Shown: in pieces, positions 1 to 64,000 of the stretch
Layout: each line of letters starts with the position of its first letter
Position numbering within the stretch: the first letter of the stretch is position 1
Source of the DNA: Candidatus Palauibacter australiensis
Lineage (GTDB): Bacteria; Gemmatimonadota; Gemmatimonadetes; Palauibacterales; Palauibacteraceae
Length of the DNA stretch: 64,000 nucleotides
NCBI GenBank assembly: GCA_026705295.1
Contig: JAPPBA010000155.1
Span: forward strand, 670 to 64,669
Direction: 5' to 3'
The notes under the pieces: model-generated
What the model was told of the DNA's origin: nothing
The model's input: the letters and a program-made list of their open reading frames with translations, nothing else
The model's database searches: none
Translations under genes and position numbers: made by a program

Positions 1-941
1 ACCGGCCACACGGGACCGCCGAACAGGGGCCCGATCGCCAGGCAGCAGGCGCCGCTCACCACCATGCTCCAGCTCGTCACGGCGGTCCGGCCCACGCGGT
101 CGGCGAGGATGCCGGCCGCGGCGGCGCCCAGCCCTCCGGCGGCGATCGTCGCGAAAGCCAGGTACGAGGCGAGGGAGGGGGTCGTGCCCGCGCTCGAATC
201 GGCTGCGAAGCTCGCCGCCAGGAAGGCGGGGATCCACGTCCACATCGCGAAGAGTTCCCACATGTGCCCGAAATAGCCGCCGTTGGCGAGCATCGTCGCC
301 CGGTCGGCGAACATGCGCCGCACGGCGCGCGGATCGAAGGGCGCGGCCGGCGCCTGGTGGGGGCCCGCCCGGAGCCCGGTCGCGGCGAGCACCGCCGCCA
401 CGACCGCGAGGCCCGAGGCGAGCAGGAGCACCGGCCGCCAGGCGCCGATCCCTCCGAGCGGCCGGAGCAGATGGGGCATCGCGCTCCCCACCGCGAGGGC
501 GCCGATGAGGATCCCGATCGCCATCCCGCGCCCGGCGCGAAACCACCCGGCGACCATCTTCATCCCGGGCGGATAGACGCCCGCCAGGGCGACCCCCGTC
601 ACGAACCGGAGGACGATGGTGAGGCCGAGACCGTCCGCGAAGAGGGCGATCGCGGCGGTGGCGGCCGCGCCGAGGAGGGCGGACCCCGCGATGAGCCGGC
701 GCGGGTCCCACACGTCCGAGAGCGTGAGCAGCGCCGAGAGGACGGCGCCCGTCGCGAAGCCGAGTTGCACGGAGGTGGTGAGCCAGGCCGCCCCGGCGTC
801 GTCCAGCCCCCACGCCTCGCGCAGCTCCGGCACGACCGCGCTGGCCGAGAACCAGAGGCTCATCGCGAGCAGATCGACCAGCGCGAGCAGCGCGAGTTGT
901 CCCGCCCCCCGCGCGCCGGTGTCCGGAGAGCGCGGGGTCAT
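1..941 (-). CDS. MFS transporter (C-terminal part runs off the window edge)
   Basis: Not in the ORF track because it is open at the window edge. Manual minus-strand translation from the ATG at 941..939 gives MTPRSPDTGARGAGQLALLALVDLLAMSLWFSASAVVPELREAWGL...RFVTGVALAGVYPPGMKMVAGWF...GILADRVGRTAVTSW. It has many hydrophobic helices and MFS-like loop motifs. Confidence 0.75.
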   Translation of the reverse strand, partial: MTPRSPDTGARGAGQLALLALVDLLAMSLWFSASAVVPELREAWGLDDAGAAWLTTSVQLGFATGAVLSALLTLSDVWDPRRLIAGSALLGAAATAAIALFADGLGLTIVLRFVTGVALAGVYPPGMKMVAGWFRAGRGMAIGILIGALAVGSAMPHLLRPLGGIGAWRPVLLLASGLAVVAAVLAATGLRAGPHQAPAAPFDPRAVRRMFADRATMLANGGYFGHMWELFAMWTWIPAFLAASFAADSSAGTTPSLASYLAFATIAAGGLGAAAAGILADRVGRTAVTSWSMVVSGACCLAIGPLFGGPVWP

Positions 942-989
942 GAGCGTCGGCGGCGGCGGGCGGGCGATGGCGTCGGTCGGTCCTCTCGG

Positions 990-2975
990 CTAGCCCTCGC
1001 TGTCGGCGAACTGTTGCTGCAGGCTTCGCACGACTGCGGGGTCGGCGAGCGTCGTCGTGTCGCCCAGCGCCCGTCCCTCCGCCACGTCGCGCAGGAGGCG
1101 CCGCATGATCTTCCCGCTCCTCGTCTTCGGCAGTTCGGCGGCGAAGATGAGGTCGGCCGGCCGCGCGATCGCGCCGATCTGCGCCGCCACGTGCCCCCGC
1201 AGCTCCTGCCGCAGCGCCTCGGACGTCTCCGTCCCCTCCACCACGCTCACGAACGCGGCCACCGCCTGTCCCTTGATCTCGTCCGAACGCCCCACGACCG
1301 CGGCCTCCGCCACCGCCTCGTGGTCGACGAGCGCCGACTCCACCTCCATGGTCCCGATCCGGTGGCCGGCCACGTTCAGCACGTCGTCCACGCGGCCCAT
1401 GATCCAGTAGTAGCCGTCCTCGTCCACCCGCGCCCCGTCGCCCGGGAAGTAGATGTCGGGCCACTTCGACCAGTACGTCTCGCGGTAGCGTGCCTCGTCT
1501 CCCCACACCCCCCGCAGCATCCCCGGCCACGGCGACGTGATGGCCAGGTAGCCGGACTCCGCCGGGTTCCCGTCCTCGTCGAGGATCGCCGCCTCGATGC
1601 CGGGGAAGGGGACCGTCGCCGTCCCCGGCTTCGTGGTGATCGCTCCGGGGAGCGGCGTGATCATGATCCCGCCCGTCTCCGTCTGCCACCACGTGTCCAC
1701 GATCGGGCAGCGGCCGCCGCCGATGTGGCGGTCGTACCACACCCACGCCTCGGGGTTGATGGGTTCGCCCACCGTCCCGAGCAGCCGGAGCTTCGAGAGG
1801 TCGTAGCCCGCCGGCCAGTCGTCCCCCCACCGCATGAAAGCGCGGATCGCCGTCGGCGCCGTGTAGAACACCGTCACCGCGTAGCGCTCGCACAGCTCCC
1901 AGAAGCGGCCCCGGTCGGGCCAGTCGGGCGATCCCTCGTACATCACCACCGTCGCCCCGTTCGCGAGCGGGCCGTACACGATGTAGGAGTGGCCCGTCAC
2001 CCACCCCACGTCCGCGGTGCACCAGTAGATGTCGTCCTCCCGGAGGTCGAACACCCACTTCGCGGTCGCGGTCACGTGCGTCATGTAGCCGCCGGTCGTA
2101 TGCATCACGCCCTTCGGCTTCCCCGTCGTCCCGGAGGTGTAGAGGATGTAGAGCAGGTCCTCCGAATCCATCGGCTCGGCGGGGCCATCGGCGTCCGCCG
2201 CGGCGATCAGGTCGTGATACCAGTGGTCCCGGCCCGCGGTCATCGCGCACGACGGCGTGTCCACCCGGTCGCCGTGGGGCGCGGCCCCGGGGTCGGTCAC
2301 GGCGGAGCGCTGCACGACGACGACGCTCTTCACGTAGTCGAGACCCTCGATGGCCGCGTCCGTGCTCGCCTTGAGAGGGATGATCCCGCCGCGTCGATAT
2401 CCGCCGTCCGCCGTGATCACGCAGGTGGCGTGGGCGTCCTCGATCCGGTCGCGAAGGGACTGGGGCGAGAAGCCTCCGAAGACGACGGAGTGCGGAGCGC
2501 CGATGCGCGCGCAGGCGAGCATGGCGACGGCGGCCTCCGGAACCATCGGGAGATAGATCGCGACCCGGTCCCCCTTCCCGACGCCGAGCCCCCTGAGCGC
2601 GTTCGCGAAGCGGCACACCTCCTCGTGCAACTCGCGGTACGTGTAGCGCCGCACGTCGCCCGGCTCGCCCTCCCAGATCAGCGCCGTCTTCGAGCCGCGC
2701 GCTTCGAGGTGGCGGTCGAGACAGTTGTACGCGGCGTTGAGCGTGCCGCCCACGAACCACTTCGAGAAGGGAGGATCCCACTCCAGCACCGTGTCCCAGG
2801 GCGAGAACCAGTCGAGCCGGCGCGCCCACGCCTCCCAGTACGCCTCGCGGTCCCGGCCGGCCTCGTCGTAGGGGCCGCGATCGCCCACGTGGGCGGCCGC
2901 GACGAAGTCCGCCGACGGCTCGAAAGTCCTCTGTTCGTCCAGCAGGACATCGATTTCCCGGTGCTGTTCTGTCAT
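990..2975 (-). CDS. acs: acetyl-CoA synthetase (AMP-forming)
   Basis: The 753-aa ORF 990..3251 is trimmed to the internal ATG at 2975 ([21 protein letters not shown]...). It has the AMP-binding signature [12 protein letters not shown], a C-terminal [13 protein letters not shown] motif, and a length of 661 aa typical of Acs. Confidence 0.95.
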
Positions 2976-3174
2976 GGAATCGCTCGAATGGGAGGGGAGA
3001 GACGGACGGGCGCGCTTGTCATGGAGCCGCCGGCGACGCCATCTAGTGTCGACCCGGTGTCGACACGAACGGGCCGGCCGGGGGCCGCGTGGCGTGACAG
3101 TAGCGTGACAGTAGACGACGCCCGGCGGCGCAGGCAAGAACCCGGCGCCCCGGCGCGACGAAGCACGGAGTTTC

Positions 3175-3495
3175 ATGACCGAAGACACGCTGGCCCTGAT
3201 CCTGATCATCGCCGGATCGCTCGGCGCGCTCATCGCCCTCGCCTTCGGCATCTGGGTGGGACTCGGCTCTCCGGGGCTCTACGACAAGCATGCGCCGACG
3301 GGAAGGGCGCCGCGCGAGTCGCCCTGGCGCTGGTTGCTGGGGGGACGGCAGCGCGCCCGTTCGAGCCGCTTCGACGCGGTAATGCGGGAAGCGGAAGGCG
3401 AAGAGGGGGAAGACGAGAGGGGGGACGAGGGGGAGGAGCCCGAGCGGTACTCGCCGAAACCGGACTTCAGCCGGGGGCGGCGCTTCCAGCGATGA
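3175..3495 (+). CDS. small membrane protein, hypothetical
   Basis: 106 aa with one clear TM helix ([25 protein letters not shown]) followed by a charged E/G/R-rich tail. It ends 10 nt before the CDF gene start and is divergent from acs. Confidence 0.45.
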
Positions 3496-3505
3496 GTCCG
3501 AAGCG

Positions 3506-4378
3506 GTGAATTCGCCGGCGGACCGCCACGCACGGGTGCGCCGCATACTCCGGTGGGTGCTGCTCGCGAACGTGGCGGTGATCGCGGCGAAGCTGATCGT
3601 GGGGCTCCGCTCGGGGTCGATCGCCGTGCTGGGCGACGCGGCCCACTCGGGCGTGGACGCGATCAACAACGTCGTGGGTCTCGCCGCGATGCGCCTCGCG
3701 GCCGCCCCGCCGGACGCCGAACACCCCTACGGACACGGCAAGTTCGAGACGCTCGCGGCGCTTGCCGTGGCGGCCTTCCTCTCGGTCACCTGCTTCGAAC
3801 TCGTTCAGAGCGCCTTCGAGCGCCTCATCCGCGGCGGCGCTCCGCCGGATCTCGAACCGGCGATGATGATCTTGCTCCTCGCGGCCCTCATCGTGAACGG
3901 GGCGGTCGCCCTCGGCGAGGCGAGGGCGAGCCGGAGGCTGTCGAGCGACATCCTCGCCGCGGACGCCCGGCACACGGCGTCCGATGTCCTGGTGACGGCG
4001 GGAGTTCTGGTCGGGCTCGCGATCACCGACTGGACCGGCTGGGCCCCGGCCGACGCATGGCTCGCCCTCGCCGTGGCGCTCGTCGTGGCTCGATCCGGAT
4101 ACAAGATCTTCCGCGAGACCATCCCCGTCCTCGTCGATGAACGGGCCGTCGATCCGCGCGAGATCGAAGACGTGGCGGGCCGCGTGTCCGGCGTGCGCGC
4201 CGTGACCCGGGTCCGCTCGCGCGGCAAGTCGGTCGGGCGCTTCGCGGAACTCACGATCCGGGTCGCGCCCGAGGAAACGGTGGTCAGTGCGCACGAAATC
4301 GCCGATGAAGTGGAGCGGCGGGTCGCGGCCCAGATCGGCTTCACCGACGTGACCGTGCACGTCGAACCGCACGGCTAG
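3506..4378 (+). CDS. cation diffusion facilitator (CDF) family metal efflux transporter
   Basis: GTG start. CDF signature region LGDAAHSGVDAINNVVGL...HPYGHGKFETLAAL, about 6 TM segments, and a C-terminal cytoplasmic domain. Confidence 0.88.
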   Translation: MNSPADRHARVRRILRWVLLANVAVIAAKLIVGLRSGSIAVLGDAAHSGVDAINNVVGLAAMRLAAAPPDAEHPYGHGKFETLAALAVAAFLSVTCFELVQSAFERLIRGGAPPDLEPAMMILLLAALIVNGAVALGEARASRRLSSDILAADARHTASDVLVTAGVLVGLAITDWTGWAPADAWLALAVALVVARSGYKIFRETIPVLVDERAVDPREIEDVAGRVSGVRAVTRVRSRGKSVGRFAELTIRVAPEETVVSAHEIADEVERRVAAQIGFTDVTVHVEPHG

Positions 4379-5067
4379 CCCGCGGTCGCGTCGACCGCGT
4401 CGGCCACGTCGACCACCCAGAGGCAGTGATCCTCCCCCAGGGTTTCGCACCGTGGGTGTGAGACGTCGCTCTCGACTGCCCGATACGTCCGGAACGACTC
4501 GTCGATGATCCCGGACAGGATCTCGCAGCCGCGTCCGTCCTTGGCCGCTGTGGCCAGCAGTGGGAGGCCGCGCCGGATCACGAGCCCGTTCAACCCCTTC
4601 TCCATCCGGATCTCCGAGGAGGGACTGAGGCGGCGGGCGATCTTCTTCGCTTGCCCCCAGGCGAGGATCCGCCGGAGACCGAGGGGGATCAGCCGCCACC
4701 CGAAGCGCAGCATCACGCGCCCGCCGGGGCCGAAGGCCTCACGCGTGATCCGGCGTCCCGTGGAGGCGAAGATCTCCGGAGCATCGACCCGCCGCGCGAC
4801 GAGTTCGAACAGGCTCGCGACTTCGGCGGCGGGCACGTCCCCGCCCTCCTCCTCGTAACGGCGAATCTGCTTGAGCACGACGCTCGACAGCCCCAGCCGC
4901 CGGCGCAGGTTCAGGGAGAGGTCCATTTCCTCGAGTTCCCGCGGATCTTCGGGGGTATCGAGGTCTTTGAGGGTCAGCAGAAGGGCGAGCGGAATGCGAA
5001 CGGGGATCTCGCCCTCGAGCTCCCCGTCTTGTGCGCGCGGAGAATCAACCGGCATCATGGGTCGCAA
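4375..5067 (-). CDS. hypothetical protein, possible V4R (4-vinyl reductase-like) small-molecule-binding domain
   Basis: 230 aa with ordinary amino-acid composition. The C-terminal ...GCEILSGIIDESFRTYRAVESDVSHPRCETLGEDHCLWVV resembles the V4R pattern E-x-x-C-x-x-x-G-x-x-x-C-x-F/W. Recognition is from memory only. Confidence 0.45.
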   Translation of the reverse strand: MRPMMPVDSPRAQDGELEGEIPVRIPLALLLTLKDLDTPEDPRELEEMDLSLNLRRRLGLSSVVLKQIRRYEEEGGDVPAAEVASLFELVARRVDAPEIFASTGRRITREAFGPGGRVMLRFGWRLIPLGLRRILAWGQAKKIARRLSPSSEIRMEKGLNGLVIRRGLPLLATAAKDGRGCEILSGIIDESFRTYRAVESDVSHPRCETLGEDHCLWVVDVADAVDATAG

Positions 5068-5123
5068 GGCTACGGCGGTACTTCCGGGCCTGCAAGCGGC
5101 GCCGGACGCCGGAGCCCCCCTTT

Positions 5124-5543
5124 ATGGGAGGCGTCATGAATGCACCCGTCTCGAAGGAAACCACTCACGCCGTGCTCCGGGTCACCGCCGGCCTCATGTT
5201 GTGGCAGCACGGAGCCCAGAAGCTCCTCGGCATGTTCGGAAGGGACGCCGTCGGAAACTGGTTTTCCTGGCCGGTGGGCATCGCGGGACTCATCGAGTTC
5301 TTCCTGCCGATCCTCATCATCCTCGGGATCCGGACGCGCTGGGTCGCCTTCGTCCTCACGGGGCACTTCGCGGTTGTCTACTGGTGGCGCCACTTCTTCG
5401 CCCGCGAGATGGAGTTCTGGCCGATCGTGAACGGCGGAGAACTGGCCGTCCTGTACTGCGCCATCTTCCTCTTCCTGTGGACGACGGGAAGCGGAAAGTT
5501 CAGCCTCGACGACAGGGTTCCCGGTCCCGGCCGGGAGAGCTAA
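5124..5543 (+). CDS. DoxX family membrane protein
   Basis: ORF 5031..5543 is trimmed to M32 (alternative ATG at 5136) to avoid overlap with the convergent gene. Sequence: VLRVTAGLMLWQHGAQKLLGMFG...GLIEFFLPILIILGIRTRWVAFVL...GGELAVLYCAIFLFL. Confidence 0.8.
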   Translation: MGGVMNAPVSKETTHAVLRVTAGLMLWQHGAQKLLGMFGRDAVGNWFSWPVGIAGLIEFFLPILIILGIRTRWVAFVLTGHFAVVYWWRHFFAREMEFWPIVNGGELAVLYCAIFLFLWTTGSGKFSLDDRVPGPGRES

Positions 5544-5559
5544 GCGTCGCAAGTTGTTC

Positions 5560-5814
5560 GGCCGCCGTTCCGGCCCCATTTTGTGCGGCCGGACGGCGGC
5601 CTCCGCAGGGTGCCGCCGTCTCGGTTTTTGCCACGGGCTGCCGGCAGGCCGTGGCAAAACCCCGCGTCAGCGCCGAGAGCGGCGAAGCGCTCGCCTGACA
5701 AGGAGCGACGAGGGAGCATAGCAGCGCTACGTGACCGAGGAGCGACGCAGAGCGCAGCGTTTCAGGCGAGATGCAGCGCCGCTCGAACGCAGCGGGGCTT
5801 TTGCCACGGCCTGC
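5560..5814. repeat. structured intergenic element upstream of leuS (two long hairpins, direct and inverted repeats, 16-nt motif)
   Basis: Hairpin 1: 5560..5575 GGCCGCCGTTCCGGCC pairs with 5587..5601 GGCCGGACGGCGGCC. Hairpin 2: 5623..5636 GGTTTTTGCCACGG pairs with 5649..5661 CCGTGGCAAAACC. Motif TTTTGCCACGG(G/C)CTGC occurs at 5626..5641 and 5799..5814. AGGAGCGACG occurs twice. CTCGCCTGA/TCAGGCGAG is an inverted repeat. Confidence 0.7.
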
Positions 5815-5859
5815 TAATCTCCCCGGCGTGATCCCGTAGACGGAGCGGACCCGCGACCC

Positions 5860-8355
<2,496 letters not shown>

Positions 8356-8403
8356 CGCGGCGTCAGCTTCGAGCCCGACCCCAGGGCGTCCGCCGCCCAC
8401 CGC

Positions 8404-8691
8404 CTACCACTCGACGGACCCTTCCGCGCCGGTGTCGATGGGGGCGGCGGTGCCCTCCTCGCCGAAGAGGTGGATCCTCAGGTTCTTGTAGAGGAACTCG
8501 CGCGCCGCGGCTTCGTGGAGCTTGAGCCCGTAGTGGTTGATGAGGAGCATTTGCCGCTTCTTCCACTCCTCCCAGCAGGGGGCGCAGATCTCGGCCACGA
8601 TCCGCTCGCCGAGCGCGCTCGGGAACGGGAAGCGCTCGATCCGGCCCTGGTCGTCGCGGCCGCAGCGCACGCAGACAAACGGTTCCGTCAT
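8404..8691 (-). CDS. yggX: Fe(II)-trafficking / oxidative-damage protection protein YggX
   Basis: Trimmed to MTEPFVCVRCGRDDQG...; CAPCWEEWKKRQMLLINHYGL matches the YggX pattern (W..W...Q.MLINE). Its start overlaps the upstream stop in an ATGA. Confidence 0.85.
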   Translation of the reverse strand: MTEPFVCVRCGRDDQGRIERFPFPSALGERIVAEICAPCWEEWKKRQMLLINHYGLKLHEAAAREFLYKNLRIHLFGEEGTAAPIDTGAEGSVEW

Positions 8692-9746
8692 CTCGAACCC
8701 TCCCGAACCACCAGGCGCGTCAGGGCCTCCCACGGGTCGCCGGATTCGGCCTCCCGCATCAGCGCTTCAACGGAGGGCACCAGGCCGCCGTGCGACTCGT
8801 ACACGCGCTCGAAGTCGTCCAGTCTCGTGTAGTACAGCAGGCGCGAGATCATCCACGCGTTGTCGAGACCGTCCGGGTCGATCGAGCCGTACTGCGCGTG
8901 CAGCCGCGGCTTGTACTCCGTCTCGAAGCGATGGGCCGCCGCCTCGAACACCTCGCGTTTGGCCGCCCGCTTCGCGTCGTCGGGCATGGCGGAGGCGTAC
9001 ACCTCCTCCAGCGGCGCGAGGATGGAATGGAAGAAGTCGCCGAACAGGCGCGTATCCTCCCACCTCCACCGCGCCCGCACGCAGGCGCTCTCGTCCGCCA
9101 CCGCCTCGCAGAAGAACTCGATGGCGCCGCGGTAGCCGACGAAGTTCGCGAAGCTCTCGTTGAAATCGGCCTGGCCGGTGGGGAAGTACGTGCTGTGCGT
9201 GATCTCGTGGATCACCGTCTCGACGATCCCGAGGCTGTCGAGGCGCAGCGTCGTCGACATGATGGGGTCGGGGAACCAGCCCAGCGTCGAGAAAGCGGCG
9301 ACCGGCCGCACCGAGACGTCGTAGCCTTCCTCGGCCAGGCCGGCGGCCTCCGCGTGGGCGTCCTCGAAGTCGAAGTATCCCTTGTACGGGACGTGGCCGA
9401 CGATGGGGAACCACCACGTCTTCCAGCGGAGATCGAACTCCGGGGCGGCGAGCACGATCAGGACCAGCGTGTCGCGGTGGAGTTGCGTGAACGACTCGTA
9501 GCTCGCCCCCGCGCGCAGCCCCAGGTCGCGTTCGGCGAAGTCTCTCGCGTCGAGGACGAGCCGCAACTTGTCGCGGGTCTCGCGGGCCACGGTCGTGTCG
9601 TGGATCACGGCCCGAATGGGACGGCGCGCCGAGAGGATGCGGGCCTCCTCCCAGCCGGCGCGCAGGACGTACGCCGGCGAGCAGCCGCCCGCGCACAGCA
9701 GGAGCAGCAGGAGCGCGGTTCTCCAGCGCGCCGCGCTCACGCGCAC
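8688..9746 (-). CDS. predicted aminopeptidase (zinc-dependent, DUF2265-like), lipoprotein-type signal
   Basis: This is the C-terminal part of ORF 8688..11189, with a GTG start at 9746 or 9740 (VRVSAARWRTALLLLLLCAGGCS). It has the HEITH metallopeptidase motif (VIHEITHSTYF). Its start overlaps the methyltransferase stop. Confidence 0.8.
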   Translation of the reverse strand: MRVSAARWRTALLLLLLCAGGCSPAYVLRAGWEEARILSARRPIRAVIHDTTVARETRDKLRLVLDARDFAERDLGLRAGASYESFTQLHRDTLVLIVLAAPEFDLRWKTWWFPIVGHVPYKGYFDFEDAHAEAAGLAEEGYDVSVRPVAAFSTLGWFPDPIMSTTLRLDSLGIVETVIHEITHSTYFPTGQADFNESFANFVGYRGAIEFFCEAVADESACVRARWRWEDTRLFGDFFHSILAPLEEVYASAMPDDAKRAAKREVFEAAAHRFETEYKPRLHAQYGSIDPDGLDNAWMISRLLYYTRLDDFERVYESHGGLVPSVEALMREAESGDPWEALTRLVVREGSR

Positions 9747-10834
9747 TTCACGTAGTGGAGGTGTTCCCGCACGTCGTCGCGCAGGTAGCTCCGCCGCGGG
9801 CCGTCGGCGTCGCTCCGGTAGCGGCGGTAGGGCCGGTGGTGGAACGCGTAGGTGTCGGGCAGGCCGCGTTCGCGCAGCGCCTCCTCGATCGCGGCGCGGG
9901 CCAGGTGCCCCTCGTCGTTGTAGCTGAACAGGATGTGGCGTCCGTCCGCGGCCTCCAGCACCTCCCGCAGCGCGTCCGGAGCCCGGTGCTTGCGGCACCA
10001 GTCCGAGCGCTGCGCCTCGTCGGGTATGAGTCCCGTCTTTCCGCGGATCTCCGGCGGCGTGGCCCAGCCGAGCGCGAGGAGTTCGGGGATGTGATAATAC
10101 GCGGGATATTGCCGGCCGTTGTAAGGGGGGTCGAGATAGACGAGATCGACGGGACCGACGGATTCCAGGAGGCGGGCGGCGGGTCCGCGAAACGCGCTGC
10201 AGGCGCCGGCCCCTTCCTTGCGCGGGGTCGGTTCGATGGGGCGGAGTTCGAGCGCGCGCAGGGCGTTCGGCTGCATCGTCTTCACGAACGAGGCGTACAC
10301 GCCTGTCGTGTTCGCCACGCGGTCGGCGGCCTCGATGAGCGTCGCGATCAGGAGCTGCGCCGCGGCTTCGCTGTGGGAGGTCCCGCGCATCCAGCGTTCG
10401 ATCCGCGTCCGGACCGCGTCGATCTTCCGTCCGTTCTCGGGAGAGAAGTACATGCGCCCGTGCTCGCGGCCGGTGGTTTCGTCGCTCGTGTAGTGCTCGG
10501 AGATGAACCCGCGGCGGTCCGGCCCGTCGAGGTCGGCCAGCCCTTCGAGCAGGGCGCGGTAGCCGATCTCCCGCCTCCCGTTGCGGGCCGCCGCCGGGAG
10601 GAGCGAGGCAGGGTAGCGCGGGGGCGCGTCCAGTTGCACCCGCGCGATCTGGAGGGCGTAGGAGGACGCCATCAGGTCGCCCGCGTGGACCTGCCAGCCC
10701 TTCTCCTTGAGCGCCGCCGACACGCTGGCGGTGCCGGCGAACGGGTCGCAAGCGACGCCGGGCGCCTCCTGGAACCGGTCCACGGTCTCCAGCAGGAAGG
10801 GGACGAGCTTCGTTTTGTTCCCGAGATAGCGCAC
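9737..10834 (-). CDS. DNA adenine methyltransferase, Dam/D12 class (N6-adenine)
   Basis: ORF 9737..11185 is trimmed to the GTG at 10834 (V-RYLGNKTKLVPFLL). It has motif I-like DPFAGTASVS, catalytic VYLDPPYNGRQY, and ILFSYND. No endonuclease-like neighbour is present. Start placement is uncertain. Confidence 0.85.
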   Translation of the reverse strand: MRYLGNKTKLVPFLLETVDRFQEAPGVACDPFAGTASVSAALKEKGWQVHAGDLMASSYALQIARVQLDAPPRYPASLLPAAARNGRREIGYRALLEGLADLDGPDRRGFISEHYTSDETTGREHGRMYFSPENGRKIDAVRTRIERWMRGTSHSEAAAQLLIATLIEAADRVANTTGVYASFVKTMQPNALRALELRPIEPTPRKEGAGACSAFRGPAARLLESVGPVDLVYLDPPYNGRQYPAYYHIPELLALGWATPPEIRGKTGLIPDEAQRSDWCRKHRAPDALREVLEAADGRHILFSYNDEGHLARAAIEEALRERGLPDTYAFHHRPYRRYRSDADGPRRSYLRDDVREHLHYVKCA

Positions 10835-10844
10835 GCGGGAGAAT

Positions 10845-12236
10845 ATGGAGACGGGATGCGGGCGAAAAGCTCCGGGGCGCGGTTGTGAACGCCGGGGTGC
10901 GTCCGTGAACGTTGGAGCGCGGCTCACGGAGGCGGCGGCTGGCGTCGCGCTCGCGGCGGCGCCTCTGCTCCGGCGCGCCCGCCCGCACATCGCGCGGGCG
11001 GTGGAGGTCCGGCGGCGCGGTGGCGCGGAGCTGGCCGCCTGGGGCCGGGGCCGGGAGCCCGGGCCGCTCGTGTGGCTCCACGGCGCTTCCGCTGGCGAGC
11101 TGCTCGGCGCGGCGCCGGCCATCCGGCATCTGCGCGGCGCACGGTCCGGATCGCGCGCCGGCGGGCGCGTGCAGCTCGTCGTCACGCACGGCTCGGCGTC
11201 AGGCCGGGCGGCGCTCGTGTGGCTCGATCCGGATCACTCCGGGGCGCCGCCGCTCGACCGCGCGCGCGACTGCGATGCGGCGTTCGCCGCCGTGCGGCCC
11301 GGCCTCCTCGTGTTCGCGAAGCTGGACGTGTGGCCCGGACTCGCGGCGGCGGCCGCGCGGGCCGGAGTGCCCGCCGCGCTCATCAACGGCACTGTCCGCG
11401 ACGGGAGCCGCCGCTCCGGCGCCCTCGCCCGCCGGCTCTTCCGCGCGTCGTACGCCGGGCTGGACGCGGTCGGCGCCGCGAGCCCGGAGGACGCACGGCG
11501 ACTCGAAGCGCTCGGCGTTCGGCCGGGGGCGCTGGCGGTGACGGGGGACGCGGCGTTCGACCTGGCGCTCGAACGGGCCGACCGCGCTCGGAGCGACGGC
11601 TCGGCCGCGTCTTTCCGCGCCGCGCTCGGAGCGGCGGACGGAGCGGCCCTGCGGCTCATTGCCGGCTCGACGTGGCCCGCGGACGAGAAGGCGTTGCTCG
11701 ATGCCGCGGCGGCCGTGCGGCGAGGCGGCGGCCCGGGATGGCAGCTCGTGATCGCGCCGCACGAGCCGACCGCCGCGCACGTCGACGCCCTCGTCGCGTC
11801 GTGCACGGCCCGCGGGGAACGCGTCATCCGCTGGAGCCGGATCGGCGAGGCCGCCGCGGAGCCCGACGCCGGACCCGACGCCTCCGTCATCGTCTTCGAC
11901 GAGGTCGGCCGGCTGGCCGAGCTGTACGCGGCGGGCGACGTGGCCTATGTCGGCGGCGGCCTCGGGGGCACCGGGCTCCACAACGTGCTCGAGCCCGCCG
12001 CAGCCGGGCTGCCCGTCGTCTTCGGCCCGCGCCACGACCGGGCCGACGCCCGCGCCCTCGCGGCGGCCGGCGGCGGGCTCGTCTCTCCGGCCGGCGCGCT
12101 CGCGGACACCCTGACCGGGCTGGCCCGCCCGCCTCGCCGCCAACACCACGCCCGGGCCGCCCGCGCGTTCGCCGAGGCGGGCGCCGGCGCCGCCGACCGT
12201 ACGGTGGAACTGCTGCGCCCCCTCTGGCCGTCCTGA
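10845..12236 (+). CDS. waaA: 3-deoxy-D-manno-octulosonic acid (Kdo) transferase
   Basis: VWLHGASAGELLGAAPAI matches WaaA (I)WLHxVSVGE, and GGGLGGTGLHNVLEPAAAGLPVVFGP matches GGSL..GGHNPLEAAA. The start could instead be the in-frame GTG at 10905. Confidence 0.85.
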   Translation: METGCGRKAPGRGCERRGASVNVGARLTEAAAGVALAAAPLLRRARPHIARAVEVRRRGGAELAAWGRGREPGPLVWLHGASAGELLGAAPAIRHLRGARSGSRAGGRVQLVVTHGSASGRAALVWLDPDHSGAPPLDRARDCDAAFAAVRPGLLVFAKLDVWPGLAAAAARAGVPAALINGTVRDGSRRSGALARRLFRASYAGLDAVGAASPEDARRLEALGVRPGALAVTGDAAFDLALERADRARSDGSAASFRAALGAADGAALRLIAGSTWPADEKALLDAAAAVRRGGGPGWQLVIAPHEPTAAHVDALVASCTARGERVIRWSRIGEAAAEPDAGPDASVIVFDEVGRLAELYAAGDVAYVGGGLGGTGLHNVLEPAAAGLPVVFGPRHDRADARALAAAGGGLVSPAGALADTLTGLARPPRRQHHARAARAFAEAGAGAADRTVELLRPLWPS

Positions 12237-12273
12237 CCCGCGGCACGGGGCGCAGCCGTCGGCCTGTGACCCG

Positions 12274-12492
12274 TTAGCGCCTCTCCGCCCAGAGTTTCGG
12301 GCCGAACACGAACCAGAGCACGCTGCCGACGATGGGGCAGAGGAAGATCACCGCGACCCACAGCGTCTTCTCTCGCCTCGGCGCGTCGGAGAGCGCGGTG
12401 ATGCCGGTCGCCCAGAGGTTCAGGGCCGCGAGCAGCGCCAGGAGCACGAGGCGCGGGTCCAGCGTCGCCGCCCAGTCCAACGCGGCGTTCAT
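12274..12492 (-). CDS. PLD nuclease N-terminal domain-containing small membrane protein
   Basis: 72 aa with two TM helices. The sequence KTLWVAVIFLCPIVGSVLWFVFGP is typical of the PLDc_N family. It overlaps the ABC exporter stop in an ATGA. Confidence 0.7.
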   Translation of the reverse strand: MNAALDWAATLDPRLVLLALLAALNLWATGITALSDAPRREKTLWVAVIFLCPIVGSVLWFVFGPKLWAERR

Positions 12493-14381
12493 GCGGCGGC
12501 CGTCGGCTTCTGAAACTGGAGGCGGTGGAGCTGCGCGTAGAGCCCGCCGCTCTCAATCAGCGTGTCGTGCGTGCCGGATTCGCTGATGCGTCCGTGGTGG
12601 AGCACGAGGATGCGATCAGCGCCCTGGATGGTGGAGAGCCGGTGCGCGATCACCAGGCTCGTCCGCCCCTTCATCAGCCGTTCCAGCGCCGCCTGGATCT
12701 CCGCCTCGATCTCCGAGTCCACCGAACTCGTCGCCTCGTCCAGGAGCAGGATGGGCGGATCCCCCGCGAGCGCGCGGGCGAAGGACACCAGTTGGCGCTC
12801 GCCGACCGACAGATTCCCGCCCCGCTCGCTCAGCGGCTCGTCGTACTTCTTCGGCAGCCGCGCGAGGTGCCGGTCGACCCCGACCTGGCGGGCCGCCTCC
12901 CGGATCTCGTCCCGCCCCACCGCTTTGCGGTCGAGCGCGATGTTGTTCGCGGCGGAGCCCGAGAAGAGATAGACGTCCTGCAGCACGAGGCCCATCCGGC
13001 GACGGAGGTCGGAGAGCCGCAGCTCCCGGATGTCGACCCCGTCGAGCGTAATGCGCCCGCGCTGCGGCTCGTAGAAGCGCATGAGGAGGCTGAACAGCGT
13101 TGTCTTGCCCGCGCCGGTCGCCCCGACGACCGCGAGCCGCTGTCCGGGCTCCGCCGTGAAGCTGATGCCGCGCAGCACCCAGCCGTCGTCAGGCGCGTCC
13201 TCGTCGAGCCGCCCCTCCGCCCCTTCCCAGGCCGCCGCGTGCGCCAGGGCGGGCGTGGTGACCCCCGCCGCGTCCTCCTCCGGCGACAGGTACCGGAACC
13301 AGACGTCCTCGAACTCGATGCGGCCCCTCACGCGCGCCGGAAGCTCCGTCGGGTTCTTCGGGTCCTCGATTCCCGGCGCCTCGTCCAGGAGCCGGAAGAT
13401 CCGCTCCGAACTCGCCATCGCCCCCTGCAGGATGTTGTACTTCTCGGACAGGTCCTGGATGGGCCGGAAGAACCGCTTCGCGTACTGCAGGAAGGCCGCG
13501 ATGACCCCGATCGTGAGCGTCCCCTGGAGGGCCTGGTTGCCCCCGTACCAGATAATCAGCGCGAGCGCGACGGACGCGAGCACCTCGATGACGGGAAAGA
13601 AGAGCGCGTAGTACGTGATCGAGCGCAGGTGGGCCTCGAGGTGGTCATCGTTGATGTCGCCGAACCAGCGCGTCGCCGCCCGCTCCTGCCGGAACAACTG
13701 CACGACGCGCACCCCCGTGATCCGTTCCTGCAGGAAGGCGTTGATGCGCGCGAGCCGGATCCGGATGTCGCGGTACGCCTCGCGCACCTTCTTCCGGAAG
13801 AGCCACGCGGCCATGAACACGAGGGGGAGGACCGCGAACGTCACGAGGGCGAGCCGCCAGTCCATGACGAGCATGGCGATCATGATGAAAGCGACCGTGA
13901 ACACGTCCCCGAAGATCGTCACGACCCCGGAGGTGAACATCTCGTTCAGAACCTCGACGTCGCTCGTGAGCCGCGTCATCAGGCGTCCGACGGGGTTCCG
14001 GTCGAAGTACGCCAGCCGCAGGCGCTGCAGGTGCCGGAAGATCTCCTGCCGCAGGTCGAGCATCACGTTCTGCCCGATCCACGTGGTCAGGATCGTGCGC
14101 CCGTACTCCAGCAGTCCGGAGAGGAGGAGCGTGACGAAGAAGAGGATCCCAAAGGTGCGGAGGGCACCGAAGTCGCCGTCCGGAATCGCGTGGTCGATGA
14201 CCTCCATCGTCAGCCAGGGGCCGACGAGCGCGAGCCCCGAGGCGGCCACGAGCATCAGCACGGCGAGCGCGACCCTGCCCCGGTACGGTCTCAGGTACGA
14301 GAGCAGGCGCTTCATCAGACGGGCGTCGTACGCCTTCCCGAGCGCTTCTTCTTCCTGGAGGGGACCGTCAGGCGCTTGCAT
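12489..14381 (-). CDS. ABC transporter permease/ATP-binding fusion protein (MsbA-like exporter)
   Basis: ORF 12489..15386 is trimmed to the ATG at 14381 (MQAPDGPLQEEE...). It has a 6-TM exporter domain, Walker A GATGAGKTT, signature LSVGERQ, and Walker B LLLDEATS. An extra acidic insert sits in the NBD before Walker A. Confidence 0.9.
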   Translation of the reverse strand: MQAPDGPLQEEEALGKAYDARLMKRLLSYLRPYRGRVALAVLMLVAASGLALVGPWLTMEVIDHAIPDGDFGALRTFGILFFVTLLLSGLLEYGRTILTTWIGQNVMLDLRQEIFRHLQRLRLAYFDRNPVGRLMTRLTSDVEVLNEMFTSGVVTIFGDVFTVAFIMIAMLVMDWRLALVTFAVLPLVFMAAWLFRKKVREAYRDIRIRLARINAFLQERITGVRVVQLFRQERAATRWFGDINDDHLEAHLRSITYYALFFPVIEVLASVALALIIWYGGNQALQGTLTIGVIAAFLQYAKRFFRPIQDLSEKYNILQGAMASSERIFRLLDEAPGIEDPKNPTELPARVRGRIEFEDVWFRYLSPEEDAAGVTTPALAHAAAWEGAEGRLDEDAPDDGWVLRGISFTAEPGQRLAVVGATGAGKTTLFSLLMRFYEPQRGRITLDGVDIRELRLSDLRRRMGLVLQDVYLFSGSAANNIALDRKAVGRDEIREAARQVGVDRHLARLPKKYDEPLSERGGNLSVGERQLVSFARALAGDPPILLLDEATSSVDSEIEAEIQAALERLMKGRTSLVIAHRLSTIQGADRILVLHHGRISESGTHDTLIESGGLYAQLHRLQFQKPTAAA

Positions 14382-14456
14382 GCCCCATAGTACGAACTCG
14401 CCGCCCGCGGTCCAATCAGGTTGGCGCGCCCCGCCGCCGCCGGCCATCATGCTTCC

Positions 14457-17396
14457 ATGAGCGAGCGGATCCGGGTCCGGGGCGCCCGGCAGCACAACCT
14501 GAAGGGCATCGACATCGACATCGAGCGCGGGGCCCTCACCGTCCTCACGGGGCCCTCCGGCTCGGGGAAATCCAGCCTCGCCTTCGACACGATCTACGCC
14601 GAAGGACAGCGGCGGTACATCGAGTCGCTCTCCACCTACGCCAAGCAGTTTCTCGAGCGGATGCCGAAGCCCGCCGTCGATCTCGTCGAGGGCGTGAGCC
14701 CTTCCGTCGCCATCGACCAGAGCAACCGCGTGCAGTCGAGCCGCTCCACCGTCGGCACGATCACGGAGGTCTACGACTACCTGAGACTGCTGTGGGCGCG
14801 CGTGGGGACGACCGTGTGTCCGGAGTGCGGGCGTGTCGTCGTGCCGGACACCGTGACGTCGGCCACCGATGCGCTCCTCGATGCCGGTCCCGACGCGCGG
14901 CTCGCCATCGCCTTCCCCGTCCCCCCCGAGGAGCGCGCGGACGGCGCGAGGGTGGTGCAGAACCTCAGGGCGCGGGGGTATGTCCGCCTCCTCGCCGACG
15001 GCCGCGAACTCTACCTGCCGGACATCGATCTGGAGGGAGAAGAAGGAGAAGAAGAAGAGGGAGGAGGGGACGCCACGCGCGCGTTGACGCAGGCGCGGGA
15101 GGCGCTCGTGGTCGTGGACCGGGTCGGGTCCCGGGCGGAGGACCGGGAACGGATCGCGGATTCGCTCGCGGCCGCCTTCGCCGAGGGGAGGGGCGCCGCC
15201 GTCGCGCTCGTCTGGCGGCGCGGTACCTCGACCCCCGAGCGCCGCGACTTCGAAGAGGCCCATCGCTGCGGAGCGTGCGGCGCCGCGTTTCCGCGCCCCA
15301 CCCCCCAACTGTTCAGCTTCAACAGCCCCGCCGGAGCGTGCGACACCTGCACGGGGTTCGGCGCCGTGCTCGAGTACTCCCCCCAACTGATCGTTCCCGA
15401 CCCGGGCCGTTCACTGGAAGAGGGAGCCCTCGATCCATGGTCGAAGCCCCGCTACCGGCGCGAGCGCGCGCGGCTGAGACAGTTCGCCGCCGCCTCCGGG
15501 CTCGACACGACTCTCCCGTGGGAGGCGCTTCCCGAGGCAGGCCGCGACGTCCTGTTGAACGGAGGGCGGTACGCCGAGGAGCGCTTTCGGGGCGTGATCC
15601 CGTTTCTCCGCTCGAAGGAAAAAAAGCGGTATAAAGCGTACATCCGTGTCTTCCTGCGCCAGTATCAGCTTCCGGAGCGGTGTTCCGGCTGCGAGGGCTA
15701 CCGCCTGAAGCCGGAGGCGCTGAACGTGCGCGTCGCCGGGCGACACATCGCCGAAGTCGCCCGCTGGACGGTGAAGGATCTCTCCGCCTGGCTCGCGGAA
15801 GGACTCGACCTCACCCCCTTCCAGCGTCACGTGGCGTCGACGATCCTGCGCGAACTCGAGCACCGGACCTCGTTTCTCGCGGAAGTCGGGCTCGGGTACC
15901 TGACGCTGGACCGGCAGGCTCGATCCCTCTCCGGGGGGGAGATGCAGAGGATCCGCCTCGCCAGCTGTCTCGGGAGCCGGCTGGTCGGCACGCTCTATGT
16001 CCTCGACGAACCCACGATCGGCCTTCATCCGCACGACATCGACGCCTTCACCGGCGTCCTCGAACGGCTCGCGAGCCGCGGCAACACCGTCCTCGTCGTC
16101 GAGCACGAGCCCGCGGTGCTGGAGCGCGCCGACCGCATCGTGGAACTGGGCCCCCGGGCCGGGGAACAGGGCGGCGAGATCGTGTTCGAGGGCGGCTGGG
16201 CCGATCTTCTCGCGGCGGAGACCGGAACCGGCCAGGCCCTCCAGCAGCGGGCGGCCGCCGCCGGGCAGGGCGGCACAGGGCGGGGCGGCACAGGGCGGGG
16301 CGGCGCTCGGCCTGGCGGCGCTCGGCCTGGCGGCGGTCCCGAACTCGTCCTGCGCGGCGCCCGCCTGCACAACGTGCGGGATGTGGACGTGGCGGTCCCG
16401 CTGGGGGCGCTCACGCTCGTCACCGGCGTCTCCGGCTCCGGGAAGTCGACGCTCATCCGCGGGGTGCTGTACCACGCCCTCGAGCGGGAGATCACGGACC
16501 GGTCCTCCGCCAAACCGCACCTGGGCGAGCCCGCCGGCGCCTGGGACCGGCTCGAAGGGGCGGAACTCCTGGAGGATGTCGTGCTCGTCGACCAGCGGCC
16601 GATCGGCCGCACCCCGCGCTCGAATCCCGCGACCTACATCGGAGCCTTCACGGCGCTGAGGAACGCATACGCCGCCCTCCCGGAAGCGCGCTCCCGCGGC
16701 TACGAGGCGGGATACTTCTCCTTCAACCGCCCGGGCGGGCGCTGCGAGCAATGCAAGGGCGCGGGGGAGGAGACGGTGGAGATGGTCTTCCTGGCCGACG
16801 TCTCCGTGCCCTGCGAGGCGTGCGGGGGGTCGCGCTACCGTCCGGAGGTGCTGGAGATCGGGATCCGCGGCCGTTCGATCCGCGACGCACTGGACATGAC
16901 CGTGGACGAAGCGATCCGCTTCTTCATCCGCCACGACCGTCTCGGAGCCCGGCTGTGGCAACTGCAACGAGTGGGTCTGGGATACCTTCGGCTCGGCCAG
17001 CCCGCCACGACGCTCTCCGGAGGGGAGGCGCAGCGCCTCAAGATCGCCCGGGAACTCGCGCGCCGAGGGGGCGCGGGGCGCAGGCTGTACATCCTCGACG
17101 AACCCACGGTGGGCCTCGGCGTGGCGGAAGTCGGCACCCTCGTCGCTGTACTGCGCGAACTCGTGAAGGAAGGGCACGCGGTCGTCGTCGTCGAACACAA
17201 CCTCGACGTGGTCGCGGAGGCCGATTGGGTCATCGACATGGGGCCCGGGGCCGCGGAGGACGGCGGCCGCATCGTGGCGGCGGGTCCACCCGCCGAGATC
17301 GCGGAGTCCGAGGCCTCCCTCACCGGTGCCTTCCTCCGCGCGCGGGCGCAACGCCTCGGCCTCGATGCCGCCGTGGCCGGAGCGGAGTCGGCGTGA
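14457..17396 (+). CDS. uvrA: excinuclease ABC subunit A family protein (UvrA or UvrA paralog)
   Basis: Starts MSERIRVRGARQHNLKGIDIDIERGALTVLTGPSGSGKSSLAFDTIYAEGQRRYIESLS. It has two ABC halves (second Walker A GVSGSGKST), zinc-finger Cys pairs, and LSGGEAQRLKIAREL. It also carries unusual E/G-rich and GTGRG/GARPG inserts. Confidence 0.88.
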   Translation: MSERIRVRGARQHNLKGIDIDIERGALTVLTGPSGSGKSSLAFDTIYAEGQRRYIESLSTYAKQFLERMPKPAVDLVEGVSPSVAIDQSNRVQSSRSTVGTITEVYDYLRLLWARVGTTVCPECGRVVVPDTVTSATDALLDAGPDARLAIAFPVPPEERADGARVVQNLRARGYVRLLADGRELYLPDIDLEGEEGEEEEGGGDATRALTQAREALVVVDRVGSRAEDRERIADSLAAAFAEGRGAAVALVWRRGTSTPERRDFEEAHRCGACGAAFPRPTPQLFSFNSPAGACDTCTGFGAVLEYSPQLIVPDPGRSLEEGALDPWSKPRYRRERARLRQFAAASGLDTTLPWEALPEAGRDVLLNGGRYAEERFRGVIPFLRSKEKKRYKAYIRVFLRQYQLPERCSGCEGYRLKPEALNVRVAGRHIAEVARWTVKDLSAWLAEGLDLTPFQRHVASTILRELEHRTSFLAEVGLGYLTLDRQARSLSGGEMQRIRLASCLGSRLVGTLYVLDEPTIGLHPHDIDAFTGVLERLASRGNTVLVVEHEPAVLERADRIVELGPRAGEQGGEIVFEGGWADLLAAETGTGQALQQRAAAAGQGGTGRGGTGRGGARPGGARPGGGPELVLRGARLHNVRDVDVAVPLGALTLVTGVSGSGKSTLIRGVLYHALEREITDRSSAKPHLGEPAGAWDRLEGAELLEDVVLVDQRPIGRTPRSNPATYIGAFTALRNAYAALPEARSRGYEAGYFSFNRPGGRCEQCKGAGEETVEMVFLADVSVPCEACGGSRYRPEVLEIGIRGRSIRDALDMTVDEAIRFFIRHDRLGARLWQLQRVGLGYLRLGQPATTLSGGEAQRLKIARELARRGGAGRRLYILDEPTVGLGVAEVGTLVAVLRELVKEGHAVVVVEHNLDVVAEADWVIDMGPGAAEDGGRIVAAGPPAEIAESEASLTGAFLRARAQRLGLDAAVAGAESA
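16272..16331 (+). repeat. in-frame tandem repeats inside the UvrA-family gene (2 x 15 bp followed by 2 x 15 bp)
   Basis: GGCACAGGGCGGGGC occurs at 16272..16286 and 16287..16301. GGCGCTCGGCCTGGC occurs at 16302..16316 and 16317..16331. Together they encode GTGRG-GTGRG-GARPG-GARPG just before the second ABC half. Confidence 0.9.
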
Positions 17397-17419
17397 CCGA
17401 AGCGGAGTCGGCGTGACCC
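17381..17419 (+). repeat. tandem duplication (18 of 20 nt) spanning the uvrA stop and the GT2 start
   Basis: AGCGGAGTCGGCGTGACC occurs at 17381..17398 and again at 17401..17418. Copy 1 contains the uvrA TGA (17394..17396). Copy 2 contains the likely GTG start of the next gene (17413). Confidence 0.9.
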
Positions 17420-18459
17420 AGGTGGACGAGCCGCGCGTCTCCATCCTGCTGCCGTGCCGGGACGCCGAGCCCTTCCTGGGCGCGTGCATCGAAAGCCTCG
17501 CCGCCCAGTCCGAGCCGCGCTTCGAGGTGCTCGCGCTCGACGACGGTTCGAGGGACGGGACCGGACCGCTGCTGCGGGCGTGGGCGGACCGCGACCCCCG
17601 CGTCCGTCTCGTCGATCGCGACGGTTCGGGGATCGTCGCGGCGCTGCGCCGGCTGTCGGGCGAGGCCCGGTCGCCGCTCCTCGCCCGCATGGACGCTGAC
17701 GACGTGGCACGGCCCGACCGGCTGGCCGCGCAACTCCGCCTCCTCGCCCGGCGCCCGGATGTCGCCGCCTGCGGCACGGGCGTCCGCTACTTCCCGCGGC
17801 CCCGGCCCAACTCGGGCTACCTCCGCTACGAGCGCTGGATCAACGGGCTCACCGAGCCCGCCGCGGTCGAGCGGGACCTGTTCGTCGAATGTCCGATCGC
17901 CCACCCCACGCTGATGGTGCGGCGCGACGCCTTCGAGGGCGTCGGCGGCTATCGCGACGCCGGGGGACCGGAGGACTACGACCTCATCCTGCGGCTGGCC
18001 ACGGCGGGCCATCGCATGACGAACGTGCCGCAGATCCTCCACGAGTGGCGCCTGGGTCCGCACCGGCTGTCGGAGCGGTCGGACCGCTACAGCCCCGACG
18101 CGTTCCGGCGTCTGAAGATCGCGCACCTGGCGGACGGCCATGTACCGGCGGGCCGGCCGCTCGTGATCTGGGGCGCCGGCAAGGTCGGAAAGGCCTTCGC
18201 GCGCGGCTGGCTCGAACAGGCCGGATCCGCGACTCGCGCCCGCCCGGTGGAGGCGTTCGTGGACCTGGACCCCCGCAAGATCGGGCAGAACATCCACGGA
18301 GCCGTCGTCCTCCGCCCGCAGGATCTCCCGGCGTTCGGCGCGTCCGTCCGCCCGTACGTGCTCCTCGCGGTGGGCACACCCGGCGCGCGCCGCGAGATCC
18401 GCGAGGCGCTGGAGGCCCTGGGTTTTCGGGAGATCGACGACTACCGCGCCGTGGCCTAG
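17413..18459 (+). CDS. family 2 glycosyltransferase with extra C-terminal Rossmann-like domain
   Basis: VSILLPCRDAEPFLGACIESLAAQSEPRFEVLALDDGSRDGT...ARMDADD are GT2 DxD-type motifs. The C-terminal VIWGAGKVGKAF... is a GxGxxG-type segment. The GTG start at 17413 was chosen; 17422 is also possible. Confidence 0.85.
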   Translation: MTQVDEPRVSILLPCRDAEPFLGACIESLAAQSEPRFEVLALDDGSRDGTGPLLRAWADRDPRVRLVDRDGSGIVAALRRLSGEARSPLLARMDADDVARPDRLAAQLRLLARRPDVAACGTGVRYFPRPRPNSGYLRYERWINGLTEPAAVERDLFVECPIAHPTLMVRRDAFEGVGGYRDAGGPEDYDLILRLATAGHRMTNVPQILHEWRLGPHRLSERSDRYSPDAFRRLKIAHLADGHVPAGRPLVIWGAGKVGKAFARGWLEQAGSATRARPVEAFVDLDPRKIGQNIHGAVVLRPQDLPAFGASVRPYVLLAVGTPGARREIREALEALGFREIDDYRAVA

Positions 18460-18606
18460 TTGTAGGTGCCACGATGGTTGTTCACCGGGGCGAGCGGTTG
18501 AGGCGCGTCGCGGGTCACGTACGGGGAGGTTCTACCCGGCGAACGGAAGGAGGACGCGGTGGCACTCCTCCTGCACGTAGTCGCCTTCCACCTAACTGTG
18601 CATCCG

Positions 18607-18645
18607 GGGGTGCAGATTGTCATTCCGATTGACAATCTGCACCCC
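18607..18645. terminator. 16-bp perfect stem-loop between convergent genes
   Basis: GGGGTGCAGATTGTCA (18607..18622), loop TTCCGAT, TGACAATCTGCACCCC (18630..18645), followed by TCTTTCG on the + strand. The minus-strand stop codon of the next gene (18620..18622) lies inside the stem. Confidence 0.6.
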
Positions 18646-19771
18646 TCTTTCGAAGGCTCGTCGGATCATGCCACCGGCCACCAGAGTGCCGAGGCGCGGA
18701 GTCATGGTCGAGTACTTCCCACGTCACATCATCGAACTCCCGCAACAGATCCGCGCCGTAGGCGGAGGACGGGGTCTGGTAGCCCGGCTTGAAATCACCG
18801 GCCAGCGCGCGTCCCGCGATGGCGACGGCTACCGTCGCGGTGAAGCCGTAGGGGTCCGGCGTCCGCACGCGCGCCGCCGCCCGCCTCCCCTCCGCGTCTT
18901 CGATCTCCGCGACCAGGATCCCGTGCGCCGTCTGGCGCGCCGATTCGCTCGGCCCCTCCGGCGCGCGATCGAGCAGGCGGTTCAGCAGCGCCCTTCCCGT
19001 TCGTCCGGCCAGCAGCGGGCCGAAGCCGCGCAGGATCCTCGTGAGGCGGGTGAAGCTCCGGGTTGCCTGCAGGTAGGTCTCGATGTTCGGTATTCCCGTG
19101 GAATGGAAGGCCGTCGTCACGTCTCCCAGCACCCCGACGAGCGCGGCGCCCGGCGGGGGTCCGAAATCGAACGCGTGACGCAGTTGACCGGGTCGCACCG
19201 TCGCGATCGCACCGTCGCGCCGGATCCGAAACTGCCCGATCGCCTGGGCTACCGTGCGCATCGTGCCGCGGGAGGCGCCGCTGCGGGCCGCGAGGCCGAG
19301 CCGCAGGGTGCGGCCGCCCGGGTGCCGCGCGGCGAGGTCCGCGATGAGGCAGTCGCTCGGGACGACGTCGAACCCGACGCCCGGCAGGACCATGATGCCG
19401 GCCGCGGCGGCCTCCGCCCCGCGCGCGGCCAGCGCCTCGAACACATCGACCTCCCCGGTGATGTCGAGATAGTGCGCGCCCGTCTTCCGGCAGGCGTCGT
19501 ACATCGGGAGAGCGGTGCGCGAGAACGGCCCCGCGCAATGAAGGACGACCGCAACGTCCTCCAGCGCGCCGGCAAGCGTAGCGGGGTCGTCCAGTCCAAA
19601 GGCCCGGGTCTCCAGCCCGTGCGCCACGGCCCCCGGTGACGCCAGCGCGGCGAGCTTCTCCGGATCCCGGCCGCCGACAACCGGCCGCAGCCCGGACCGC
19701 ACCGCCTCGGCCACCGCGAGCCGCCCGGTATATCCCGTGGCGCCGTAGATGAGCAGTTTCGATTCACGCAT
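18620..19771 (-). CDS. saccharopine dehydrogenase-like NAD(P)-binding oxidoreductase
   Basis: MRESKLLIYGATGYTGRLAVAEAV is a Rossmann GxxGxxG motif. HCAGPFSRTALPMYDACRKTGAHYLDITGE is typical of the saccharopine dehydrogenase / trans-acting enoyl reductase family. Confidence 0.85.
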   Translation of the reverse strand: MRESKLLIYGATGYTGRLAVAEAVRSGLRPVVGGRDPEKLAALASPGAVAHGLETRAFGLDDPATLAGALEDVAVVLHCAGPFSRTALPMYDACRKTGAHYLDITGEVDVFEALAARGAEAAAAGIMVLPGVGFDVVPSDCLIADLAARHPGGRTLRLGLAARSGASRGTMRTVAQAIGQFRIRRDGAIATVRPGQLRHAFDFGPPPGAALVGVLGDVTTAFHSTGIPNIETYLQATRSFTRLTRILRGFGPLLAGRTGRALLNRLLDRAPEGPSESARQTAHGILVAEIEDAEGRRAAARVRTPDPYGFTATVAVAIAGRALAGDFKPGYQTPSSAYGADLLREFDDVTWEVLDHDSAPRHSGGRWHDPTSLRKRGADCQSE

Positions 19772-19797
19772 GTCCCCAAACTACGGAGCGACTCGCC

Positions 19798-20430
19798 ATG
19801 CGTCTCCTGCTGTTCAGCGATCTCCACACCGATCTCGCGGCCGCCGCGTCGATCGTCGAGCGGGCCGCCGGCTTCGACGCGGTCGTCGGGGCCGGCGACC
19901 TCGCGGTCAAGCGGCGCGGCCTGGCCGGGATCGTCGAAGTCCTGGCCGCGATCGAGACCCCCACCGTCCTCGTGCCCGGAAACGGCGAGTCCGCCGAGGA
20001 ACTCTCCGCGGCGTGCCAAGGCTGGCCGGCGGCCCACGTCCTGCACGGAGACGGCGTCGACATCGGCGGCGTGCCCTTCTTCGGTCTCGGCGGCGGCGTG
20101 CCGGTGACCCCCTTCGGCCCGTGGAGCTACGACTTCACGGAAGACGAAGCGCGGGACCTCCTCGCGCCGTGCCCCGCGGGCGCCGTCCTCGTATCCCACT
20201 CCCCCCCGCTCGGCCACGCCGACGCCGACGCGTCGGGTCGCCACATGGGCAGCACCGCGGTACTGGAAGCCATCGAACGCACCCGCCCCCGCCTCGTCGT
20301 CTGCGGCCACATCCACGGCTCATGGGGCGTCCGCTCCCGGGCCGGAGACACCCCGATCGTCAACGCCGGCCCCGCAGGCGCGGAGTGGCGTATCGAAAGT
20401 CGCGGAATGCCCGGAAACCCTGTAGATTAG
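19798..20430 (+). CDS. metallophosphoesterase family protein
   Basis: MRLLLFSDLHTD...GAGDL...VPGNGE...VSHSPP...VCGHIHG are calcineurin-like phosphoesterase metal-ligand motifs. Confidence 0.85.
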   Translation: MRLLLFSDLHTDLAAAASIVERAAGFDAVVGAGDLAVKRRGLAGIVEVLAAIETPTVLVPGNGESAEELSAACQGWPAAHVLHGDGVDIGGVPFFGLGGGVPVTPFGPWSYDFTEDEARDLLAPCPAGAVLVSHSPPLGHADADASGRHMGSTAVLEAIERTRPRLVVCGHIHGSWGVRSRAGDTPIVNAGPAGAEWRIESRGMPGNPVD

Positions 20431-20523
20431 CGGGTCTTACCGAGTGCGGCCGGGCTCCTCCGGAGCTGCCTGTGGCCGCCGCGTCCTCGAGGATCTCGAA
20501 CACGCCAGTTCCAGCGGGAATCC

Positions 20524-23040
20524 ATGACCACCGAGAGTATAGAACGCGTCGAGCAGAGACCGCTCGAAGAAGAGATGCGCGAATCGTTCATCGACTACTC
20601 GATGAGCGTGATCGTGCAGCGCGCCCTCCCCGACGTTCGCGACGGCCTGAAGCCGGTCCACCGGCGGATCCTGTACGCGATGCACGAGGCGGGCCTCGGC
20701 CCGACCCGGCCCTACCGGAAGAGCGCCACCGTCGTCGGCGACGTGATCGGCAAGTACCACCCGCACGGCGACTCGGCTGTCTACGATTCGCTCGTCCGTA
20801 TGGCGCAGGAGTTTTCGCTCCGCTACCCGCTCGTCGACGGGCAGGGCAACTTCGGGTCCGTGGACGGTGACTCCGCCGCGGCCTACCGGTACACGGAGGC
20901 CCGGCTGGCCGGATTCGCCAGCGAGCTTCTGGGGGACATCGACAAGGAGACGGTCGACCACACGCCGAACTTCGATGATCGGCTTCAGGAGCCGACCGTC
21001 CTGCCCTCGGCGCTCCCCAACCTCCTCGTCAACGGATCGTCGGGCATCGCCGTCGGCATGGCCACGAACATCCCCCCGCACAATCTCCGCGAGGTGGCCG
21101 CTGCCTGTCACCGCCTCATCGAGGCGCCCGACACGACGCTCGACGAGTTGATGGAGATCGTCCGGGGCCCCGACTTCCCCACCGGGGGCGCGATCTTTGG
21201 CGGGGCCGGGATCCGCGAAGCCTACCGGCAGGGCCGCGGACGGGTCGTGATGCGCGCGAAGGCGGATATCGAGGAGGGACGGGACGGCCGCGACCGCATC
21301 ATCATCCGCGAGATCCCCTTCATGGTGAACAAGACCCGGCTCATCGAGCAGATCGCGGGTCTCGTGCGCGACAAGAAGGTCACGGACATCTCCGACCTGC
21401 GCGACGAGTCCGACCGCGACGGGATCCGGGTCGTCATCGAACTGAAACGCGACGCAGTGCCGCAGATCGTCCTGAACCAGCTCTTCAAGGGTACGCAACT
21501 CCAGTCCACCTTCGGCGTCATCATGCTCGCGCTCGTCGGCGGCGAGCCGCAGGTGATGGACCTCAAGACGATGCTCGGGCACTTCCTCGAGCACCGGCAC
21601 GAGGTGGTGGAGCGGCGGACGCGCTTCGAGTACGGGGTGGCGAAGGACCGGGAACACGTCCTCGAGGGGCTCAAGGTCGCGGTCGACAACATCGACGAAG
21701 TCATCCGCATCATCCGCGCCTCCGCCGAGACCGAGGTCGCGCGCGCGGAACTCCGGTCAGTCTTCGATCTCAGCGAACGCCAGGCCGACGCGATCCTGAA
21801 CATGCGGCTCGCGCGCCTCACGGGACTCGAGATCGAGAAACTCGAGGAGGAACTGGAGAAGGTGCGCGCGCGCCGGCAGGAACTCGAGGCCATCCTCGCC
21901 TCGCGCGCCCGGCGGATGGAGATCGTCGGGGATGAGCTGTCGGCTCTCGTAGACAAGTTCGGGGATGAGCGCCGCACCGAGATCGTGCCCGACACCTCGG
22001 ACCTCACGGACGAGGACCTCATCGCCGAAGAGCGGATGGTCATCACCGTCTCGCACTCCGGCTACATCAAGCGCATCGAGCCCCAGGTCTACCGGGCGCA
22101 GCGGCGCGGCGGGCGCGGGATCGCGGGCATGGGCACGAAGGAAGAGGACTGGGTGGAGCACCTCTTCCTCGCCTCGACCCACGACTATCTCCTCATCTTC
22201 ACGACCGCGGGCCGCATGTACTGGCTCAAGGTGTACCAGATCCCGCTCGCACGCCGGACGGCGCGCGGGAAACCGATCGTGAACCTGCTGAGGATGGAGA
22301 AGGGCGAGAAAATCGCCTCCATCGTCAGGGCGCGCGAGTTCTCCGCCGACCGCTTCCTCATCTTCGCCACCCGCCGGGGCCTCGTGAAGAAGACGAGCCT
22401 CGCCGCGTATCGGAACGTCCGGGCGCCGGGTCTGCGCGCCATCAACATCCTCGAGGACGACCGGCTCATCGATGTGAAGCTGAGCGATGGCGCGAACGAT
22501 GTGATCCTCGCGACGCGCCGCGGGAGGGCGATCCGGTTTTCGGAAGGAGGCATACGAGAGGTTGGACGCGTCGCTCAGGGTGTGCGCGGCATCAGGCTCA
22601 AGGGGCGGGACACCGTCGTCGCGATGGTGGTCGCGCGGCGGGGCGGTTCCCTGTTGACCGCGACGCAATTGGGGATGGGCAAGCGCAGCGATGTGGATGA
22701 CTATCGGATCACGCACCGCGGGGGGCAGGGTGTGATCAACCTCAAGCCGACGGACAAATCCGGCCTGGTCGCGGCCGTGCGAGAGGTAACGGACGACGAC
22801 GAGCTGATGTTCGTGACCCGGAACGGAGTCATCAATCGGCAGCAGGCGGAGGGAATCCGGGTAATCGGACGCGCCACGCAAGGGATGCGGCTGGTCGCGC
22901 TCGATGAAGGAGATGAACTCGTGGACGTTGCGTGCCTGATCGATCCGATCGGAACGGATCCCGCGGCGGACGATCCTGCGGAAGCCGACGCTCTTGACGG
23001 CGCCGAAGTCGAGGCCGGCGACGTCGAGGACACCGAGTGA
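20524..23040 (+). CDS. gyrA: DNA gyrase subunit A
   Basis: [32 protein letters not shown]...[11 protein letters not shown] includes the active-site Tyr region. The C-terminal beta-pinwheel repeats and an acidic tail are present. Confidence 0.97.
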
Positions 23041-24035
23041 GCGGCGCTACCGCGACCCTCGTTTCACTCGCCGACGTCGAGGCCGCGCACGAGCGGATTC
23101 GCGGCGCGGTTCGGCGCACGCCCCTTATCCCCGCCCCGTTCCCGCGGGCGGACGGGCGCGGGGCGACCGACGCGCCTGACGGCGTGTGGCTGAAGTGCGA
23201 GAACCTCCAGCGCGTCTCCGCCTTCAAGGCGCGTGGCGCGTACAACTACGTGAGCCGGCTCTCGCCGGAAGCGCGGGCCGCGGGGCTCCTCACCTACTCG
23301 TCGGGCAATCACGCGCAGGCCGTGGCGTGGGCCGCCCGCGCGTTCGCGGTGCCGGCGCGGATCGTGATGCCCGTCGATGCCCCCGACGTGAAACGCGAGG
23401 CGACGATCGCCCTCGGGGCGGAGGTCGAACTCGAGGGCACGACGTCGGCTGAGCGCAAGGCGCGCGCCGAGCAGATTCAGCGGGAAGTCGGCGGGACGAT
23501 GGTGCCGCCCTTCGACGACCCCGACATCATCGCGGGGCAGGGGACCGTGGCGCTCGAGATCATCGAGCAACTCGGCTCCCGCGAACCGGGGATGGTGCTG
23601 GCGCCGATCGGCGGCGGCGGGCAACTGTCGGGCGTCGCGGCCGCGGTGCGGCGCCGCTGCCCGGAGGCCGAGGTGATCGGCGTCGAGCCCGAGGGGGCGG
23701 CCTCGATGCTGCGCTCGCTTGAGCACGGCGCGCCCGTCACGCTCGACCGTGTGTCCACGGTCGCCGACGGCCTCAAGCCGGTCCGCCCCGGCGATCTCAC
23801 CTTCGCCCACTGCCGCGACCTGGTGGACCGCGTCATCACCGTCGACGACGAGGCGATCCGGGACGCCGTCCGCTGGCTCTTCGGCCTGCGGCTGGTGGTG
23901 GAGCCCTCCGGCGCGGCCACGGTGGCGGCGCTGCTCAACGGCGCGGTGGCGCCCGCGGAGCGGGGGGAGACCGTGGCGGTCCTGTCCGGCGGCAACATCG
24001 AGCCCGCGCTCCTCGCGGAGTGGATCGGCGGTTGA
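23037..24035 (+). CDS. PLP-dependent threonine/serine dehydratase (short form, no ACT domain)
   Basis: PLP-lysine motif [17 protein letters not shown], a glycine loop GGGGQLSG, and a length of about 330 aa. It shares a GTGA overlap with the gyrA stop. Confidence 0.85.
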
Positions 24036-24754
24036 CCGCCTCCAACGGGACTCCGGGATGTGCTGCGCAGCTCGTATTGTTCGACATCGACGGGACGCTG
24101 GTGCACGCGGCGGGGGTCGGCCGCGCGGCCATCGAGGGCGCGATGATCGAGGTATACGGGACGCCCGGTCCCATCGACGATCTCCCCTTCGACGGGATGA
24201 CCGACCCGCAGATCGTGCGCACGCTCCTCCGCGCCGAAGGCCTGTCCGAAGCAGAGATCGCGCCGGGGTTCGACCGGCTGTGGCCCGCGTACGCCGCCCG
24301 GCTGGAGGACGAGATCGACGAGCGGCGCGAACGGATGCGCCCGACGCCCGGCGTTCCCGAGATCCTCGACGCGCTCGAGGCGGAGGGGGCGGCGCTCGGG
24401 CTCCTGACGGGCAATATCGTCGCCGGCGCCGAGGGGAAGCTTTCGGCGGTCGGGCTCTGGAGCCGCTTTCCGTTCGGCGCCTTCGGGTGCGACGACGCGG
24501 ACCGGAACCGCCTGCCGCCCATCGCGCTCGAGCGGGCCTTCCGCCACACGGGAACGCGCTACGGCCCCGGCCGCACATGGATCATCGGGGACACCCCGCA
24601 CGACATCGAGTGCGCCCGCAGGTCCGGCCTGTCCGTGCTCGGCGTGGCCACCGGACGCTTCTCCGTCGACGACCTCCGCCGGGCCGGCGCCGACGAAGCC
24701 CTTCCTGATCTCCGGGACACCCGCCGCGTGATGTCGGTCCTGGCGAGCGCATGA
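24020..24754 (+). CDS. HAD-superfamily hydrolase (phosphoglycolate phosphatase-like)
   Basis: Motif I is LFDIDGTLV and motif IV is WIIGDTPHDIECARRSG. The start is GTG 24020 or TTG 24032, and either overlaps the upstream gene end. Confidence 0.8.
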   Translation: MDRRLTASNGTPGCAAQLVLFDIDGTLVHAAGVGRAAIEGAMIEVYGTPGPIDDLPFDGMTDPQIVRTLLRAEGLSEAEIAPGFDRLWPAYAARLEDEIDERRERMRPTPGVPEILDALEAEGAALGLLTGNIVAGAEGKLSAVGLWSRFPFGAFGCDDADRNRLPPIALERAFRHTGTRYGPGRTWIIGDTPHDIECARRSGLSVLGVATGRFSVDDLRRAGADEALPDLRDTRRVMSVLASA

Positions 24755-26184
24755 ACCGGAGCCCGAAACGCGACCCGAGGGCGTATCGATTCGACGTCCA
24801 CCTCGGGGGCGAGCAGGTGCGGTCGCAGGTCTCGGTTGTCTGCACGCCGGCCGGAATTCACTTCGAGGACCGGCAGATTCCGCTCGCGTCCGTCTTCTGG
24901 GTCTCGAGGCGGGCCGGCCTCATTCTCGTCTTCGCCCGCCGGCACACCGTCGCCTTCTTTGGGGAGAGCGGAGACCTGGAGGACTTCGCCCGCACCGTGG
25001 AACGGGGTAGCGACGTGGCGGGCCGCCGAGCCCTCCTCCGGCCGTTGGCCGCTGACGTCGTCGTGTGTACGGCGGGCACCGAGATCGCGGGCAGGATCGG
25101 CGACGCGCCCCTCGAGGGACTCTACCTCGCGGTGTTCACGAGGCGGGGGCTTCATCTCTTCGCCGAAGAACACGAGTACACCTTGCGCTGGCCGACCGAG
25201 CACGCGGCCGAAGCCGCCGCCGACGCCCACGGGGATGGTCGCCCCATCCTCGAACTCGCCAAGGGGGATGCGTCCTTCGAGGTGCGCTATCTCTTCCCGG
25301 AGGAAATCCGCGCCATCGTCGAGGTTGCCGGCACCGTCCCGGCGCCTCCCGACACCGACACCGCCTTGGAGATGTTCGACAAGGGGGAAGTTGCGCGTCC
25401 GGTGCGGGCGCGCCTGCCCGATTTCTCCGTGGGCGCGGACACGCTGCAACGGGTGACCGAGGCGGCGGTCGACCGCGTGCGGATCGACCCTTCGATCGGG
25501 GAGAGCTTCGATCGACGCTACTTCGAGCGACACTTCCGGACGCTCGGCGAGATCGCGCTGGGCCCCCTCATGCTGCGGCGCTCCGCCGCGCTCGAAGCCG
25601 ACTCCGTCGCCGGCGCCGTTCAGGCGATGGACGCGGAGCAGATGCGGCAGGACGCCACCGCCGCGTTTCGCGGTGTCACGGACGAGTTGATACGAGTGTA
25701 CACCGCTGAGGTAGAGGCGGTCGTCAGGACCAGGCGTCTCGACCGGGACAAGGGCGAGAAGGCGCTGGCCGCGGCGGAGGAACCCGCTCTGCGGGACGCG
25801 ATGTCGAAGCACATCGACGCCCTGAAGCCCGCGTTCGACACCGCGCTGGCCCGGCAGCAGCTCCTCCTGCAGCAGTTGCACGCGCGCGATCTCGCCCCGC
25901 CGGAGGCGGAGGAAGCGAGCGTCGAGGAGGCGATCCAGGCCTGGACGGACGAGGTGATGAAGCTGGACCGGGGATACGTCTCCGCGGCCGCCGCGGCGCT
26001 CCTCGAAATCGGGGCCCTGTGGTCCGATCGCATGATTCCCGGCCTCCGGGCGCTGGCAGCCCTTCGCGCCCGACGCTTGTCGAAGCGGAGCCGATGGGCG
26101 ATTCTCGCGATAGTGATGTTCTTCGTCGCTGCCGCGCTGGCCTGGCTGGCCCGGGACCTGATCCCTGGCTGGCCCGGGATCTGA
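24751..26184 (+). CDS. hypothetical protein, N-terminal repeated PH/GRAM-like segments, helical middle, C-terminal TM anchor
   Basis: 477 aa with normal composition. It shares an ATGA overlap with the HAD gene. The C-terminal WAILAIVMFFVAAALAWLA is a TM helix. I recognise no family. Confidence 0.6.
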   Translation: MNRSPKRDPRAYRFDVHLGGEQVRSQVSVVCTPAGIHFEDRQIPLASVFWVSRRAGLILVFARRHTVAFFGESGDLEDFARTVERGSDVAGRRALLRPLAADVVVCTAGTEIAGRIGDAPLEGLYLAVFTRRGLHLFAEEHEYTLRWPTEHAAEAAADAHGDGRPILELAKGDASFEVRYLFPEEIRAIVEVAGTVPAPPDTDTALEMFDKGEVARPVRARLPDFSVGADTLQRVTEAAVDRVRIDPSIGESFDRRYFERHFRTLGEIALGPLMLRRSAALEADSVAGAVQAMDAEQMRQDATAAFRGVTDELIRVYTAEVEAVVRTRRLDRDKGEKALAAAEEPALRDAMSKHIDALKPAFDTALARQQLLLQQLHARDLAPPEAEEASVEEAIQAWTDEVMKLDRGYVSAAAAALLEIGALWSDRMIPGLRALAALRARRLSKRSRWAILAIVMFFVAAALAWLARDLIPGWPGI

Positions 26185-26206
26185 ATCAGGACAGGGAGTA
26201 CGACAG

Positions 26207-26971
26207 ATGGCAAGGAAGATGGCACAGCAGACGAGCGCTCCCGCGCGCAAAAACCGGTGGTTCCCGATCGCCTTGGTCGTCGTCGTGGCTGCTGGCGGAT
26301 ACTGGCTTTTCGTGGGGGGCGGACAAAGTAGCTCGGGTCCGCCGCCAACCCCGGCCGAGTTGGCCGAAGTGCTTGCCGCGGCAGACGCGGATCCCGCGGT
26401 CGGCTACGAGTTGGCGGAGTCGGCGCCGGTCACGATCGAGGAGTTCTACGATCCGTCGTGTCCCGCCTGCGCGCAGTTCTCGGGCTTCCACGGCAAGCTC
26501 CTGCGGCAGAACTACGTCGAGCCGGCCAACGGCCCGGTGCGCTGGGTTGCGTACACCATCATTCTCGGCACCTTCCCCAACTCGATCGCCGCGGCGCTGG
26601 CCGAGCGCTGCGCGAACGAGCAGGGTCTGTATTGGCCCGTACACGACCTGCTGCTCGCTCGCCAGACGCGCTGGTACCTGGAACAGGATCCCGCCGGCGC
26701 GATCGCCGAAATCGCCCGGGACGGGGGCGTCGACGCCGACACCTTCAACGAGTGCATGCGTGAGCGCCGCTACCTCGACGACGTCGCCAAGTCGCAGCGG
26801 GTCGCCGAGTCGCGGGGCGTGAACTCCACCCCCACGATTTTCGTGGACGGAGAGCGCGTGAACTGGCAGGGCGCGGACCCGTACACGTTCCTGGAGGGGA
26901 TGATCCGGAGCCGGTTGGAGGAGCTGTCCTCCGGGAGCGATGCCTCGGAGAGTGGTCAGGGAGCGCCGTAA
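26207..26971 (+). CDS. DsbA-family thiol:disulfide oxidoreductase (membrane-anchored)
   Basis: It has an N-terminal TM anchor (WFPIALVVVVAAGGYWLFV), the thioredoxin-fold active site FYDPSCPACAQF (CPAC), and a C-terminal GVNSTPTIFVDG. Confidence 0.85.
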   Translation: MARKMAQQTSAPARKNRWFPIALVVVVAAGGYWLFVGGGQSSSGPPPTPAELAEVLAAADADPAVGYELAESAPVTIEEFYDPSCPACAQFSGFHGKLLRQNYVEPANGPVRWVAYTIILGTFPNSIAAALAERCANEQGLYWPVHDLLLARQTRWYLEQDPAGAIAEIARDGGVDADTFNECMRERRYLDDVAKSQRVAESRGVNSTPTIFVDGERVNWQGADPYTFLEGMIRSRLEELSSGSDASESGQGAP

Positions 26972-26974
26972 CCC

Positions 26975-27415
26975 ATGAGCGAACTGAACCGGCGCCGGGG
27001 GATCGCGCTCCTGGCGCTGGCCGGCGCCTTCCTCTCCACCTACCTCTTCCTCTACGCGCTCGGCTACTACGGCGAACTCGTGTGCGGCGCGGGCGGCGGC
27101 TGCGATCTGGTACAGGGGTCGCGCTGGGCCCGCTTCCTCGGATTCCCCGTGGCGGGCTGGGGCGTGGGCTGGTACGTGGCCGTGTTCGGCGTCTCGATGC
27201 TGGGGACCCGGGACGGCATCGGCGCCGCCGGCTGGATCCCGCGCGCGCTGGCCCTGCTCGCCCTGGGCGGACTCGCCTTCACGATCTACCTGACGGCCCT
27301 CGAACTGTGGGTCATCCACGCCATCTGCCGCTGGTGCGTCGGCAGCGCCGTCATCACCCTCGGAATCTTCCTCCTCACCCTCCCCGAGTTCCGAGCGCTC
27401 CGCCGCTCGACCTGA
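26975..27415 (+). CDS. vitamin K epoxide reductase (VKOR) family protein
   Basis: 4 TM segments, a loop Cys pair (CGAGGGC), and the active-site CRWC (HAICRWCVGSAV). It starts 3 nt after the DsbA gene. Confidence 0.85.
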   Translation: MSELNRRRGIALLALAGAFLSTYLFLYALGYYGELVCGAGGGCDLVQGSRWARFLGFPVAGWGVGWYVAVFGVSMLGTRDGIGAAGWIPRALALLALGGLAFTIYLTALELWVIHAICRWCVGSAVITLGIFLLTLPEFRALRRST

Positions 27416-27430
27416 CGCGCCCGAGCCGGG

Positions 27431-28372
27431 TTAGGAACCGGGGGGGCGGAGTTCGTTCCAGCGTTCGATGAAAGCGACGGCCGCGTCGACGAAGACCTCG
27501 GTGGCGATGCGGCCGCGTTCGACCGTGGCTTCGGCCGGATGGCGCGTGCCCCACACGCCCGTGGAGGACATCTCCGCGGACGAGGTGCCCTTGCCCGTCG
27601 ACTCGTCCTTGAGTCCCTCGGCGAGGAACACGGCGAGCGCCGTCGGGTCGCCGGCCAGCACGTCGGGCAGCATCGCCTCCAGGTGGGCCGGCATCGTGAC
27701 CTCCGCCGGGACCGCCGCGTCGATGTCCACCAGCGTCGGCATGAGATAGAGGGAGCTCGAGGTCTCGGGCGTCCCGCCGTGCCGGTCGAGTTCGTCCGGC
27801 GGCGGCGTCGGAACGGAGGCCATCCGGTCCCGATCCCGGAAGCGTCCCGACACCGCGCCCAGGTCCACGGCGATCCCCGCCGTCTCCTGGTTGATGCGGT
27901 CCACGATGAACGTCGTGATGGCCCGGTTCCCCCCGTGCGCGTTCAGCATCAGGAAGCGCTTGAAGCCGTGCGCCATGAGGCTCTTCACGGCCTCGACGTA
28001 GACCTCCTGGATCAGGGTCGAGGGCAGGGTGATCGTCCCCTCGAACCCCATGTGATAGGGGGACTGTCCCGGCAGCAGGATCGGAGCCACGAGGACGTCC
28101 GCCCGCTGCGCCACAAGCTTCGCCTGCTCGACCCCGTTCAGGTAGTCGGTGCCGATCGGCAGGTGGTTGCCGTGCTGTTCCAGCGCGGCGACCGGGATCA
28201 GGACCATGTCGCTGCGCGCGAGAAAATCGCGCACCTCCGGCACGGTCATGTGCGGCAGGTAGTTCTTCACCTTCTCCTGCGTCCACAGCGGGTTCGTCTG
28301 CGCGGACGCCGCCGGAGCGAGGAAGAAGAGGAAGACCAGCGAAAGCGGCGAGACGGGCAGGGACCGTCGCAT
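27431..28372 (-). CDS. creatininase-family amidohydrolase with N-terminal signal peptide
   Basis: IPVAALEQHGNHLPIGTD...MLNAHGGN are creatininase/MftE-type motifs. The N-terminus MRRSLPVSPLSLVFLFFLAPAASAQ looks like a Sec signal. Confidence 0.8.
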   Translation of the reverse strand: MRRSLPVSPLSLVFLFFLAPAASAQTNPLWTQEKVKNYLPHMTVPEVRDFLARSDMVLIPVAALEQHGNHLPIGTDYLNGVEQAKLVAQRADVLVAPILLPGQSPYHMGFEGTITLPSTLIQEVYVEAVKSLMAHGFKRFLMLNAHGGNRAITTFIVDRINQETAGIAVDLGAVSGRFRDRDRMASVPTPPPDELDRHGGTPETSSSLYLMPTLVDIDAAVPAEVTMPAHLEAMLPDVLAGDPTALAVFLAEGLKDESTGKGTSSAEMSSTGVWGTRHPAEATVERGRIATEVFVDAAVAFIERWNELRPPGS

Positions 28373-28412
28373 GGGACCTCTCCTGTCGTGCTGGTAGGCC
28401 CCCCGGAGGGTC

Positions 28413-29303
28413 TCAGGCGGTGGCGCGCCAGAACCCTTCCAGCGCCTCTCCGTCCGGCGAGGCGCGCAGCTTGTCGAAGGCCCGGTTTCGGATCTGCCGG
28501 ATGCGCTCGCGGGTCACGCCGAGGAGCGAACCGATCTCCTCCAGCGTCATCTCCTCGCCGTCGTCGAGGCCGTAGTAGAGGACGAGGATCTTCCGCTCGC
28601 GCTCGGTGAGGTAGCGCTCGAACATCTTCTCGAGGAACTCCCGGCGCGCCTGGTCCTCGACATCCTCCTCGATGTCCGCGTCGTCCATCCCCGAAAAACG
28701 CTCGCCGAAGGACGCGCTGTCGCGGTCGGACTTGTCGAGCGGCGCGTCGAGGCTGAGTTCGGCGGAGGCCACGCGCCGCAGCGCCCGCACCGTCTCCACC
28801 GGCTCCTCCATCTCCTCGGCGATCTCACGGTCCGTCGGCGAGCGCCCCAGCTTCTGCGTGAGCGCCGTCTCCGTCCGGGAGAGCTTGACGAGGTTGGAGT
28901 TCTGGTTCAGCGGGATGCGCACCGAGCGGGTCTGCTCGGCCAGCGCCTGGAGCACCGTCTGCCGAATCCACCACACCGCGTAGGAGATGAACTTCACGCC
29001 CTTGTCGGGATCGAACTTCTTGACGGCCTTGAGCAGACCCTCGTTCCCGATGCAGACGAGTTCGGCCAGGTTGAGCCCCCGGCCCTGGTACTTCTTCACA
29101 TACGAGATCACGAAGCGCAGGTTCGCCGTGACGAGGCGCTCCGCCGCGTGACGGTCGCCCGCCCGCGCCTTCCGGGCGATCTCCCGCTCGATCTGCGGGT
29201 TCTCGATGAGCGGATAACGCTCGACATCCTGCAGATACTGGTCGAACGAGTCGAGCGCGTGCGTGTCGAAGAACATGCGTCGGCCGGTAGCCGTCTTCGC
29301 CAT
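28413..29303 (-). CDS. RNA polymerase sigma-70 factor, short RpoD-like form without region 1.1
   Basis: ORF trimmed to the ATG at 29303 (MAKTATGRRMFFD...). Regions 2-4 are present: LVTANLRFVISYVKKYQGRGLNLAELVCIGNEGLLKAVKKFDPDKGVKFISYAVWWIRQTVLQALAEQ and TLEEIGSLLGVTRERIRQI. Length is 296 aa. Confidence 0.9.
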   Translation of the reverse strand: MAKTATGRRMFFDTHALDSFDQYLQDVERYPLIENPQIEREIARKARAGDRHAAERLVTANLRFVISYVKKYQGRGLNLAELVCIGNEGLLKAVKKFDPDKGVKFISYAVWWIRQTVLQALAEQTRSVRIPLNQNSNLVKLSRTETALTQKLGRSPTDREIAEEMEEPVETVRALRRVASAELSLDAPLDKSDRDSASFGERFSGMDDADIEEDVEDQARREFLEKMFERYLTERERKILVLYYGLDDGEEMTLEEIGSLLGVTRERIRQIRNRAFDKLRASPDGEALEGFWRATA

Positions 29304-29406
29304 ATGAAATCCGAATCCTGACCCGGGTCGGTTGTCCGATCGCTCTTGATACAAACTTGAAATGATAGAGGAAATTGGAGCGAGCCGCACCTTTTCCCGA
29401 CTGCTT

Positions 29407-29559
29407 CTACCCCGAACCCCCCGCTCCGGCTCCCTCGCCGCCCCGGCCCGAAGCCGCGGCCGCCGCGCGTTCCCGGCGTCGCAGGCGGAGGAGATACCAG
29501 CACAGGGTGACCCAGGTGATGCCGTATCCGGCGCCGATGAACAGCCAGTGTTCGTTCAT
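29407..29559 (-). CDS. ccmD: heme exporter protein CcmD (50 aa, below the ORF-track cutoff)
   Basis: Manual translation gives MNEHWLFIGAGYGITWVTLCWYLLRLRRRERAAAAASGRGGEGAGAGGSG. It has a single TM followed by an Arg-rich stretch and starts 8 nt after the ccmC stop. Confidence 0.7.
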   Translation of the reverse strand: MNEHWLFIGAGYGITWVTLCWYLLRLRRRERAAAAASGRGGEGAGAGGSG

Positions 29560-29566
29560 ACCCGGT

Positions 29567-30226
29567 TCACCCTTCCTCCGGTCCCGACAGTTCGAGTTCG
29601 AGTTCCGTTGCAGCCAGCCGGTAGCGCCGCAGCCACAGGTACGCGAACGCGAGCGTGTAGGCGACGAATCCGAGCAGCATCACGAGCCCGTACGCGCTCC
29701 ACATCGACTGCGGGGACGACGGGGGCTGGTGGAGGCTCCGCCACCAGAACACCGACAGGTACACGATCGGGACCTGGACGAACGCGATGAGACCGATCAC
29801 GGCCGCCCAGCGCGCCCGCCGGTCCGGATCCTCCGCCATCGACCGCACGACGAGGTAGCCCGTGTAGATGGGTACGAGGAGCGCCGTGGTTGTGACTCGC
29901 GGGTCCCACGCCCACCAGATCCCCCACGTGGGCCGGCCCCACAGGGTGCCGAGGATGAGCGTGAGGACAGCGGCGACCACCCCGAGTTCCGCGGCGGAAA
30001 CCGCGAGCAGGTCCCACTTCAGCCGGCGCTGCACGAGGTAGAGGATGCTCATGAGGAAGACGACGAAGAAGGCGAGCATCATCACCCACGCGATCGGAAC
30101 GTGGACGTAGAGGAGGCGCTGGACTTCGCCCTGCAGCCCGTCGGCGGGCAGGACGGCGAGTCCGAGCACGGTGCTGACGGCGATGAGGGCGATCGCAAGC
30201 CACCCGAGCTTGGTCAGTCTATTCAT
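29567..30226 (-). CDS. ccmC: heme exporter protein CcmC
   Basis: Trimmed to MNRLTKLGWLAIALIAV. It has the W-rich heme-handling motif WGRPTWGIWWAWDPRVT and conserved His residues (LYVHVP). Confidence 0.92.
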   Translation of the reverse strand: MNRLTKLGWLAIALIAVSTVLGLAVLPADGLQGEVQRLLYVHVPIAWVMMLAFFVVFLMSILYLVQRRLKWDLLAVSAAELGVVAAVLTLILGTLWGRPTWGIWWAWDPRVTTTALLVPIYTGYLVVRSMAEDPDRRARWAAVIGLIAFVQVPIVYLSVFWWRSLHQPPSSPQSMWSAYGLVMLLGFVAYTLAFAYLWLRRYRLAATELELELSGPEEG

Positions 30227-30236
30227 TGAACCCGCA

Positions 30237-30917
30237 TCACTCCTCGAGGACGACGGGGAAGATCCAGACACAGACGACGAACAATATCACGTCGTAGGAC
30301 GCGAGTAACCTCAGCCACCCGCCGGCCCGTCCGAGCGGGTCGCCCGCCAGAAACGCTTCCGTGGCCCCGACGCTCCCGAGGACGACGGGGACGAGGGCGG
30401 GGAAGAGGAGGAGCGGCAGCAGGAGTTCGCGCGCGCGGAGGTGGACCGTGAGGGCGGAGAAGAACGTCCCGATGACGGAGAAGCCGAACGTGCCGAGGAC
30501 GGCCACGAGCAGGAGCGGGCCGGCCTGCGCGGCGAAGTCGACGCTGTACAGGATCGCGGCGGCGGGGAAGAGGAGGACCTCGAGCGCGGCGAGCACGACG
30601 AGGTTGCCGGCCAGCTTGCCCAGGTAGATCGCCCGCACGTCGCCGGGATAGAGCCGCAGCAGGTGGGTGCCGCCCGCGAGTTCCTCGTTCTGGAACGTCC
30701 GGCCGAGGGAGAGGGTGCCGGTGAAGACGATCGCCACCCAGAGGAGGCCGCCCGCGAGCCGTCCGAGCAGGTCGTTGTCCACGCCGATGGCGAAGCTGAA
30801 CATGAAGAGGACGAGCGCGGCGAAGGAGAGCATCGCCGTGAAGCCCTGCCGCGTGCGGGTCTCCGAGAGGATATCCTTCCACAGGATGGCGGCGGCTCGC
30901 CGCGCGAGCGCGCTCAT
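30237..30917 (-). CDS. ccmB: heme exporter permease CcmB
   Basis: Trimmed to MSALARRAAAILWKDILSETRTRQGF. It is a 6-TM protein and shares an ATGA overlap with ccmA. Confidence 0.88.
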   Translation of the reverse strand: MSALARRAAAILWKDILSETRTRQGFTAMLSFAALVLFMFSFAIGVDNDLLGRLAGGLLWVAIVFTGTLSLGRTFQNEELAGGTHLLRLYPGDVRAIYLGKLAGNLVVLAALEVLLFPAAAILYSVDFAAQAGPLLLVAVLGTFGFSVIGTFFSALTVHLRARELLLPLLLFPALVPVVLGSVGATEAFLAGDPLGRAGGWLRLLASYDVILFVVCVWIFPVVLEE

Positions 30918-31564
30918 GCGGTCTCGGCGGCCACCCGGCCGCCCACCAGCCGCACGACTTCGTCGGCGTGGCGAGTCGCGTCCTCGACCCGGTGCGAGGC
31001 GATGACCACGGCGGCGCCGGCCTCGCGCCACCCGCGGACCGCCTCGTGGACGAGCCCCACGCCGTCCTCGTCCAGGCTCACGAAGGGCTCGTCGAGCAGC
31101 ACGAGTTCCAGCGGGCGGAGCCGGAGCCGCGCCAGTTCGAGGCGCTGGCGCATCCCGGTCGACCACGCCCGCACCGGGACGTCTGCCGCGCCGCCGAGAT
31201 CGACCGCGGCGAGCGCGCCCCGCAGGTCGTCGTCCGTGGCCTCCGTCCCGGACATGTGCGCCGCGAAGCGCAGGTTTTCGACCCCGGTCAACTCCTCGTA
31301 CGCGTGCCCACCGGCCGTCATGAACGCGGCGCGCGCCCGGATCTCGTCCCCGCCCGCGGGGAGGGTGTGACCCAGGACCTCCACCCGGCCCGCGGTCGGC
31401 CTGAGCACGGTCGAGATCACGCGGAGCAGCGTCGTCTTGCCCGTCCCGTTGGCGCCGAGCAGCGCGACGACCGCCCCGCGCGGCACGGCGAGGTCGACCC
31501 CGCGCAGCGCCCAGCGCCGGCCGAAGCGCCGGGTGACGCCCTCCGCGGCGACCGCGAGGCTCAC
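30914..31564 (-). CDS. ccmA: heme ABC exporter ATP-binding protein CcmA
   Basis: Walker A is GANGTGKTT, the signature is WSTGMRQR, and Walker B is VLLDEP. It is the first gene of the ccmABCD string. Confidence 0.9.
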   Translation of the reverse strand: MSLAVAAEGVTRRFGRRWALRGVDLAVPRGAVVALLGANGTGKTTLLRVISTVLRPTAGRVEVLGHTLPAGGDEIRARAAFMTAGGHAYEELTGVENLRFAAHMSGTEATDDDLRGALAAVDLGGAADVPVRAWSTGMRQRLELARLRLRPLELVLLDEPFVSLDEDGVGLVHEAVRGWREAGAAVVIASHRVEDATRHADEVVRLVGGRVAAETA

Positions 31565-31617
31565 CGGCGCGCCCGCGCGATTGGCCTGCCGCCGGGGCCG
31601 CTCATACGTTCCGCCGC

Positions 31618-32823
31618 ATGGAACTCGACCGGATCGCCCGTCTCGCCGGAGGCGGCGGAGGCAAGGTGCTGCTCTACGTGCTCGACGGGCTGGGCGGCCT
31701 GCCGCGCGAGCCCGGGGGACCGACCGAACTCGAGGCCGCCCGCACCCCGCACCTCGACGAACTCGCGCGCGCCGGAACGTGCGGCCTCCACGACCCCGTT
31801 GCGCCGGGCATCACCCCGGGCAGCGGCCCCGGCCACCTGGCCCTGTTCGGCTACGACCCCCTCGTGTACGAGACCGGCCGCGGCGTGCTTGAGGCCCTCG
31901 GCATCGAATTCCCGCTCCGGCCGGGCGACATCGCCGTGCGCGCCAACTTCTGCACCCTCGACCCCCACGGCCGGGTGGCCGACCGCCGCGCGGGCCGCAT
32001 CCCGTGCGAGGAAGCCGCCCCCCTGGCCGCCCGGCTCAACGGCATCGAACTGGACGGCGCCCGCTGCACCGTGCGCCACGTGAAGGAACACCGCTTCGTC
32101 CTCGTCCTGCACCCCGACGCCCCCGCGGGCGACGCCGTCAACGACACCGACCCCGGCCAGCCCGGTCTGCCGACCCGGGCCCCCGTGGCGCGGAACGCGG
32201 CATCCGAGCCGACCGCGCGGCTCCTCGCCGCGTGGCTCGACGCGGCCGCCGAGCGGCTCGCCGGCCGGACGCAGGCGAACATGGCGCTCCTGCGCGGCGT
32301 CTCCAGCCAGCCCGGCTGGCCCCGCTTCAGCGACGTGTTCGGCATGCGGGCCACCGCGGCCGCCGCGTATCCCATGTACCGCGGGGTCGCGCGCCTCGTC
32401 GGCATGGACGCGCGCACGGTGCCCGCGGGCGCCCCCCCGCTCGTTGACGCCCTGAAGGCGCGGTTCGCCGACTACGATTTCTTCTTCCTCCACTTCAAGC
32501 CTCCCGACAAGGCCGGAGAAGACGGCGACTTCGACCGCAAGGTAGCCGCCATCGAGGAAGCGGACGTCATCGTCCCCGACCTCGTCGATGCGGGCCCCGA
32601 CGTCATCCTCGTGACCGGCGACCACTCGACCCCCTCCGTCATGAGCAGCCACAGCTGGCACCCCGTGCCCTTCCTCCTCCACGGCCCCCCGGCCCGCAAC
32701 GACGCCGCCACCACCTTCGGCGAGACCGCCTGCCGCGCCGGCGTCCACGGCCGCGTCCGAGGCTGCGACCTCATGCGCCTCGCCGCCGCCAGCGCCGGCC
32801 GCCTCGCAAAGTTCGGAGCCTAG
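31618..32823 (+). CDS. apgM: cofactor-independent phosphoglycerate mutase, archaeal-type (ApgM family)
   Basis: VLLYVLDGLGGLP...TPHLDELA...GSGPGHLALFGYDP...GDHSTPSVMSSHSWHPVPFLL match the ApgM/metalloenzyme superfamily. Confidence 0.88.
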   Translation: MELDRIARLAGGGGGKVLLYVLDGLGGLPREPGGPTELEAARTPHLDELARAGTCGLHDPVAPGITPGSGPGHLALFGYDPLVYETGRGVLEALGIEFPLRPGDIAVRANFCTLDPHGRVADRRAGRIPCEEAAPLAARLNGIELDGARCTVRHVKEHRFVLVLHPDAPAGDAVNDTDPGQPGLPTRAPVARNAASEPTARLLAAWLDAAAERLAGRTQANMALLRGVSSQPGWPRFSDVFGMRATAAAAYPMYRGVARLVGMDARTVPAGAPPLVDALKARFADYDFFFLHFKPPDKAGEDGDFDRKVAAIEEADVIVPDLVDAGPDVILVTGDHSTPSVMSSHSWHPVPFLLHGPPARNDAATTFGETACRAGVHGRVRGCDLMRLAAASAGRLAKFGA

Positions 32824-32872
32824 CCGCGTGGTATGGCCCCGTACAGCCCGGGATCACCGTCACCCGCCGACG

Positions 32873-33981
32873 TTGCGTAGGCCAGGAATCGTACTCGTGG
32901 CCGTCGCGCTGTCCGCAGGCTGTGGAGAGCCGACGGATTCCGTGTCGCACACCGTCCAACTCGACCCGTATGCGTCCGTGATCGCGCCGCCGAGCATGAT
33001 CGACGAGATCGTGCTGCTGGAAGGTGACTTGGCCTGCGTCATCGATACCTACTGGTACCGTGTCGCTTGCACCGATCCGGGCGGCGAGTCCTTCAGGTCG
33101 GCAAGGAAGGCGAAGGACCGGGCGAGCTCACGGACCCGTTCGCGATCCTTCGCGGCCCGGGGGCAACGATTGGTGTTGTCGACATGGGACTTGGCCGCCT
33201 GTCGGTGTTCTCGAAAGCGGGCGAATTCCTTACTTCGACTCCCGGACTCCCGCGCGGGTTTCTGGGCGGAGGGTCACAGGAGATGGCCGGGACGCTGGTC
33301 GGCACCCACCTGAAGCGCGACCCGGATGGCGGTTTCTTTTGGGTAAACGTGGAGATCGATCCGGGCACAGGTCGTGTGGTATGGGAGCGGGCGTTCCCTG
33401 ACGAAGCCGCCGTCGTCGACTGCTCGACCCCTACGCCCGGATCTCGCCGTCGCCAGCTTTCGTTGGGATACGATGACCGAGGCGGCGGTCGTCTGTTCGT
33501 GACCTGCTACGGCGAGTTCCTGGTGTGGTACGGCGACCGGGAGGCGGACGAACCGGATGCCATCGTACGCTCCACGTATGTCGAGAGATATCCGACGGAC
33601 GAGGATGTGGAGGCGGCACTGGAGAGGCTGAATTCCATTCCCGCGGGTGGCTGGCGTCCAGACACCAGCGAGGACGGAATCCGGGAGCGGCCGAGGGTCT
33701 GGTACGGCTCCCGTGTCGTGGACGACCGTCGACGGTTCTGGGCGGTGTCGCAATGGAATTCGGAGCCCGCCGTGATACCGGCGTTCAGCCACATCGACGT
33801 GTTCCGACTCGCCGACACAGGCCCCGAGTACGCGCTGACGTTACAGGTGGCGGACAAGGTGGTGGGGATGGACGTACTCGGAAACACGCTCGCCGTGCTG
33901 GTAGAGCGCGACACCGGCGGCGTAGTCCGCGAGCGCCGCGTGGACTGGTACGACGTGACCCACTTGGCCTCTCAGCGCTGA
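32873..33981 (+). pseudogene. beta-propeller-like lipoprotein, paralog 1, interrupted by a 1-nt frame change near 33085..33093
   Basis: The frame of ORF 32828..33313 carries the lipoprotein signal (TTG 32873: MRRPGIVLVAVALSAGC) and the first strand region. The frame of ORF 33067..33981 carries the rest, including the family motif GKEGEGPGELTDP. The paralogs are continuous across the equivalent point. Confidence 0.6.
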
Positions 33982-33988
33982 CCGAGTC

Positions 33989-34052
33989 GGACGCGTTCCG
34001 GCCGGACCGCCTGGGGTCAGGCGGCGCTGGGGGGCTCGCCGGAGTGTTCACG
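33989..34052 (+). repeat. island repeat copy A (imperfect palindrome + GGGGTCAGGCGGCGCT + CGGAGTGTTCAC)
   Basis: The palindrome GCGTTCCGGCCGGACCGC (33993..34010) pairs 8 of 9. GGGGTCAGGCGG starts at 34013 and CGGAGTGTTC at 34040, the same 27-nt spacing as in copy D. It starts 8 nt after the paralog-1 stop. Confidence 0.8.
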
Positions 34053-34078
34053 CAGTTCGGACTCCCGTAGACTCCCCG

Positions 34079-35185
34079 ATGCCGTACAGCCCTAGAGCGG
34101 ACCTGACCTGCGGTGCGTTGCTGCTCCTGGCGGGCCTCCTCGCTTGTGGGAGTGAGGGCGACTTCACGGAGTTGGGAGTTGCGGACGACCGGGAGGTGGT
34201 TGACGTCTCCGCGTCGCTGGAGGCGCTCATCGGGTCCGGCGTGCGAATCGGGGCGGAAGTGAACCCTGATTCGGAGGCCGAGGCCTTTCGGCGGATTCTC
34301 GATGCGCAGCTGACGCCGGACGGCCGCTTCGTCGTGGCGCTCGATGCTAGTCCGCCATTCGTGCGTGTCTTCAACCCCGACGGATCGCTCGAAGCCGCTT
34401 TCTTGCCGCGCGGCGAGGGACCGGGCGAAGCCGAGAGTCCCGAGGCGCTGGCGGTGTCGAACGACCGCATCCTCGTGCTGGAACCCGGCCGCGCCTCGGT
34501 GCTCACATTGGACGGGGAACTCGTCGAGGACCGGCCGATCGATTTCTGGCCGACATCTGCCGCGCGTGGCTGCGCGGACGGTTTTCTGGTCTACGGTCCC
34601 GGCGCCTACGACGATGGGTCCATCGTCTGGCTCCGGTCATTCCAGGCCCTCGAAGAGACTCCGGTCTCCATCCTCGAGGGCGCGAGTCCGGCGGAGGTTT
34701 CGGCCTACCGGAGCCGCGACCGGGGCCGCCCGAGCCGTCTCGCTCGCGCGGGAGGGCTGGCCGTACTCCACCACGACGGACGAGACCCCCCGGAAACGTT
34801 CACGCTCTCCTGCCCCGGCGTCCGCACATCCACCGTGGACACCGTCCCGGAGTTCACGGAACCTGTGGTTGGCCGCGAACAGAGGGTCACGGGCGGAGCC
34901 GTGCGGACGCTACAACTCGGGAGCTACATCTTCACGGGCGCCGCGATCCTGAATCGAACACCGATCCTGTCCGCGTGGAAGATCGTCGAATCGGGAACGG
35001 AGTCCGGAACGCACTTCATCCCGGCTCGCGGCGGATCTCCCGCCTCCTACACGAGCAGCAGGGTCTCGCTGCTGGACGCCCAGCCTGGTCAAGCGGTGCT
35101 CCTCGAGGCCAGCTTTCCCGTCCCGCATATCATCATGGTGGACTACGCTGCCTTCGTACGGGCGCTGGGGGTGGAACCGCACTAG
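34079..35185 (+). CDS. beta-propeller-like lipoprotein, paralog 2
   Basis: Lipoprotein signal ALLLLAGLLACGS and family motif PRGEGPGEAESP. Repeated strand-like segments follow. It is similar in layout to 32873..33981 and 36805..38007. Confidence 0.7.
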   Translation: MPYSPRADLTCGALLLLAGLLACGSEGDFTELGVADDREVVDVSASLEALIGSGVRIGAEVNPDSEAEAFRRILDAQLTPDGRFVVALDASPPFVRVFNPDGSLEAAFLPRGEGPGEAESPEALAVSNDRILVLEPGRASVLTLDGELVEDRPIDFWPTSAARGCADGFLVYGPGAYDDGSIVWLRSFQALEETPVSILEGASPAEVSAYRSRDRGRPSRLARAGGLAVLHHDGRDPPETFTLSCPGVRTSTVDTVPEFTEPVVGREQRVTGGAVRTLQLGSYIFTGAAILNRTPILSAWKIVESGTESGTHFIPARGGSPASYTSSRVSLLDAQPGQAVLLEASFPVPHIIMVDYAAFVRALGVEPH

Positions 35186-35188
35186 GAG

Positions 35189-35224
35189 ACGTTCCCGCGG
35201 GAACGTGCGGGGTCCGGCGGTGCT
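35189..35224 (+). repeat. island repeat copy B
   Basis: ACGTTCCCGCGGGAACGT is a perfect 18-nt palindrome (35189..35206), followed by GC and GGGGTCCGGCGGTGCT. It matches copy D at 33 of 36 nt by manual alignment and starts 4 nt after the paralog-2 stop. Confidence 0.9.
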
Positions 35225-35314
35225 ACTCGCACCCCCCGCCCGCAGGCGTCAGATTTCGATCCGGAGCAGGGGAGGAAGGGGAAGTTCGGGGCAACTCGAG
35301 AGGGAGGTTGAACG

Positions 35315-36769
35315 ATGGGCGCCAGCGCGACAGGCATCGCGCGGTCGTGCGGCCGCGGCGTGACGCGGCGGCTGGCGCTCATGGCGCTCGCGCTGTGTGT
35401 TGGATGGCCGATGACGGCGGCGGGGCAGGAGCCGGGGCGGGTGGCGGGCGTGGTCCGCGCCGAGGACACCGGCCAGCCCGTGGCGGGTGCCGCGGTACGG
35501 TTGGCGGGAGGGGACGTCGTGGTGGCGGAGACCGTCACAGGAGCGAGCGGCGCCTTTGCCTTTGACGGCATCGCGCCGGGCGAGTACGTGCTCGGCGTCC
35601 GGCGCATCGGGTTCGCCGCGTACGGCGTGCCGCTGGCGGTGGGGCCGGACGGGCCGGCCTCGCTCGACGTGCGGCTGTCCCTGGACCCGGTCGAGGTGGC
35701 GCCGCTCGAGGTGGACGTCGAGGGTCGGCCGCTCCGCCTGGTCGAGACGGGCTTCTACGACCGGCTGGAGGAGGGCTGGGGCACGTACTTCGAGCCGGAG
35801 TGGATCAGAACCCGAAGCGCGGGCTTCACCCGGTTGTCGCACTTCGTGTCGAACCTGCAGATGCGGGCCCCCCTGTCCCGCTGTCCCAAGGTGCAGGTCT
35901 GGCACGACCGGAAGCGAATCGGCGAAGCGGCTGGTTGGGGGACCAGCAAGCCGGTGTCGCTCAACCCGGCCGGTAGGCACCAGTCCCCCGTGGAGCCGTC
36001 CTCGCGACTGCTGGACGAACTGTCCGTGGCGGATCTGGGCGCCGCCGAGCTGTATCCGCCTTCGTCTCCGATCCCGCTCTTCGCGCTCAACGACACCACG
36101 CTCTACTGCGGAGTCATCATCCTGTGGTCGGACTGGATGGCGCAGATGGGGGGCGAGGTTCCGCAGATTGACGTGAAGCTCTGCGAGCCGGCCGGTGGTG
36201 CCGCCGAGGTGACGCTCGACGGGACGGTGGAGGACCGGCTCACCGAGGTGCGGCTGCCGGCGGCCCGCATCCGGGCGTCGTTCGCGCCGGCCGGCGAGGA
36301 GGGGCCGCTCGAACTCTCCGAGATCGAGGTGCGGTCCGACTCGACCGGCCGCTTCCGGCTCTGCGACCTCCCGTCGGGAACCGACGTCACGCTGGCGCCC
36401 TCCTACGGTCCCCATCCGGGCGAGGTCGCCACGCTCCGCGCCGAATCTGGTGAGGTGGCGCGTCTGATTGTCCCCGTCACGATGCCGGGATCGGTCGCCG
36501 GGCGGGTCGTGAACGGGAACACGGGGCGGGGGTTCCCGGCCGTGCCCGTCATACTGGTCGGCACCGACATCCGGGTCGTGACCGATGCTGCCGGCCGCTT
36601 CGCGATGGAGGACCTGCCGCCCGGCGCGTACCAGGTGCGGGCCGACTGCGGAGGCTTCGGGTCGCCGACGCCACGGGTCGTCGTCTCGGAGGCCGGGCAG
36701 GCCCGCGTCCTCCTCGTCCTGGAGCCCAAGGACCGCTCCGGCCGCGATCTACGCCGCTGCGACAACTGA
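35315..36769 (+). CDS. secreted carboxypeptidase-regulatory-like (CarboxypepD_reg) domain protein
   Basis: Signal peptide RRLALMALALCVGWPMTAAGQ. An N-terminal GRVAGVVRAEDTGQPVAGAAVRL...GAFAFDGIAPGEYVL module and a second C-terminal GSVAGRVVNGNTGRGFPAVPVIL...GRFAMEDLPPGAYQV module are both CarboxypepD_reg-like. Confidence 0.7.
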   Translation: MGASATGIARSCGRGVTRRLALMALALCVGWPMTAAGQEPGRVAGVVRAEDTGQPVAGAAVRLAGGDVVVAETVTGASGAFAFDGIAPGEYVLGVRRIGFAAYGVPLAVGPDGPASLDVRLSLDPVEVAPLEVDVEGRPLRLVETGFYDRLEEGWGTYFEPEWIRTRSAGFTRLSHFVSNLQMRAPLSRCPKVQVWHDRKRIGEAAGWGTSKPVSLNPAGRHQSPVEPSSRLLDELSVADLGAAELYPPSSPIPLFALNDTTLYCGVIILWSDWMAQMGGEVPQIDVKLCEPAGGAAEVTLDGTVEDRLTEVRLPAARIRASFAPAGEEGPLELSEIEVRSDSTGRFRLCDLPSGTDVTLAPSYGPHPGEVATLRAESGEVARLIVPVTMPGSVAGRVVNGNTGRGFPAVPVILVGTDIRVVTDAAGRFAMEDLPPGAYQVRADCGGFGSPTPRVVVSEAGQARVLLVLEPKDRSGRDLRRCDN

Positions 36770-36804
36770 CCGCCCAGTCGGGTGGCGCCGAGCGCCTCGT
36801 CGGA

Positions 36805-38007
36805 GTGTTCACGAAGAGTGGACCTATTGGGCTCGTCTGCACGGTCACGTTCGGGGTCGCGGGCTGTGACGGCGGCGCCGAGGCCGTCGGGACGGCGAGA
36901 ACGCTTCCGGTCGTGACTGCGACTCGTGTGCGGCAATTGACGGAGGCCGAAACCGCGGGGCCGTTGTTCCGGCCGGAACATGTGAGTCGTGTCGGCGATG
37001 ATCTCTGGATTCTCGACGCGGGCAACTTACGTATCGTGATTCGCACACCCGACAGCGTGTACGCGGTTGGACGGGAGGGCGATGGCCCCGGGGAGTTTCG
37101 GCTGCCGCTGAGTCTGTCCCCGAACATCACGGGCGGCGCGACGGTGTGGGATCGTATCGCGCGACGCCTGACGCGGTTTCGACCGAACGCCGAAGTAGGG
37201 GAGACCATCGCAGTGGAGCAGCGGCCCGGCAGGATGGCGCGCGAGGTATTCGACTTGGGCCATCGGCGGCTCGTGATCTCCGGAGTCGTCCTGGATGCGA
37301 TGAACCCGCCCGCAGAGGACGATGAACCGCCGACCGCCATCGAACTCGAGCACTTCGACTCCGATGCGATCGACACCCTCGGGCACGTGCCGCCGTGGGG
37401 TCCTGTTGGCGTGTGGTCGGGCGATGGAAGGTCGATGAGCGTGTCCGCGTTCATCCGGCCGTTCGATGCGCCTCCACACGCGGATGTGAGCGCGGCCTGC
37501 GGAGGGCTGGCGGCAGTGTCGGTTGGGGGAAGGCGGCTCGAGATCGTCCTGATCGACAGGTTCGGCGACGTGGTCGGTGCGATCCGGGACTCCCTGCGTG
37601 GGCCGAGAATCACGGAGCAGGAGGTGGACGCGTTCTTCTCGACGTTCTTCCCGGACGCACGTCAGGAGGAGTTCGATCTGAGAAACCTCCTGCCCGTACC
37701 GGAGCGGCATCCAGCCGTGCACGATCTTCAGTTCATGTCGGATGGCCGCGTGTGGGCACGGTTGGATCCGGAGTCCATACTGCTGGAAGCGAATCGGCGG
37801 GAGCACAGCCGCTGGAGAGTGTGGACGCTCCGGAGGGTCGACGATGTCGTAGAGGCTTCTCCACCCTCCGACGTTCTCCTACCGCACCTGTTCACCCCGA
37901 ACGAAGTCTTGCGCGACACGATCTGGGGTGTGCGGCTCAACGAACTGGGAATCCACACCATCGAAGGCTTCGTCGTGGAGGAGTGGACCGGCTTAGGGGG
38001 CTGCTAG
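36805..38007 (+). CDS. beta-propeller-like lipoprotein, paralog 3
   Basis: The GTG start lies inside the motif CGGAGTGTTCAC, which is shared with repeat copy A. It has the lipoprotein signal GLVCTVTFGVAGC and the family motif GREGDGPGEFRLP. Confidence 0.7.
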   Translation: MFTKSGPIGLVCTVTFGVAGCDGGAEAVGTARTLPVVTATRVRQLTEAETAGPLFRPEHVSRVGDDLWILDAGNLRIVIRTPDSVYAVGREGDGPGEFRLPLSLSPNITGGATVWDRIARRLTRFRPNAEVGETIAVEQRPGRMAREVFDLGHRRLVISGVVLDAMNPPAEDDEPPTAIELEHFDSDAIDTLGHVPPWGPVGVWSGDGRSMSVSAFIRPFDAPPHADVSAACGGLAAVSVGGRRLEIVLIDRFGDVVGAIRDSLRGPRITEQEVDAFFSTFFPDARQEEFDLRNLLPVPERHPAVHDLQFMSDGRVWARLDPESILLEANRREHSRWRVWTLRRVDDVVEASPPSDVLLPHLFTPNEVLRDTIWGVRLNELGIHTIEGFVVEEWTGLGGC

Positions 38008-38015
38008 CCAGACGA

Positions 38016-38048
38016 GACGTTCACCCGGGAACGTCCGGGGGTCAGGCA
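38016..38048 (+). repeat. island repeat copy C (degenerate)
   Basis: GACGTTCACCCGGGAACGTC (38016..38035) is an imperfect palindrome, followed by GGGGTCAGGCA (38038..38048). It starts 9 nt after the paralog-3 stop. Confidence 0.75.
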
Positions 38049-38543
38049 CAGTGGGCTTAGGCGTCTGCTTCCAGTGCTTGCGCTTGTCCTCGCGAACTCG
38101 GGGTGTGGTAACGTCCTCGGCATCTTCGGCTCGCGTGCGACATTAGCGCTGCCAATACCAGAGCATCTACGAGACTCCCTCGCCGACCCGAAGGAGTTGG
38201 CCGGGCTCAGGAGGTACTACGACGACGAATGCGCGGATCTCTGCCCGCCGTGAGCGGACGCACTGCCGGCCCCCAGGAGTCGGCAGATACGTCGAATCTT
38301 GTTCCGCAGCGTACAGTGTTGCAAAATTCCGGACAATCTTCATGCCACTGAAACGTCTTGCACGTGCGGACTATGACTCGGGGGATCCGGGAGCGCCGCT
38401 CGGACCCCGGGGAAACGAGGATCACTGCGTGGTTGGAATCGGGATCGGGTTGAAACCAGCCAGCTCTTCCCGTATCGCTCAACGACCCGAGCTGCCTGCA
38501 GTTTCGGCACCCGCAGCAGGTACGGCTGACACTGTGAGAGACT

Positions 38544-38999
38544 TCACTTGGAGCGCACCACCCGGACCGTACGGTAAACGCGAACCGTGTCGCCCGGGGG
38601 CTCGTGCGGGGGCCACGAAATCCGGTCCAGTCCCGTCACCGTGATCTCGCCTGTTCCGGCACGATCGAATCGCACGTAGATCTGCCGAAGATCGTTACCT
38701 ATCCCATGGTCCGGACAACTCGAGCTGTACCGCCAGTTCATGTACGGTGTGATCGTCGCGTGAAGCCGCGTCGTTTCGGTCTCCGTTCGTCCAGGCTCCA
38801 CGTTGCAACCAAAGAACGTCCGAATCGATACCGGGAACGACTGATCCACACGGACCGTGTCCGGTACGGAGACAACCGATTCCATGTCACCGTAGATCGC
38901 ACCGACGATCTCACCGCGCTGCGGTTCGGATGAGACCACGCCACCGCAGCCGGCCATGAGACCGGCTGCGGTGAGCGTCAAGGCACATCGTTGAATCAT
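38544..38999 (-). CDS. small lipoprotein, hypothetical (coupled to the S1 protease gene)
   Basis: 151 aa with the lipobox LTAAGLMAGC. It has two Cys residues spaced 30 residues apart in a strand-rich domain (VPDTVRVDQSFPVSIRTFFGC...SSSC). Its ATG overlaps the protease TGA in an ATGA at 38996..38999. Confidence 0.7.
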   Translation of the reverse strand: MIQRCALTLTAAGLMAGCGGVVSSEPQRGEIVGAIYGDMESVVSVPDTVRVDQSFPVSIRTFFGCNVEPGRTETETTRLHATITPYMNWRYSSSCPDHGIGNDLRQIYVRFDRAGTGEITVTGLDRISWPPHEPPGDTVRVYRTVRVVRSK

Positions 39000-40501
39000 T
39001 GCTGATCGCCTCCATCATCAGCGACCACGGCCTGCCACACGCTGTAGGGGACGAAAAACGCCAGGTGTTCCTCGCCCTCCGTGTTCATCGAACCCAGATC
39101 CTCCTCGATATTCGCAATCGGCGAGTAGAAAGGTGACGCGTCGACGTCGTCCTCGCTAGAATTGCTATTGGTGAATCTGCCAACGTGGAGGCCAAAGAAT
39201 CTTCCGTCGCTGGCAAACACCGGTCCACCGCTATCGCCCCCCGTGCGGAGGTAATTCGCAAGATTCTGACACCGGACTCCGTAATCGCGCGCAGGGCTCG
39301 GCCAGTTGTAGATGTCCACACAATCATGCGTGACTCTACCGTGTGTCCGACCGGAGAACGCTCCGATCTTGATCAAGCTCTGACCAGTGACCTGCGTGGT
39401 GGGAATCTCGCCACCTTCGGATGTCATGACATACAGGCTGTCGCCATGCTTGTGGTTATGCTTCCAAGCATCGAACGGTGACCCGATCAACTCGCCACCC
39501 GACTCGACGATCTCATCCGCGTCATCCTTGGTGGTCGCAATCCATCCACGCGCGAATTTGTCGTTGGAGTCGTCCTGACCGAACAACGCGGCGTCGGCCC
39601 ACCGACAGCGAGCGGGAGGCGTACCGCCACCGTTAATCGAACATGTCTGCTGGGGATCCACGAGTTCATACCCTAGCCGGTCACTCGTGTTCGTGCCGGA
39701 TTGGTAGATCGGAAGATCGGTGTCGAGGGATGCGAAGGCGTCGTCTCCTGCGCAGTGAGACGCAGTGACATACCGCTCCGACGAACCCATCGTCACGCCC
39801 AACATGAGTGTACAACGGTCAACGCCAGTTGTATCTCCGTGACGCACCATGATACCACCGAGAGTCCTGTTGAACCGATGTCGAAGCGAGTGGTAAGACT
39901 GCGCGGATCCGCCCTCGTATCTGATGGGTGGCGCTCGATCCGGCTCAGCCCGACCAGAGACCGTGGTTGCGATCGCACCGTCTGGTATACCAACGGTTCG
40001 CGCCAGAGATTGCACAGCCGAAGCAGCGGAAACGCTTACCAAGCCGACCAGAAGCCGGTTGTTCTTCTGATCGATGTCGAGGTACGCAACGTCGCTCCGT
40101 GCACCGAAGAGTCCGGTGATGTTCTCCTTCCATCCGATGAGCTGGGAAAACGTGTAGGTCACCTCCGTGTACCGACGGGAACCGCCCGTACTGGACAGCT
40201 TGCTGTCGATTTCCGATCTCGTGACGTTTGCCACCGCTGTCTGCTTGGTCAGATTGGTCAGCGCAGTCACCGCGTCCCCGCGCTCATCAATCCAGTAGCC
40301 ACCGAACTCCGGTACGATCTGACTGATCTCAAAGAACCGCTTGTCGGTTCCCATAAGGGCATCCGCCGATACATCGGCCAACAAGATCGGTTCGTTGCTG
40401 GCTTCTGCCATAGTCGGACGTTCGAAGTCCGGCGCGGCGAGAGAATCGGAATCCGGGTAACACGCCTCCTGGCCCAACACGATCCCGATCACTAGCAGCA
40501 C
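38996..40501 (-). CDS. alpha-lytic / streptogrisin-type (S1E) serine pre-pro-protease
   Basis: The catalytic triad context is YVTASHC (His), RWADAALF (Asp) and GGDSGGPVF (Ser). Two prodomain-like repeats are present (FGGYWIDERGDAVTAL; VAYLDIDQKNNRLLVGL). It looks lower in G+C than its neighbours. The N-terminus is uncertain: the GTG at 40501 gives only a truncated-looking signal peptide. Confidence 0.85.
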   Translation of the reverse strand: MLLVIGIVLGQEACYPDSDSLAAPDFERPTMAEASNEPILLADVSADALMGTDKRFFEISQIVPEFGGYWIDERGDAVTALTNLTKQTAVANVTRSEIDSKLSSTGGSRRYTEVTYTFSQLIGWKENITGLFGARSDVAYLDIDQKNNRLLVGLVSVSAASAVQSLARTVGIPDGAIATTVSGRAEPDRAPPIRYEGGSAQSYHSLRHRFNRTLGGIMVRHGDTTGVDRCTLMLGVTMGSSERYVTASHCAGDDAFASLDTDLPIYQSGTNTSDRLGYELVDPQQTCSINGGGTPPARCRWADAALFGQDDSNDKFARGWIATTKDDADEIVESGGELIGSPFDAWKHNHKHGDSLYVMTSEGGEIPTTQVTGQSLIKIGAFSGRTHGRVTHDCVDIYNWPSPARDYGVRCQNLANYLRTGGDSGGPVFASDGRFFGLHVGRFTNSNSSEDDVDASPFYSPIANIEEDLGSMNTEGEEHLAFFVPYSVWQAVVADDGGDQQ

Positions 40502-40622
40502 ACCAAGAACGGCGTGAAACCGCCGCGGCCACTGCTTGCGCGGTACACCTGACTGCTACCTATACGCGGGCGACTGTGAACGGCCGGAAAGTTGGCGGGC
40601 GTCCGCAGAGGGCCGAGTAGGT

Positions 40623-41276
40623 CTAGCGTTCGTCCTCGGTGTGCAGGAGTCCGGCCTCGAGCGCGAAGCGCACGACCTCGCGGCGGGTGTGAAGGCCCAG
40701 CTTTGCCTTGGCGCGGGCGAGATAGCCCTCGACGGTCTTGGGGCTGAGACCCATCTCCTTGCCCGTCTCGGCAGCCGAAAAGCCGCTCGCGTAGAACTCG
40801 ACCGCGGCAAGCTCGCGCGCTGTGAGCACGTCGGGTCCCGTCTCGCGGCTCGAATGGTCCTGCGTCTTCCGTCGCGCGAGCAGGGCCGCCGCCTGTTGGG
40901 GCAGGTAGGAGTGCCCGTGCAAGATGGCTTCGATGGCGCCGATGAGATCCGTATCCGCGGCGGACTTGTTCAGAAAGCCCGCCGCGCCGGCCTTCAGGGC
41001 GGGCACGACGTAGTCATCCTCGTCGTGGATCGTGACGACCAGGACCTTCGCTCCGAGTCCAAGCCCGGTGATGCGCCGCGTCGCCTGGACTCCGTCCATG
41101 CCGGGCAGCGCCAGATCCATGATGACGATGTCCGGTTCCAGCGTCCGGGCTTTCTCCACCGCTTCCTCGCCGGAGGATGCCTCGCCCACCACCTCCACGT
41201 GCTCCGTCATCTCGAGCAACGCCTTCAGGCCGGCGCGCACCACGGGGTGGTCGTCGACCAGCAGCACCCTCACCAT
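40623..41276 (-). CDS. LuxR/NarL-family response regulator
   Basis: The receiver domain reads VRVLLVDDHPVVRAGL...IVIMDLALPGMDG. The C-terminal HTH reads LTARELAAVEFYASGFSAAETGKEMGLSPKTVEGYLARAKAKLG. Confidence 0.92.
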   Translation of the reverse strand: MVRVLLVDDHPVVRAGLKALLEMTEHVEVVGEASSGEEAVEKARTLEPDIVIMDLALPGMDGVQATRRITGLGLGAKVLVVTIHDEDDYVVPALKAGAAGFLNKSAADTDLIGAIEAILHGHSYLPQQAAALLARRKTQDHSSRETGPDVLTARELAAVEFYASGFSAAETGKEMGLSPKTVEGYLARAKAKLGLHTRREVVRFALEAGLLHTEDER

Positions 41277-42295
41277 CCGCCGCGATCCCTCTCGTCTTCC
41301 GGACCTACGGCCGGCACGGTGACCCGAATCGTGGTCCCCCGGCCCGGCGCCGTATCCACGGAGAGGCCGCCTCCGACCAGCGCCGCCCGTTCGTGCATGC
41401 TGGTGAGACCCTTGTGACTATCGAACTCGAACCCGCAACCCTCGTCGCGGATCTCCGCGATGACCGCCCCGCCCGCCGACCGGAGCGTCACCGTCGCTTC
41501 AGTGACGCCCGCGTGCCTCTCTGCGTTGGTCACGGCTTCCTGAACGATCCGGTACAGGGCGAGGGCGGCGGCCGCGTCCAGTTCCTCGTCCACTCGGTCG
41601 AGGTTCGCGTCGACCGTGAATCCATGCACCTCGCCGATGTCCCGAAAGACGGACTCGAGCGCGGACGAAAGCCGCCGGCGTTCCAGTTCCGGCGGCAGCA
41701 GCCCCCGGATCATCCGCTTCACGCCGCGGATCGTGTCATCGATCTCGCCGGCGATCTGCGCCCGCGCCTGCTCCCTGTCCCCCGCCGTCGGCTCGGACGC
41801 TAGTAGCTTCACCCTGATCTTGAGGGCCGCCAGGTACTGGAGGAACTCGTCGTGCAAGTCGCGGGACAATCGCTTCCGCTCATTCTCGATGGCGGTCACC
41901 ATCGCTCGGGACATTTGCCGCATCCGTTTCCAGCCCGTGATGTCCCGGACCGTGCAGATCACATGCTCCTGACCCGACGCCAGTCTCCCGGGGCTCAGGC
42001 TGATCTCGACCGGAATGGTCGTGCCGTCCCGGCGCAACGCCAGCAACTCGAATCCCTGCCCCATGGGACGGGCACGCGGCGTCTCGTTGTAGTGTCGGCG
42101 GTGCCGCTCATGCCGGGTACGGCTAGCTGCGGGAACCAGCCGCTCCACGGGGTAGCCATCCATCTCCTCCCGACTCCAGCCGAACATCGCGACGGCCTGC
42201 GGGTTGAGGTCGCGAACCGTCCCTTCCGAATCCACGATGAGCATCGCGTCCGGCGAGGCGTCGAAAACGGCCCTATAGTCCCTCTCGGTCAGCAC
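41270..42295 (-). CDS. cytoplasmic PAS-domain sensor histidine kinase (HisKA_3 type)
   Basis: The PAS domain reads YRAVFDASPDAMLIVDSEGTVRDLNPQAVAMFGW, the H-box ERKRLSRDLHDEFLQYL, and the ATPase part GCGFEF...GLTSMHERAALVGG. No TM segment is present. It overlaps the response regulator gene by 7 nt. Confidence 0.9.
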   Translation of the reverse strand: MLTERDYRAVFDASPDAMLIVDSEGTVRDLNPQAVAMFGWSREEMDGYPVERLVPAASRTRHERHRRHYNETPRARPMGQGFELLALRRDGTTIPVEISLSPGRLASGQEHVICTVRDITGWKRMRQMSRAMVTAIENERKRLSRDLHDEFLQYLAALKIRVKLLASEPTAGDREQARAQIAGEIDDTIRGVKRMIRGLLPPELERRRLSSALESVFRDIGEVHGFTVDANLDRVDEELDAAAALALYRIVQEAVTNAERHAGVTEATVTLRSAGGAVIAEIRDEGCGFEFDSHKGLTSMHERAALVGGGLSVDTAPGRGTTIRVTVPAVGPEDERDRGGW

Positions 42296-42362
42296 GATCG
42301 TCCGCTTCCAGTGCGGAGAGTGGGCGGATATCCCCCAAAATAAGTAAGGAGCGTATATATTT

Positions 42363-42430
42363 GAGTTGATAGTGTCATTGTCCGACGCATAAACATGACA
42401 CTTTTCAAAGTGCTGTCACGCAATCAACTC
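42363..42430. promoter_or_regulatory. AT-rich nested inverted repeats upstream of the kinase operon
   Basis: The outer inverted repeat is GAGTTGAT (42363..42370) with ATCAACTC (42423..42430). The inner one is AGTGTCAT (42371..42378) with ATGACACT (42395..42402). They sit in the most AT-rich stretch of the window (about 42340..42440). Confidence 0.5.
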
Positions 42431-42477
42431 CGGTAATGTCGACGTGCTATGGTCCTCCGCAGACTGCCGTAGGCAAG

Positions 42478-42540
42478 CCTTACGTTCCCGCGGGAACGTA
42501 AGGGGTCAGGCGGTGCTTGGCTCCTGCTCGGAGTGTTCGA
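42478..42540 (+). repeat. island repeat copy D (26-nt perfect palindrome + GGGGTCAGGCGGTGCT + CGGAGTGTTC); also the terminator and 3' end of the SPW gene
   Basis: CCTTACGTTCCCGCGGGAACGTAAGG (42478..42503) is perfectly self-complementary. The TCA at 42506..42508 within GGGGTCAGG is the minus-strand stop codon of the SPW gene. Confidence 0.9.
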
Positions 42541-42847
42541 TTCCGGCTCCGCCCATTGCGGTGCCGGTGCCCACGGTGATGACGCCGAAGATGAGGTCGT
42601 TGAACAGGGCCTGCGCGTTGGCGAGATACCCGTGGATGAAGGGCGACAGCATGCTGTACGCGCCGAGGGCGATGAGTCCCCAGCCGCTGATCCGGTTGAT
42701 GCCGAGGTTGAAGGTGATGGTGACGACGAGGATGGAACCGCCGAGCACCACGCTGTGCCACCACAGGAATCCGAACGGGTATCCCCAGATGAACGGGGCG
42801 CCCAGGAACCAGAGTCCCAGCGCGAGACCGACCCAGCGTGAGGCCAT
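42506..42847 (-). CDS. SPW-repeat membrane protein
   Basis: Trimmed to MASRWVGLALGLWFLGAPFIWGY...LGAYSMLSPFIHGY. It has 4 TM segments with SP(W/F)-type repeats and lies downstream of copA on the same strand. Confidence 0.65.
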   Translation of the reverse strand: MASRWVGLALGLWFLGAPFIWGYPFGFLWWHSVVLGGSILVVTITFNLGINRISGWGLIALGAYSMLSPFIHGYLANAQALFNDLIFGVITVGTGTAMGGAGIEHSEQEPSTA

Positions 42848-42927
42848 CGAACCTCTCTCGGAAGAAACCGGATGAACCACGAAACCGGCGCCTATGATGC
42901 GCGCCGGAAGGGGCAAAGGCAACGTCG

Positions 42928-45219
42928 CTACAGGCGGGCGCGGCGCAGGCGGTTCGCGTTCGTGACGACGGAGATCGAACTCAGCGCCATGGCGGCCTCC
43001 GCGAGCACGGGGTGGAGGAGGCCGAGGAAGGCGACGGGGATCGCGACGACGTTATAGACGTAGGCCCAGAAGAGGTTCTCGCGGATCTTGCGGAAGGTGG
43101 CGCGGGAGAGCTTCGTCGCGCGCAGCACGGAGCGCAGGTCTCCCTGCACGAGGGTGATGTCGGCGGCTTCGATCGCGATGTCGGTGCCGGTGCCCACGGC
43201 GATGCCGACGTCGGCCGCCTTGAGGGCGGGGGCGTCGTTGATGCCGTCGCCGACGAAGGCCACGGTGCGGCCGCCGGCGCGGAGTTGCCGCACGGCCTCG
43301 ACCTTGTCGGCGGGGAGCAGCCCGGCCCGGAAGTCGTCGATGCCGAGATGCTCGGCGACGGCGGCCGCCACGGCTTCATGATCGCCGGTGAGCATCACGG
43401 TCCGGAAGCCGCGGCGGCTCAGCTCGACGAGGGTTTCCCGTGCGTCGTCCTTCACCGGGTCGGCGATCGCGATCGCGCCGAGCAGCCGCCCGCCGGCGGC
43501 CACCCAGGCGATCGTGCGCGCGGCGTCGCGGAAACGCCGCTCCACCTCGGCGATGTCCTCCTCCGGGATGCCCTCCTCGCGCAGCAGCCGCGCGCTCCCC
43601 ACGGAGACGCGCCGGCCATCGACCTCGCCCACGATGCCCATCCCGACCCGGGCCTCGACGCCGTCCGCCCGGGAGAAGGGGATGCCGTGCCCGCGCGCCT
43701 CGTCGACGACGGCGCGGGCGAGGGGATGCTCCGAGGCGTCCTCCACCGCGGCGGCGAGTGCGAGTACGCGCCCCTCGGCGGCTTCATCGGTCGCGAAGAT
43801 CTCGACGACGCGAGGAGCGCCGCGGGTCAGGGTGCCGGTCTTGTCGAAGACGAGCGTGTCCGCGCGATCCAGCGTCTGCACGGCCGCCCCGTCCCGGATG
43901 AGGACGCCGCGGGTCGCTCCGAGGCCGGTCCCGACCATGAGCGCCGTGGGGGTGGCGAGCCCGAGCGCGCAGGGGCAGGCGATGACGAGCACCGCGACCG
44001 CCGCGTAGAGCGCGAGCGAGAGGCGGCCCAGTTCCGGGTTCACCCACGGGATGAACCCCGACGCCCAGCGCGCGGCCTCCGTGAAGACTCCGGGCACGAC
44101 GAACCAGCCCGCGAAGGCCGCCAGCGCGACGACGAGGATGACGGGCACGAAGATGGCGGTCACCCGGTCCGCGAACTCCTGGATCGGGACCTTGCTCGCC
44201 TGCGCCTCCTCCACGAGACGGATGACGTTGGAGAGGAAGGTGTCCTCGCCCACGCCGGTCGCCCGCACGCGGAGCGCACCCGAGTGATTGACCGTCGAAC
44301 CGAGGACGGAGGAGCCGGGTTCCTTCTCGACCGGGATCGACTCGCCCGTCGCGAGCGATTCATCGACCGCGCTCCTTCCCTCGAGGACGACGCCATCCGT
44401 AGGGATCTTCTCGCCCGGGCGGATGATCATCACGTCGCCCACGGCGACGTCGCGGGTCGGGACCTCGAGTACGGCGCCCTCCCGCTCGACGCGGGCCATC
44501 GGCGCCTCGAGCGAAAGCAGAGCCTGGATCGCCGACGAAGAGCGGCCGCGCGCCTTCGCCTCCACGTAGCGGCCCGTGAGGTGGATGGCGGCGATCATCG
44601 CGCCCACCGGCGCGAAGTTCATGATCATCGGGGCGAACCCGAGCACGTGGAGGATCGCCCACGCCCCGGTGAGCACGGAGACGCCGGCCCCGAGCGCGAT
44701 GAGGACGTCCATGTTCGGCGTGCGGCCGCGCGCCGAACGCCACGCGCTGCGCAGCGTGGGTCCCCCCGGCCCGAAGAGGACGGCGGCCCCGAGCACCGTG
44801 ACGCCGAGGTCGAAGACGAGGGGCGATGGCCAGCGGACCCCGGCGATCATCTCCGGCAGCATCCACACCATGGCCGGGACCGTGAGTGCCCACGCGGTCC
44901 ACATGGTTTTCCGCGCCTCGCGGGAGCGGGCTTCCGCCTCCGCGAGGCGCGAGCGCTCCGCCTCTCCGCGGTCCACGTCCGCGATGGGTTCGATCTCGTA
45001 GCCGGCCCCTTCGACGGCCGCGGCGAGTTCCTCGAAGCCCACGTCCCGGGTGAACGTCAGCGTCGCGGATTCGGCCGGCAGGCTCACCGACGCTTCCACG
45101 CCGTCGACCGCGTTGAGGCTCCTCTCCACGGAGCCGACGCAACCGGCACAGTGCATGCCGGCGATCCGATAAGTCCTCCGCTCAGGGGTCGGTGTGGCGG
45201 TCGATCCGTCCATCGTCAT
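42928..45219 (-). CDS. copA: copper-translocating P-type ATPase
   Basis: The N-terminal HMA domain has GMHCAGCVGSVE. The transmembrane CPC motif is CPCALGLATP, the phosphorylation site is DKTGTLT, and the hinge is GDGINDAP. Confidence 0.95.
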   Translation of the reverse strand: MTMDGSTATPTPERRTYRIAGMHCAGCVGSVERSLNAVDGVEASVSLPAESATLTFTRDVGFEELAAAVEGAGYEIEPIADVDRGEAERSRLAEAEARSREARKTMWTAWALTVPAMVWMLPEMIAGVRWPSPLVFDLGVTVLGAAVLFGPGGPTLRSAWRSARGRTPNMDVLIALGAGVSVLTGAWAILHVLGFAPMIMNFAPVGAMIAAIHLTGRYVEAKARGRSSSAIQALLSLEAPMARVEREGAVLEVPTRDVAVGDVMIIRPGEKIPTDGVVLEGRSAVDESLATGESIPVEKEPGSSVLGSTVNHSGALRVRATGVGEDTFLSNVIRLVEEAQASKVPIQEFADRVTAIFVPVILVVALAAFAGWFVVPGVFTEAARWASGFIPWVNPELGRLSLALYAAVAVLVIACPCALGLATPTALMVGTGLGATRGVLIRDGAAVQTLDRADTLVFDKTGTLTRGAPRVVEIFATDEAAEGRVLALAAAVEDASEHPLARAVVDEARGHGIPFSRADGVEARVGMGIVGEVDGRRVSVGSARLLREEGIPEEDIAEVERRFRDAARTIAWVAAGGRLLGAIAIADPVKDDARETLVELSRRGFRTVMLTGDHEAVAAAVAEHLGIDDFRAGLLPADKVEAVRQLRAGGRTVAFVGDGINDAPALKAADVGIAVGTGTDIAIEAADITLVQGDLRSVLRATKLSRATFRKIRENLFWAYVYNVVAIPVAFLGLLHPVLAEAAMALSSISVVTNANRLRRARL

Positions 45220-45230
45220 CCTTCCGGTGA

Positions 45231-45566
45231 TTACTTTCCGGCGAAGCGCATGAAGAGGTCCGCGATCTCCGCGCGCACCCGCGCGGCGTCGTCGCCGCCT
45301 TCCTCGATGGCGTGGGTGGCGCAGCGCTCGAGATGGTTCAGCAGGAGTTCCTTCTCGGCCGCGCGAAGCGCGGAGTGAACGGCGGCGAACTGTTGCAGGA
45401 TGTCCGGGCAGTACCGTTCATCCTCCACCATGCGGGCGATGCCCCCGACCTGTCCCCGGATACGGGCCAACCGACGGCCGAGGTCGTGTTTCGTCCCCTC
45501 CGCGATCCCCATCGCATGCGGCCCCGCGTCGCTCACCGCCATTCCCTCCACGCTCGCGTCCATCAT
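45231..45566 (-). CDS. csoR: CsoR/RcnR-family metal-sensing transcriptional repressor
   Basis: Trimmed to MMDASVEG... (the alternative ATG 45542 is possible). RLARIRGQVGGIARMVEDERYCPDILQQFAAVHSAL...LNHLERCATHA carries the C-H-C ligand pattern of Cu(I)-sensing CsoR. Confidence 0.85.
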   Translation of the reverse strand: MMDASVEGMAVSDAGPHAMGIAEGTKHDLGRRLARIRGQVGGIARMVEDERYCPDILQQFAAVHSALRAAEKELLLNHLERCATHAIEEGGDDAARVRAEIADLFMRFAGK

Positions 45567-45624
45567 CGACCGGCCATCCGACTTCGATCCGTCGAATCGG
45601 TCTGCGGTCGTCCTTACGTGAAAT

Positions 45625-45655
45625 ATACTATACAGGGGTATTGTATCGACGGCAA
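45625..45655 (-). promoter_or_regulatory. csoR-copA promoter with overlapping CsoR-type operator
   Basis: The minus strand reads TTGCCG (45655..45650), a 17-nt spacer, then TATAGT (45632..45627). The operator-like inverted repeat is ATACTATAC-AGGG-GTATTGTAT (45625..45646): AT-rich arms flanking a G tract, as described for CsoR sites. Confidence 0.6.
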
Positions 45656-45739
45656 CCCGCGAAACCCGGCCCGAACCGCGGCGCGACATCGGGACGCGAG
45701 CGGTGGCGGCGTTTTGCCGGGGGCTGCTAAACTAGGGCC

Positions 45740-46408
45740 ATGTTCAGAAAACTCAGGCAGATGGTCGACGAGGCGCTCGACCGGATGGAAGCGAAGCAGC
45801 CCGGGGCGTCCGAGGACGACATCGACCGCGTCATCCGCGCCATGCGCCAGGAACTCGTCGATACGCGGGCGCGGATCTCCGAACTCGAGGGGCTGCTGGA
45901 GTCGCAGGTGCGCCAGGCCGACAAGGAAGGGGAGGCGGCCCGGGTCGCCGAACGGCGCGCGGCGAAGGCCGCCGAAATCGGGGACGCGGAGACGGTCGAG
46001 GTCGCGAACCGGTTCGCGGCGCGGCACCGCCAGCGGCTCGAGGTGCTCGTTCTCAAGGCCGAGGGGACGCAGGCCGAACTTGAGCAGCAGAAGGCCGAGG
46101 CGGCGCAGGGCGCGGAACAGTTGAAGAGCGCCATGGCGCGGCGGGATTCGCTCAGCGTGCAGCAACGGCGCGCGCAGGCGATCCAGCACTCCACCGACCG
46201 GCTCGACTCGGTGGATGCGTTCGATCGCATGGCCGAGAAGATGGAGGGAAAGGGCGACCTCGACGACGCGCGCCGCCAGGTGGACGAGGCGCTCGATCCG
46301 ATGGCCGGCGCGCCGCAGCGGGACTTCGTGGCCGAGCGGGAACTGCGGGAGGCGCGGGCGGACGCGATGCTCGAGGAGTTGAAGCGTCGCATGTCGAAAG
46401 GGGAGTAG
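45740..46408 (+). CDS. pspA: PspA/IM30 family protein
   Basis: 222 aa, coiled-coil throughout (VIRAMRQELVDTRARISELEG...AELEQQKAEAAQGAEQLKSAMARRDSL...AFDRMAEKMEG), in the layout typical of PspA. Confidence 0.8.
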   Translation: MFRKLRQMVDEALDRMEAKQPGASEDDIDRVIRAMRQELVDTRARISELEGLLESQVRQADKEGEAARVAERRAAKAAEIGDAETVEVANRFAARHRQRLEVLVLKAEGTQAELEQQKAEAAQGAEQLKSAMARRDSLSVQQRRAQAIQHSTDRLDSVDAFDRMAEKMEGKGDLDDARRQVDEALDPMAGAPQRDFVAERELREARADAMLEELKRRMSKGE

Positions 46409-46411
46409 CGG

Positions 46412-47911
46412 ATGGACCTGCTGACGATCGCCGTCTTCGGCTACCCGCTCATCCTCATCGCGATCGGCGTGTGGCGCTCCCGGCAGATCAAGAGCCACGC
46501 GGACTTCATGGTGGCGGGCCGGAACGTGCCGGTGGTGCTCCTCGTGGGGACACTCATCTGCACCTGGATCGGGTCGGGGTCGCTCTTCGCCGGGGCCGGC
46601 CTGGCCTACCGCACGGGGATCGCGGAGCTGTGGTTCTCCTTCGGCGCCTGGGTCGGGCTCCTCGTCGCCTTCTACCTCGCGCCCCGCGTGCGCTCGATCG
46701 CCAAGTACACCGTCCCGGACATCCTCGAACAGCGCTACAACGCGGCGGCGCGCATCCTCGGCACGGTCGCGATCATCCTCGCCTACGTCACGATCGCCGC
46801 CTACCAGTTCCGGGGCGGCGGCTGGATCCTGAGCATCGTCACCGACGGCGCGATCTCGCCCACCACCGGGATGATCATCACCTGCGTCACGATCGTGGCG
46901 TTCACGGCGCTCGCCGGAATGGTGTCCATCGTCTCCGTCGACATCCTGAACGGGATCATCATCACGCTCGGCATCGTCATCGGCCTCCCCTATCTCGTCC
47001 TCTCCAACGGCGGCGTGGGCGCGATCGCGGCCGGGCTCCCGGAGGAGCACCTCACGGTCCTCGGGGGGCACAACGTGCTCTGGGTCATCGGCGTCGCGAT
47101 GCCCACCTTCCTGCTCATCCTGGGCGAGAGCGGGATGTACCAGAAGTTCTTCTCCGCCAAGGACGCGGGATCCGCCAAGAAGGCCGTGGTCGGCATGTTC
47201 CTCGGGGTCGTCTTCATCGAGACGACGCTGGCCCTGATCGCGATCGTGGGCCGCGCCGTCTTCCCCGAACTCGCGGACCCCGAGCAGGTGTCGCTCGTCG
47301 GTCGCGCCGCATCGGAGACGATCATCCTTCACATCGCCGCCAACGGCCTGCCGATCGTCGGGGGCGCGATTCTCCTCGCAGCGGCGGTCGCCATCGTCCT
47401 CTCGACAGGCAACACCTTCCTGCTCGTGCCCTCGACGAACGTGAGCCGGGACCTCTACGAACGCTTCGTGGATCCGGACGCGAGCGAAGGGCGGAAGCTG
47501 GCGCTGCAGCGCCTGTGCGTCGTCCTGTTCGGCGGGCTGGGGCTCGTGTTGCTGACGCGGTTCGACACCGTGCTCGAGATGGCGCTCTACGCCTACTCGC
47601 TCGTTGGGGCGAGCCTCACGCCGGCGCTCCTTGCCGCCTTCCTGTGGCGCCGCGTGACGCCGCAGGGAGGGGTGGCGTGTATCGCGGGCGGACTCGGAAG
47701 CATCGTTGGGATCGCGCTCCTGTCCCAGTTCGGCGTGAACTTCACCGCCACGATCGGGGGGACCGCGTTCGACTTCGCTTCGAGCGACTACATCGTGATT
47801 CCCGGCGTGCTCATGTCGCTCGGACTCCTGATCGTCGTGAGCCTCCTGACGCCGCCCTCGCCCGAGGAGAAGTGGCGGCCCTTCTTCCAGGAGAACCCCG
47901 AGAAGCTCTGA
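46412..47911 (+). CDS. sodium:solute symporter (SSF) family transporter
   Basis: 499 aa with about 13 TM segments. The N-terminus reads IGVWRSRQIKSHADFMVAGRNVP...GTLICTWIGSGSLFAGAGLAY. It starts 3 nt after pspA. Confidence 0.88.
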   Translation: MDLLTIAVFGYPLILIAIGVWRSRQIKSHADFMVAGRNVPVVLLVGTLICTWIGSGSLFAGAGLAYRTGIAELWFSFGAWVGLLVAFYLAPRVRSIAKYTVPDILEQRYNAAARILGTVAIILAYVTIAAYQFRGGGWILSIVTDGAISPTTGMIITCVTIVAFTALAGMVSIVSVDILNGIIITLGIVIGLPYLVLSNGGVGAIAAGLPEEHLTVLGGHNVLWVIGVAMPTFLLILGESGMYQKFFSAKDAGSAKKAVVGMFLGVVFIETTLALIAIVGRAVFPELADPEQVSLVGRAASETIILHIAANGLPIVGGAILLAAAVAIVLSTGNTFLLVPSTNVSRDLYERFVDPDASEGRKLALQRLCVVLFGGLGLVLLTRFDTVLEMALYAYSLVGASLTPALLAAFLWRRVTPQGGVACIAGGLGSIVGIALLSQFGVNFTATIGGTAFDFASSDYIVIPGVLMSLGLLIVVSLLTPPSPEEKWRPFFQENPEKL

Positions 47912-47912
47912 G

Positions 47913-48977
47913 TCAGCTCAGGAAGTTGCGCAGTTCGGCGAAGCTGGACCGGGGTCCGAGCACCACGAGATCGTCGCCGGCCCGTAGCTTCTCATCCGGT
48001 CCCGGGTTGTAGACGAAGCCATCGGCGTCGCCGCCCCCCTCGCTTCCGCGCTGGATCGCGACGACGAGCAGGCCCGTCTTGGCCTGGATCTTCGCTTCGG
48101 CCAGGGTGAGTCCGGCGACCTCGGAGGACTCCGGCACGGATACCTGCTCCAGCAGAAGCCCCATGCCGCCGGCGTTGCCGGGGGTATCGAAGTCGACGAA
48201 GAGCGTGACGTCGGGCCGCAGGACGAGCGAGGCCATCTGGATGCCGCCCGTCGAGTTCGGGGTGACGACGCGGTCGGCGCCGGCCTTCTTGAGCTTGCTC
48301 ACCGCGTCCTCGGAACGCGCCCGCCCCACGATCGTCAGGTCCGGGTTCAGTTCGCGCGCGGCCAGGCACACGAACGCGTTGTCGGTGTCCGCGCTCAGCG
48401 AGGCGATGAGCCCGCGCGCTCGCTCGATCCCGGCCGAAAGGAGCGCGTCGTCATCGGTCGCATCCCCCTCGATGACCAGCGCGTCGGGGTCGATCCGGCG
48501 TGCCTCCTCGATCTGCGTGGGGTCGTGTTCGATGGTGACGTACGGAGTCCCGCGCGTGGCGAGCCTCTTGAGCGCGGCCAGGCCGGTGCGGCCCGCCCCG
48601 CACAGGATCACATGGTCCCTGCGGCGGTCGATCCTCTTCATCGTTCTTCGTCTCTTGAGTGACTGGGTCAGGTCCATCTCGACGAGGGTGGCGGTGATGA
48701 GGGCGAACCAGATCGCGAGCGTGACGATGCCGCCCGCGATCATGAAACTCGCGAAGATGCGGCCGCCGTCCGTGAGCGTCCGGATTTCGCCGTACCCGAC
48801 CGCCGAGACCGTGATCACGGTCATGAAGAATGCGTCGGACAGGTTGTAGTCGGGCATGGCGGCGAAGCCGATCGTCCCGATGATCGTGAGACTCACCGTG
48901 AAGACGGTGGCGCCGAGGAGGCGGCCTTCGAACCGGCTGAAGTCGAACAGGCGCCGCACGAGGCCCATCCGACTCAT
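47913..48977 (-). CDS. potassium channel with RCK/TrkA-N domain (MthK-like)
   Basis: ORF 47913..50027 is trimmed to the ATG at 48977 (MSRMGLVRRLF...). It has the selectivity filter TVITVSAVGYGE, the Rossmann motif VILCGAGRTG, and a TrkA-C-like C-terminus. Confidence 0.88.
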   Translation of the reverse strand: MSRMGLVRRLFDFSRFEGRLLGATVFTVSLTIIGTIGFAAMPDYNLSDAFFMTVITVSAVGYGEIRTLTDGGRIFASFMIAGGIVTLAIWFALITATLVEMDLTQSLKRRRTMKRIDRRRDHVILCGAGRTGLAALKRLATRGTPYVTIEHDPTQIEEARRIDPDALVIEGDATDDDALLSAGIERARGLIASLSADTDNAFVCLAARELNPDLTIVGRARSEDAVSKLKKAGADRVVTPNSTGGIQMASLVLRPDVTLFVDFDTPGNAGGMGLLLEQVSVPESSEVAGLTLAEAKIQAKTGLLVVAIQRGSEGGGDADGFVYNPGPDEKLRAGDDLVVLGPRSSFAELRNFLS

Positions 48978-50611
48978 CGCGCCCCGCGGTCCAGGCGCGC
49001 GACGACCTGACGCCCTTTGATCCGGCTGCCGTCGAGGCCGCGGACCACGGCGTCGGCGGCCAGCGAATCGATGTCGACGAGGGTGAAGTTCTGCCGGATG
49101 TCGATGCGGCCGATCTGCCCGCCCGCCACGGACGTTTCGCCGGTAATCGCGCCGACGAGGTCGCCGGGGCCCGCGCCGTCGCGTTTGCCGACGCCGACGA
49201 AGACCTTGGTCCAGGTGGGGCGAGTGGCGCGCCGGGCGCTCCTGTCGGGAGGCGCGGTCGCGGCGTCGCCGGGCGGTGCGCCGCCGGGTGCGGCCTCCCT
49301 CTCCCCGGCGGCCGGCCGGTCCGCCGCCCGGAGGAGTCCGGCGAGGGCGGCGGCCACGCGCGCGGCGCCGTGCTCGCGGATGAGAGGGGCGAGGAGGAGC
49401 GCGCCGCTCGCGAGGTCCTGCTGCTCCAGCGCGTCGGCGACGCGGGCCCGGAAGGCGGCAACGTCGTCCATGAGCGCGGGGTCGGCGGACTCGGCCAGGG
49501 GGGCGACCCGCAGCCCGGCCCGCAACGCCGTCAGCTCGAGCTGCCGTTCGTGCAGCGAGTCGACGATGGCGTAACAGCGCTCGGCAGCCGCCGCCGCGCG
49601 GGCGAGGGGCTCCGGCGCGGGCGGCAGTTCGAACGCGACCGCATGGGCGGCGGGGTCGACCTCGCCCCACCCCCCGACCCGCACCGCGTCGCCGCCGTCC
49701 GTCTCGGCAGCGTCGCCGTCCGTCTCGCCCGCGCCGCCCCCGGTCTCGGCCTCTCCGTCGTCCGTTTCCGCCGTGCCGGCTGCGTCGGACCCGGCGACGC
49801 GCAGCCCGGCCAGCGAGAGCGCGGCGCTCACATCGGCGACGGCGTCGTGGGCTGTCTCGATGCTGACGGCGGCCGCTCCGCCCCGCGTGAGGTCGTGAAG
49901 CAACTCGGCCACGCGGGCCAGCCGCCCCTCGCGCGTCGCCCGGCTCGCGACCGCGATCGCAGGGCCGGCCGCGCGGCCCGCCTCCGACTCCCCGGCCCGC
50001 GACTCGGCGAACAGTTCGTTCGGCCACCGGCGCGCGCGCGGCAGCCAGCGCTCGACCAGCTCGTCGAACGCCGCATCCCGGGCGTGGGTCGTCGCGATCC
50101 GACGGGCCCCGTCGCCCGAGGCCTGCACCACGGCCTCGACGGCCGCCCGCGCCGGCTCGAGCGCACGCACATCATCGAGGACCAGGGTGCACAGCGCCGC
50201 GGCCGGGATGTCGCCCCTGCGCACGCCCTCCAGCAGCACCGCCGGAGGCCCGACCAGGATCGGCGCCCGCGCCACCGCCCCGCCCGCGGCGCCCGGCACG
50301 ACGACGACCTCGCGTCCGGCGGCCCGCGCGACGGCATGCATGCCCGCCGCGCAGCGCCGCGCGCGGTCCACCGTTGCGGTGAGCACGAAGGCGCGGCCCT
50401 CCGCCTCGCCGGCGGCAAGGTCCCGCACGGCGGCAGCCGCGTAGAGGGCGGCAAGGCCCGCTCCCTCGGCGGCGATGAGCGCGAGGTGACGCCCCCGCTC
50501 GATCGCGCCCGAGAGGGTCTCGAGCGCTTCCGGCTGCGGCGGGACCGTTCCCGCCGCGGGCTCCGACTGGTCCTGGTTCAAGCGCGGGATCCCGAAGAAC
50601 GAATTGGACAA
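48974..50611 (-). CDS. DEAD-box-helicase-like protein with degenerate catalytic motifs and a DbpA-type C-terminal RNA-binding domain
   Basis: The motif I position reads AAEGAGLAAL (no GKT), the motif II position reads LVLDDVRAL (no DEAD), and the motif III position reads IATTHA. The C-terminal GDLVGAITGETSVAGGQIGRIDIRQNFTLVDID...IKGRQV matches the DbpA/RRM-like domain. It overlaps the K+ channel gene in an ATGA. Confidence 0.65.
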   Translation of the reverse strand: MSNSFFGIPRLNQDQSEPAAGTVPPQPEALETLSGAIERGRHLALIAAEGAGLAALYAAAAVRDLAAGEAEGRAFVLTATVDRARRCAAGMHAVARAAGREVVVVPGAAGGAVARAPILVGPPAVLLEGVRRGDIPAAALCTLVLDDVRALEPARAAVEAVVQASGDGARRIATTHARDAAFDELVERWLPRARRWPNELFAESRAGESEAGRAAGPAIAVASRATREGRLARVAELLHDLTRGGAAAVSIETAHDAVADVSAALSLAGLRVAGSDAAGTAETDDGEAETGGGAGETDGDAAETDGGDAVRVGGWGEVDPAAHAVAFELPPAPEPLARAAAAAERCYAIVDSLHERQLELTALRAGLRVAPLAESADPALMDDVAAFRARVADALEQQDLASGALLLAPLIREHGAARVAAALAGLLRAADRPAAGEREAAPGGAPPGDAATAPPDRSARRATRPTWTKVFVGVGKRDGAGPGDLVGAITGETSVAGGQIGRIDIRQNFTLVDIDSLAADAVVRGLDGSRIKGRQVVARLDRGAR

Positions 50612-50815
50612 GGGGTCGTACGCGGGCCTTCGCCCAGCGGCAGGAAGGTACGCAAGCCGTCCGTCCGTCCAAAGTGCGGGCCCACCGGCGGAAACCCCGC
50701 GCAGGTCCCGTTACGTTGACGGCGGCTCGGACACGCGTCTAACGTCACGGTTCGCTCGCCGTGGTCGCCCGGCGCGACCGTCCGGCGCGCTCTCCCCGAT
50801 GACCTCCAGTACGAG

Positions 50816-52168
50816 GTGACAGCAATTTCCACCATCGGAATGCTGGAGGCGGTTCAGGCCTGGGTGTGGGGCGTCCCCCTCATCATCCTCCTCCTCACCA
50901 CCGGCCTCGTCTACACGCTGCTGCTGCGGGGCCTCCAGTTCCGCCGGCTGGGGCACGCGCTCTGGCTGGCGCTCGTCAAGCGCCGCGAACCGGGCGGCGA
51001 GGGCGACATCTCGCACTTCCAGGCACTCATGACCGCGCTGGCCGCCACGGTCGGCACCGGGAACATCGTGGGCGTCGCGACGGCCATCGGCGCGGGCGGC
51101 CCGGGGGCGCTCTTCTGGATGTGGGTGACGGGACTCCTCGGGATGGCGACGAAGTACGCGGAAGCGGTGCTCGGCGTCCGCTACCGGGAGACGGACGCCC
51201 GGGGCGAGAAGGCGGGCGGTCCCATGTACTACCTCGAGCACGGTCTCGGACGGGGCAGCATCGGTCGGGGCCTGGCGATCGCCTTCGCGCTCTTCGCGAC
51301 CCTCGCGGCCTTCGGGATCGGCAACGGCGTCCAGTCGCAGGCGGTCGCCGACGCCATGAACGAGTCGTTTCACGTGCCGCACTGGGTCATGGGACTCGTC
51401 ACGGCGTCGGCCGTCGGCCTCGTCATCATCGGGGGGATCCGGTCCATCGGGCGGGTGGCGAGCGTCATCGTGCCGACGATGATCATCCTCTACATGGGCG
51501 TCGCTGCTGTCGTCCTCATCTCCAACGCGGCACAGATCCCGGCGGCCTTCCGGCTCGTGTTCGAGCACGCGTTCGGGGGGCAGGCGGTGGCCGGCGGGGC
51601 GCTCGGCTACACCGTGCTCCAGGCGATGCGCTTCGGCGTCGCGCGCGGGATCTTCTCGAACGAATCCGGACTGGGCACGGGGGCGATCGCCGCCGCCGCG
51701 GCGCAGACGCGCGAGCCGGTGCGGCAGGCCCTGGTCTCCATGACGCAGACGTTCATCGACACCATCGTGGTCTGCACCCTGACGGGACTCGCGATCCTGA
51801 CGACGGGCGCGTGGCAGTCGGGGGCCGAGGGCGCGAACATGACGCAACTCGCCTTCGACACGAGCCTGCTCGCGGGCGCGGGGGACATCGTCGTCGCGCT
51901 CGGCCTCGCGACCTTCGCCTTCAGCACGATGCTCGGGTGGTCCTACTACGGAGAACGGAGCTTCGCCTACCTGTTCGGCGAACGCGTGATCCGCCCCTAC
52001 CGGCTGGTGTTCGTGATCGTGGTCGGGCTCGCGGCCGTCGTGGAACTGGATGTCGTGTGGCTCATCTCGGACATCCTGAACGGCCTCATGGCGGCGCCGA
52101 ACCTGGTGGGACTCCTGCTCCTGTCCGGCGTCGTATGGCGCGAGACCCGGAGCTACTTCAGCCGCTAG
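50816..52168 (+). CDS. alanine/glycine:cation symporter (AGCS) family transporter
   Basis: [54 protein letters not shown] is the AGCS signature region. The start could be the ATG at 50840. Confidence 0.9.
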
Positions 52169-52181
52169 AGTTCGCTAGCGT

Positions 52182-53792
52182 TCAGTCGAAGTGGATCTGG
52201 CGGACTTCGTCGATCCCCTCGAGTTCGCTCAGGCCGCGCAGCACCTCGGGAGGAACTTCTCCGTCGATCCGCACGACGCCGAGAGAACGGCCCCCGCCGC
52301 GCCGCCGCGCCAGGTGGTATTCGGCGATATTCGCGTTCGCCTCGCCGAGCACGGTGCCCACGGCACCGATCACGCCCGGCCGGTCGCGATTGCGGATGAA
52401 GAGGCACGTGCCGAGCGGCTGCGTGTCGACGCGAAACGTCCCCACGCGCACGATCCGCGGTTCCATCCCCGCCCCCATCAGCGCCCCTCCCACGACCTCG
52501 GTCTCACGCCGGCCGTACCGCACTCCGAGTTCGACGTAGTTCGTGTAGTCCCCCACGGCCTGCGTGCGGACGCGCACGATCTCCAGACCGCGCTCGCCCG
52601 CGATCGACAGCGCGTTCACGACGTTGAGCGGCGGGTCGACCCGACGTTCGAGAAAGCCCACCGCCACGCTCGCCGCGAGGGGGCCGAGGACGCCGTCGCG
52701 CGGCCCGCCGTAACGGACCTCGATCCGGCTCGGCGCCGCGTCGTCGAGCCCGGCCAGCAGTCGGCCCAGGCAGCGGCCGAGGTACATGATGGGTCCCGCT
52801 CCGTCCCGATCTTCGGCCTCGAACGGGGCGTTGAGGGCGGCGCTGAAATCGCCCTCGATCAGCGCGTTGCGCACGGAGATGGCGATCTGCCGCGAGACCT
52901 GCCGCTGGGCTTCGAAGGTCGAGGCCCCGAGGTGGGGGCTGCATACGAGCTGCGGCGCGTCGCGCAACGGGCTGTCGGCGGGGAGCGGCTCCGTCGCGAA
53001 CACATCGAGCCCGGCCGCGCCCAGGTGGCCGCTCTGCAGTGCGTCGGCCAGCGCAGCCTCGTCGATGAGCCCGCCCCGCGCCGCGTTGATCAGGATCGTA
53101 CCCGGCCGCATGGCCGCGATCTCCCGGCGGCCGATGAAGCCGCGGTTCTCGTCGGAGAGCGGGACGTGGACGGTGATCGCGTGGCACGCGGGCAGCAGCG
53201 CGTCGAGGTCGGCGAGTTCGACGCCGAGGTCGCTCGCCCGCTCGGCGCTCACGAACGGGTCGTGGGCGATCACGCGCATGCCGAAGGCCCGCGCGCGCCA
53301 CACGACCTCCGCCCCGATGCGGCCGAGCCCGATGACCCCCAGCGTCTTGCCGCTGAGCTGGATGCCCCGCAGTTCCTTGCGCCGCCACTCCCCCGCGCGG
53401 ATGCTCGCGTCCGCCTCCGGAATCCGGCGCGCCGCCGCGAGGAGGAGCGCGAAGGCCAACTCGGCGGTCGACTGGGTATTCGCGGCGGGGGCGTTCAGCA
53501 CCGCGATCCCGCGGCGGGTCGCGGCCGGGATATCGATGTTGTCCACGCCAACGCCCGCGCGGCCGATGACCCGGAGGGAGTCGCCGGCTTCGATGAGCTC
53601 CGCATCCACCTTCGTACGGCTGCGCACGATCAGCGCCGATGCGCCCGGCAGCGCACGCAGGAGCCCCTCGCGGTCCCCGTCGCTGAGGTCTTCGACGGCG
53701 ATCCCCGGCGCGGCGCGCAGCGTCTCGATCCCCTCCGGGAGAAGGGGGTCCGCGATGAGAAGGCGCTGCGTGTCCCCGGCCGAATCGCTCAC
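52182..53792 (-). CDS. serA: D-3-phosphoglycerate dehydrogenase (long form with ASB and ACT domains)
   Basis: The NAD motif is GVIGLGRIGAEV, the catalytic region is ARGGLIDEAAL...SPHLGAST, and the C-terminal ACT-like region is NRDRPGVIGAVGTVLGE. Confidence 0.92.
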   Translation of the reverse strand: MSDSAGDTQRLLIADPLLPEGIETLRAAPGIAVEDLSDGDREGLLRALPGASALIVRSRTKVDAELIEAGDSLRVIGRAGVGVDNIDIPAATRRGIAVLNAPAANTQSTAELAFALLLAAARRIPEADASIRAGEWRRKELRGIQLSGKTLGVIGLGRIGAEVVWRARAFGMRVIAHDPFVSAERASDLGVELADLDALLPACHAITVHVPLSDENRGFIGRREIAAMRPGTILINAARGGLIDEAALADALQSGHLGAAGLDVFATEPLPADSPLRDAPQLVCSPHLGASTFEAQRQVSRQIAISVRNALIEGDFSAALNAPFEAEDRDGAGPIMYLGRCLGRLLAGLDDAAPSRIEVRYGGPRDGVLGPLAASVAVGFLERRVDPPLNVVNALSIAGERGLEIVRVRTQAVGDYTNYVELGVRYGRRETEVVGGALMGAGMEPRIVRVGTFRVDTQPLGTCLFIRNRDRPGVIGAVGTVLGEANANIAEYHLARRRGGGRSLGVVRIDGEVPPEVLRGLSELEGIDEVRQIHFD

Positions 53793-53820
53793 GACGTCTC
53801 GCTCACGTTATGTGGCTATA

Positions 53821-54921
53821 TCACAGAACTTCGTCGAGGACGGCCAGAAGCGCCTCCAACTCGTCGAGCGTGTGCTCGCCCATGTGTCCGATCCGGAACG
53901 ACGGCTGCTTCAGGGGCCCGTAGCCCGCCGCCACGGTGTATCCGTGCGCCAGCGCGCGGGAGACGACCTCGGGACCCGTCAGACCGTCCGGAAGCATGAT
54001 GACGGTCACGCAGGGCGAACGGTAGCCTTCCGGCGCGAGCACGCGCCACGGCCGGCCCGTGCGCGCGGCCGTTCGGTCCACCCATTCGTACGTCCGGCGG
54101 GCCATCGCGTCATGTCGCTCCCAGCGCGCCTCCAGCCCTTCCTCCATCATCCGGTTCAACTGCCGTTCGAGGGCGAAGAAGAGGGAGACGGCCGGGGTAT
54201 TCGGCGTCTGCCAGCGCTCAAGGTTCTTCTCGAACTTGAGGATGTCGAAGTAGAAGCCGCGGTGTTCGACCTCCTTCGCGCGGGCAAGCGCCCGCTCGGA
54301 CGCGACGGCCAGTGCGAGGCCTGGGGGCAGCGCCACCGCCTTCTGCGACCCCGTGAGAACGAAGTCCAATCCCCACTCGTCGGTCTCCACCGGCGCCCCC
54401 GCCAGGGATGAGACCGTATCGACCGCGATCAGCACGTCGTCGAACTCGTGGACGACGGCGGCGAGTTCCTCCAGCGGATTGAGGACGCCGGTCGAACTCT
54501 CCGAGTGGACGACGGTGACGAGGTCGTACCGGCCCGGCGCCGCGGCGAGCGCGTCGCGCAGCCGCTCCGGCAGGTTCGGCTCGCCCCACTCCGCCTCGAG
54601 CGCGTCCGCGGGGCGCCCCGTCGCTTCGGCGATCGCGTGGAACCGCTTGCTGAACGACCCGTTCGTGAGGCAGAGGACGCGGCGGCGCGTGAGGTTCGTG
54701 ATCGCCGCCTCCATCATGCCGGTGGCGGACGAGGTCGACAGGTACACCGGGCGCGACGTCCGGAAGAGTCGCGACGCGGACGGTTGCATCGCTTCCACGA
54801 GGCCCGAGACCTCGGCGCTCCGGTGCCCGACGACGGGTCGCCGCATGGCGTCGAACAGATCCGGAGGGACTTCGGTCGGGCCGGGCAGAAAGAAGCGGCC
54901 GAACGAGATGGGCGGGCTCAT
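53821..54921 (-). CDS. class-V aminotransferase (serine-pyruvate / phosphoserine aminotransferase-like)
   Basis: FLPGPTEVPPDLFDAM...VHSESSTGVLNP...LTGSQKAVALPPG includes the PLP-Lys in SQK. It sits directly upstream of serA, which suggests a role in serine biosynthesis. Confidence 0.85.
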   Translation of the reverse strand: MSPPISFGRFFLPGPTEVPPDLFDAMRRPVVGHRSAEVSGLVEAMQPSASRLFRTSRPVYLSTSSATGMMEAAITNLTRRRVLCLTNGSFSKRFHAIAEATGRPADALEAEWGEPNLPERLRDALAAAPGRYDLVTVVHSESSTGVLNPLEELAAVVHEFDDVLIAVDTVSSLAGAPVETDEWGLDFVLTGSQKAVALPPGLALAVASERALARAKEVEHRGFYFDILKFEKNLERWQTPNTPAVSLFFALERQLNRMMEEGLEARWERHDAMARRTYEWVDRTAARTGRPWRVLAPEGYRSPCVTVIMLPDGLTGPEVVSRALAHGYTVAAGYGPLKQPSFRIGHMGEHTLDELEALLAVLDEVL

Positions 54922-55043
54922 GGCGGGAGATGGTATCGCCCCCGGGGGCCTGTCGCCAATCGTTCGCTCGCGGTCCTCGCGCAGTCCGGTTGACGCGCCG
55001 CCGGAGGGGCAAGATTTTCCGGCCCGAACAGGGGGTTCTCCAC

Positions 55044-55307
55044 ATGCGATACGTCACGATCACCGACCTGTCCCCGGAAGATGTGCTCGACCGCGCGAAA
55101 AGCTTCTTCGGCGAGCACTCCGGGCTTCGGGTTCACGAGGAGACCGACGCATCCGTCACCTTCGCCGGCGAGATCGGTCTCGCCCGCTTCGCGGTCGACC
55201 GCGCGGGCGGCCACACGAACGTCCGCGTGGAGACGGACCGCGTCGTGGGCCTCGACGTGACCGACCTCGCGAAGCGTTTCCTCTACACCCTACGCAACGT
55301 CCACTGA
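55044..55307 (+). CDS. hypothetical protein (87 aa)
   Basis: Trimmed to MRYVTITDLSPEDVLDRAKSFFGEHSGLRV.... It has balanced composition and belongs to no recognised family. Confidence 0.5.
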   Translation: MRYVTITDLSPEDVLDRAKSFFGEHSGLRVHEETDASVTFAGEIGLARFAVDRAGGHTNVRVETDRVVGLDVTDLAKRFLYTLRNVH

Positions 55308-55309
55308 GA

Positions 55310-55585
55310 ATGAACGCCATCACGGTTCGCCTCATCATGCCCGACCGCTGGCTCGAGCACGTGGCCGACCTGCCGGCCGACACGACCGTGGCCGACGCCA
55401 AGGCCTTCGGAATCCGCGCGATGCTCCAGCGCTCCTCGGACGACCCGGGCGACTTCTACACCGAGTTCGCCGAGCGCCGCATCCGCGACGAAACGCGCAC
55501 CCTCGCCGACGTGGGGATTGGGTCGCGCGGCGTCCTCTCGATCCGCGCCTACGACCTCGGCCACTACCCCCCCTTCCGGGGCTAG
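55310..55585 (+). CDS. hypothetical protein (91 aa)
   Basis: This is the terminal part of ORF 54353..55585, starting at the ATG at 55310 (MNAITVRLIMPDRWLEHVADLPADTTV...). It starts 2 nt after the previous stop. Confidence 0.5.
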   Translation: MNAITVRLIMPDRWLEHVADLPADTTVADAKAFGIRAMLQRSSDDPGDFYTEFAERRIRDETRTLADVGIGSRGVLSIRAYDLGHYPPFRG

Positions 55586-55643
55586 CAGACAGAATCCCGG
55601 TCCGCGTTTCGAGGCCATTCGCATTTCCTGATGTCGCGCGATA

Positions 55644-55669
55644 TCATGAATCATGATGTCTATTCATGA
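55644..55669 (+). promoter_or_regulatory. three TCATGA palindromic hexamers at the vapB start (candidate antitoxin operator)
   Basis: TCATGA occurs at 55644..55649, 55651..55656 and 55664..55669, overlapping the vapB ATG (55653). Confidence 0.4.
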
Positions 55670-56012
55670 TTCCAAGCGTGAGGTCGAGCGGATGCGTGAC
55701 GCGGGGCGGGCGCGCGAGCCTGTCCAGGTCTACCTTGCGCCCTCCGAACGGAGGCGCTTGGAGCGGCTGCGAGAAACCCTCGATACGACCAAGTCGGACG
55801 TGCTGAGGAAGGGTCTCAAGGCGCTGGAATCCCAACTCCTGGATCCGGATCGCCACCCGGCGCTCTCGATCGTTGGCCTCTTCCGCGGGACGCCATGCGA
55901 AGGCGAAGCGAGTCTGGATGTCGCGCGCGCTCACGATGAAGTTCTTGCCGACGCCGAGATCCACTCGTGGTCATCCGACCGGAGCGGTGAGTCCGGCGGC
56001 GGCTCGAAGTGA
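55653..56012 (+). CDS. vapB: ribbon-helix-helix antitoxin (VapB/CopG-like)
   Basis: VQVYLAPSERRRLERLRETLDTTKSDVLRKGLKAL is an RHH fold pattern. It shares a GTGA overlap with the PIN gene. Confidence 0.75.
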   Translation: MMSIHDSKREVERMRDAGRAREPVQVYLAPSERRRLERLRETLDTTKSDVLRKGLKALESQLLDPDRHPALSIVGLFRGTPCEGEASLDVARAHDEVLADAEIHSWSSDRSGESGGGSK

Positions 56013-56425
56013 GAGCGGTATTCGTCGATACCAGCGCCTGGTATCCCTTGGCTGACGGCGCACACCCGGATCATCAGGCGCTTGTCGAGGCTCTCCGCGT
56101 CCGGGTTCGGCGGGGCGTCGCCGTCGTGACTTCCAACCTCGTGGTTGCCGAGAGCCACGCGCTGTTGCTGCGGCGCGTGGGGCGAGAGGTTGCGCTCGCT
56201 TTCCTCGAAGCGGTCCGGCGACCTCCAAATCGGATCGAGCATGTGACACCGGCACGCGAAGACGTGGCTGTCGACGAGTGGATCCGACGTTTCACGGACC
56301 AGGATTTTTCGCTCGCCGACGCCACGAGCTTCGCTATCATGTCCGAGCTGCGGATCCACGAAGCGTTGACACTCGATCGACACTTCGGGACGGCGGGATT
56401 CGTCATGGTCCCCGCCGCGACCTGA
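56009..56425 (+). CDS. vapC: PIN-domain ribonuclease toxin VapC
   Basis: The acidic quartet is in the expected contexts: VFVDTSAW, VVAESHALL, SLADATSFAIM, TLDRHF. Length is 138 aa. Confidence 0.85.
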   Translation: MRAVFVDTSAWYPLADGAHPDHQALVEALRVRVRRGVAVVTSNLVVAESHALLLRRVGREVALAFLEAVRRPPNRIEHVTPAREDVAVDEWIRRFTDQDFSLADATSFAIMSELRIHEALTLDRHFGTAGFVMVPAAT

Positions 56426-56434
56426 ACGGGCTCG

Positions 56435-57352
56435 TCAGGCTGGGGGCGTCCACACGGCGGCGACCGCCGGATCCGGGGCGGGGAGGCGGTCGGGGTGGAG
56501 CAGTCCGCCGAGGATCTCGACGCCGGTGACGAAGCGGGGACCCGAGCGGTTGAAGTAGGAGGAGGCGTCGACGACCCAGGTGCGGCCGTCGGCGACCGCG
56601 CGCGGCGCCACCTCCCGCAGACGTTCGGCGTGCGCGTCGGCATCGGCCCGCGCTGCCTCCAAGCCGTAGCCGCACGGCATGAGGAGGAGCGCGTCGGGAT
56701 CGAGATCTCCCATCTCCTCCCACGACACCTCGCGGGAGGGCTGCCCCGCCTCGCCCGCCAGGTTCCGGCCGCCGGCAAGCTCGACCATCTCGGGCACCCA
56801 GTGACCGGGCGCGAACGGCGGATCGAACCATTCGATCCCGAGCACCCCGGGCGCGTCCGCGTCCCCCACCGCCTCGCGCACCGCGTCGAGTCGCTTCCGG
56901 AGCGATCCCCCCGCGTCCCGGGCGACGTCCGGATCGCCCGCGGCGCGCGCCACCTGCGTGATCGAGGCGAGGATGTCCTCGATCGTATGGGCGTCGAGCG
57001 AGACGACCTCGGCCTCGATCCCGCGCCCCCCGAGCGCCTCCTGCACCTCGTCGGTCGGCACGGCGCACACGTCGCACACGGCTTGAGTGAGGATGACGTC
57101 CGGATCGAGCCTTTCGAGGACGGCCCCGTCGATCTCGTACACGCTGCCGTGTTCGACCATGGCCTGTCGCACGGCGGCGTCGATCTCCCCGCTCGTGAGG
57201 CCCTCCGGGTCGAAGCGGGGGCGGCTGACGCGAGGACGGTCGAGCAGGTGCGGCGGGTGATCGCACTCGTGCGAGATGCCGACGAGACTCTCGCCGAGAC
57301 CGAGCGCGTCGACGATCTCGGTGCCGGACGCGAGGAGCGAGACGATGCGCAT
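56435..57352 (-). CDS. BtuF/FhuD-like (class III) periplasmic-binding-protein fold protein without signal peptide
   Basis: Trimmed to MRIVSLLASGTEIVDALGLGESLVGISHECDHP...PDVILTQ...WFDPPFAPGHWVPEMVELAGG. Its start overlaps the moeB stop (TGATG). Confidence 0.75.
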   Translation of the reverse strand: MRIVSLLASGTEIVDALGLGESLVGISHECDHPPHLLDRPRVSRPRFDPEGLTSGEIDAAVRQAMVEHGSVYEIDGAVLERLDPDVILTQAVCDVCAVPTDEVQEALGGRGIEAEVVSLDAHTIEDILASITQVARAAGDPDVARDAGGSLRKRLDAVREAVGDADAPGVLGIEWFDPPFAPGHWVPEMVELAGGRNLAGEAGQPSREVSWEEMGDLDPDALLLMPCGYGLEAARADADAHAERLREVAPRAVADGRTWVVDASSYFNRSGPRFVTGVEILGGLLHPDRLPAPDPAVAAVWTPPA

Positions 57353-58524
57353 CAGTACTGCGGCATCGCGGGATCGATCTCCTCGGCCCACGCGAGGATC
57401 CCCCCCGCGAGGTTCACGGCGTGCTCGAACCCGACCGCGCGCAGGTACTCGACGGCGCGGTCGCCGCGGGGGCCCGAGCGGCAGTGGATGACGAGGGGTT
57501 CCGACGCGTCCAGGCTCTCCACCGCCTCCGGGAGCGTGGCGAGCGGCACGAGCCGCGCCCCCGCCTCCTCCAGGTTGCAGATCGCCCACTCGTAGTCTTC
57601 GCGTACGTCGATGAGCTGGAAACGCTCGCCGGCGTCGACCCGGCGCTTCAGTTCGTGTACGTCGATGTCGAGGCCGTGCAAGGCGCCCTCCGTTTCCGTG
57701 CGATCCTCCGCGCCGCCGCCGGTCTCCCCGCAGAAGCGCTCGTAGTCGATGAGTTCCGTCACCGTCGGCTCCGGGCCGCACACCACGCACTCGGCGTCAC
57801 GGGCGATGTCCAGCGAGCGGAACTCCATGCGGAGCGCGTCGATGAGGAGCAGGCGTCCGGCGAGCGTGTCGCCGATCCCCGCCAGCCACTTGATCGCCTC
57901 GTTTGCCTGGATCGATCCCACGATGCCGGGCAGGACCCCGAGCACCCCGGCTTCCGCGCAATTCGGCACGAGATCCGGAGGCGGAGGATCCCGGAACAGG
58001 CAGCGATAGCAGGGGCCATCCGGAGCCGCGAACACCGACGCCTGACCCTCTAAGCGGAGGATGGCCCCGTACGCGAACGGTATCCCGAGCATCACGCAGG
58101 CATCGTTCACGAGATACCGGGTCGGGAAGTTGTCGCTGCCGTCGATGACGAAGTCCCATCCCTCGAGAATCTCGAACGCGTTCCCCGAATCCAGGCGCGT
58201 CTCGAAGGTCTCGACGGCGACGTCCGGGTTCAGCCCCGCGAGCCGCGCCCGGGCGGAGGCGAGCTTCGGCGTCCCGACCGCATCCGTGTCGTATAGCACC
58301 TGGCGCTGCAGGTTCGAGAGTTCCACGCGGTCGTGGTCCACGAGGCCGAGCCGTCCCACCCCCGCCGCAGCGAGGTAGAGCGCGGCCGGCGAACCCAACC
58401 CGCCCGCGCCCACGATGAGCACGCTCGAAGCCAGCAGGCGCCGCTGGCCCTCCACCCCCACCTCGGGGATGCTGACGTGACGTCCGTAGCGGACGAGTTC
58501 GTCGCGCGAGAGGCCGCGGTTCAT
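57352..58524 (-). CDS. moeB: MoeB/ThiF-type adenylyltransferase fused to a rhodanese domain
   Basis: Trimmed to MNRGLSRDELVRYGRHVSIPEVGVEGQRRL. The nucleotide loop is IVGAGGLGSPAALYLAAAGVG, Zn Cys pairs are CYRC...CVVC, and the C-terminal rhodanese active site is IHCRSGPRG. Confidence 0.9.
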   Translation of the reverse strand: MNRGLSRDELVRYGRHVSIPEVGVEGQRRLLASSVLIVGAGGLGSPAALYLAAAGVGRLGLVDHDRVELSNLQRQVLYDTDAVGTPKLASARARLAGLNPDVAVETFETRLDSGNAFEILEGWDFVIDGSDNFPTRYLVNDACVMLGIPFAYGAILRLEGQASVFAAPDGPCYRCLFRDPPPPDLVPNCAEAGVLGVLPGIVGSIQANEAIKWLAGIGDTLAGRLLLIDALRMEFRSLDIARDAECVVCGPEPTVTELIDYERFCGETGGGAEDRTETEGALHGLDIDVHELKRRVDAGERFQLIDVREDYEWAICNLEEAGARLVPLATLPEAVESLDASEPLVIHCRSGPRGDRAVEYLRAVGFEHAVNLAGGILAWAEEIDPAMPQY

Positions 58525-58531
58525 CCGTTCC

Positions 58532-59197
58532 TCAGCCGTAGGGCGCGAGGGCGTCGCCGAGCGCCGCCATGTTCGCGGCGATACCCGGCGCCCACCGGAA
58601 GACCGAGGAACCGGCCACGAACACCGACGCCCCCGCCGCGGCGCACACGGGCGCGGACGCGGGATCGATCCCCCCGTCCACCTGGATGGCCGGCGGAGCC
58701 AGCCCGCGATCCGCGGCCATCCGAAGCACCGTGGAAATCTTCGGCACCGCCTCGGCGATGAACTTCTGTCCTCCAAACCCCGGGTTCACCGTCATCACGA
58801 GGACGAGATCCACGTATCCCAGGACTTCCGACAGCGTCTCCGCGGGCGTGGCCGGGTTGAGCGCGACGCCGGCGTAGCAGCCAAGCTCCCGGATCCGGTG
58901 CAGGTCCCCGTGCAGGTGGGCCGACACCTCCTGGTGGACCGTGAGCATGTCGGCCCCGGCCGCCGCGAACGGCTCGAGGAACTCGCCGGGGTTGTCGATC
59001 ATCAGGTGCACGTCGAGGAAGGAGTCGGACACGGCGCGCAACGACTCCAGCACCGGCAGCCCGATCGTGAGGTTGGGGACGAAGTGCCCGTCCATGACGT
59101 CGAGTTGGAACCACTCCGCGCCCGCCGCCTCCGCCTCGGCCACCTCCGCACCCAGCCGCGCGTAGTCCGCGGCGAGGATCGACGGGGCGATCACCAT
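58532..59197 (-). CDS. rpe: ribulose-phosphate 3-epimerase
   Basis: Trimmed to MVIAPSILAADYARLGAEV...LDVMDGHFVPNLTIG...VHLMI...MTVNPGFGGQKF...VDGGI. Confidence 0.93.
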   Translation of the reverse strand: MVIAPSILAADYARLGAEVAEAEAAGAEWFQLDVMDGHFVPNLTIGLPVLESLRAVSDSFLDVHLMIDNPGEFLEPFAAAGADMLTVHQEVSAHLHGDLHRIRELGCYAGVALNPATPAETLSEVLGYVDLVLVMTVNPGFGGQKFIAEAVPKISTVLRMAADRGLAPPAIQVDGGIDPASAPVCAAAGASVFVAGSSVFRWAPGIAANMAALGDALAPYG

Positions 59198-59233
59198 CCC
59201 CCCGGGCAGCTCCCGATTCAGTCCGCGCTCAGT

Positions 59234-59269
59234 CACGATCCCATGCTCCCTCGCGATCCCATGCTCTCT
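59234..59269. repeat. 18-bp tandem direct repeat between kbl and rpe
   Basis: CACGATCCCATGCTCCCT (59234..59251) and CGCGATCCCATGCTCTCT (59252..59269) are identical at 16 of 18 positions. Confidence 0.85.
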
Positions 59270-59292
59270 GCAGTCTCCGTGGCGCCAAGGCG

Positions 59293-60519
59293 TCAGATCA
59301 GGTGGAGCCGCTCGCCCACCTTCTTCAGGGCGGCGAGGGCGGCGTCGATGTGTTCTCGCTCGTGCGCGGCCGACAACTGACAGCGGATCCGGGCCTCCCC
59401 GCGCGGGACCACCGGATATCCGAACCCGATGACGAACACGCCCTCGCGCAGCAGTTCGCGGCTGAGCCGGATCGCATCCGCCGTCCTTCCGATGATGACG
59501 GGGACGATGGGCGTGCCGCCGGGAATCGGCTTGTATCCGAGTTCGATCAACCCCTCCCGATAATACTCCGTGTTGTCGCGGAGCCGGGCCACGAGTTCCG
59601 GGTGCGCCTCCAGGTGCTCGATCGCGGCCATGGCCCCGGCCGCCGAATGGCAGGGCAGGGCGTTGGTGAACAACTGGGTGCGCGACGCCTGGACGAGATA
59701 GTCGATGACGGCTTCGGAGCTGGCCGTGAAGCCGCCCGCCATGCCCCCGAGCGCCTTGCCGACCGTCGACGTGACGATGTCGACCTCGCCGTGCATCCCG
59801 AAGTGCTCGGGCGTCCCCCGTCCCGTGTCGCCCAGCACCCCCGTCGAGTGCGAGTCGTCCACGGCCATGATCGCGTCGTAGCGGTCGCACAGTTCCCGGA
59901 TCTCCGGGAGCGGCGCGATCTCCCCCTCCATCGAGAAGATGCCGTCCGTGATGACGAGCCGGTGGCGCGCGTCGCGGCTCGCCTCGAGGGCCTCGCGCAG
60001 GGAGTCCATGTCCATGTGGTCGTAGATGAAGCGGCGCGCCTTGCAGAGGCGGATTCCGTCGATGATGCAGGCGTGGTTGAGCCGGTCCGAGATCAGGGCG
60101 TCATCCGCGCCCAGGAGTGGCGCGAAGAGGCCCTCGTTCGCGTTCCACGCGGAGGTGTAGGTGAGGGAGGCCGGCGTCTCGAGGAAGTCCGCGATCTTCG
60201 CCTCGAGTTCGCGGTGGATGTCGAACGTCCCGCAGATGAAGCGCACCGAGGAGGTCCCCGCGCCGTACTCGTCCACCCCGTCCTTCACCGCCTTCATCAC
60301 CGAGGGTTCGTCGCACAGGCCCAGGTAGTTGTTCGAGCACATGTTGATGGTCTCGCCCAGGCCATCGATGTCCACGACGGGAGCCTGCCGCCCCATGATG
60401 TGCAGCAGTTCCTTGTGAACCCCGTTCTCCCTCATCTCCCCGAGTTCGGAGACGAGGCGGTGCTCGAGGCCCCGGTTCACATTCGACATCATCACATCCC
60501 GCTCCTCATACAGTGTCAT
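59293..60519 (-). CDS. kbl: glycine C-acetyltransferase (2-amino-3-ketobutyrate CoA ligase)
   Basis: INMCSNNYLGL...DDSHSTGVLG...TSTVGKALGG includes the PLP-Lys. The start is ATG 60519 (MTLYEERDV) or 60492 (MMSNVNRG). Confidence 0.92.
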   Translation of the reverse strand: MTLYEERDVMMSNVNRGLEHRLVSELGEMRENGVHKELLHIMGRQAPVVDIDGLGETINMCSNNYLGLCDEPSVMKAVKDGVDEYGAGTSSVRFICGTFDIHRELEAKIADFLETPASLTYTSAWNANEGLFAPLLGADDALISDRLNHACIIDGIRLCKARRFIYDHMDMDSLREALEASRDARHRLVITDGIFSMEGEIAPLPEIRELCDRYDAIMAVDDSHSTGVLGDTGRGTPEHFGMHGEVDIVTSTVGKALGGMAGGFTASSEAVIDYLVQASRTQLFTNALPCHSAAGAMAAIEHLEAHPELVARLRDNTEYYREGLIELGYKPIPGGTPIVPVIIGRTADAIRLSRELLREGVFVIGFGYPVVPRGEARIRCQLSAAHEREHIDAALAALKKVGERLHLI

Positions 60520-60545
60520 GATCGCGTCGTCCCGGATCGCATCGC

Positions 60546-61208
60546 TCAGGGGTAGAGGTCGCCGACCCGCTTGTCGGTGGCCCACGCGGTGTCCACACGG
60601 ATTCTGGGGCGCGACCCCCAGTTGCCGCACGAGATGAAGCCTCGCAACTGCCCGCGGACATGGAGGACGCGATCGGTCCCCGCCTCGCGAAGCTCGGGGC
60701 TGAGGCCGTCGAGCGCGAATACCCGCTGGCCGCCGATCCACCCCGGGCCGAACAGCCAGCACCCGGCCGCCTCGCGAATCGTCCCCTCGCCCCACGTGCG
60801 GATGCCGGAGAATCCTCCGCTGTCCGTCGCGACGAGCGTGCCGAGATCGATGTCGGTCGCGGTGCGGACCCGGTAGCGCCCGGGGGTCTCGAGCGTGATG
60901 GGCCGTGCCTCGTAGAAGCTGACGTGCTGGGGCGCGCACATGGTGCGGAAGGTGCTCCGCCGGGCCGCGAGGTCGATCGAGGAGTCGGTGACCGCAAGCG
61001 TGGCGGTGTCCAGCCGGCCGCACTGGTCCTCGGACACGGGCCCGCCGAACTCGAAGGAGAACGGCGCACCCACCTCGACCGTCTCCGGATACGCGACCCA
61101 GGTGACGAGCGCCTCGCTGGGGGCGCCCTCCCCGATCCGCCAGCACCCGGCCGCCAGCAGCGCGGCGGCGGCGAAGGCCGGGACGACGGGGGCGGCGGCG
61201 CGCGCCAC
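60546..61208 (-). CDS. lipoprotein, hypothetical, inserted between tdh and kbl
   Basis: Trimmed to the GTG at 61208 (VARAAAPVVPAFAAAALLAAGC, lipobox). The domain YPETVEVGAPFSFEFGGPVSEDQC...TMC resembles the 151-aa lipoprotein at 38544..38999. Confidence 0.65.
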   Translation of the reverse strand: MARAAAPVVPAFAAAALLAAGCWRIGEGAPSEALVTWVAYPETVEVGAPFSFEFGGPVSEDQCGRLDTATLAVTDSSIDLAARRSTFRTMCAPQHVSFYEARPITLETPGRYRVRTATDIDLGTLVATDSGGFSGIRTWGEGTIREAAGCWLFGPGWIGGQRVFALDGLSPELREAGTDRVLHVRGQLRGFISCGNWGSRPRIRVDTAWATDKRVGDLYP

Positions 61209-61221
61209 GGGGACCGGGCTG

Positions 61222-62253
61222 CTAGTCCAGCATGAGGACGACCTTCGCCGCCTCGCCGGAATACATGGAGTCGAACCCTTCCGCGAAGCGGTCGAACGGG
61301 AGCCGGTGGGTGATGACCGGCTCGACATCGAGACGCCCCGACGCCAGGAAGTCCCGCATCTCGATCCACGTCCGGTACATGAGCCGCCCCACCACGCCGT
61401 ACACGTGGAGACCCTTGAAGATGACGTCGCGCGCGAGGTCGACTTCCACCGGGTCCTTCGGCAGCCCCAGCAGCCGGACGTGCCCGCCGTTGCGGCACAT
61501 GCGGAACGCGGAGCGCACGCCCTCGGGGTGTCCGCTCATCTCGCACACCACGTGCGCCCCGTAGCCGTGCGTGACGTCGGCGATCCGCGCCTCCACGTCG
61601 CCGTCGGCCGGGTCGAGGCAGTCGTGCGCGCCCATCCGCGCCGCGAGTTCCCGCCGCCCCTCGTGCGGCTCGACCGCGATGACCCTGGAGGCTCCCGCCG
61701 CGCGCGCGATCCCGACGGCGAACAGGCCGATCGGGCCGCAGCCGACCACGGCGACGACCCGCCCCGCCACGTCCGTGTGCAGAACCGTGTGGAAAGCGTT
61801 CCCGAGCGGGTCGAACACCGCCGCCAGGTCGTCGTCGATGGAGTCGGGGACGTGGATGATGTTCGCCGCGGGGATGGAGACGTACTCCGCGAAGGCGCCG
61901 TCCCGGTCGATGCCGATGATCCGCGTGTCCCGGCACACGTGCGCCTGCTCGGTGCCGCAGTACTCGCAGTGTCCGCAGACCAGGTGCCCCTCCGCCGAGA
62001 CGCGGTCGCCGACCTCGATGTTCCGCACCAGCCGGCCGGTCTCGACGACCTCTCCCATGAATTCGTGGCCGAGCGTGACGGGCGGATTCACGCGATGCCG
62101 CGACCAGCGGTCCCACTGGTGAATGTGCAGGTCCGTGCCGCAGATCCCTGCTCGCCGCACCTTCACGAGCACGTCGCGGGAGCGAATCTCGGGCACCGGC
62201 GCGTCGCACAGCACGAGGCCGGGGGCCGGCCCGGGTTTGCGGATCGCTTTCAT
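61222..62253 (-). CDS. tdh: L-threonine 3-dehydrogenase
   Basis: The zinc-ADH motifs are GICGTDLHIHQWD and GHEFMGEVVE. The NAD loop is VVGCGPIGL. It lies upstream of kbl. Confidence 0.93.
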   Translation of the reverse strand: MKAIRKPGPAPGLVLCDAPVPEIRSRDVLVKVRRAGICGTDLHIHQWDRWSRHRVNPPVTLGHEFMGEVVETGRLVRNIEVGDRVSAEGHLVCGHCEYCGTEQAHVCRDTRIIGIDRDGAFAEYVSIPAANIIHVPDSIDDDLAAVFDPLGNAFHTVLHTDVAGRVVAVVGCGPIGLFAVGIARAAGASRVIAVEPHEGRRELAARMGAHDCLDPADGDVEARIADVTHGYGAHVVCEMSGHPEGVRSAFRMCRNGGHVRLLGLPKDPVEVDLARDVIFKGLHVYGVVGRLMYRTWIEMRDFLASGRLDVEPVITHRLPFDRFAEGFDSMYSGEAAKVVLMLD

Positions 62254-62460
62254 GGCGACGGAAGATGGCTGCTAGTGTCGTGTCCCGGAAATACCCCGGC
62301 CATTCGAGCGCCGCTGCATCCGCCGGAGGGTCTGACCAGGCGGCAAGCGCCGGGAACCCGGGGGGGCGGCCTTCCGTACGATGCTTCAGCGGGGAGCCGC
62401 TGACGGCCGCGGGGCGCCGTCCCGGCGGCCTCGCGACCATTCTGGAGTCGGATCGGACCT

Positions 62461-63141
62461 GTGCGCACGACGACAAGGAAACGGCCGGACTGGCGATACC
62501 GGTTCGCCTCATCGCGTTCCCGTGGCCGCGAGCGGGCCGTGTGGTGGGGCGGGATGCTCGCCTCCGCCCTCCTGCACGCGTTCCTCCTCCTCGCGTGGGT
62601 GCGCCCCGTGCCCGAGTTCGATCCGGCGGCCCGGTCCGGCGAGGATCCGGATCTTCTCGCCGGCGGAGGCGGCCTGAGGGCGCTCAGGGTGTCCATGCCC
62701 CGGCGGGTCGAGATCCCTCCGCCGCCTCGGCCCGTCCTCGCCGTCGACATGCCCGAGATCCAGGTCCGCGAGGCGGAGATCGAGGTCGCCTCCGAACTGC
62801 TCCCCGTCGGTGCGCCGGCACCGTCGGCCGGTCTCGGGGCCGGGTTCGGCGCCGGCGAGGAAGGAGCGGGCGGCGGCGAGGGCGACGGCTACGTGTCGCC
62901 CGTGCCGAGGTCCGTCGTGCCGCACTGGGACCCGCCGAGCGCCGTCCGCGGCATGGAGGTGACGGTGCGCGTCTTCGTCGACGCGACCGGGCGTCCCAGC
63001 CTGGTTGAACTGGATCCCCCGACCCCGGATGAGGACTTCAACCGCGACATCATGCGCCAGGTGCGGGGGTGGGAGTACCGCCCCGCGCTCCGCCACGGGA
63101 CCCCGGTCGACGGCTGGGCCGAGATCACCTTCATCTTCTGA
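62461..63141 (+). CDS. TonB-family protein (C-terminal domain)
   Basis: It has an N-terminal anchor (WWGGMLASALLHAFLLLAWV), a Pro-rich linker, and a C-terminal VTVRVFVDATGRPSLVEL...GWEYRPALRHGTPVDGWAEITFIF. Confidence 0.8.
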   Translation: MRTTTRKRPDWRYRFASSRSRGRERAVWWGGMLASALLHAFLLLAWVRPVPEFDPAARSGEDPDLLAGGGGLRALRVSMPRRVEIPPPPRPVLAVDMPEIQVREAEIEVASELLPVGAPAPSAGLGAGFGAGEEGAGGGEGDGYVSPVPRSVVPHWDPPSAVRGMEVTVRVFVDATGRPSLVELDPPTPDEDFNRDIMRQVRGWEYRPALRHGTPVDGWAEITFIF

Positions 63142-63248
63142 CACCTTCCGACCCCCTCCGCCGCGTCCGCGGATGACCGTTTGACGACCGGTTGATCCGC
63201 TCCCCGATCCTCGGGCAGGAATCGGACCTGGTATGGGGGAGGTGAGGG

Positions 63249-63947
63249 GTGTGGGATCTGAATCGCGCGGAACGCAAGGCAATGGGCGCGGCGCTCGTAC
63301 TCGTGGGGGTGAGTCTCGTGACGCGCACCCTCCTCGCCCCCGACCCGGGCCGGCTTGAAGGTCTCGAAGCGATCGACCCCGCGACGGATCTGGCGGGCGT
63401 CGAGGGCGAGGTCGTCGCTGCGCTGACCCGGGAGCGGCGGGCGCAGACGCCGCTCGCCGATGGGGAACGGATCGACGTGAACCGCGCCCCGGCCGACGAG
63501 TTGCGCCGGCTGCCCGGAGTCGGTCCGAGCTTGGCGGAGGCTCTCATCGACGAGCGGCAACATGCTCCGTTCCGCGAAACGGCCGACCTGGAACGGGTCA
63601 GTGGAGTGGGAGAGGTCACCGCGCGCCGCCTTGCGCCGCATATCCGTTTCGAGCCCGGGGCGCCCCGCCTGGCTCCCGCGCCCGCCGCGCCCCTCCTGGC
63701 TCCCGCTGGCGCCGCGCCGATGGCGACGGGCTGTCCACCCGGCGGCGGACGGATCGATCTCAACCGGGCCGATCGCGCACAACTCGAGAGCCTGTCCGGC
63801 ATCGGGCCCGCCCTCGCGGCCCGCATCATCGACGACCGAAGCGAGAACGGACCGTTCAAAACGCCCGAGGCCGTCACCCGCGTCCGGGGCATCGGGGCAC
63901 GCACGCTCGCCCGCTTCCGGGAACAGCTATGCGCGGGTACGCGGTGA
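63249..63947 (+). CDS. ComEA-like protein with two helix-hairpin-helix DNA-binding modules
   Basis: It has a TM anchor followed by two copies of the ComEA pattern: IDVNRAPADELRRLPGVGPSLAEALIDERQHAPF and IDLNRADRAQLESLSGIGPALAARIIDDRSENGPF. Confidence 0.8.
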   Translation: MWDLNRAERKAMGAALVLVGVSLVTRTLLAPDPGRLEGLEAIDPATDLAGVEGEVVAALTRERRAQTPLADGERIDVNRAPADELRRLPGVGPSLAEALIDERQHAPFRETADLERVSGVGEVTARRLAPHIRFEPGAPRLAPAPAAPLLAPAGAAPMATGCPPGGGRIDLNRADRAQLESLSGIGPALAARIIDDRSENGPFKTPEAVTRVRGIGARTLARFREQLCAGTR

Positions 63948-64000
63948 CGCCTTCCCGGGCCGCGGCCACCCCGGCCCCGAAGCGGAAGCGGCCGGCGCCG

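Follow-up and report, generated by a model that had tools for sequence, protein, structure and literature searches.

The gene array that separates apgM from the gene of an SPW-repeat membrane protein in a Ca. Palauibacter-like Gemmatimonadota genome raises two questions: what is the palindromic element that punctuates it, and did this element contribute to the assembly of the array? We addressed both in the window (the whole 64-kb stretch of DNA analyzed) and in a synteny comparison of the apgM-SPW interval in eight relatives.

A variable interval between conserved borders

The left border of the interval is apgM (31618-32823, + strand), which encodes a cofactor-independent phosphoglycerate mutase (Pfam PhosphMutase/Metalloenzyme) and has kept its synteny in all relatives. 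On the right, the SPW gene (42506-42922, minus strand; Pfam PF03779) adjoins copA in all relatives, and this conserved border includes copA itself (P-type Cu ATPase, 42928-45219, minus strand) and a csoR-like repressor gene (45231-45689, minus strand). Between these borders the distance ranged from 135 nt to 9.7 kb, with a mosaic pattern across relatives. The outgroup (L132) has an empty site, in which apgM and SPW are 135 nt apart and no palindrome is present. The interval measured 1.3 kb in L128, 4.5 kb in L127, 5.7 kb in L129, 6 kb in L125 and 9.7 kb in the window, and the gene sets differ between these genomes. The original prediction of accessory blocks was borne out, and the interval is an accessory, strain-variable gene array.

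The first gene of the array, par1 (32828-33981, + strand), is a frameshifted DUF5128-like lipoprotein gene composed of two overlapping frames (32828-33313 and 33067-33981) with an LSAGC lipobox in the ORFs, and its C-terminal part shares 77% identity with a gene of L130. Together with palindrome copy A it is bracketed by two + strand copies of the 11-mer CCGTACAGCCC, of which the first (32839-32849) lies just 3' of apgM in all close relatives and the second (34082-34092) at the start of par2. This next gene (34079-35185, + strand) encodes a lipoprotein with a GEGPGE motif and is followed by CPDreg (35315-36769, + strand; carboxypeptidase-regulatory-like domains, Pfam PF13620), which has counterparts of 88-89% identity in L127 and L129. 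Another lipoprotein gene, par3 (36805-38007, + strand; 95% identity in L125), carries an internal palindrome, TGTTCCGGCCGGAACA, at 36965-36980. The three lipoproteins had been described as paralogous. BLASTP found the GxGPGE motif as their sole shared feature, and they are distant members of one DUF5128-like (6-bladed beta-propeller) family and not recent paralogs.

Downstream of par3 we found a decayed, non-coding stretch without any coding-like ORF (38048-38543; GC 0.61; patchy similarity to L129). It is followed by a low-GC gene pair on the minus strand (38544-40501), which encodes a 151-aa lipoprotein (lipo151, 38544-38999) and a trypsin-like protease of 501 aa (38996-40501), and by the Pfam-assigned genes of a LuxR-type response regulator (RR, 40623-41276, minus strand) and a PAS-HisKA_3 histidine kinase (HK, 41270-42295, minus strand). 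RR and HK are also found in L129, where they share 90% amino acid identity with our proteins, whereas the adjacent lipo151 and protease reach only 26-30%; L128 retains a relic of the kinase 5' end. An AT-rich spacer (42296-42481; GC 0.495) lies upstream of the kinase gene. The sequence had been judged by eye to be low in G+C, and the GC3 values support this for only part of the array. When compared with the core genes (0.88-0.95), they were lower for par1 (0.74-0.76), par2 (0.80), par3 (0.78) and lipo151/protease (0.68-0.70), but near normal for CPDreg (0.90) and RR/HK (0.84-0.87). In agreement with the earlier observation, none of about 50 ORFs in the whole 64 kb contained a recombinase or transposase domain, and the intervals of the eight relatives carried no recombinases, with the exception of L131, which is rearranged and contains unrelated IS elements.

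Horizontal-transfer hotspots and hypervariable islets between conserved core genes are known from bacterial pan-genome comparisons. Our interval resembles them in its fixed core borders (apgM; SPW-copA) with content that varies between close relatives, its empty outgroup site, its lower GC3 and the lack of an integrase, and homologous recombination is the presumed mechanism. What sets it apart is that one border gene has left several relics of its 3' end at the joints, together with a specific 18-bp palindrome, and that all good copies of this palindrome in the window and in L125-L130 are confined to the interval.

A composite of palindrome and SPW gene end

Two unrelated components make up the punctuating element, namely a palindrome and the SPW gene 3' end. 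The palindrome, ACGTTCCCGCGGGAACGT, is perfect over 18 bp and occurs exactly at copies B and D and with 2 mismatches at copy C (chance expectation 0.1). Copy B (35189-35224, + strand) consists of the exact palindrome (35189-35206) followed by GGGGTCCGGCGGTGCT, which is an SPW-end relic with a mutated stop codon, and its orthologue in L127 (at 14065) also lies upstream of CPDreg. In copy C (38017-38047, + strand) the palindrome (38017-38034) is followed by GGGGTCAGGC, and copy D (42478-42503) is a perfect 26-nt palindrome with its core at 42482-42499. The degenerate copy A (GCGTTCCGGCCGGACCGC, 33993-34010) matches ACGTTCCCGCGGGAACGT at 13/18 positions and is still palindromic, with compensatory changes at positions 1/18 and 8/11. 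Two contigs of other assemblies (L003, L004) begin exactly at its dyad center (34002) and these starts may be assembler artefacts. B aligned with D at 33/36 positions and A with D at 42/57 across the whole unit, and the element is real. The motif GGGGTCMGGC recurs at 34013, 35209, 38038 and 42502, with one additional spacer base in C. The 18-nt palindrome is located 11 nt past the stop codon of par1 (A), 3 nt past that of par2 (B), 9 nt past that of par3 (C) and 6 nt from the minus-strand SPW stop (D; TCA, 42506-42508, inside GGGGTCAGG). The hairpins have stems of 7-11 bp, and a 14-nt core of the palindrome is nearly invariant in sequence, beyond what structure alone involves.

The second module, GGGGTCAGGCGG...CGGAGTGTTC, represents the last 41 nt of the minus-strand SPW gene (42502-42538 region). 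It is functional in copy D and a relic in A, E, B and C, and the relics are 10-41 nt long. On the + strand, CGGAGTGTTC is present only at 34040, 36801 and 42529, and it lies 27 nt past GGGGTC wherever GGGGTC is present. The SPW 3' end of the relatives (37 nt) matched relic A (34013-34049, minus strand) at 34/37, D at 32/37 and E at 28/37, with maxima of 22-26 in 20 shuffles. Moreover, the reverse frame of relic A reads EHSGEPPSAA* and the SPW protein terminates with ...EHSEQEPSTA. Here, the earlier reading of this module as a duplicated gene end proved correct, and so did the claim that partial copy E supplies the start codon of par3: in relic E (36774-36810, minus strand; palindrome deleted), CGGAGTGTTC provides the GTG. 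This relic corresponds to the L127 junction of CPDreg stop, palindrome and SPW end less 17 nt. Conservation of the non-coding relics (77% between A and E; 34/37 between A and the SPW end) far exceeds that of the genes next to them. No composite of palindrome and SPW end was found elsewhere among at least 120 genome hits or in the JGI metagenomes. Since it was seen at this locus alone, the composite is no mobile unit in its own right.

In their layout, a single ORF with a palindromic site 3-11 nt behind it, and in the single orientation common to four units, the copies recall an integron-like array (CALIN), in which the palindromes would be attC-type sites of promoterless cassettes and the integron integrase would be encoded elsewhere in the genome. 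The attC sites are imperfect, measure 57-141 bp and carry R''/L''/L'/R' boxes with an R' consensus of GTTRRRY. In contrast, our site is a perfect palindrome of 18-26 bp, its GTTCCCG does not fit that consensus, IntI is absent from the 64-kb window and the same site occurs inside the coding sequence of DUF222-HNH genes. We therefore give this explanation hardly any credence.

Probable addition and loss at the SPW 3' end

According to a second explanation, the SPW 3' end (~GGGGTCAGGCGG...CGGAGTGTTC) served as attB for the successive insertion of attP-bearing elements or cassettes, the tyrosine or serine recombinase is encoded elsewhere or has been lost since, and the relics are displaced att sites. 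Such site-specific accretion would explain the empty outgroup site, the compositional deviation of part of the array and the bracketing of inserts by duplicated gene 3' ends, as in tRNA-type islands. It would also explain why A and E terminate at an identical position (after CGGAGTGTTC and before ACG) and agree at 10/13 positions over the next 13 nt. However, the lack of a recombinase in the 64 kb and in the relatives' intervals, bar the unrelated IS elements, argues against it, as do the inserted units, which are single genes without mobility or replication functions, and the restriction of the composite to one locus. Furthermore, the relics end at four different positions within 30 nt (after GGGGTCAGGC, GGCGGTGCT, GGTGGC and CGGAGTGTTC) and thus are at odds with one fixed point of crossover. 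Genomic islands at gene 3' ends (tRNA, tmRNA or protein-coding; attL/attR, tandem accretion) likewise show a duplicated target end, a functional gene that retains its intact end and several nested copies, but our array lacks an integrase, consists of single-gene units and has variable relic ends and a repeat that includes an extragenic palindrome. Taken together, we regard site-specific accretion as improbable.

The comparison of relatives gave more direct information on the rearrangements. Window positions 38048-42483 (a 4436-bp indel) are missing in L125, which carries one hybrid copy in place of C and D; copy C is the left repeat of this indel, and copy D is the right repeat both here and in the next indel. 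In L127, positions 36771-42478 are missing, the CPDreg stop overlaps the palindrome and the palindrome abuts the SPW end. These two are the only indels bounded exactly by repeats among many differences between relatives. The remaining differences are ordinary deletions, and many indel ends lie away from the repeats. Relics of par2 persist in L127, L125 and L130, a relic of HK persists in L128, and CPDreg relics are also found in relatives. Because of the par2 and HK relics, the history was not one of purely serial accretion, and much of the mosaic arose as lineages lost different parts of a longer, older array. The original interpretation was supported in part.

The array is, in our opinion, probably a differentially decayed accessory array that was built at the SPW 3' end and in which direct repeats act as recombination substrates. 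Ancestrally, apgM would have been directly convergent with SPW, and the SPW 3' end would have received additional DNA on repeated occasions. Each time, the old unit of palindrome plus SPW end (~57 nt) would have come to lie on the opposite side of the new DNA, and the gene would have kept a fresh copy. The resulting direct repeats would provide portable homology, by which whole blocks could be deleted and possibly re-inserted, and no dedicated recombinase, of which there is none locally, would be required. Ordinary deletions would erode the remainder and, therefore, each lineage would retain a different subset. We infer that the repeats drive the rearrangements.

The palindrome as a companion of DUF222-HNH genes

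In Palauibacter, palindrome copies follow unrelated genes (carB, NFACT, peptidases, DUF5128-like, CPDreg); they include solo copies a few bases past the stop codon. Most copies lie 1-50 nt downstream of a stop codon, frequently where two genes converge. No good copy was present in some 200 kb of other, non-anchored Palauibacter sequence. Across phyla, genome scans (at least 120 hits each) placed the palindrome within DUF222-HNH (REP13E12-type) genes, ahead of them or on either side; among the matches listed, such a gene was present at 24/120 loci with the canonical palindrome as anchor and at 48/120 with its variant as anchor. L119, L133, L135 and L136 have one copy inside the DUF222-HNH gene and another 130-165 nt upstream, and in L096, L097 and L109 copies flank the gene. 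Loci almost always carry one of the two sequence variants and not both: among the matches listed, further copies were 37 canonical vs. 2 variant at canonical-anchored loci, and 34 variant vs. 0 canonical at variant-anchored loci. The palindrome is a hallmark of DUF222-HNH genes, a widespread selfish nuclease gene family, across phyla; no published description of it was found in a literature search of incomplete coverage. The tyrosine-recombinase core site suggested originally was rejected, since the palindrome is a stand-alone motif behind unrelated genes of the same genus and is tied in many phyla to DUF222-HNH genes, not to integrases.

The palindromes might instead be passive punctuation, namely REP-like, GC-rich hairpins at 3' ends that terminate transcription in both directions or stabilize mRNA and are not causal in rearrangements. 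In this case, the array would be the product of random deletions and of DUF5128-like lipoprotein genes that were duplicated in tandem and then diverged rapidly. The positions behind stop codons, the 7-11-bp stems, the many indel ends away from repeats and the remote family formed by par1, par2, par3 and 341/398-aa genes of relatives are compatible with this explanation, and one tandem-duplication junction would account for the identical A and E junctions. On the other hand, there is no U-tract, copies A-D gave no terminator-like calls and the 14-nt core is conserved in sequence and not merely in structure. Copies within a locus agree in sequence type, the non-coding relics are far more conserved than the genes alongside, and two indels have exact repeat boundaries. 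Moreover, the same sequence lies both inside DUF222-HNH coding regions and upstream of them, at sites unsuited to a terminator (L119, L133), and, being also located inside coding sequence, is no plain terminator. We consider passive punctuation unlikely, although it retains some weight. Of the lineage-specific REP/terminator family envisaged earlier, the dispersed nature of the motif holds, but the motif is not lineage-specific. REP/BIME sequences with their RAYTs are comparable in being short, GC-rich extragenic palindromes behind genes, sometimes in doublets (here ~45-65 nt apart in L039, L079 and L107), and in their association with a particular nuclease-type gene. They differ in that the partner here is DUF222-HNH and not a Y1 (HUH) transposase, that copies apparently number tens and not hundreds per genome (among the matches listed), that the sequence is common to several phyla and that in-frame copies lie inside the partner gene.

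The palindrome also resembles a parS site. The parS (16-bp) and NBS (14-bp) palindromes are read by a ParB-type helix-turn-helix domain, and B. subtilis has a parS site within spo0J, much as our palindrome lies inside the gene of its putative binder. Our palindrome shares the outer half-sites of parS (GTTyC...GrAAC) but has CGCG instead of ACGT as the central four bases. Structure modeling of the N-terminal domain of DUF222 (pLDDT 92) predicted a DNA-binding fold of the ParB/Noc type: its top Foldseek matches were only ParB/Spo0J/Noc (TM 0.46-0.58, probability 0.94-1.0), with weak E-values (0.08-1.6), and at the sequence level there was no ParB signal. Unlike ParB, DUF222-HNH lacks the N-terminal CTPase domain and has an HNH nuclease as partner domain.

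Returning to the decayed array with its putatively recombining repeats, the driver might plausibly be a DUF222-HNH nuclease that acts in trans. No DUF222-HNH gene or relic was found in the window or the relatives' intervals, but a protein encoded elsewhere might bind or cut the solo palindromes and turn them into recombination hotspots; several such genes occur in Palauibacter genomes. The multi-copy REP13E12 ('13E12 repeat') of Mycobacterium belongs to the same protein family as the palindrome's partner (PF02720 + PF01844), whereas our window has solo palindrome copies only. In M. tuberculosis, REP13E12 loci have no defined function, are among the most recombined and constitute hotspots of recombination and gene conversion (PMC13061034).

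Palindrome copies and SPW-end relics in the array

The element that punctuates the array is a composite, which consists of a solo DUF222-type palindrome and of relics of the 3′ end of the minus-strand gene for the SPW-repeat membrane protein (SPW). The 18-nt palindrome ACGTTCCCGCGGGAACGT, for which 0.1 matches are expected by chance in the window, is exact at copies B (35189) and D (42482), and copy C (38017) carries it with two mismatches. Copy A (33993) reads GCGTTCCGGCCGGACCGC and matches at 13 of the 18 positions, its palindromy being kept by paired changes. Copy D forms a perfect 26-mer palindrome, B and D agree at 33 of 36 nt, and A and D agree at 42 of 57 nt across the full unit, so that the repeated element of the original prediction is real. 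The palindrome copies lie 3-11 nt downstream of stop codons. As with an intrinsic terminator, a stable hairpin is present, but it lacks a U-tract or T-run and a consensus scan gave nothing at A-D.

An attC/integron model fails since the structure of the sites is wrong. The attC sites of integrons and CALIN are imperfect inverted repeats of 57-141 bp with R''-L''...L'-R' boxes, whereas we found perfect palindromes of 18-26 bp, and the GTTCCCG of the array sites does not fit the R' box GTTRRRY. Integrons also encode the integrase IntI (absent by definition in CALIN), and Pfam annotation of the roughly 50 ORFs in the 64 kb revealed neither a Phage_integrase or other recombinase domain nor a transposase or RAYT, in line with what had been noted from the sequence.

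At copy D, the SPW stop codon (minus strand) is the TCA within GGGGTCAGG and the next bases are the SPW C-terminus. When the 37-nt SPW 3′ end of the relatives was compared with the window, we found 34/37 identical positions at A, 32/37 at D and 28/37 at E (36774), an SPW-end relic without palindrome; the maximum obtained with shuffled sequences was 26. These data confirm that the second module of A is a duplicated SPW gene end, and this relic is nearer to the SPW ends of the relatives than to the window's own D. The string CGGAGTGTTC occurs three times on the plus strand (34040, 36801, 42529). In B the SPW end is reduced to 16 nt, and in C 10 nt are clear with weaker similarity past that. The end-points of the relics vary: they fall after GGGGTCAGGC, GGCGGTGCT, GGTGGC (in the relative L129) and CGGAGTGTTC. 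The common orientation described for the copies is a property of the SPW-end relics, to which it is wholly due, since the palindrome itself is orientation-free.

The window has about 70% G+C and is 100% identical to metagenome contigs of four assemblies. According to the Pfam annotation, the housekeeping genes leuS, uvrA, gyrA, ccmABC and apgM lie to the left of the array and copA, csoR, SSF, TrkA and serA to its right. The window contains no tRNA or tmRNA genes as integration targets, a scan of its whole length at gathering thresholds yielded no Rfam families, and when assemblies were searched for the exact SPW protein, no record was returned. The assumption of a lower G+C content of the array held for part of it: GC3 drops from 0.88-0.95 in core genes to 0.74-0.80 in the lipoprotein genes par1, par2 and par3 and to 0.68-0.70 in the lipoprotein/protease pair, but it is near normal in the gene for a carboxypeptidase-regulatory-like protein (CPDreg) and in the response regulator/histidine kinase genes (RR/HK). 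The three lipoproteins had been called paralogous; by BLASTP, a GxGPGE motif is all that they share. Their homologs in relatives match DUF5128 (6-bladed beta-propeller family) weakly.

Several additional features were observed along the window. The 11-mer CCGTACAGCCC, which follows apgM in all close relatives, is duplicated (32839-32849 and 34082-34092); its copies bracket par1 and copy A, and the second overlaps the par2 start. This duplication may represent microhomology or the target duplication of a separate insertion event. That it derives from the right-hand end of a decayed DUF222-HNH unit was considered and rejected, since by BLAST the ends of these elements share only the palindrome. 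Inside par3, a 16-nt palindrome TGTTCCGGCCGGAACA (36965-36980, also at 16145 in the relative L125) shares its central GGCC variant with copy A. Two contigs from two other assemblies (L003, L004) begin exactly at 34002, the dyad centre of copy A, and both end at about 37606-37611 within par3; this suggests a strain-level branch point and could also be an assembly artefact. A 186-nt AT-rich spacer (42296-42481, GC 0.495 as compared with 70% for the genome) separates the kinase gene start from D and probably serves as promoter region for the HK-RR-protease operon. Similar AT-rich stretches lie beside palindromes at the loci L009, L072 and L113. Outside the array, a D12-class adenine methyltransferase ORF (9737-11185, minus strand) and a Kdo-transferase ORF (10845-12236, plus strand) overlap on opposite strands by about 340 nt, and one of their starts is probably over-extended. 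The segment at 11-12 kb has an unusually high GC content (0.79).

The apgM-SPW interval across relatives

The apgM protein of the window shares 92-97% amino-acid identity with proteins of Candidatus Palauibacter (Gemmatimonadota) MAGs. We traced apgM homologs in their own contigs and compared the intervals between apgM and SPW, which turned out to be a strain-variable array. The most distant relative (L132, apgM identity 76%) has an empty interval, a 135-nt spacer without palindrome. In L128 (92%), the interval holds a single small ORF together with a remnant of the kinase gene's 5′ end, and in L130 (87%) a par1 homolog, a par2 3′ relic and two more genes. For L127 (93%) we found a DUF5128 gene, a PIN toxin pair, a par2 3′ relic, B and CPDreg, and for L125/L126 (96%) an HTH gene, three DUF5128-like genes, a fusion of the par2 N-terminal with the CPDreg C-terminal part, E and par3. 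L129 (97%) carries CPDreg, a divergent lipoprotein/protease pair, RR and HK. The interval of L131 (87%) is rearranged and contains IS elements (DDE_Tnp_1, rve, Transposase_mut), a reverse transcriptase and extra CPDreg genes; SPW and copA are no longer adjacent there.

Synteny thus bore out only in part the expectation that blocks come and go as units between repeats. Two indels are precise to the repeats. According to blastn breakpoints, L125 lacks window positions 38048-42483 (4436 bp); this indel is bracketed by C and D, which form a 30-nt direct repeat, and L125 has a single hybrid copy in place of both. L127 lacks positions 36771-42478 (blastn breakpoints and junctions); its CPDreg stop overlaps the palindrome, and the palindrome abuts the SPW end. 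Relic E equals this L127 junction once the palindrome, exactly 17 nt, is taken away, and L129 has a truncated SPW-end relic downstream of CPDreg. The ends of other differences do not coincide with repeats, which applies to the par2-CPDreg fusion of L125, the HK truncation of L128 and the joining of par1 to the par2 relic in L130. The lipoprotein/trypsin-like protease pair (window 38544-40501; L129 12857-14828) is only 26-30% identical between the two strains, whereas the adjacent RR/HK genes share 90%; judged from these sequences, the pair appears to have been exchanged as a module and is perhaps diversifying.

Direct repeats that duplicate the 3′ end of a target gene around an insert are also found in att-flanked islands, but an integrase at the end of the insert and a single fixed crossover position are missing here. 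An integrase acting site-specifically in trans is possible as source of the array but disfavored, since none was found among the window ORFs or in the L125-L130 intervals and the relic end-points vary. The prediction that the palindrome is the core site of a recombinase was not supported. The proposed accretion of cassettes at the SPW 3′ end was supported in part: the picture is that of an old array, which was built there and is now being differentially lost, partly via recombination between repeats. The repeats of about 57 nt would provide portable homology for deletion and for Campbell-type re-insertion. The finding is best filed as an accessory-gene hotspot with att-like relics. Such a hotspot between core genes is an ordinary phenomenon, but this one is unusually legible: nested relics of the SPW 3′ end record the history of the array, and the repeats account for some of the strain differences.

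Distribution of the palindrome and its link to DUF222-HNH genes

The exact 18-mer was detected in at least 120 stretches of GTDB representative genomes as compared with about 15 expected. About 45 of the sites among the matches listed belong to Palauibacter and other Gemmatimonadota, and most of these lie 1-50 nt past the stop codons of unrelated genes (carB, NFACT, M24 and S9 peptidases, sortilin-like, DUF5128-like, CPDreg), often between convergent genes and often in local clusters or doublets. Among the same matches, none was followed by GGGGTC. In the window and in L125-L130 all good copies fall within the variable interval. IMG/VR viral contigs contained no exact palindrome, and therefore a phage origin is unlikely. 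The composite of palindrome and GGGGTCMGGCGG was not found in JGI metagenomes, probably because close Palauibacter relatives are absent there, and a literature search for the palindrome string found nothing.

Extragenic palindromes dispersed behind unrelated genes are reminiscent of REP/BIME-RAYT systems. Those comprise hundreds of copies per genome; here, at least nine exact copies were counted in one Palauibacter MAG and none in non-anchored Palauibacter sequence outside the interval, of which about 200 kb were covered, and the cognate Y1 (IS200/IS605-like) gene had no counterpart, as no Y1_Tnp was present among 132 neighbouring ORFs. The commonest Pfam families among these ORFs, across all phyla, were DUF222 (8 ORFs) and HNH (4 ORFs), and one homologous cluster comprised 16 loci. 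Within DUF222-HNH genes the palindrome lies in frame and encodes (D/N/H/Y)VPAGT(S) directly before RRLACDA. For a sister motif, VSAET, the coding sequence is GTTTCCGCGGAAAC, likewise a palindrome. The motif was present in 113 of the 120 DUF222-HNH homologs listed, and Palauibacter genomes have several such genes. One to three in-frame copies per gene were counted (L119, L133, L135, L136, L096, L097, L109 and about 70 more loci within L008-L250), and they fall near aa 190-230, near aa 257-300 (where VPAGT/VSAET is encoded) and at the 3′ end; these loci have further copies upstream of the gene or on its flanks.

In the Palauibacter loci L119, L133 and L135, one copy resides in the DUF222-HNH gene and a second one 130-165 nt upstream of its start codon, followed by a conserved leader; the upstream copies of L119 and L133 are not at the 3′ end of any gene. 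Copies B and D of the window are identical to these internal and upstream copies. In the actinobacterial loci L096, L097 and L109, copies flank the DUF222-HNH gene. In L136 the gene is of the VSAET type, and its internal and upstream copies both belong to the GTTTCC...GGAAAC variant. This variant 18-mer was also abundant in a metagenome scan. When 120 listed loci of each type were analyzed, the further copies at canonical-anchored loci were canonical in 37 cases, variant in 2 and mixed in 4, and those at variant-anchored loci were variant in 34, canonical in none and mixed in 2. A DUF222-HNH gene was present in 24/120 of the canonical-anchored and in 48/120 of the variant-anchored loci, among the matches listed. 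Taken together, the 18-bp palindrome exists in two concordant variants and is tied to DUF222-HNH genes across phyla. As to the array itself, it has the 18-bp palindrome that accompanies REP13E12/DUF222-HNH elements, a feature set up in this analysis and not a published criterion, but the PF02720 + PF01844 ORF is not in the window: no DUF222-HNH gene or relic was found there (Pfam, tblastn) or in the intervals of the relatives (tblastn).

The palindromes might also be read as purely passive terminator or REP sequences. This reading is disfavored since their sequence is invariant, DUF222-HNH units have coding and upstream copies, the types are concordant within loci and two indels are bounded by repeats.

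Palindrome doublets with 52-65 nt between copies were seen at L066, L077, L091, L107, L039, L079 and L008; in several, the two copies enclose a second hairpin, GCCAGTnnnnnnACTGGC, which is conserved, and at L079 TTGACA precedes each copy. These doublets are MITE- or BIME-like mini-units. An exact palindrome also lies within a ThiS-like gene (L083 3394, L123 1897), where it is translated as DVPAGTS (MQIQVNGKERDVPAGTS...), either by coincidence of the coding sequence or through insertion in frame.

The DUF222 domain and possible roles of the palindrome

By sequence, DUF222-HNH proteins have solved relatives for the HNH domain only (IscB, McrA, group II intron maturases). Neither Pfam at E-values of up to 10 nor a profile search of the PDB detected ParB homology of DUF222; both returned just the HNH domain. 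For the N-terminal DUF222 domain of one such protein (P0135), an AF2 model with a pLDDT of 92.1 was compared by Foldseek, and here the top 18 matches were all ParB/Spo0J/Noc structures, DNA complexes included (TM 0.46-0.58, probability 0.94-1.0, E-values just 0.08-1.6). On the basis of this model, the domain looks like a ParB/Noc-type DNA-binding fold; no published statement of such a reading was found in the literature searched. The palindrome resembles parS/NBS: its outer half-sites are those of parS, and its centre differs. It was rejected as a chromosomal parS on its sequence, since the central four bases differ from the parS consensus.

DUF222-HNH proteins encoded elsewhere may act on the palindromes by binding or cutting and would thereby raise recombination at these places. 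A more far-reaching scenario, which we regard as rather improbable, is that DUF222-HNH proteins, in which a ParB-fold DNA-binding domain is joined to an HNH nuclease, have the palindrome as their cognate parS-like site. Nicks or breaks introduced in trans would then turn the solo copies behind genes into recombination hotspots, at which one-gene units of ORF and palindrome are assembled, deleted and reshuffled; this would be an integrase-free, nuclease-driven cassette system. If this were true, the long-unexplained REP13E12/DUF222 family would gain both a role and a target on the DNA.

In M. tuberculosis, REP13E12/DUF222 loci belong to the most recombined ones and "lack defined biological function" (PMC13061034). 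The connection between palindrome, DUF222-HNH genes and ParB-like fold is the more valuable result of this analysis. It was unexpected and offers a testable lead: with a candidate DNA target, the REP13E12 question can be addressed by use of both site variants together with the VPAGT and VSAET forms of the protein. The palindrome link also hints at a way in which hypervariable regions of other bacteria could be seeded by short solo sites.

The local LuxR-type response regulator was considered as binder of the palindrome and rejected, since the palindrome is genus-wide and crosses phyla, whereas the RR/HK pair is present in some strains only. In L096, a Mycobacteriales MAG, the palindromes that flank the DUF222-HNH gene (6225-6265 and 7755-7800) sit inside a palindrome of about 40 bp, the arms of which (TGTGGACA...TGTCCACA) are DnaA-box-like.

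Follow-up and report, generated by a model that had tools for sequence, protein, structure and literature searches.

Organization of the locus

The locus is situated within a 64,000-nt stretch of DNA (the window) from the sponge-associated Gemmatimonadota bacterium Candidatus Palauibacter australiensis, and its four genes encode a sensor histidine kinase, a response regulator, a serine protease and a small lipoprotein (Table 1). As originally predicted, all four open reading frames are located on the minus strand, the kinase and regulator genes share 7 nt (ATGGTGA), the regulator and protease genes are separated by 121 nt, and the protease stop codon overlaps the lipoprotein start codon in an ATGA motif.

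Table 1. Genes and sequence features of the locus; positions refer to the window.
Feature	Position	Strand	Description
Sensor histidine kinase	41270..42295	-	341 aa; soluble; FixL/DosP-type PAS (aa 4-124), HisKA_3, HATPase_c
Response regulator, NarL/LuxR-type	40623..41276	-	217 aa; receiver and GerE HTH
Regulator-protease intergenic region, truncated	40502..40622	-	deletion junction 40559|40558; alignment with L005
S1E-like (alpha-lytic-type) pre-pro-serine protease	38996..40501	-	501-aa ORF, GTG start; 5' end deleted
Signal/anchor segment remnant MLLVIGIVLGQEAC	40460..40501	-	alignment of protease family and lipobox scan
Protease pro-region, ~aa 45-200	39902..40369	-	two alpha/beta lobes, AF2
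Mature chymotrypsin-fold protease domain, ~aa 211-475	39077..39871	-	conserved alignment columns
ATGA, protease stop/lipoprotein start overlap	38996..38999	-	translational coupling
Lipoprotein partner	38544..38999	-	151 aa, ATG start; lipobox LMAG-C18 at 38946..38948

Two-component system

Kinase and regulator fit the NarL/FixJ class, in which HisKA_3 and HATPase_c are combined with a receiver and a GerE/LuxR domain. All Pfam domains were recognized above threshold, namely PAS (7e-19), HisKA_3 (2e-10) and HATPase_c (4e-12) in the kinase as well as Response_reg (7e-30) and GerE (6e-11) in the regulator, and no transmembrane segment is evident in the kinase. The best PDB matches of the kinase PAS domain are FixL heme domains (8e-17), DosP being matched at 1e-12, and the His of the kinase motif SRTRHE aligns with that of FixL DRSRHD. 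Against the NCBIfam FixL equivalog the kinase scores 69.6 (cut-off 850), and the regulator is below the cut-off of every NCBIfam equivalog. A FixL-like PAS/HisKA_3 kinase and a NarL-type regulator recur upstream of the protease-lipoprotein cassette at four loci, with regulator orthologues of 83-84% identity upstream of the paralogous cassettes in L018 and L012/L020.

Protease

The protease family is uncurated. No Pfam or NCBIfam model was matched above threshold (Pfam Trypsin_2 reaches 17.3 bits, cut-off 27.6), and the single-sequence search against S1E enzymes gave a marginal result (E ~0.07). With the profile of the protease family, T. fusca protease A (2pfe, 1.4e-12), the Lysobacter lytic endopeptidase (5mrr, 1.4e-11), alpha-lytic protease (1e-10) and SGPA/SGPB (1e-10 to 1e-9) were found in the PDB. 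The best Foldseek matches of the AF2 model (pLDDT 82.6) are Lysobacter L1/L5 and alpha-lytic protease (TM(target) 0.79-0.82, E 3e-12), and in the predicted structure the double beta-barrel superimposes on alpha-lytic protease. These results support the alpha-lytic-type assignment of the original prediction, with MEROPS S1E (alpha-lytic, Lysobacter L1/L5, streptogrisins) as the nearest group, at the profile and predicted fold level only.

The catalytic residues His249 (39755..39757), Asp303 (39593..39595) and Ser424 (39230..39232) were checked in the window. Neither H249 (TASHC) nor D303 varies among 40 family members, and S424 (GDSGG) hardly does, confirming the intact triad that had been proposed. 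The mature domain further contains a Cys230-Cys250 pair. Both the subfamily-specific insertion (~aa 325-356) and the C-terminal tail (aa 476-501) are modelled with low pLDDT.

An alpha-lytic-like pro-region is suggested by the AF2 secondary structure, in which the order H-E-E-H-E occurs twice (pLDDT >90), and by a match of the protease profile to the alpha-lytic pro-region chain 2pro_A (8.5e-4); a Pfam pro-domain family was matched by none of the 40 family members. What had been read as two prodomain repeats corresponds to two alpha/beta lobes of the AF2 secondary structure; a sequence repeat was not detectable by BLASTP.

Deletion at the 5' end of the protease gene

The protease N-terminus had been noted as odd. 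This is real insofar as GTG 40501 is the only canonical start: a TAG stop codon (40556..40558) is located 19 codons upstream, and neither ATG, GTG nor TTG occurs in frame between the two, where the codons read ...PRKQWPRRFHAVLG. It is no biological peculiarity, however, but stems from a deletion. Relative to L005, 190 nt are absent from the window, and the in-frame TAG is created by the T at 40558, which is located on the deletion junction. The long, undeleted form is present in L005 and also in L017, and the junction sequence of the window was found in no other locus.

Within the missing segment, GGGG(N)TTTCC occurs three times as a direct repeat, together with a conserved leader, GGGAG and the ATG. 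In the sibling assemblies the protease has 522 aa and is preceded by an ATG, a Shine-Dalgarno sequence and the conserved triple-repeat leader; the complete n-region MGKQSGVPRKQWPRRFHAVLG is kept in L005 and in the 522-aa P0296. As judged from these alignments, the 190-nt deletion is unique to this assembly and took the ATG, the Shine-Dalgarno sequence, the first codons and the upstream control region, the ancestral product being the 522-aa protein of which the 501-aa ORF has lost the 5' end. Due to this deletion the signal peptide lacks its n-region. Cys14 (40460..40462) occupies the lipobox-Cys position of distant protease relatives, here within the non-canonical motif QEAC. The protease of this strain is probably either silent or wrongly localised; the lipoprotein ORF remains intact.

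Lipoprotein

The signal peptide of the lipoprotein, MIQRCALTLTAAGLMAG-C18, satisfies the lipobox L-x-[GA]-C, so that lipidation is predicted. In the alignment the homologues share the lipobox Cys, with a relaxed lipobox in 32 of the 44 family members, and P46, C65 (38805..38807), C95 (38715..38717) and G115 are invariant throughout these 44 sequences. The AF2 model (pLDDT 84) consists of all-beta strands, and the protein is predicted to form a beta-sandwich with two invariant cysteines. Judging from their signal segments or lipobox and from the invariant pairs of Cys, protease and lipoprotein would both be extracytoplasmic.

Pfam and NCBIfam gave no match to the lipoprotein, Pfam being blank even at E<=10 for 11 members. 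Nor did Foldseek detect a significant fold match in the PDB: the best 50 of 730 weak matches (E >= 0.03, TM ~0.4) are generic Ig/macroglobulin(MG)/CARDB/PKD sandwiches, and AprI/Inh, staphostatin and chagasin are not among these 50. An identity as ecotin (MEROPS I11) was rejected, as the family profile found no ecotin chain at E<=10 and the Foldseek matches listed (best E 0.03) include no ecotin. At E<=1e-3, the uncharacterised family comprises no fewer than 2,225 clusters. It is no small orphan family but a very large one, and mostly not linked to proteases outside this clade.

Protease-lipoprotein linkage across genomes

At 24 loci, every protease-family match, whether intact, frameshifted or IS-truncated, is followed downstream by a lipoprotein-family gene on the same strand, which in case of L015 is the second gene downstream. 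In Candidatus Palauibacter the two genes typically overlap by 4 nt. All coupled junctions that were inspected have a start-stop overlap: ATGA in L004, L009 (two), L010 and L013 (two), whereas L012 has a 1-nt GTGATG overlap. Throughout the clade the two genes stay adjacent wherever the protease occurs, even where its identity is as low as 32%. The negative control consisted of 46 distant protease loci from soil whose downstream sequence was long enough, and the lipoprotein was found at none of them. The cassette is confined to Gemmatimonadota of the Candidatus Palauibacter type. It was also checked whether lipoprotein homologues are never adjacent to proteases elsewhere; adjacency was found within Candidatus Palauibacter, which bears out the lipoprotein as a conserved partner. 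Three of four distant lipoprotein homologues sampled have no adjacent S1E-like protease, and among the distant members one adjoins an M14 carboxypeptidase and one an unknown secreted protein; the general role of the lipoprotein family is therefore not S1E-specific.

Protease and lipoprotein co-diverge (Mantel r = 0.92, p = 5e-5, 9 pairs), consistent with two translationally coupled genes that are inherited and diverge together. In these pairs the lipoprotein evolves faster on average (mean identity 0.42 vs 0.52 for the protease). Simple co-inheritance would also result in co-divergence.

Stand-alone or tandem extra copies of the lipoprotein gene were observed in L001-3, L004, L009, L012 and L013. 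Start codon and lipobox are intact even next to a truncated protease or without any (L001-3, L012 minus strand, L013 10081), as well as at both protease-disrupted loci of a closed 4.29-Mb genome. The "orphan" lipoprotein P0106/P0298 shares its MAG with an intact pair and therefore does not testify to genomes that have immunity alone. A large number of the protease disruptions are located in long-read contigs that are rich in IS elements or have low coverage, so that genome decay in general or assembly errors could be behind them.

Base composition

The protease gene has a GC content of 0.584 (GC3 0.677) and the lipoprotein gene of 0.612 (GC3 0.704); their joint span, ~3.5 SD below the mean (0.698), is the GC minimum of the window. 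The GC3 values of regulator (0.872) and kinase (0.839) are near the 0.90-0.93 of the native neighbours. From the low-G+C, compositionally foreign four-gene module initially described, the protease-lipoprotein pair thus remains: the foreign DNA is a two-gene cassette, and kinase and regulator look native in composition. The four genes together form one near-identical 4.3-kb block between two MAGs, with flanks at 89-98%. Such near-identity between two diverged MAGs suggests a recent sweep or transfer, not neglect. In other genomes the cassette is frequently IS-flanked.

Possible function of the cassette

The best explanation as a whole is a coupled protease-lipoprotein cassette under two-component control, with the lipoprotein as cognate inhibitor or immunity protein, to which we tentatively assign somewhat less than an even chance; an inhibitor or immunity role of the lipoprotein is plausible. 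The two-component system, possibly a heme-based O2 or redox sensor, would drive the operon via the repeat-bearing leader. The pre-pro-protease would be exported, membrane-tethered, folded by its own pro-region as in alpha-lytic protease, and then released. Synthesised together with the protease and tethered to the same side of the membrane, the lipoprotein would bind the mature enzyme and most likely shield the producer's own envelope. As for a toxin-immunity pair, the partner gene is located directly downstream, is coupled and has extra copies. Diversifying selection on the pair was not seen: dN/dS is below 1 for both genes (0.12-0.21 for the protease, 0.28-0.49 for the lipoprotein, which indicates purifying selection), and nothing points to an arms race. 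Neither the sequence searches nor the 50 best fold matches linked the lipoprotein to a known inhibitor fold or family.

The lipoprotein could instead be a non-inhibitory partner, either a surface docking or retention factor for the released protease or a maturation/export helper. Coupling and co-divergence are equally compatible with such a role, which would also agree with the purifying selection, with the apparent membrane anchoring of both proteins and with a generic binding-type beta-sandwich that resembles no inhibitor. A dedicated helper should, however, decay after protease loss, whereas intact, constrained lipoprotein copies persist beside truncated proteases and also as stand-alone paralogues, which argues against a pure maturation factor. 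Moreover, the pro-region of alpha-lytic-type proteases suffices for their folding. We consider this alternative unlikely.

It is similarly unlikely that the lipoprotein serves the envelope independently of the protease and is a mere travelling companion in the compact operons of this clade. The huge size of the family, the stand-alone paralogues and the distant members, three out of four of which lack an S1E-like neighbour, would fit this explanation. Against it are the adjacency down to 32% protease identity, the preserved start-stop overlaps, the retention of the lipoprotein through IS insertions and deletions, the tight co-divergence and the complete absence of the lipoprotein from the other protease branch.

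A decaying mobile-DNA remnant without current function, here and in many relatives, is rather improbable, since the loss of start codon and leader by the deletion, the IS insertions between regulator and protease in L012/L020 and L018, the PAS::protease fusion ORF in L004 and L013/14, the premature stop and frameshifts in relatives and the low G+C content of the cassette are opposed by coding sequences that are both intact here and have low dN/dS, by the complete version in the sibling assemblies L005 and L017 and by the almost identical 4.3-kb block.

Comparison with known systems

Similar to alpha-lytic protease and Lysobacter L1/L5 (MEROPS S1E, with streptogrisins A/B and Thermobifida protease A), the protease has a predicted chymotrypsin fold with TASHC...D...GDSGG, a Cys pair and a putative N-terminal pro-region of ~155 aa with two alpha/beta lobes, at profile E values of 1e-12 to 1e-10 and a target-normalised TM of ~0.8. 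Its identity to these enzymes is only ~16% in structural alignments, and it differs from them in a mature domain of ~265 instead of ~198 aa, its own insertion and C-terminal tail, the Cys at the lipobox position and the coupled lipoprotein gene. We know of no S1E enzyme with a coupled lipoprotein gene, and searches likewise found none.

A weaker resemblance exists to the rice serine protease NARROW LEAF 1 (NAL1). Pfam Nal1_C is weakly matched by 13 out of 40 protease-family members (best 1.9e-5), the protease profile matches NAL1 chains at 1.8e-5, and Foldseek aligns ~400 columns (E 1e-10); the TM is just ~0.5, however, and over the catalytic domain S1E is matched better. In plants, NAL1 forms an oligomer in the cytoplasm or nucleus and has neither signal peptide nor lipoprotein partner.

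The two-component system is similar to FixL/FixJ with respect to the kinase PAS domain, which is nearest to the FixL/DosP heme-PAS with the His aligned, and to the regulator, whose receiver and LuxR/GerE domains correspond to FixJ and NarL. In contrast to FixL/FixJ, the kinase dimerisation domain is HisKA_3 (NarX/UhpB/LiaS class), and both proteins fall well short of the equivalog cut-offs for FixL and FixJ in NCBIfam. A Phe of the kinase (GQGFEL) aligns with the Arg of GIGRIV in wild-type FixL, and heme binding by the kinase is putative.

Operon-encoded cognate inhibitors are found in the serralysin AprA-AprI/Inh, staphopain-staphostatin and streptopain-Spi systems; ecotin is periplasmic. Neither sequence nor fold similarity of the lipoprotein to these inhibitors was detected, and inhibition here is putative, but as in those systems the gene of a secreted protease is directly followed by, and co-expressed with, that of a small extracytoplasmic protein of all-beta structure with a disulfide. 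It is due to this resemblance in gene architecture to operon-encoded protease-inhibitor pairs that the lipoprotein is proposed as an inhibitor.

Gene Layout and Base Composition

The window holds a mobile, conserved cassette of a protease and a lipoprotein gene, which has lost its 5' end here and adjoins a two-component system of FixL-like type. The four minus-strand ORFs were found exactly at the positions of the original prediction (see the table), and the 7-nt overlap of kinase and regulator genes, the 121-nt gap between regulator and protease genes, and the ATGA common to the protease stop and the lipoprotein start were likewise borne out. The low G+C content proposed for all four genes holds for the protease (GC3 0.68) and the lipoprotein (GC3 0.70), which form the lowest-GC span of the window, ~3.5 SD under the mean, but not for the regulator (0.87) and the kinase (0.84), which are near the 0.90-0.93 of the native neighbours. 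Unusually high G+C was observed in the 1-kb bins 11001-12000 (0.79) and 49001-50000 (0.78), compared to a window mean of 0.70.

Coordinates of the four genes and of rearranged or related loci in other assemblies (window positions unless a locus is named)
Feature	Position	Strand	Remarks
Lipoprotein ORF	38544..38999	-	ORF check
Protease ORF	38996..40501	-	ORF check; MCY3600869, locus OXN85_12960, record label "hypothetical protein"
Regulator ORF	40623..41276	-	NarL/LuxR-type
Kinase ORF	41270..42295	-	HisKA_3 and HATPase_c with PAS
IS110 and IS256-type insertions	L012:1632-4895 (L012/L020)		Protease split; IS between regulator and protease
DUF772/DDE_Tnp_1 transposase	L018:3977-5449		Between regulator and protease; protease without signal region
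PAS::protease C-terminal fusion ORF, 275 aa (P0010)	L004:2314-3141; L014:247-1074		In L004 and L013/14
Kinase/regulator upstream of cassette	window/L005/L017; L018; L012/L020		Remnants in L013/14/21 and L004

A block of ~4.3 kb (~42,000-37,700) comprising all four genes is 99.4-100% identical between the window and the related locus L005 of a second MAG, embedded in flanks of 89-98% identity. By this pattern the four genes act as a single unit of recent exchange, though only the protease and lipoprotein genes are compositionally foreign. A second block that is 100% identical to L005 is situated at 34328-34827. Such blocks point to frequent DNA exchange, by recombination or transfer, between Palauibacter populations.

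Convergent to the lipoprotein gene, a 400-aa ORF (36805-38007, plus strand) with a lipobox-like N-terminus (FGVAGC) is present, for which no Pfam or NCBIfam match was found. This ORF is kept beside the cassette in L005-L008, though with just 96% identity in L005.

The kinase is soluble and carries a transmitter of the HisKA_3 and HATPase_c type, not of the FixL type. Its PAS domain is nearest to the heme domains of FixL and DosP (8e-17), and the His of its SRTRHE motif is aligned to the His of the FixL DRSRHD motif, which in FixL is the proximal heme ligand. As judged from this likeness, an O2 or redox input to the module is possible. Orthologues of kinase and regulator with 70-84% identity are located upstream of the cassette at four loci.

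Protease Family and Predicted Fold

As a single sequence the protease is poorly recognised: Trypsin_2 scored 17 bits, below the cut-off of 27.6, neither a pro-domain family in Pfam nor an NCBIfam match was found, and the PDB matches to alpha-lytic protease and Lysobacter lytic endopeptidase were marginal (E ~0.07). A large protein database contained 103 relatives, none of them with a family name. Across an alignment of 40 relatives, H249 (TASHC) and D303 never vary; nearly invariant are S424 (GDSGG) and several cysteines. The top PDB matches of the profile built from these 40 sequences are exclusively S1E enzymes, i.e., Thermobifida protease A (1.4e-12) and Lysobacter lytic endopeptidase (1.4e-11), followed by alpha-lytic protease (~1e-10) and streptogrisins; the alpha-lytic pro-region chain 2pro_A was matched at 8.5e-4. 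Weak links of the family to rice NAL1 were observed as well. On superposition with Lysobacter L1/L5 and with alpha-lytic protease, the AlphaFold2 model (pLDDT 82.6) reached TM values, normalised to the target, of 0.79-0.82. An S1E-like protease with an intact triad, as first proposed, is thus supported by family profile, invariant columns, and predicted fold. Within this established kind of enzyme, it represents a new and remote, uncurated S1E-like branch (~16% identity in structural alignments).

Two prodomain repeats had also been proposed. The pro-region (~aa 45-200) indeed forms two alpha/beta lobes in the predicted model, but an internal sequence repeat was not found by BLASTP. Distant relatives possess a canonical lipobox, at the place of which Palauibacter-type proteases carry (E/Q)EAC. 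Due to this non-canonical motif it is uncertain whether the window protease is lipidated, and it may just as well carry a signal anchor.

Pairing of Protease and Lipoprotein Genes

Co-occurrence was scored with HMMs of both families on six-frame translations of the related loci L001-L021. Every protease match, whether full-length, frameshifted, IS-split, or a C-terminal remnant, is followed by a gene of the lipoprotein family in the same orientation, and one further pair of remnant and lipoprotein was detected among L022-L024, in L024. The paired proteases include P0002, P0005, P0006, P0007, and P0009, the last of which is just 32% identical and has its lipoprotein partner as the second gene downstream. 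The junctions are mostly ATGA overlaps; in case of L012, a 1-nt overlap (GTGATG) occurs. For nine distinct pairs, the identity matrices of protease and lipoprotein are correlated (Mantel r = 0.92, p = 5e-5), and the lipoprotein diverges faster (mean identity 0.42 versus 0.52 for the protease).

Seen from the protease side and within the clade, the co-occurrence analysis called for in the original prediction supports the pairing, but this does not extend to the families as a whole. As a negative control, 63 metagenomic loci from a remote, soil-derived branch of the protease family were considered, and none of the 46 with >600 nt downstream of the protease contains a lipoprotein-family gene. Seen from the lipoprotein side, one of four divergent members (L024) follows an IS-truncated protease remnant, and no S1E-like protease precedes the other three (L022, L088, and L089). 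The L022 gene stands alone and the L089 member precedes an unknown secreted protein. In case of L088 (2083-4408), 272 nt separate the lipoprotein-family member P0134 from a Peptidase_M14 carboxypeptidase gene in divergent orientation, a single linkage to another peptidase clan that could hint at a wider protease-partner role of the lipoprotein family. The pairing joins two larger families robustly and in a clade-specific manner.

Deletion at the Protease 5' End

According to the original prediction the protease N-terminus is odd, with GTG 40501 as the only canonical start. An in-frame TAG is located 19 codons 5' of this GTG, and between the two there is no canonical start, while the in-frame codons encode a basic n-region. 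Exactly at this TAG, L005 (a 349-kb scaffold) and L017 (Ca. P. rhopaloidicola RHO1_bin_50) contain 190 extra nt. Their long-form gene has an ATG start with GGGAG ahead of it; its product, MGKQSGVPRKQWPRRFHAVLG..., comprises 522 aa and has the accession MCZ0935920. Due to the residue-for-residue match of its N-terminus (MGKQSGV...) with MRKQRDV... of ~55%-identical homologues, the long form is ancestral. The window junction 40559/40558 reads CGTATAGG/TAGCAGTC and is absent from every other fetched locus; L006 matches the window at 100% identity, but stops within the protease gene, short of the junction. With the junction found in the window only and the long form as ancestral version, the N-terminal anomaly represents a deletion allele or an assembly artefact and not a property of the protein. 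Gene annotation should follow the 522-aa form, the window N-terminus being a strain- or assembly-specific deletion.

In the deleted segment (L005:4250-4440), the direct repeat GGGG(N)TTTCC occurs three times at a spacing of 23-24 nt, and a ~120-nt leader comes next. The nucleotide sequence of this region is conserved ahead of paralogous cassettes (L005, L009b, and L012), the proteases of which are just 50-57% identical. A MITE insertion as origin of the long form was ruled out by the homologue-matching N-terminus and by this conserved leader. In L013b only one repeat occurs, which looks like repeat-to-repeat recombination. No Rfam family was matched by the leader, its predicted RNA fold is no better than that of shuffled sequence (z-score -1.2), and scans for sigma-70 promoters and intrinsic terminators remained at chance level. 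The repeat region is a candidate promoter/operator and plausibly a target of the adjacent NarL-type regulator.

Three independent assemblies (L006, L007, and L008) break within the 3' part of the protease gene (~window 39179-39250), which points to heterogeneous strains here or to an assembly disturbed by paralogues.

Mobility and Protease Disruption

Cassettes often have IS elements at their flanks, and both copies of a closed 4.29-Mb Ca. Palauibacter genome (L012 and L018) are IS-interrupted between regulator and protease; this genome was scanned with two peptide patterns, which further copies could have escaped. The same interval is deleted in the window and looks like a hot spot for disrupting protease expression. 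In the fusion protein P0010, a PAS part that is 87-88% identical to aa 1-139 of the window kinase runs in frame into the last ~140 aa of a protease; a deletion has apparently taken out the remainder of the kinase together with the regulator and the larger part of the protease. The lipoprotein gene is still present after the fusion ORF, with a 4-nt overlap. Premature stop and frameshifts affect the proteases of L004b and L013b, and the window represents the 190-nt deletion case among the disrupted protease genes. Some of the contigs with disruptions are low-coverage long-read assemblies.

In L001-L003, the same five minus-strand genes (615, ~540, 119, 136, and ~100-148 aa), all without Pfam match, precede a stand-alone lipoprotein paralogue. 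Due to the differing downstream genes at these loci, a rearrangement breakpoint is placed immediately behind the lipoprotein gene.

The uncultured Palauibacterales abound in marine sediments and sponges (PMC10469786), and the same paper makes no mention of proteases. The window matches a MAG of the Gemmatimonadota, and its protease is listed in nr under Candidatus Palauibacter australiensis. Near-identical protease copies are found in Ca. P. rhopaloidicola assemblies.

Lipoprotein Family and Possible Roles

The lipoprotein carries a canonical lipobox (LMAG-C18) and has no match by sequence in Pfam, NCBIfam, or PDB. Six relatives were obtained by word-indexed search and 48 by profile search, and when 1.84 billion representatives were scanned in full with an HMM, at least 2,225 clusters were obtained (E<=1e-3), with few exceptions stand-alone proteins of 135-160 aa. 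P46, C65, C95, and G115 are invariant. Among the longer members, no informative fused domain was detected except for one sub-threshold PLipase_C_C match; P0152, P0154, and P0155 (260-277 aa) have two matched stretches and are tandem two-domain versions. The AlphaFold2 model (pLDDT 84) is an all-beta sandwich with no significant PDB neighbour, the best being generic macroglobulin/CARDB/PKD-type sandwiches (E 0.03, TM ~0.4). GCN...SCPD of the lipoprotein resembles DCNLH...MACPDG of ecotin with its disulfide-braced reactive loop; identity as an ecotin-like inhibitor was rejected by profile search, Pfam, and Foldseek. Both families of the cassette are uncurated, i.e., there is no Pfam/NCBIfam model, and "hypothetical" is the label in every public record.

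Due to the coupling of the two genes, the membrane location outside the cytoplasm that both proteins share, their co-divergence, and the persistence of a constrained partner beside a dead protease, we tentatively favour, at somewhat less than an even chance, a lipoprotein that would bind the mature enzyme and shield the envelope of the producer. This is weakened by the lack of an inhibitor-like fold and by purifying selection. A docking or maturation partner of the protease is an unlikely alternative, and a pure maturation factor is hard to square with a partner kept under constraint where the protease is dead. Protective binding is further weakened because the very large lipoprotein family is mostly unlinked to S1E proteases and because co-divergence is expected from co-inheritance alone; an unrelated envelope protein, carried along as operon neighbour of the protease, is improbable to a similar degree. 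Start and lipobox are intact in most lipoprotein copies and dN/dS indicates purifying selection (lipoprotein 0.28-0.49, with 0.49 for the stand-alone paralogue; protease 0.12-0.21), and it is quite doubtful that the cassette is a decaying remnant.

It is tempting to speculate, with little confidence, that the cassette is a sponge-symbiont module of interbacterial or self/non-self antagonism. A secreted, bacteriolytic alpha-lytic-like protease would be the effector and the coupled lipoprotein its periplasmic immunity protein, the FixL-like sensor would turn the system on in response to oxygen, and IS insertion or deletion, as in the window, would repeatedly remove the protease while immunity stays. 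A co-resident "immune-only" population is weakened by the fact that an 81% "orphan" lipoprotein (OXJ54_00085) occurs in the same MAG as an intact pair. If antagonism applied, the family of 2,225 clusters would represent a previously unrecognised class of envelope-anchored protease-immunity/inhibitor proteins.

Two uncurated families are now joined in one conserved, mobile cassette of a widespread, uncultured marine symbiont lineage. Oxygen fluctuates within sponge tissue, and if the lipoprotein were a cognate inhibitor, the FixL-like kinase would tie protease deployment to oxygen, and a first functional handle on a family of >2,000 sequence clusters would be given. A literature search turned up no alpha-lytic-type protease with a lipoprotein partner of its own that is translationally coupled to it. 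To our knowledge, no dedicated self-protection partner has been described before for such proteases, and a lipoprotein acting as cognate inhibitor would be the first. In its architecture, the protease-lipoprotein cassette parallels known protease-inhibitor operons.
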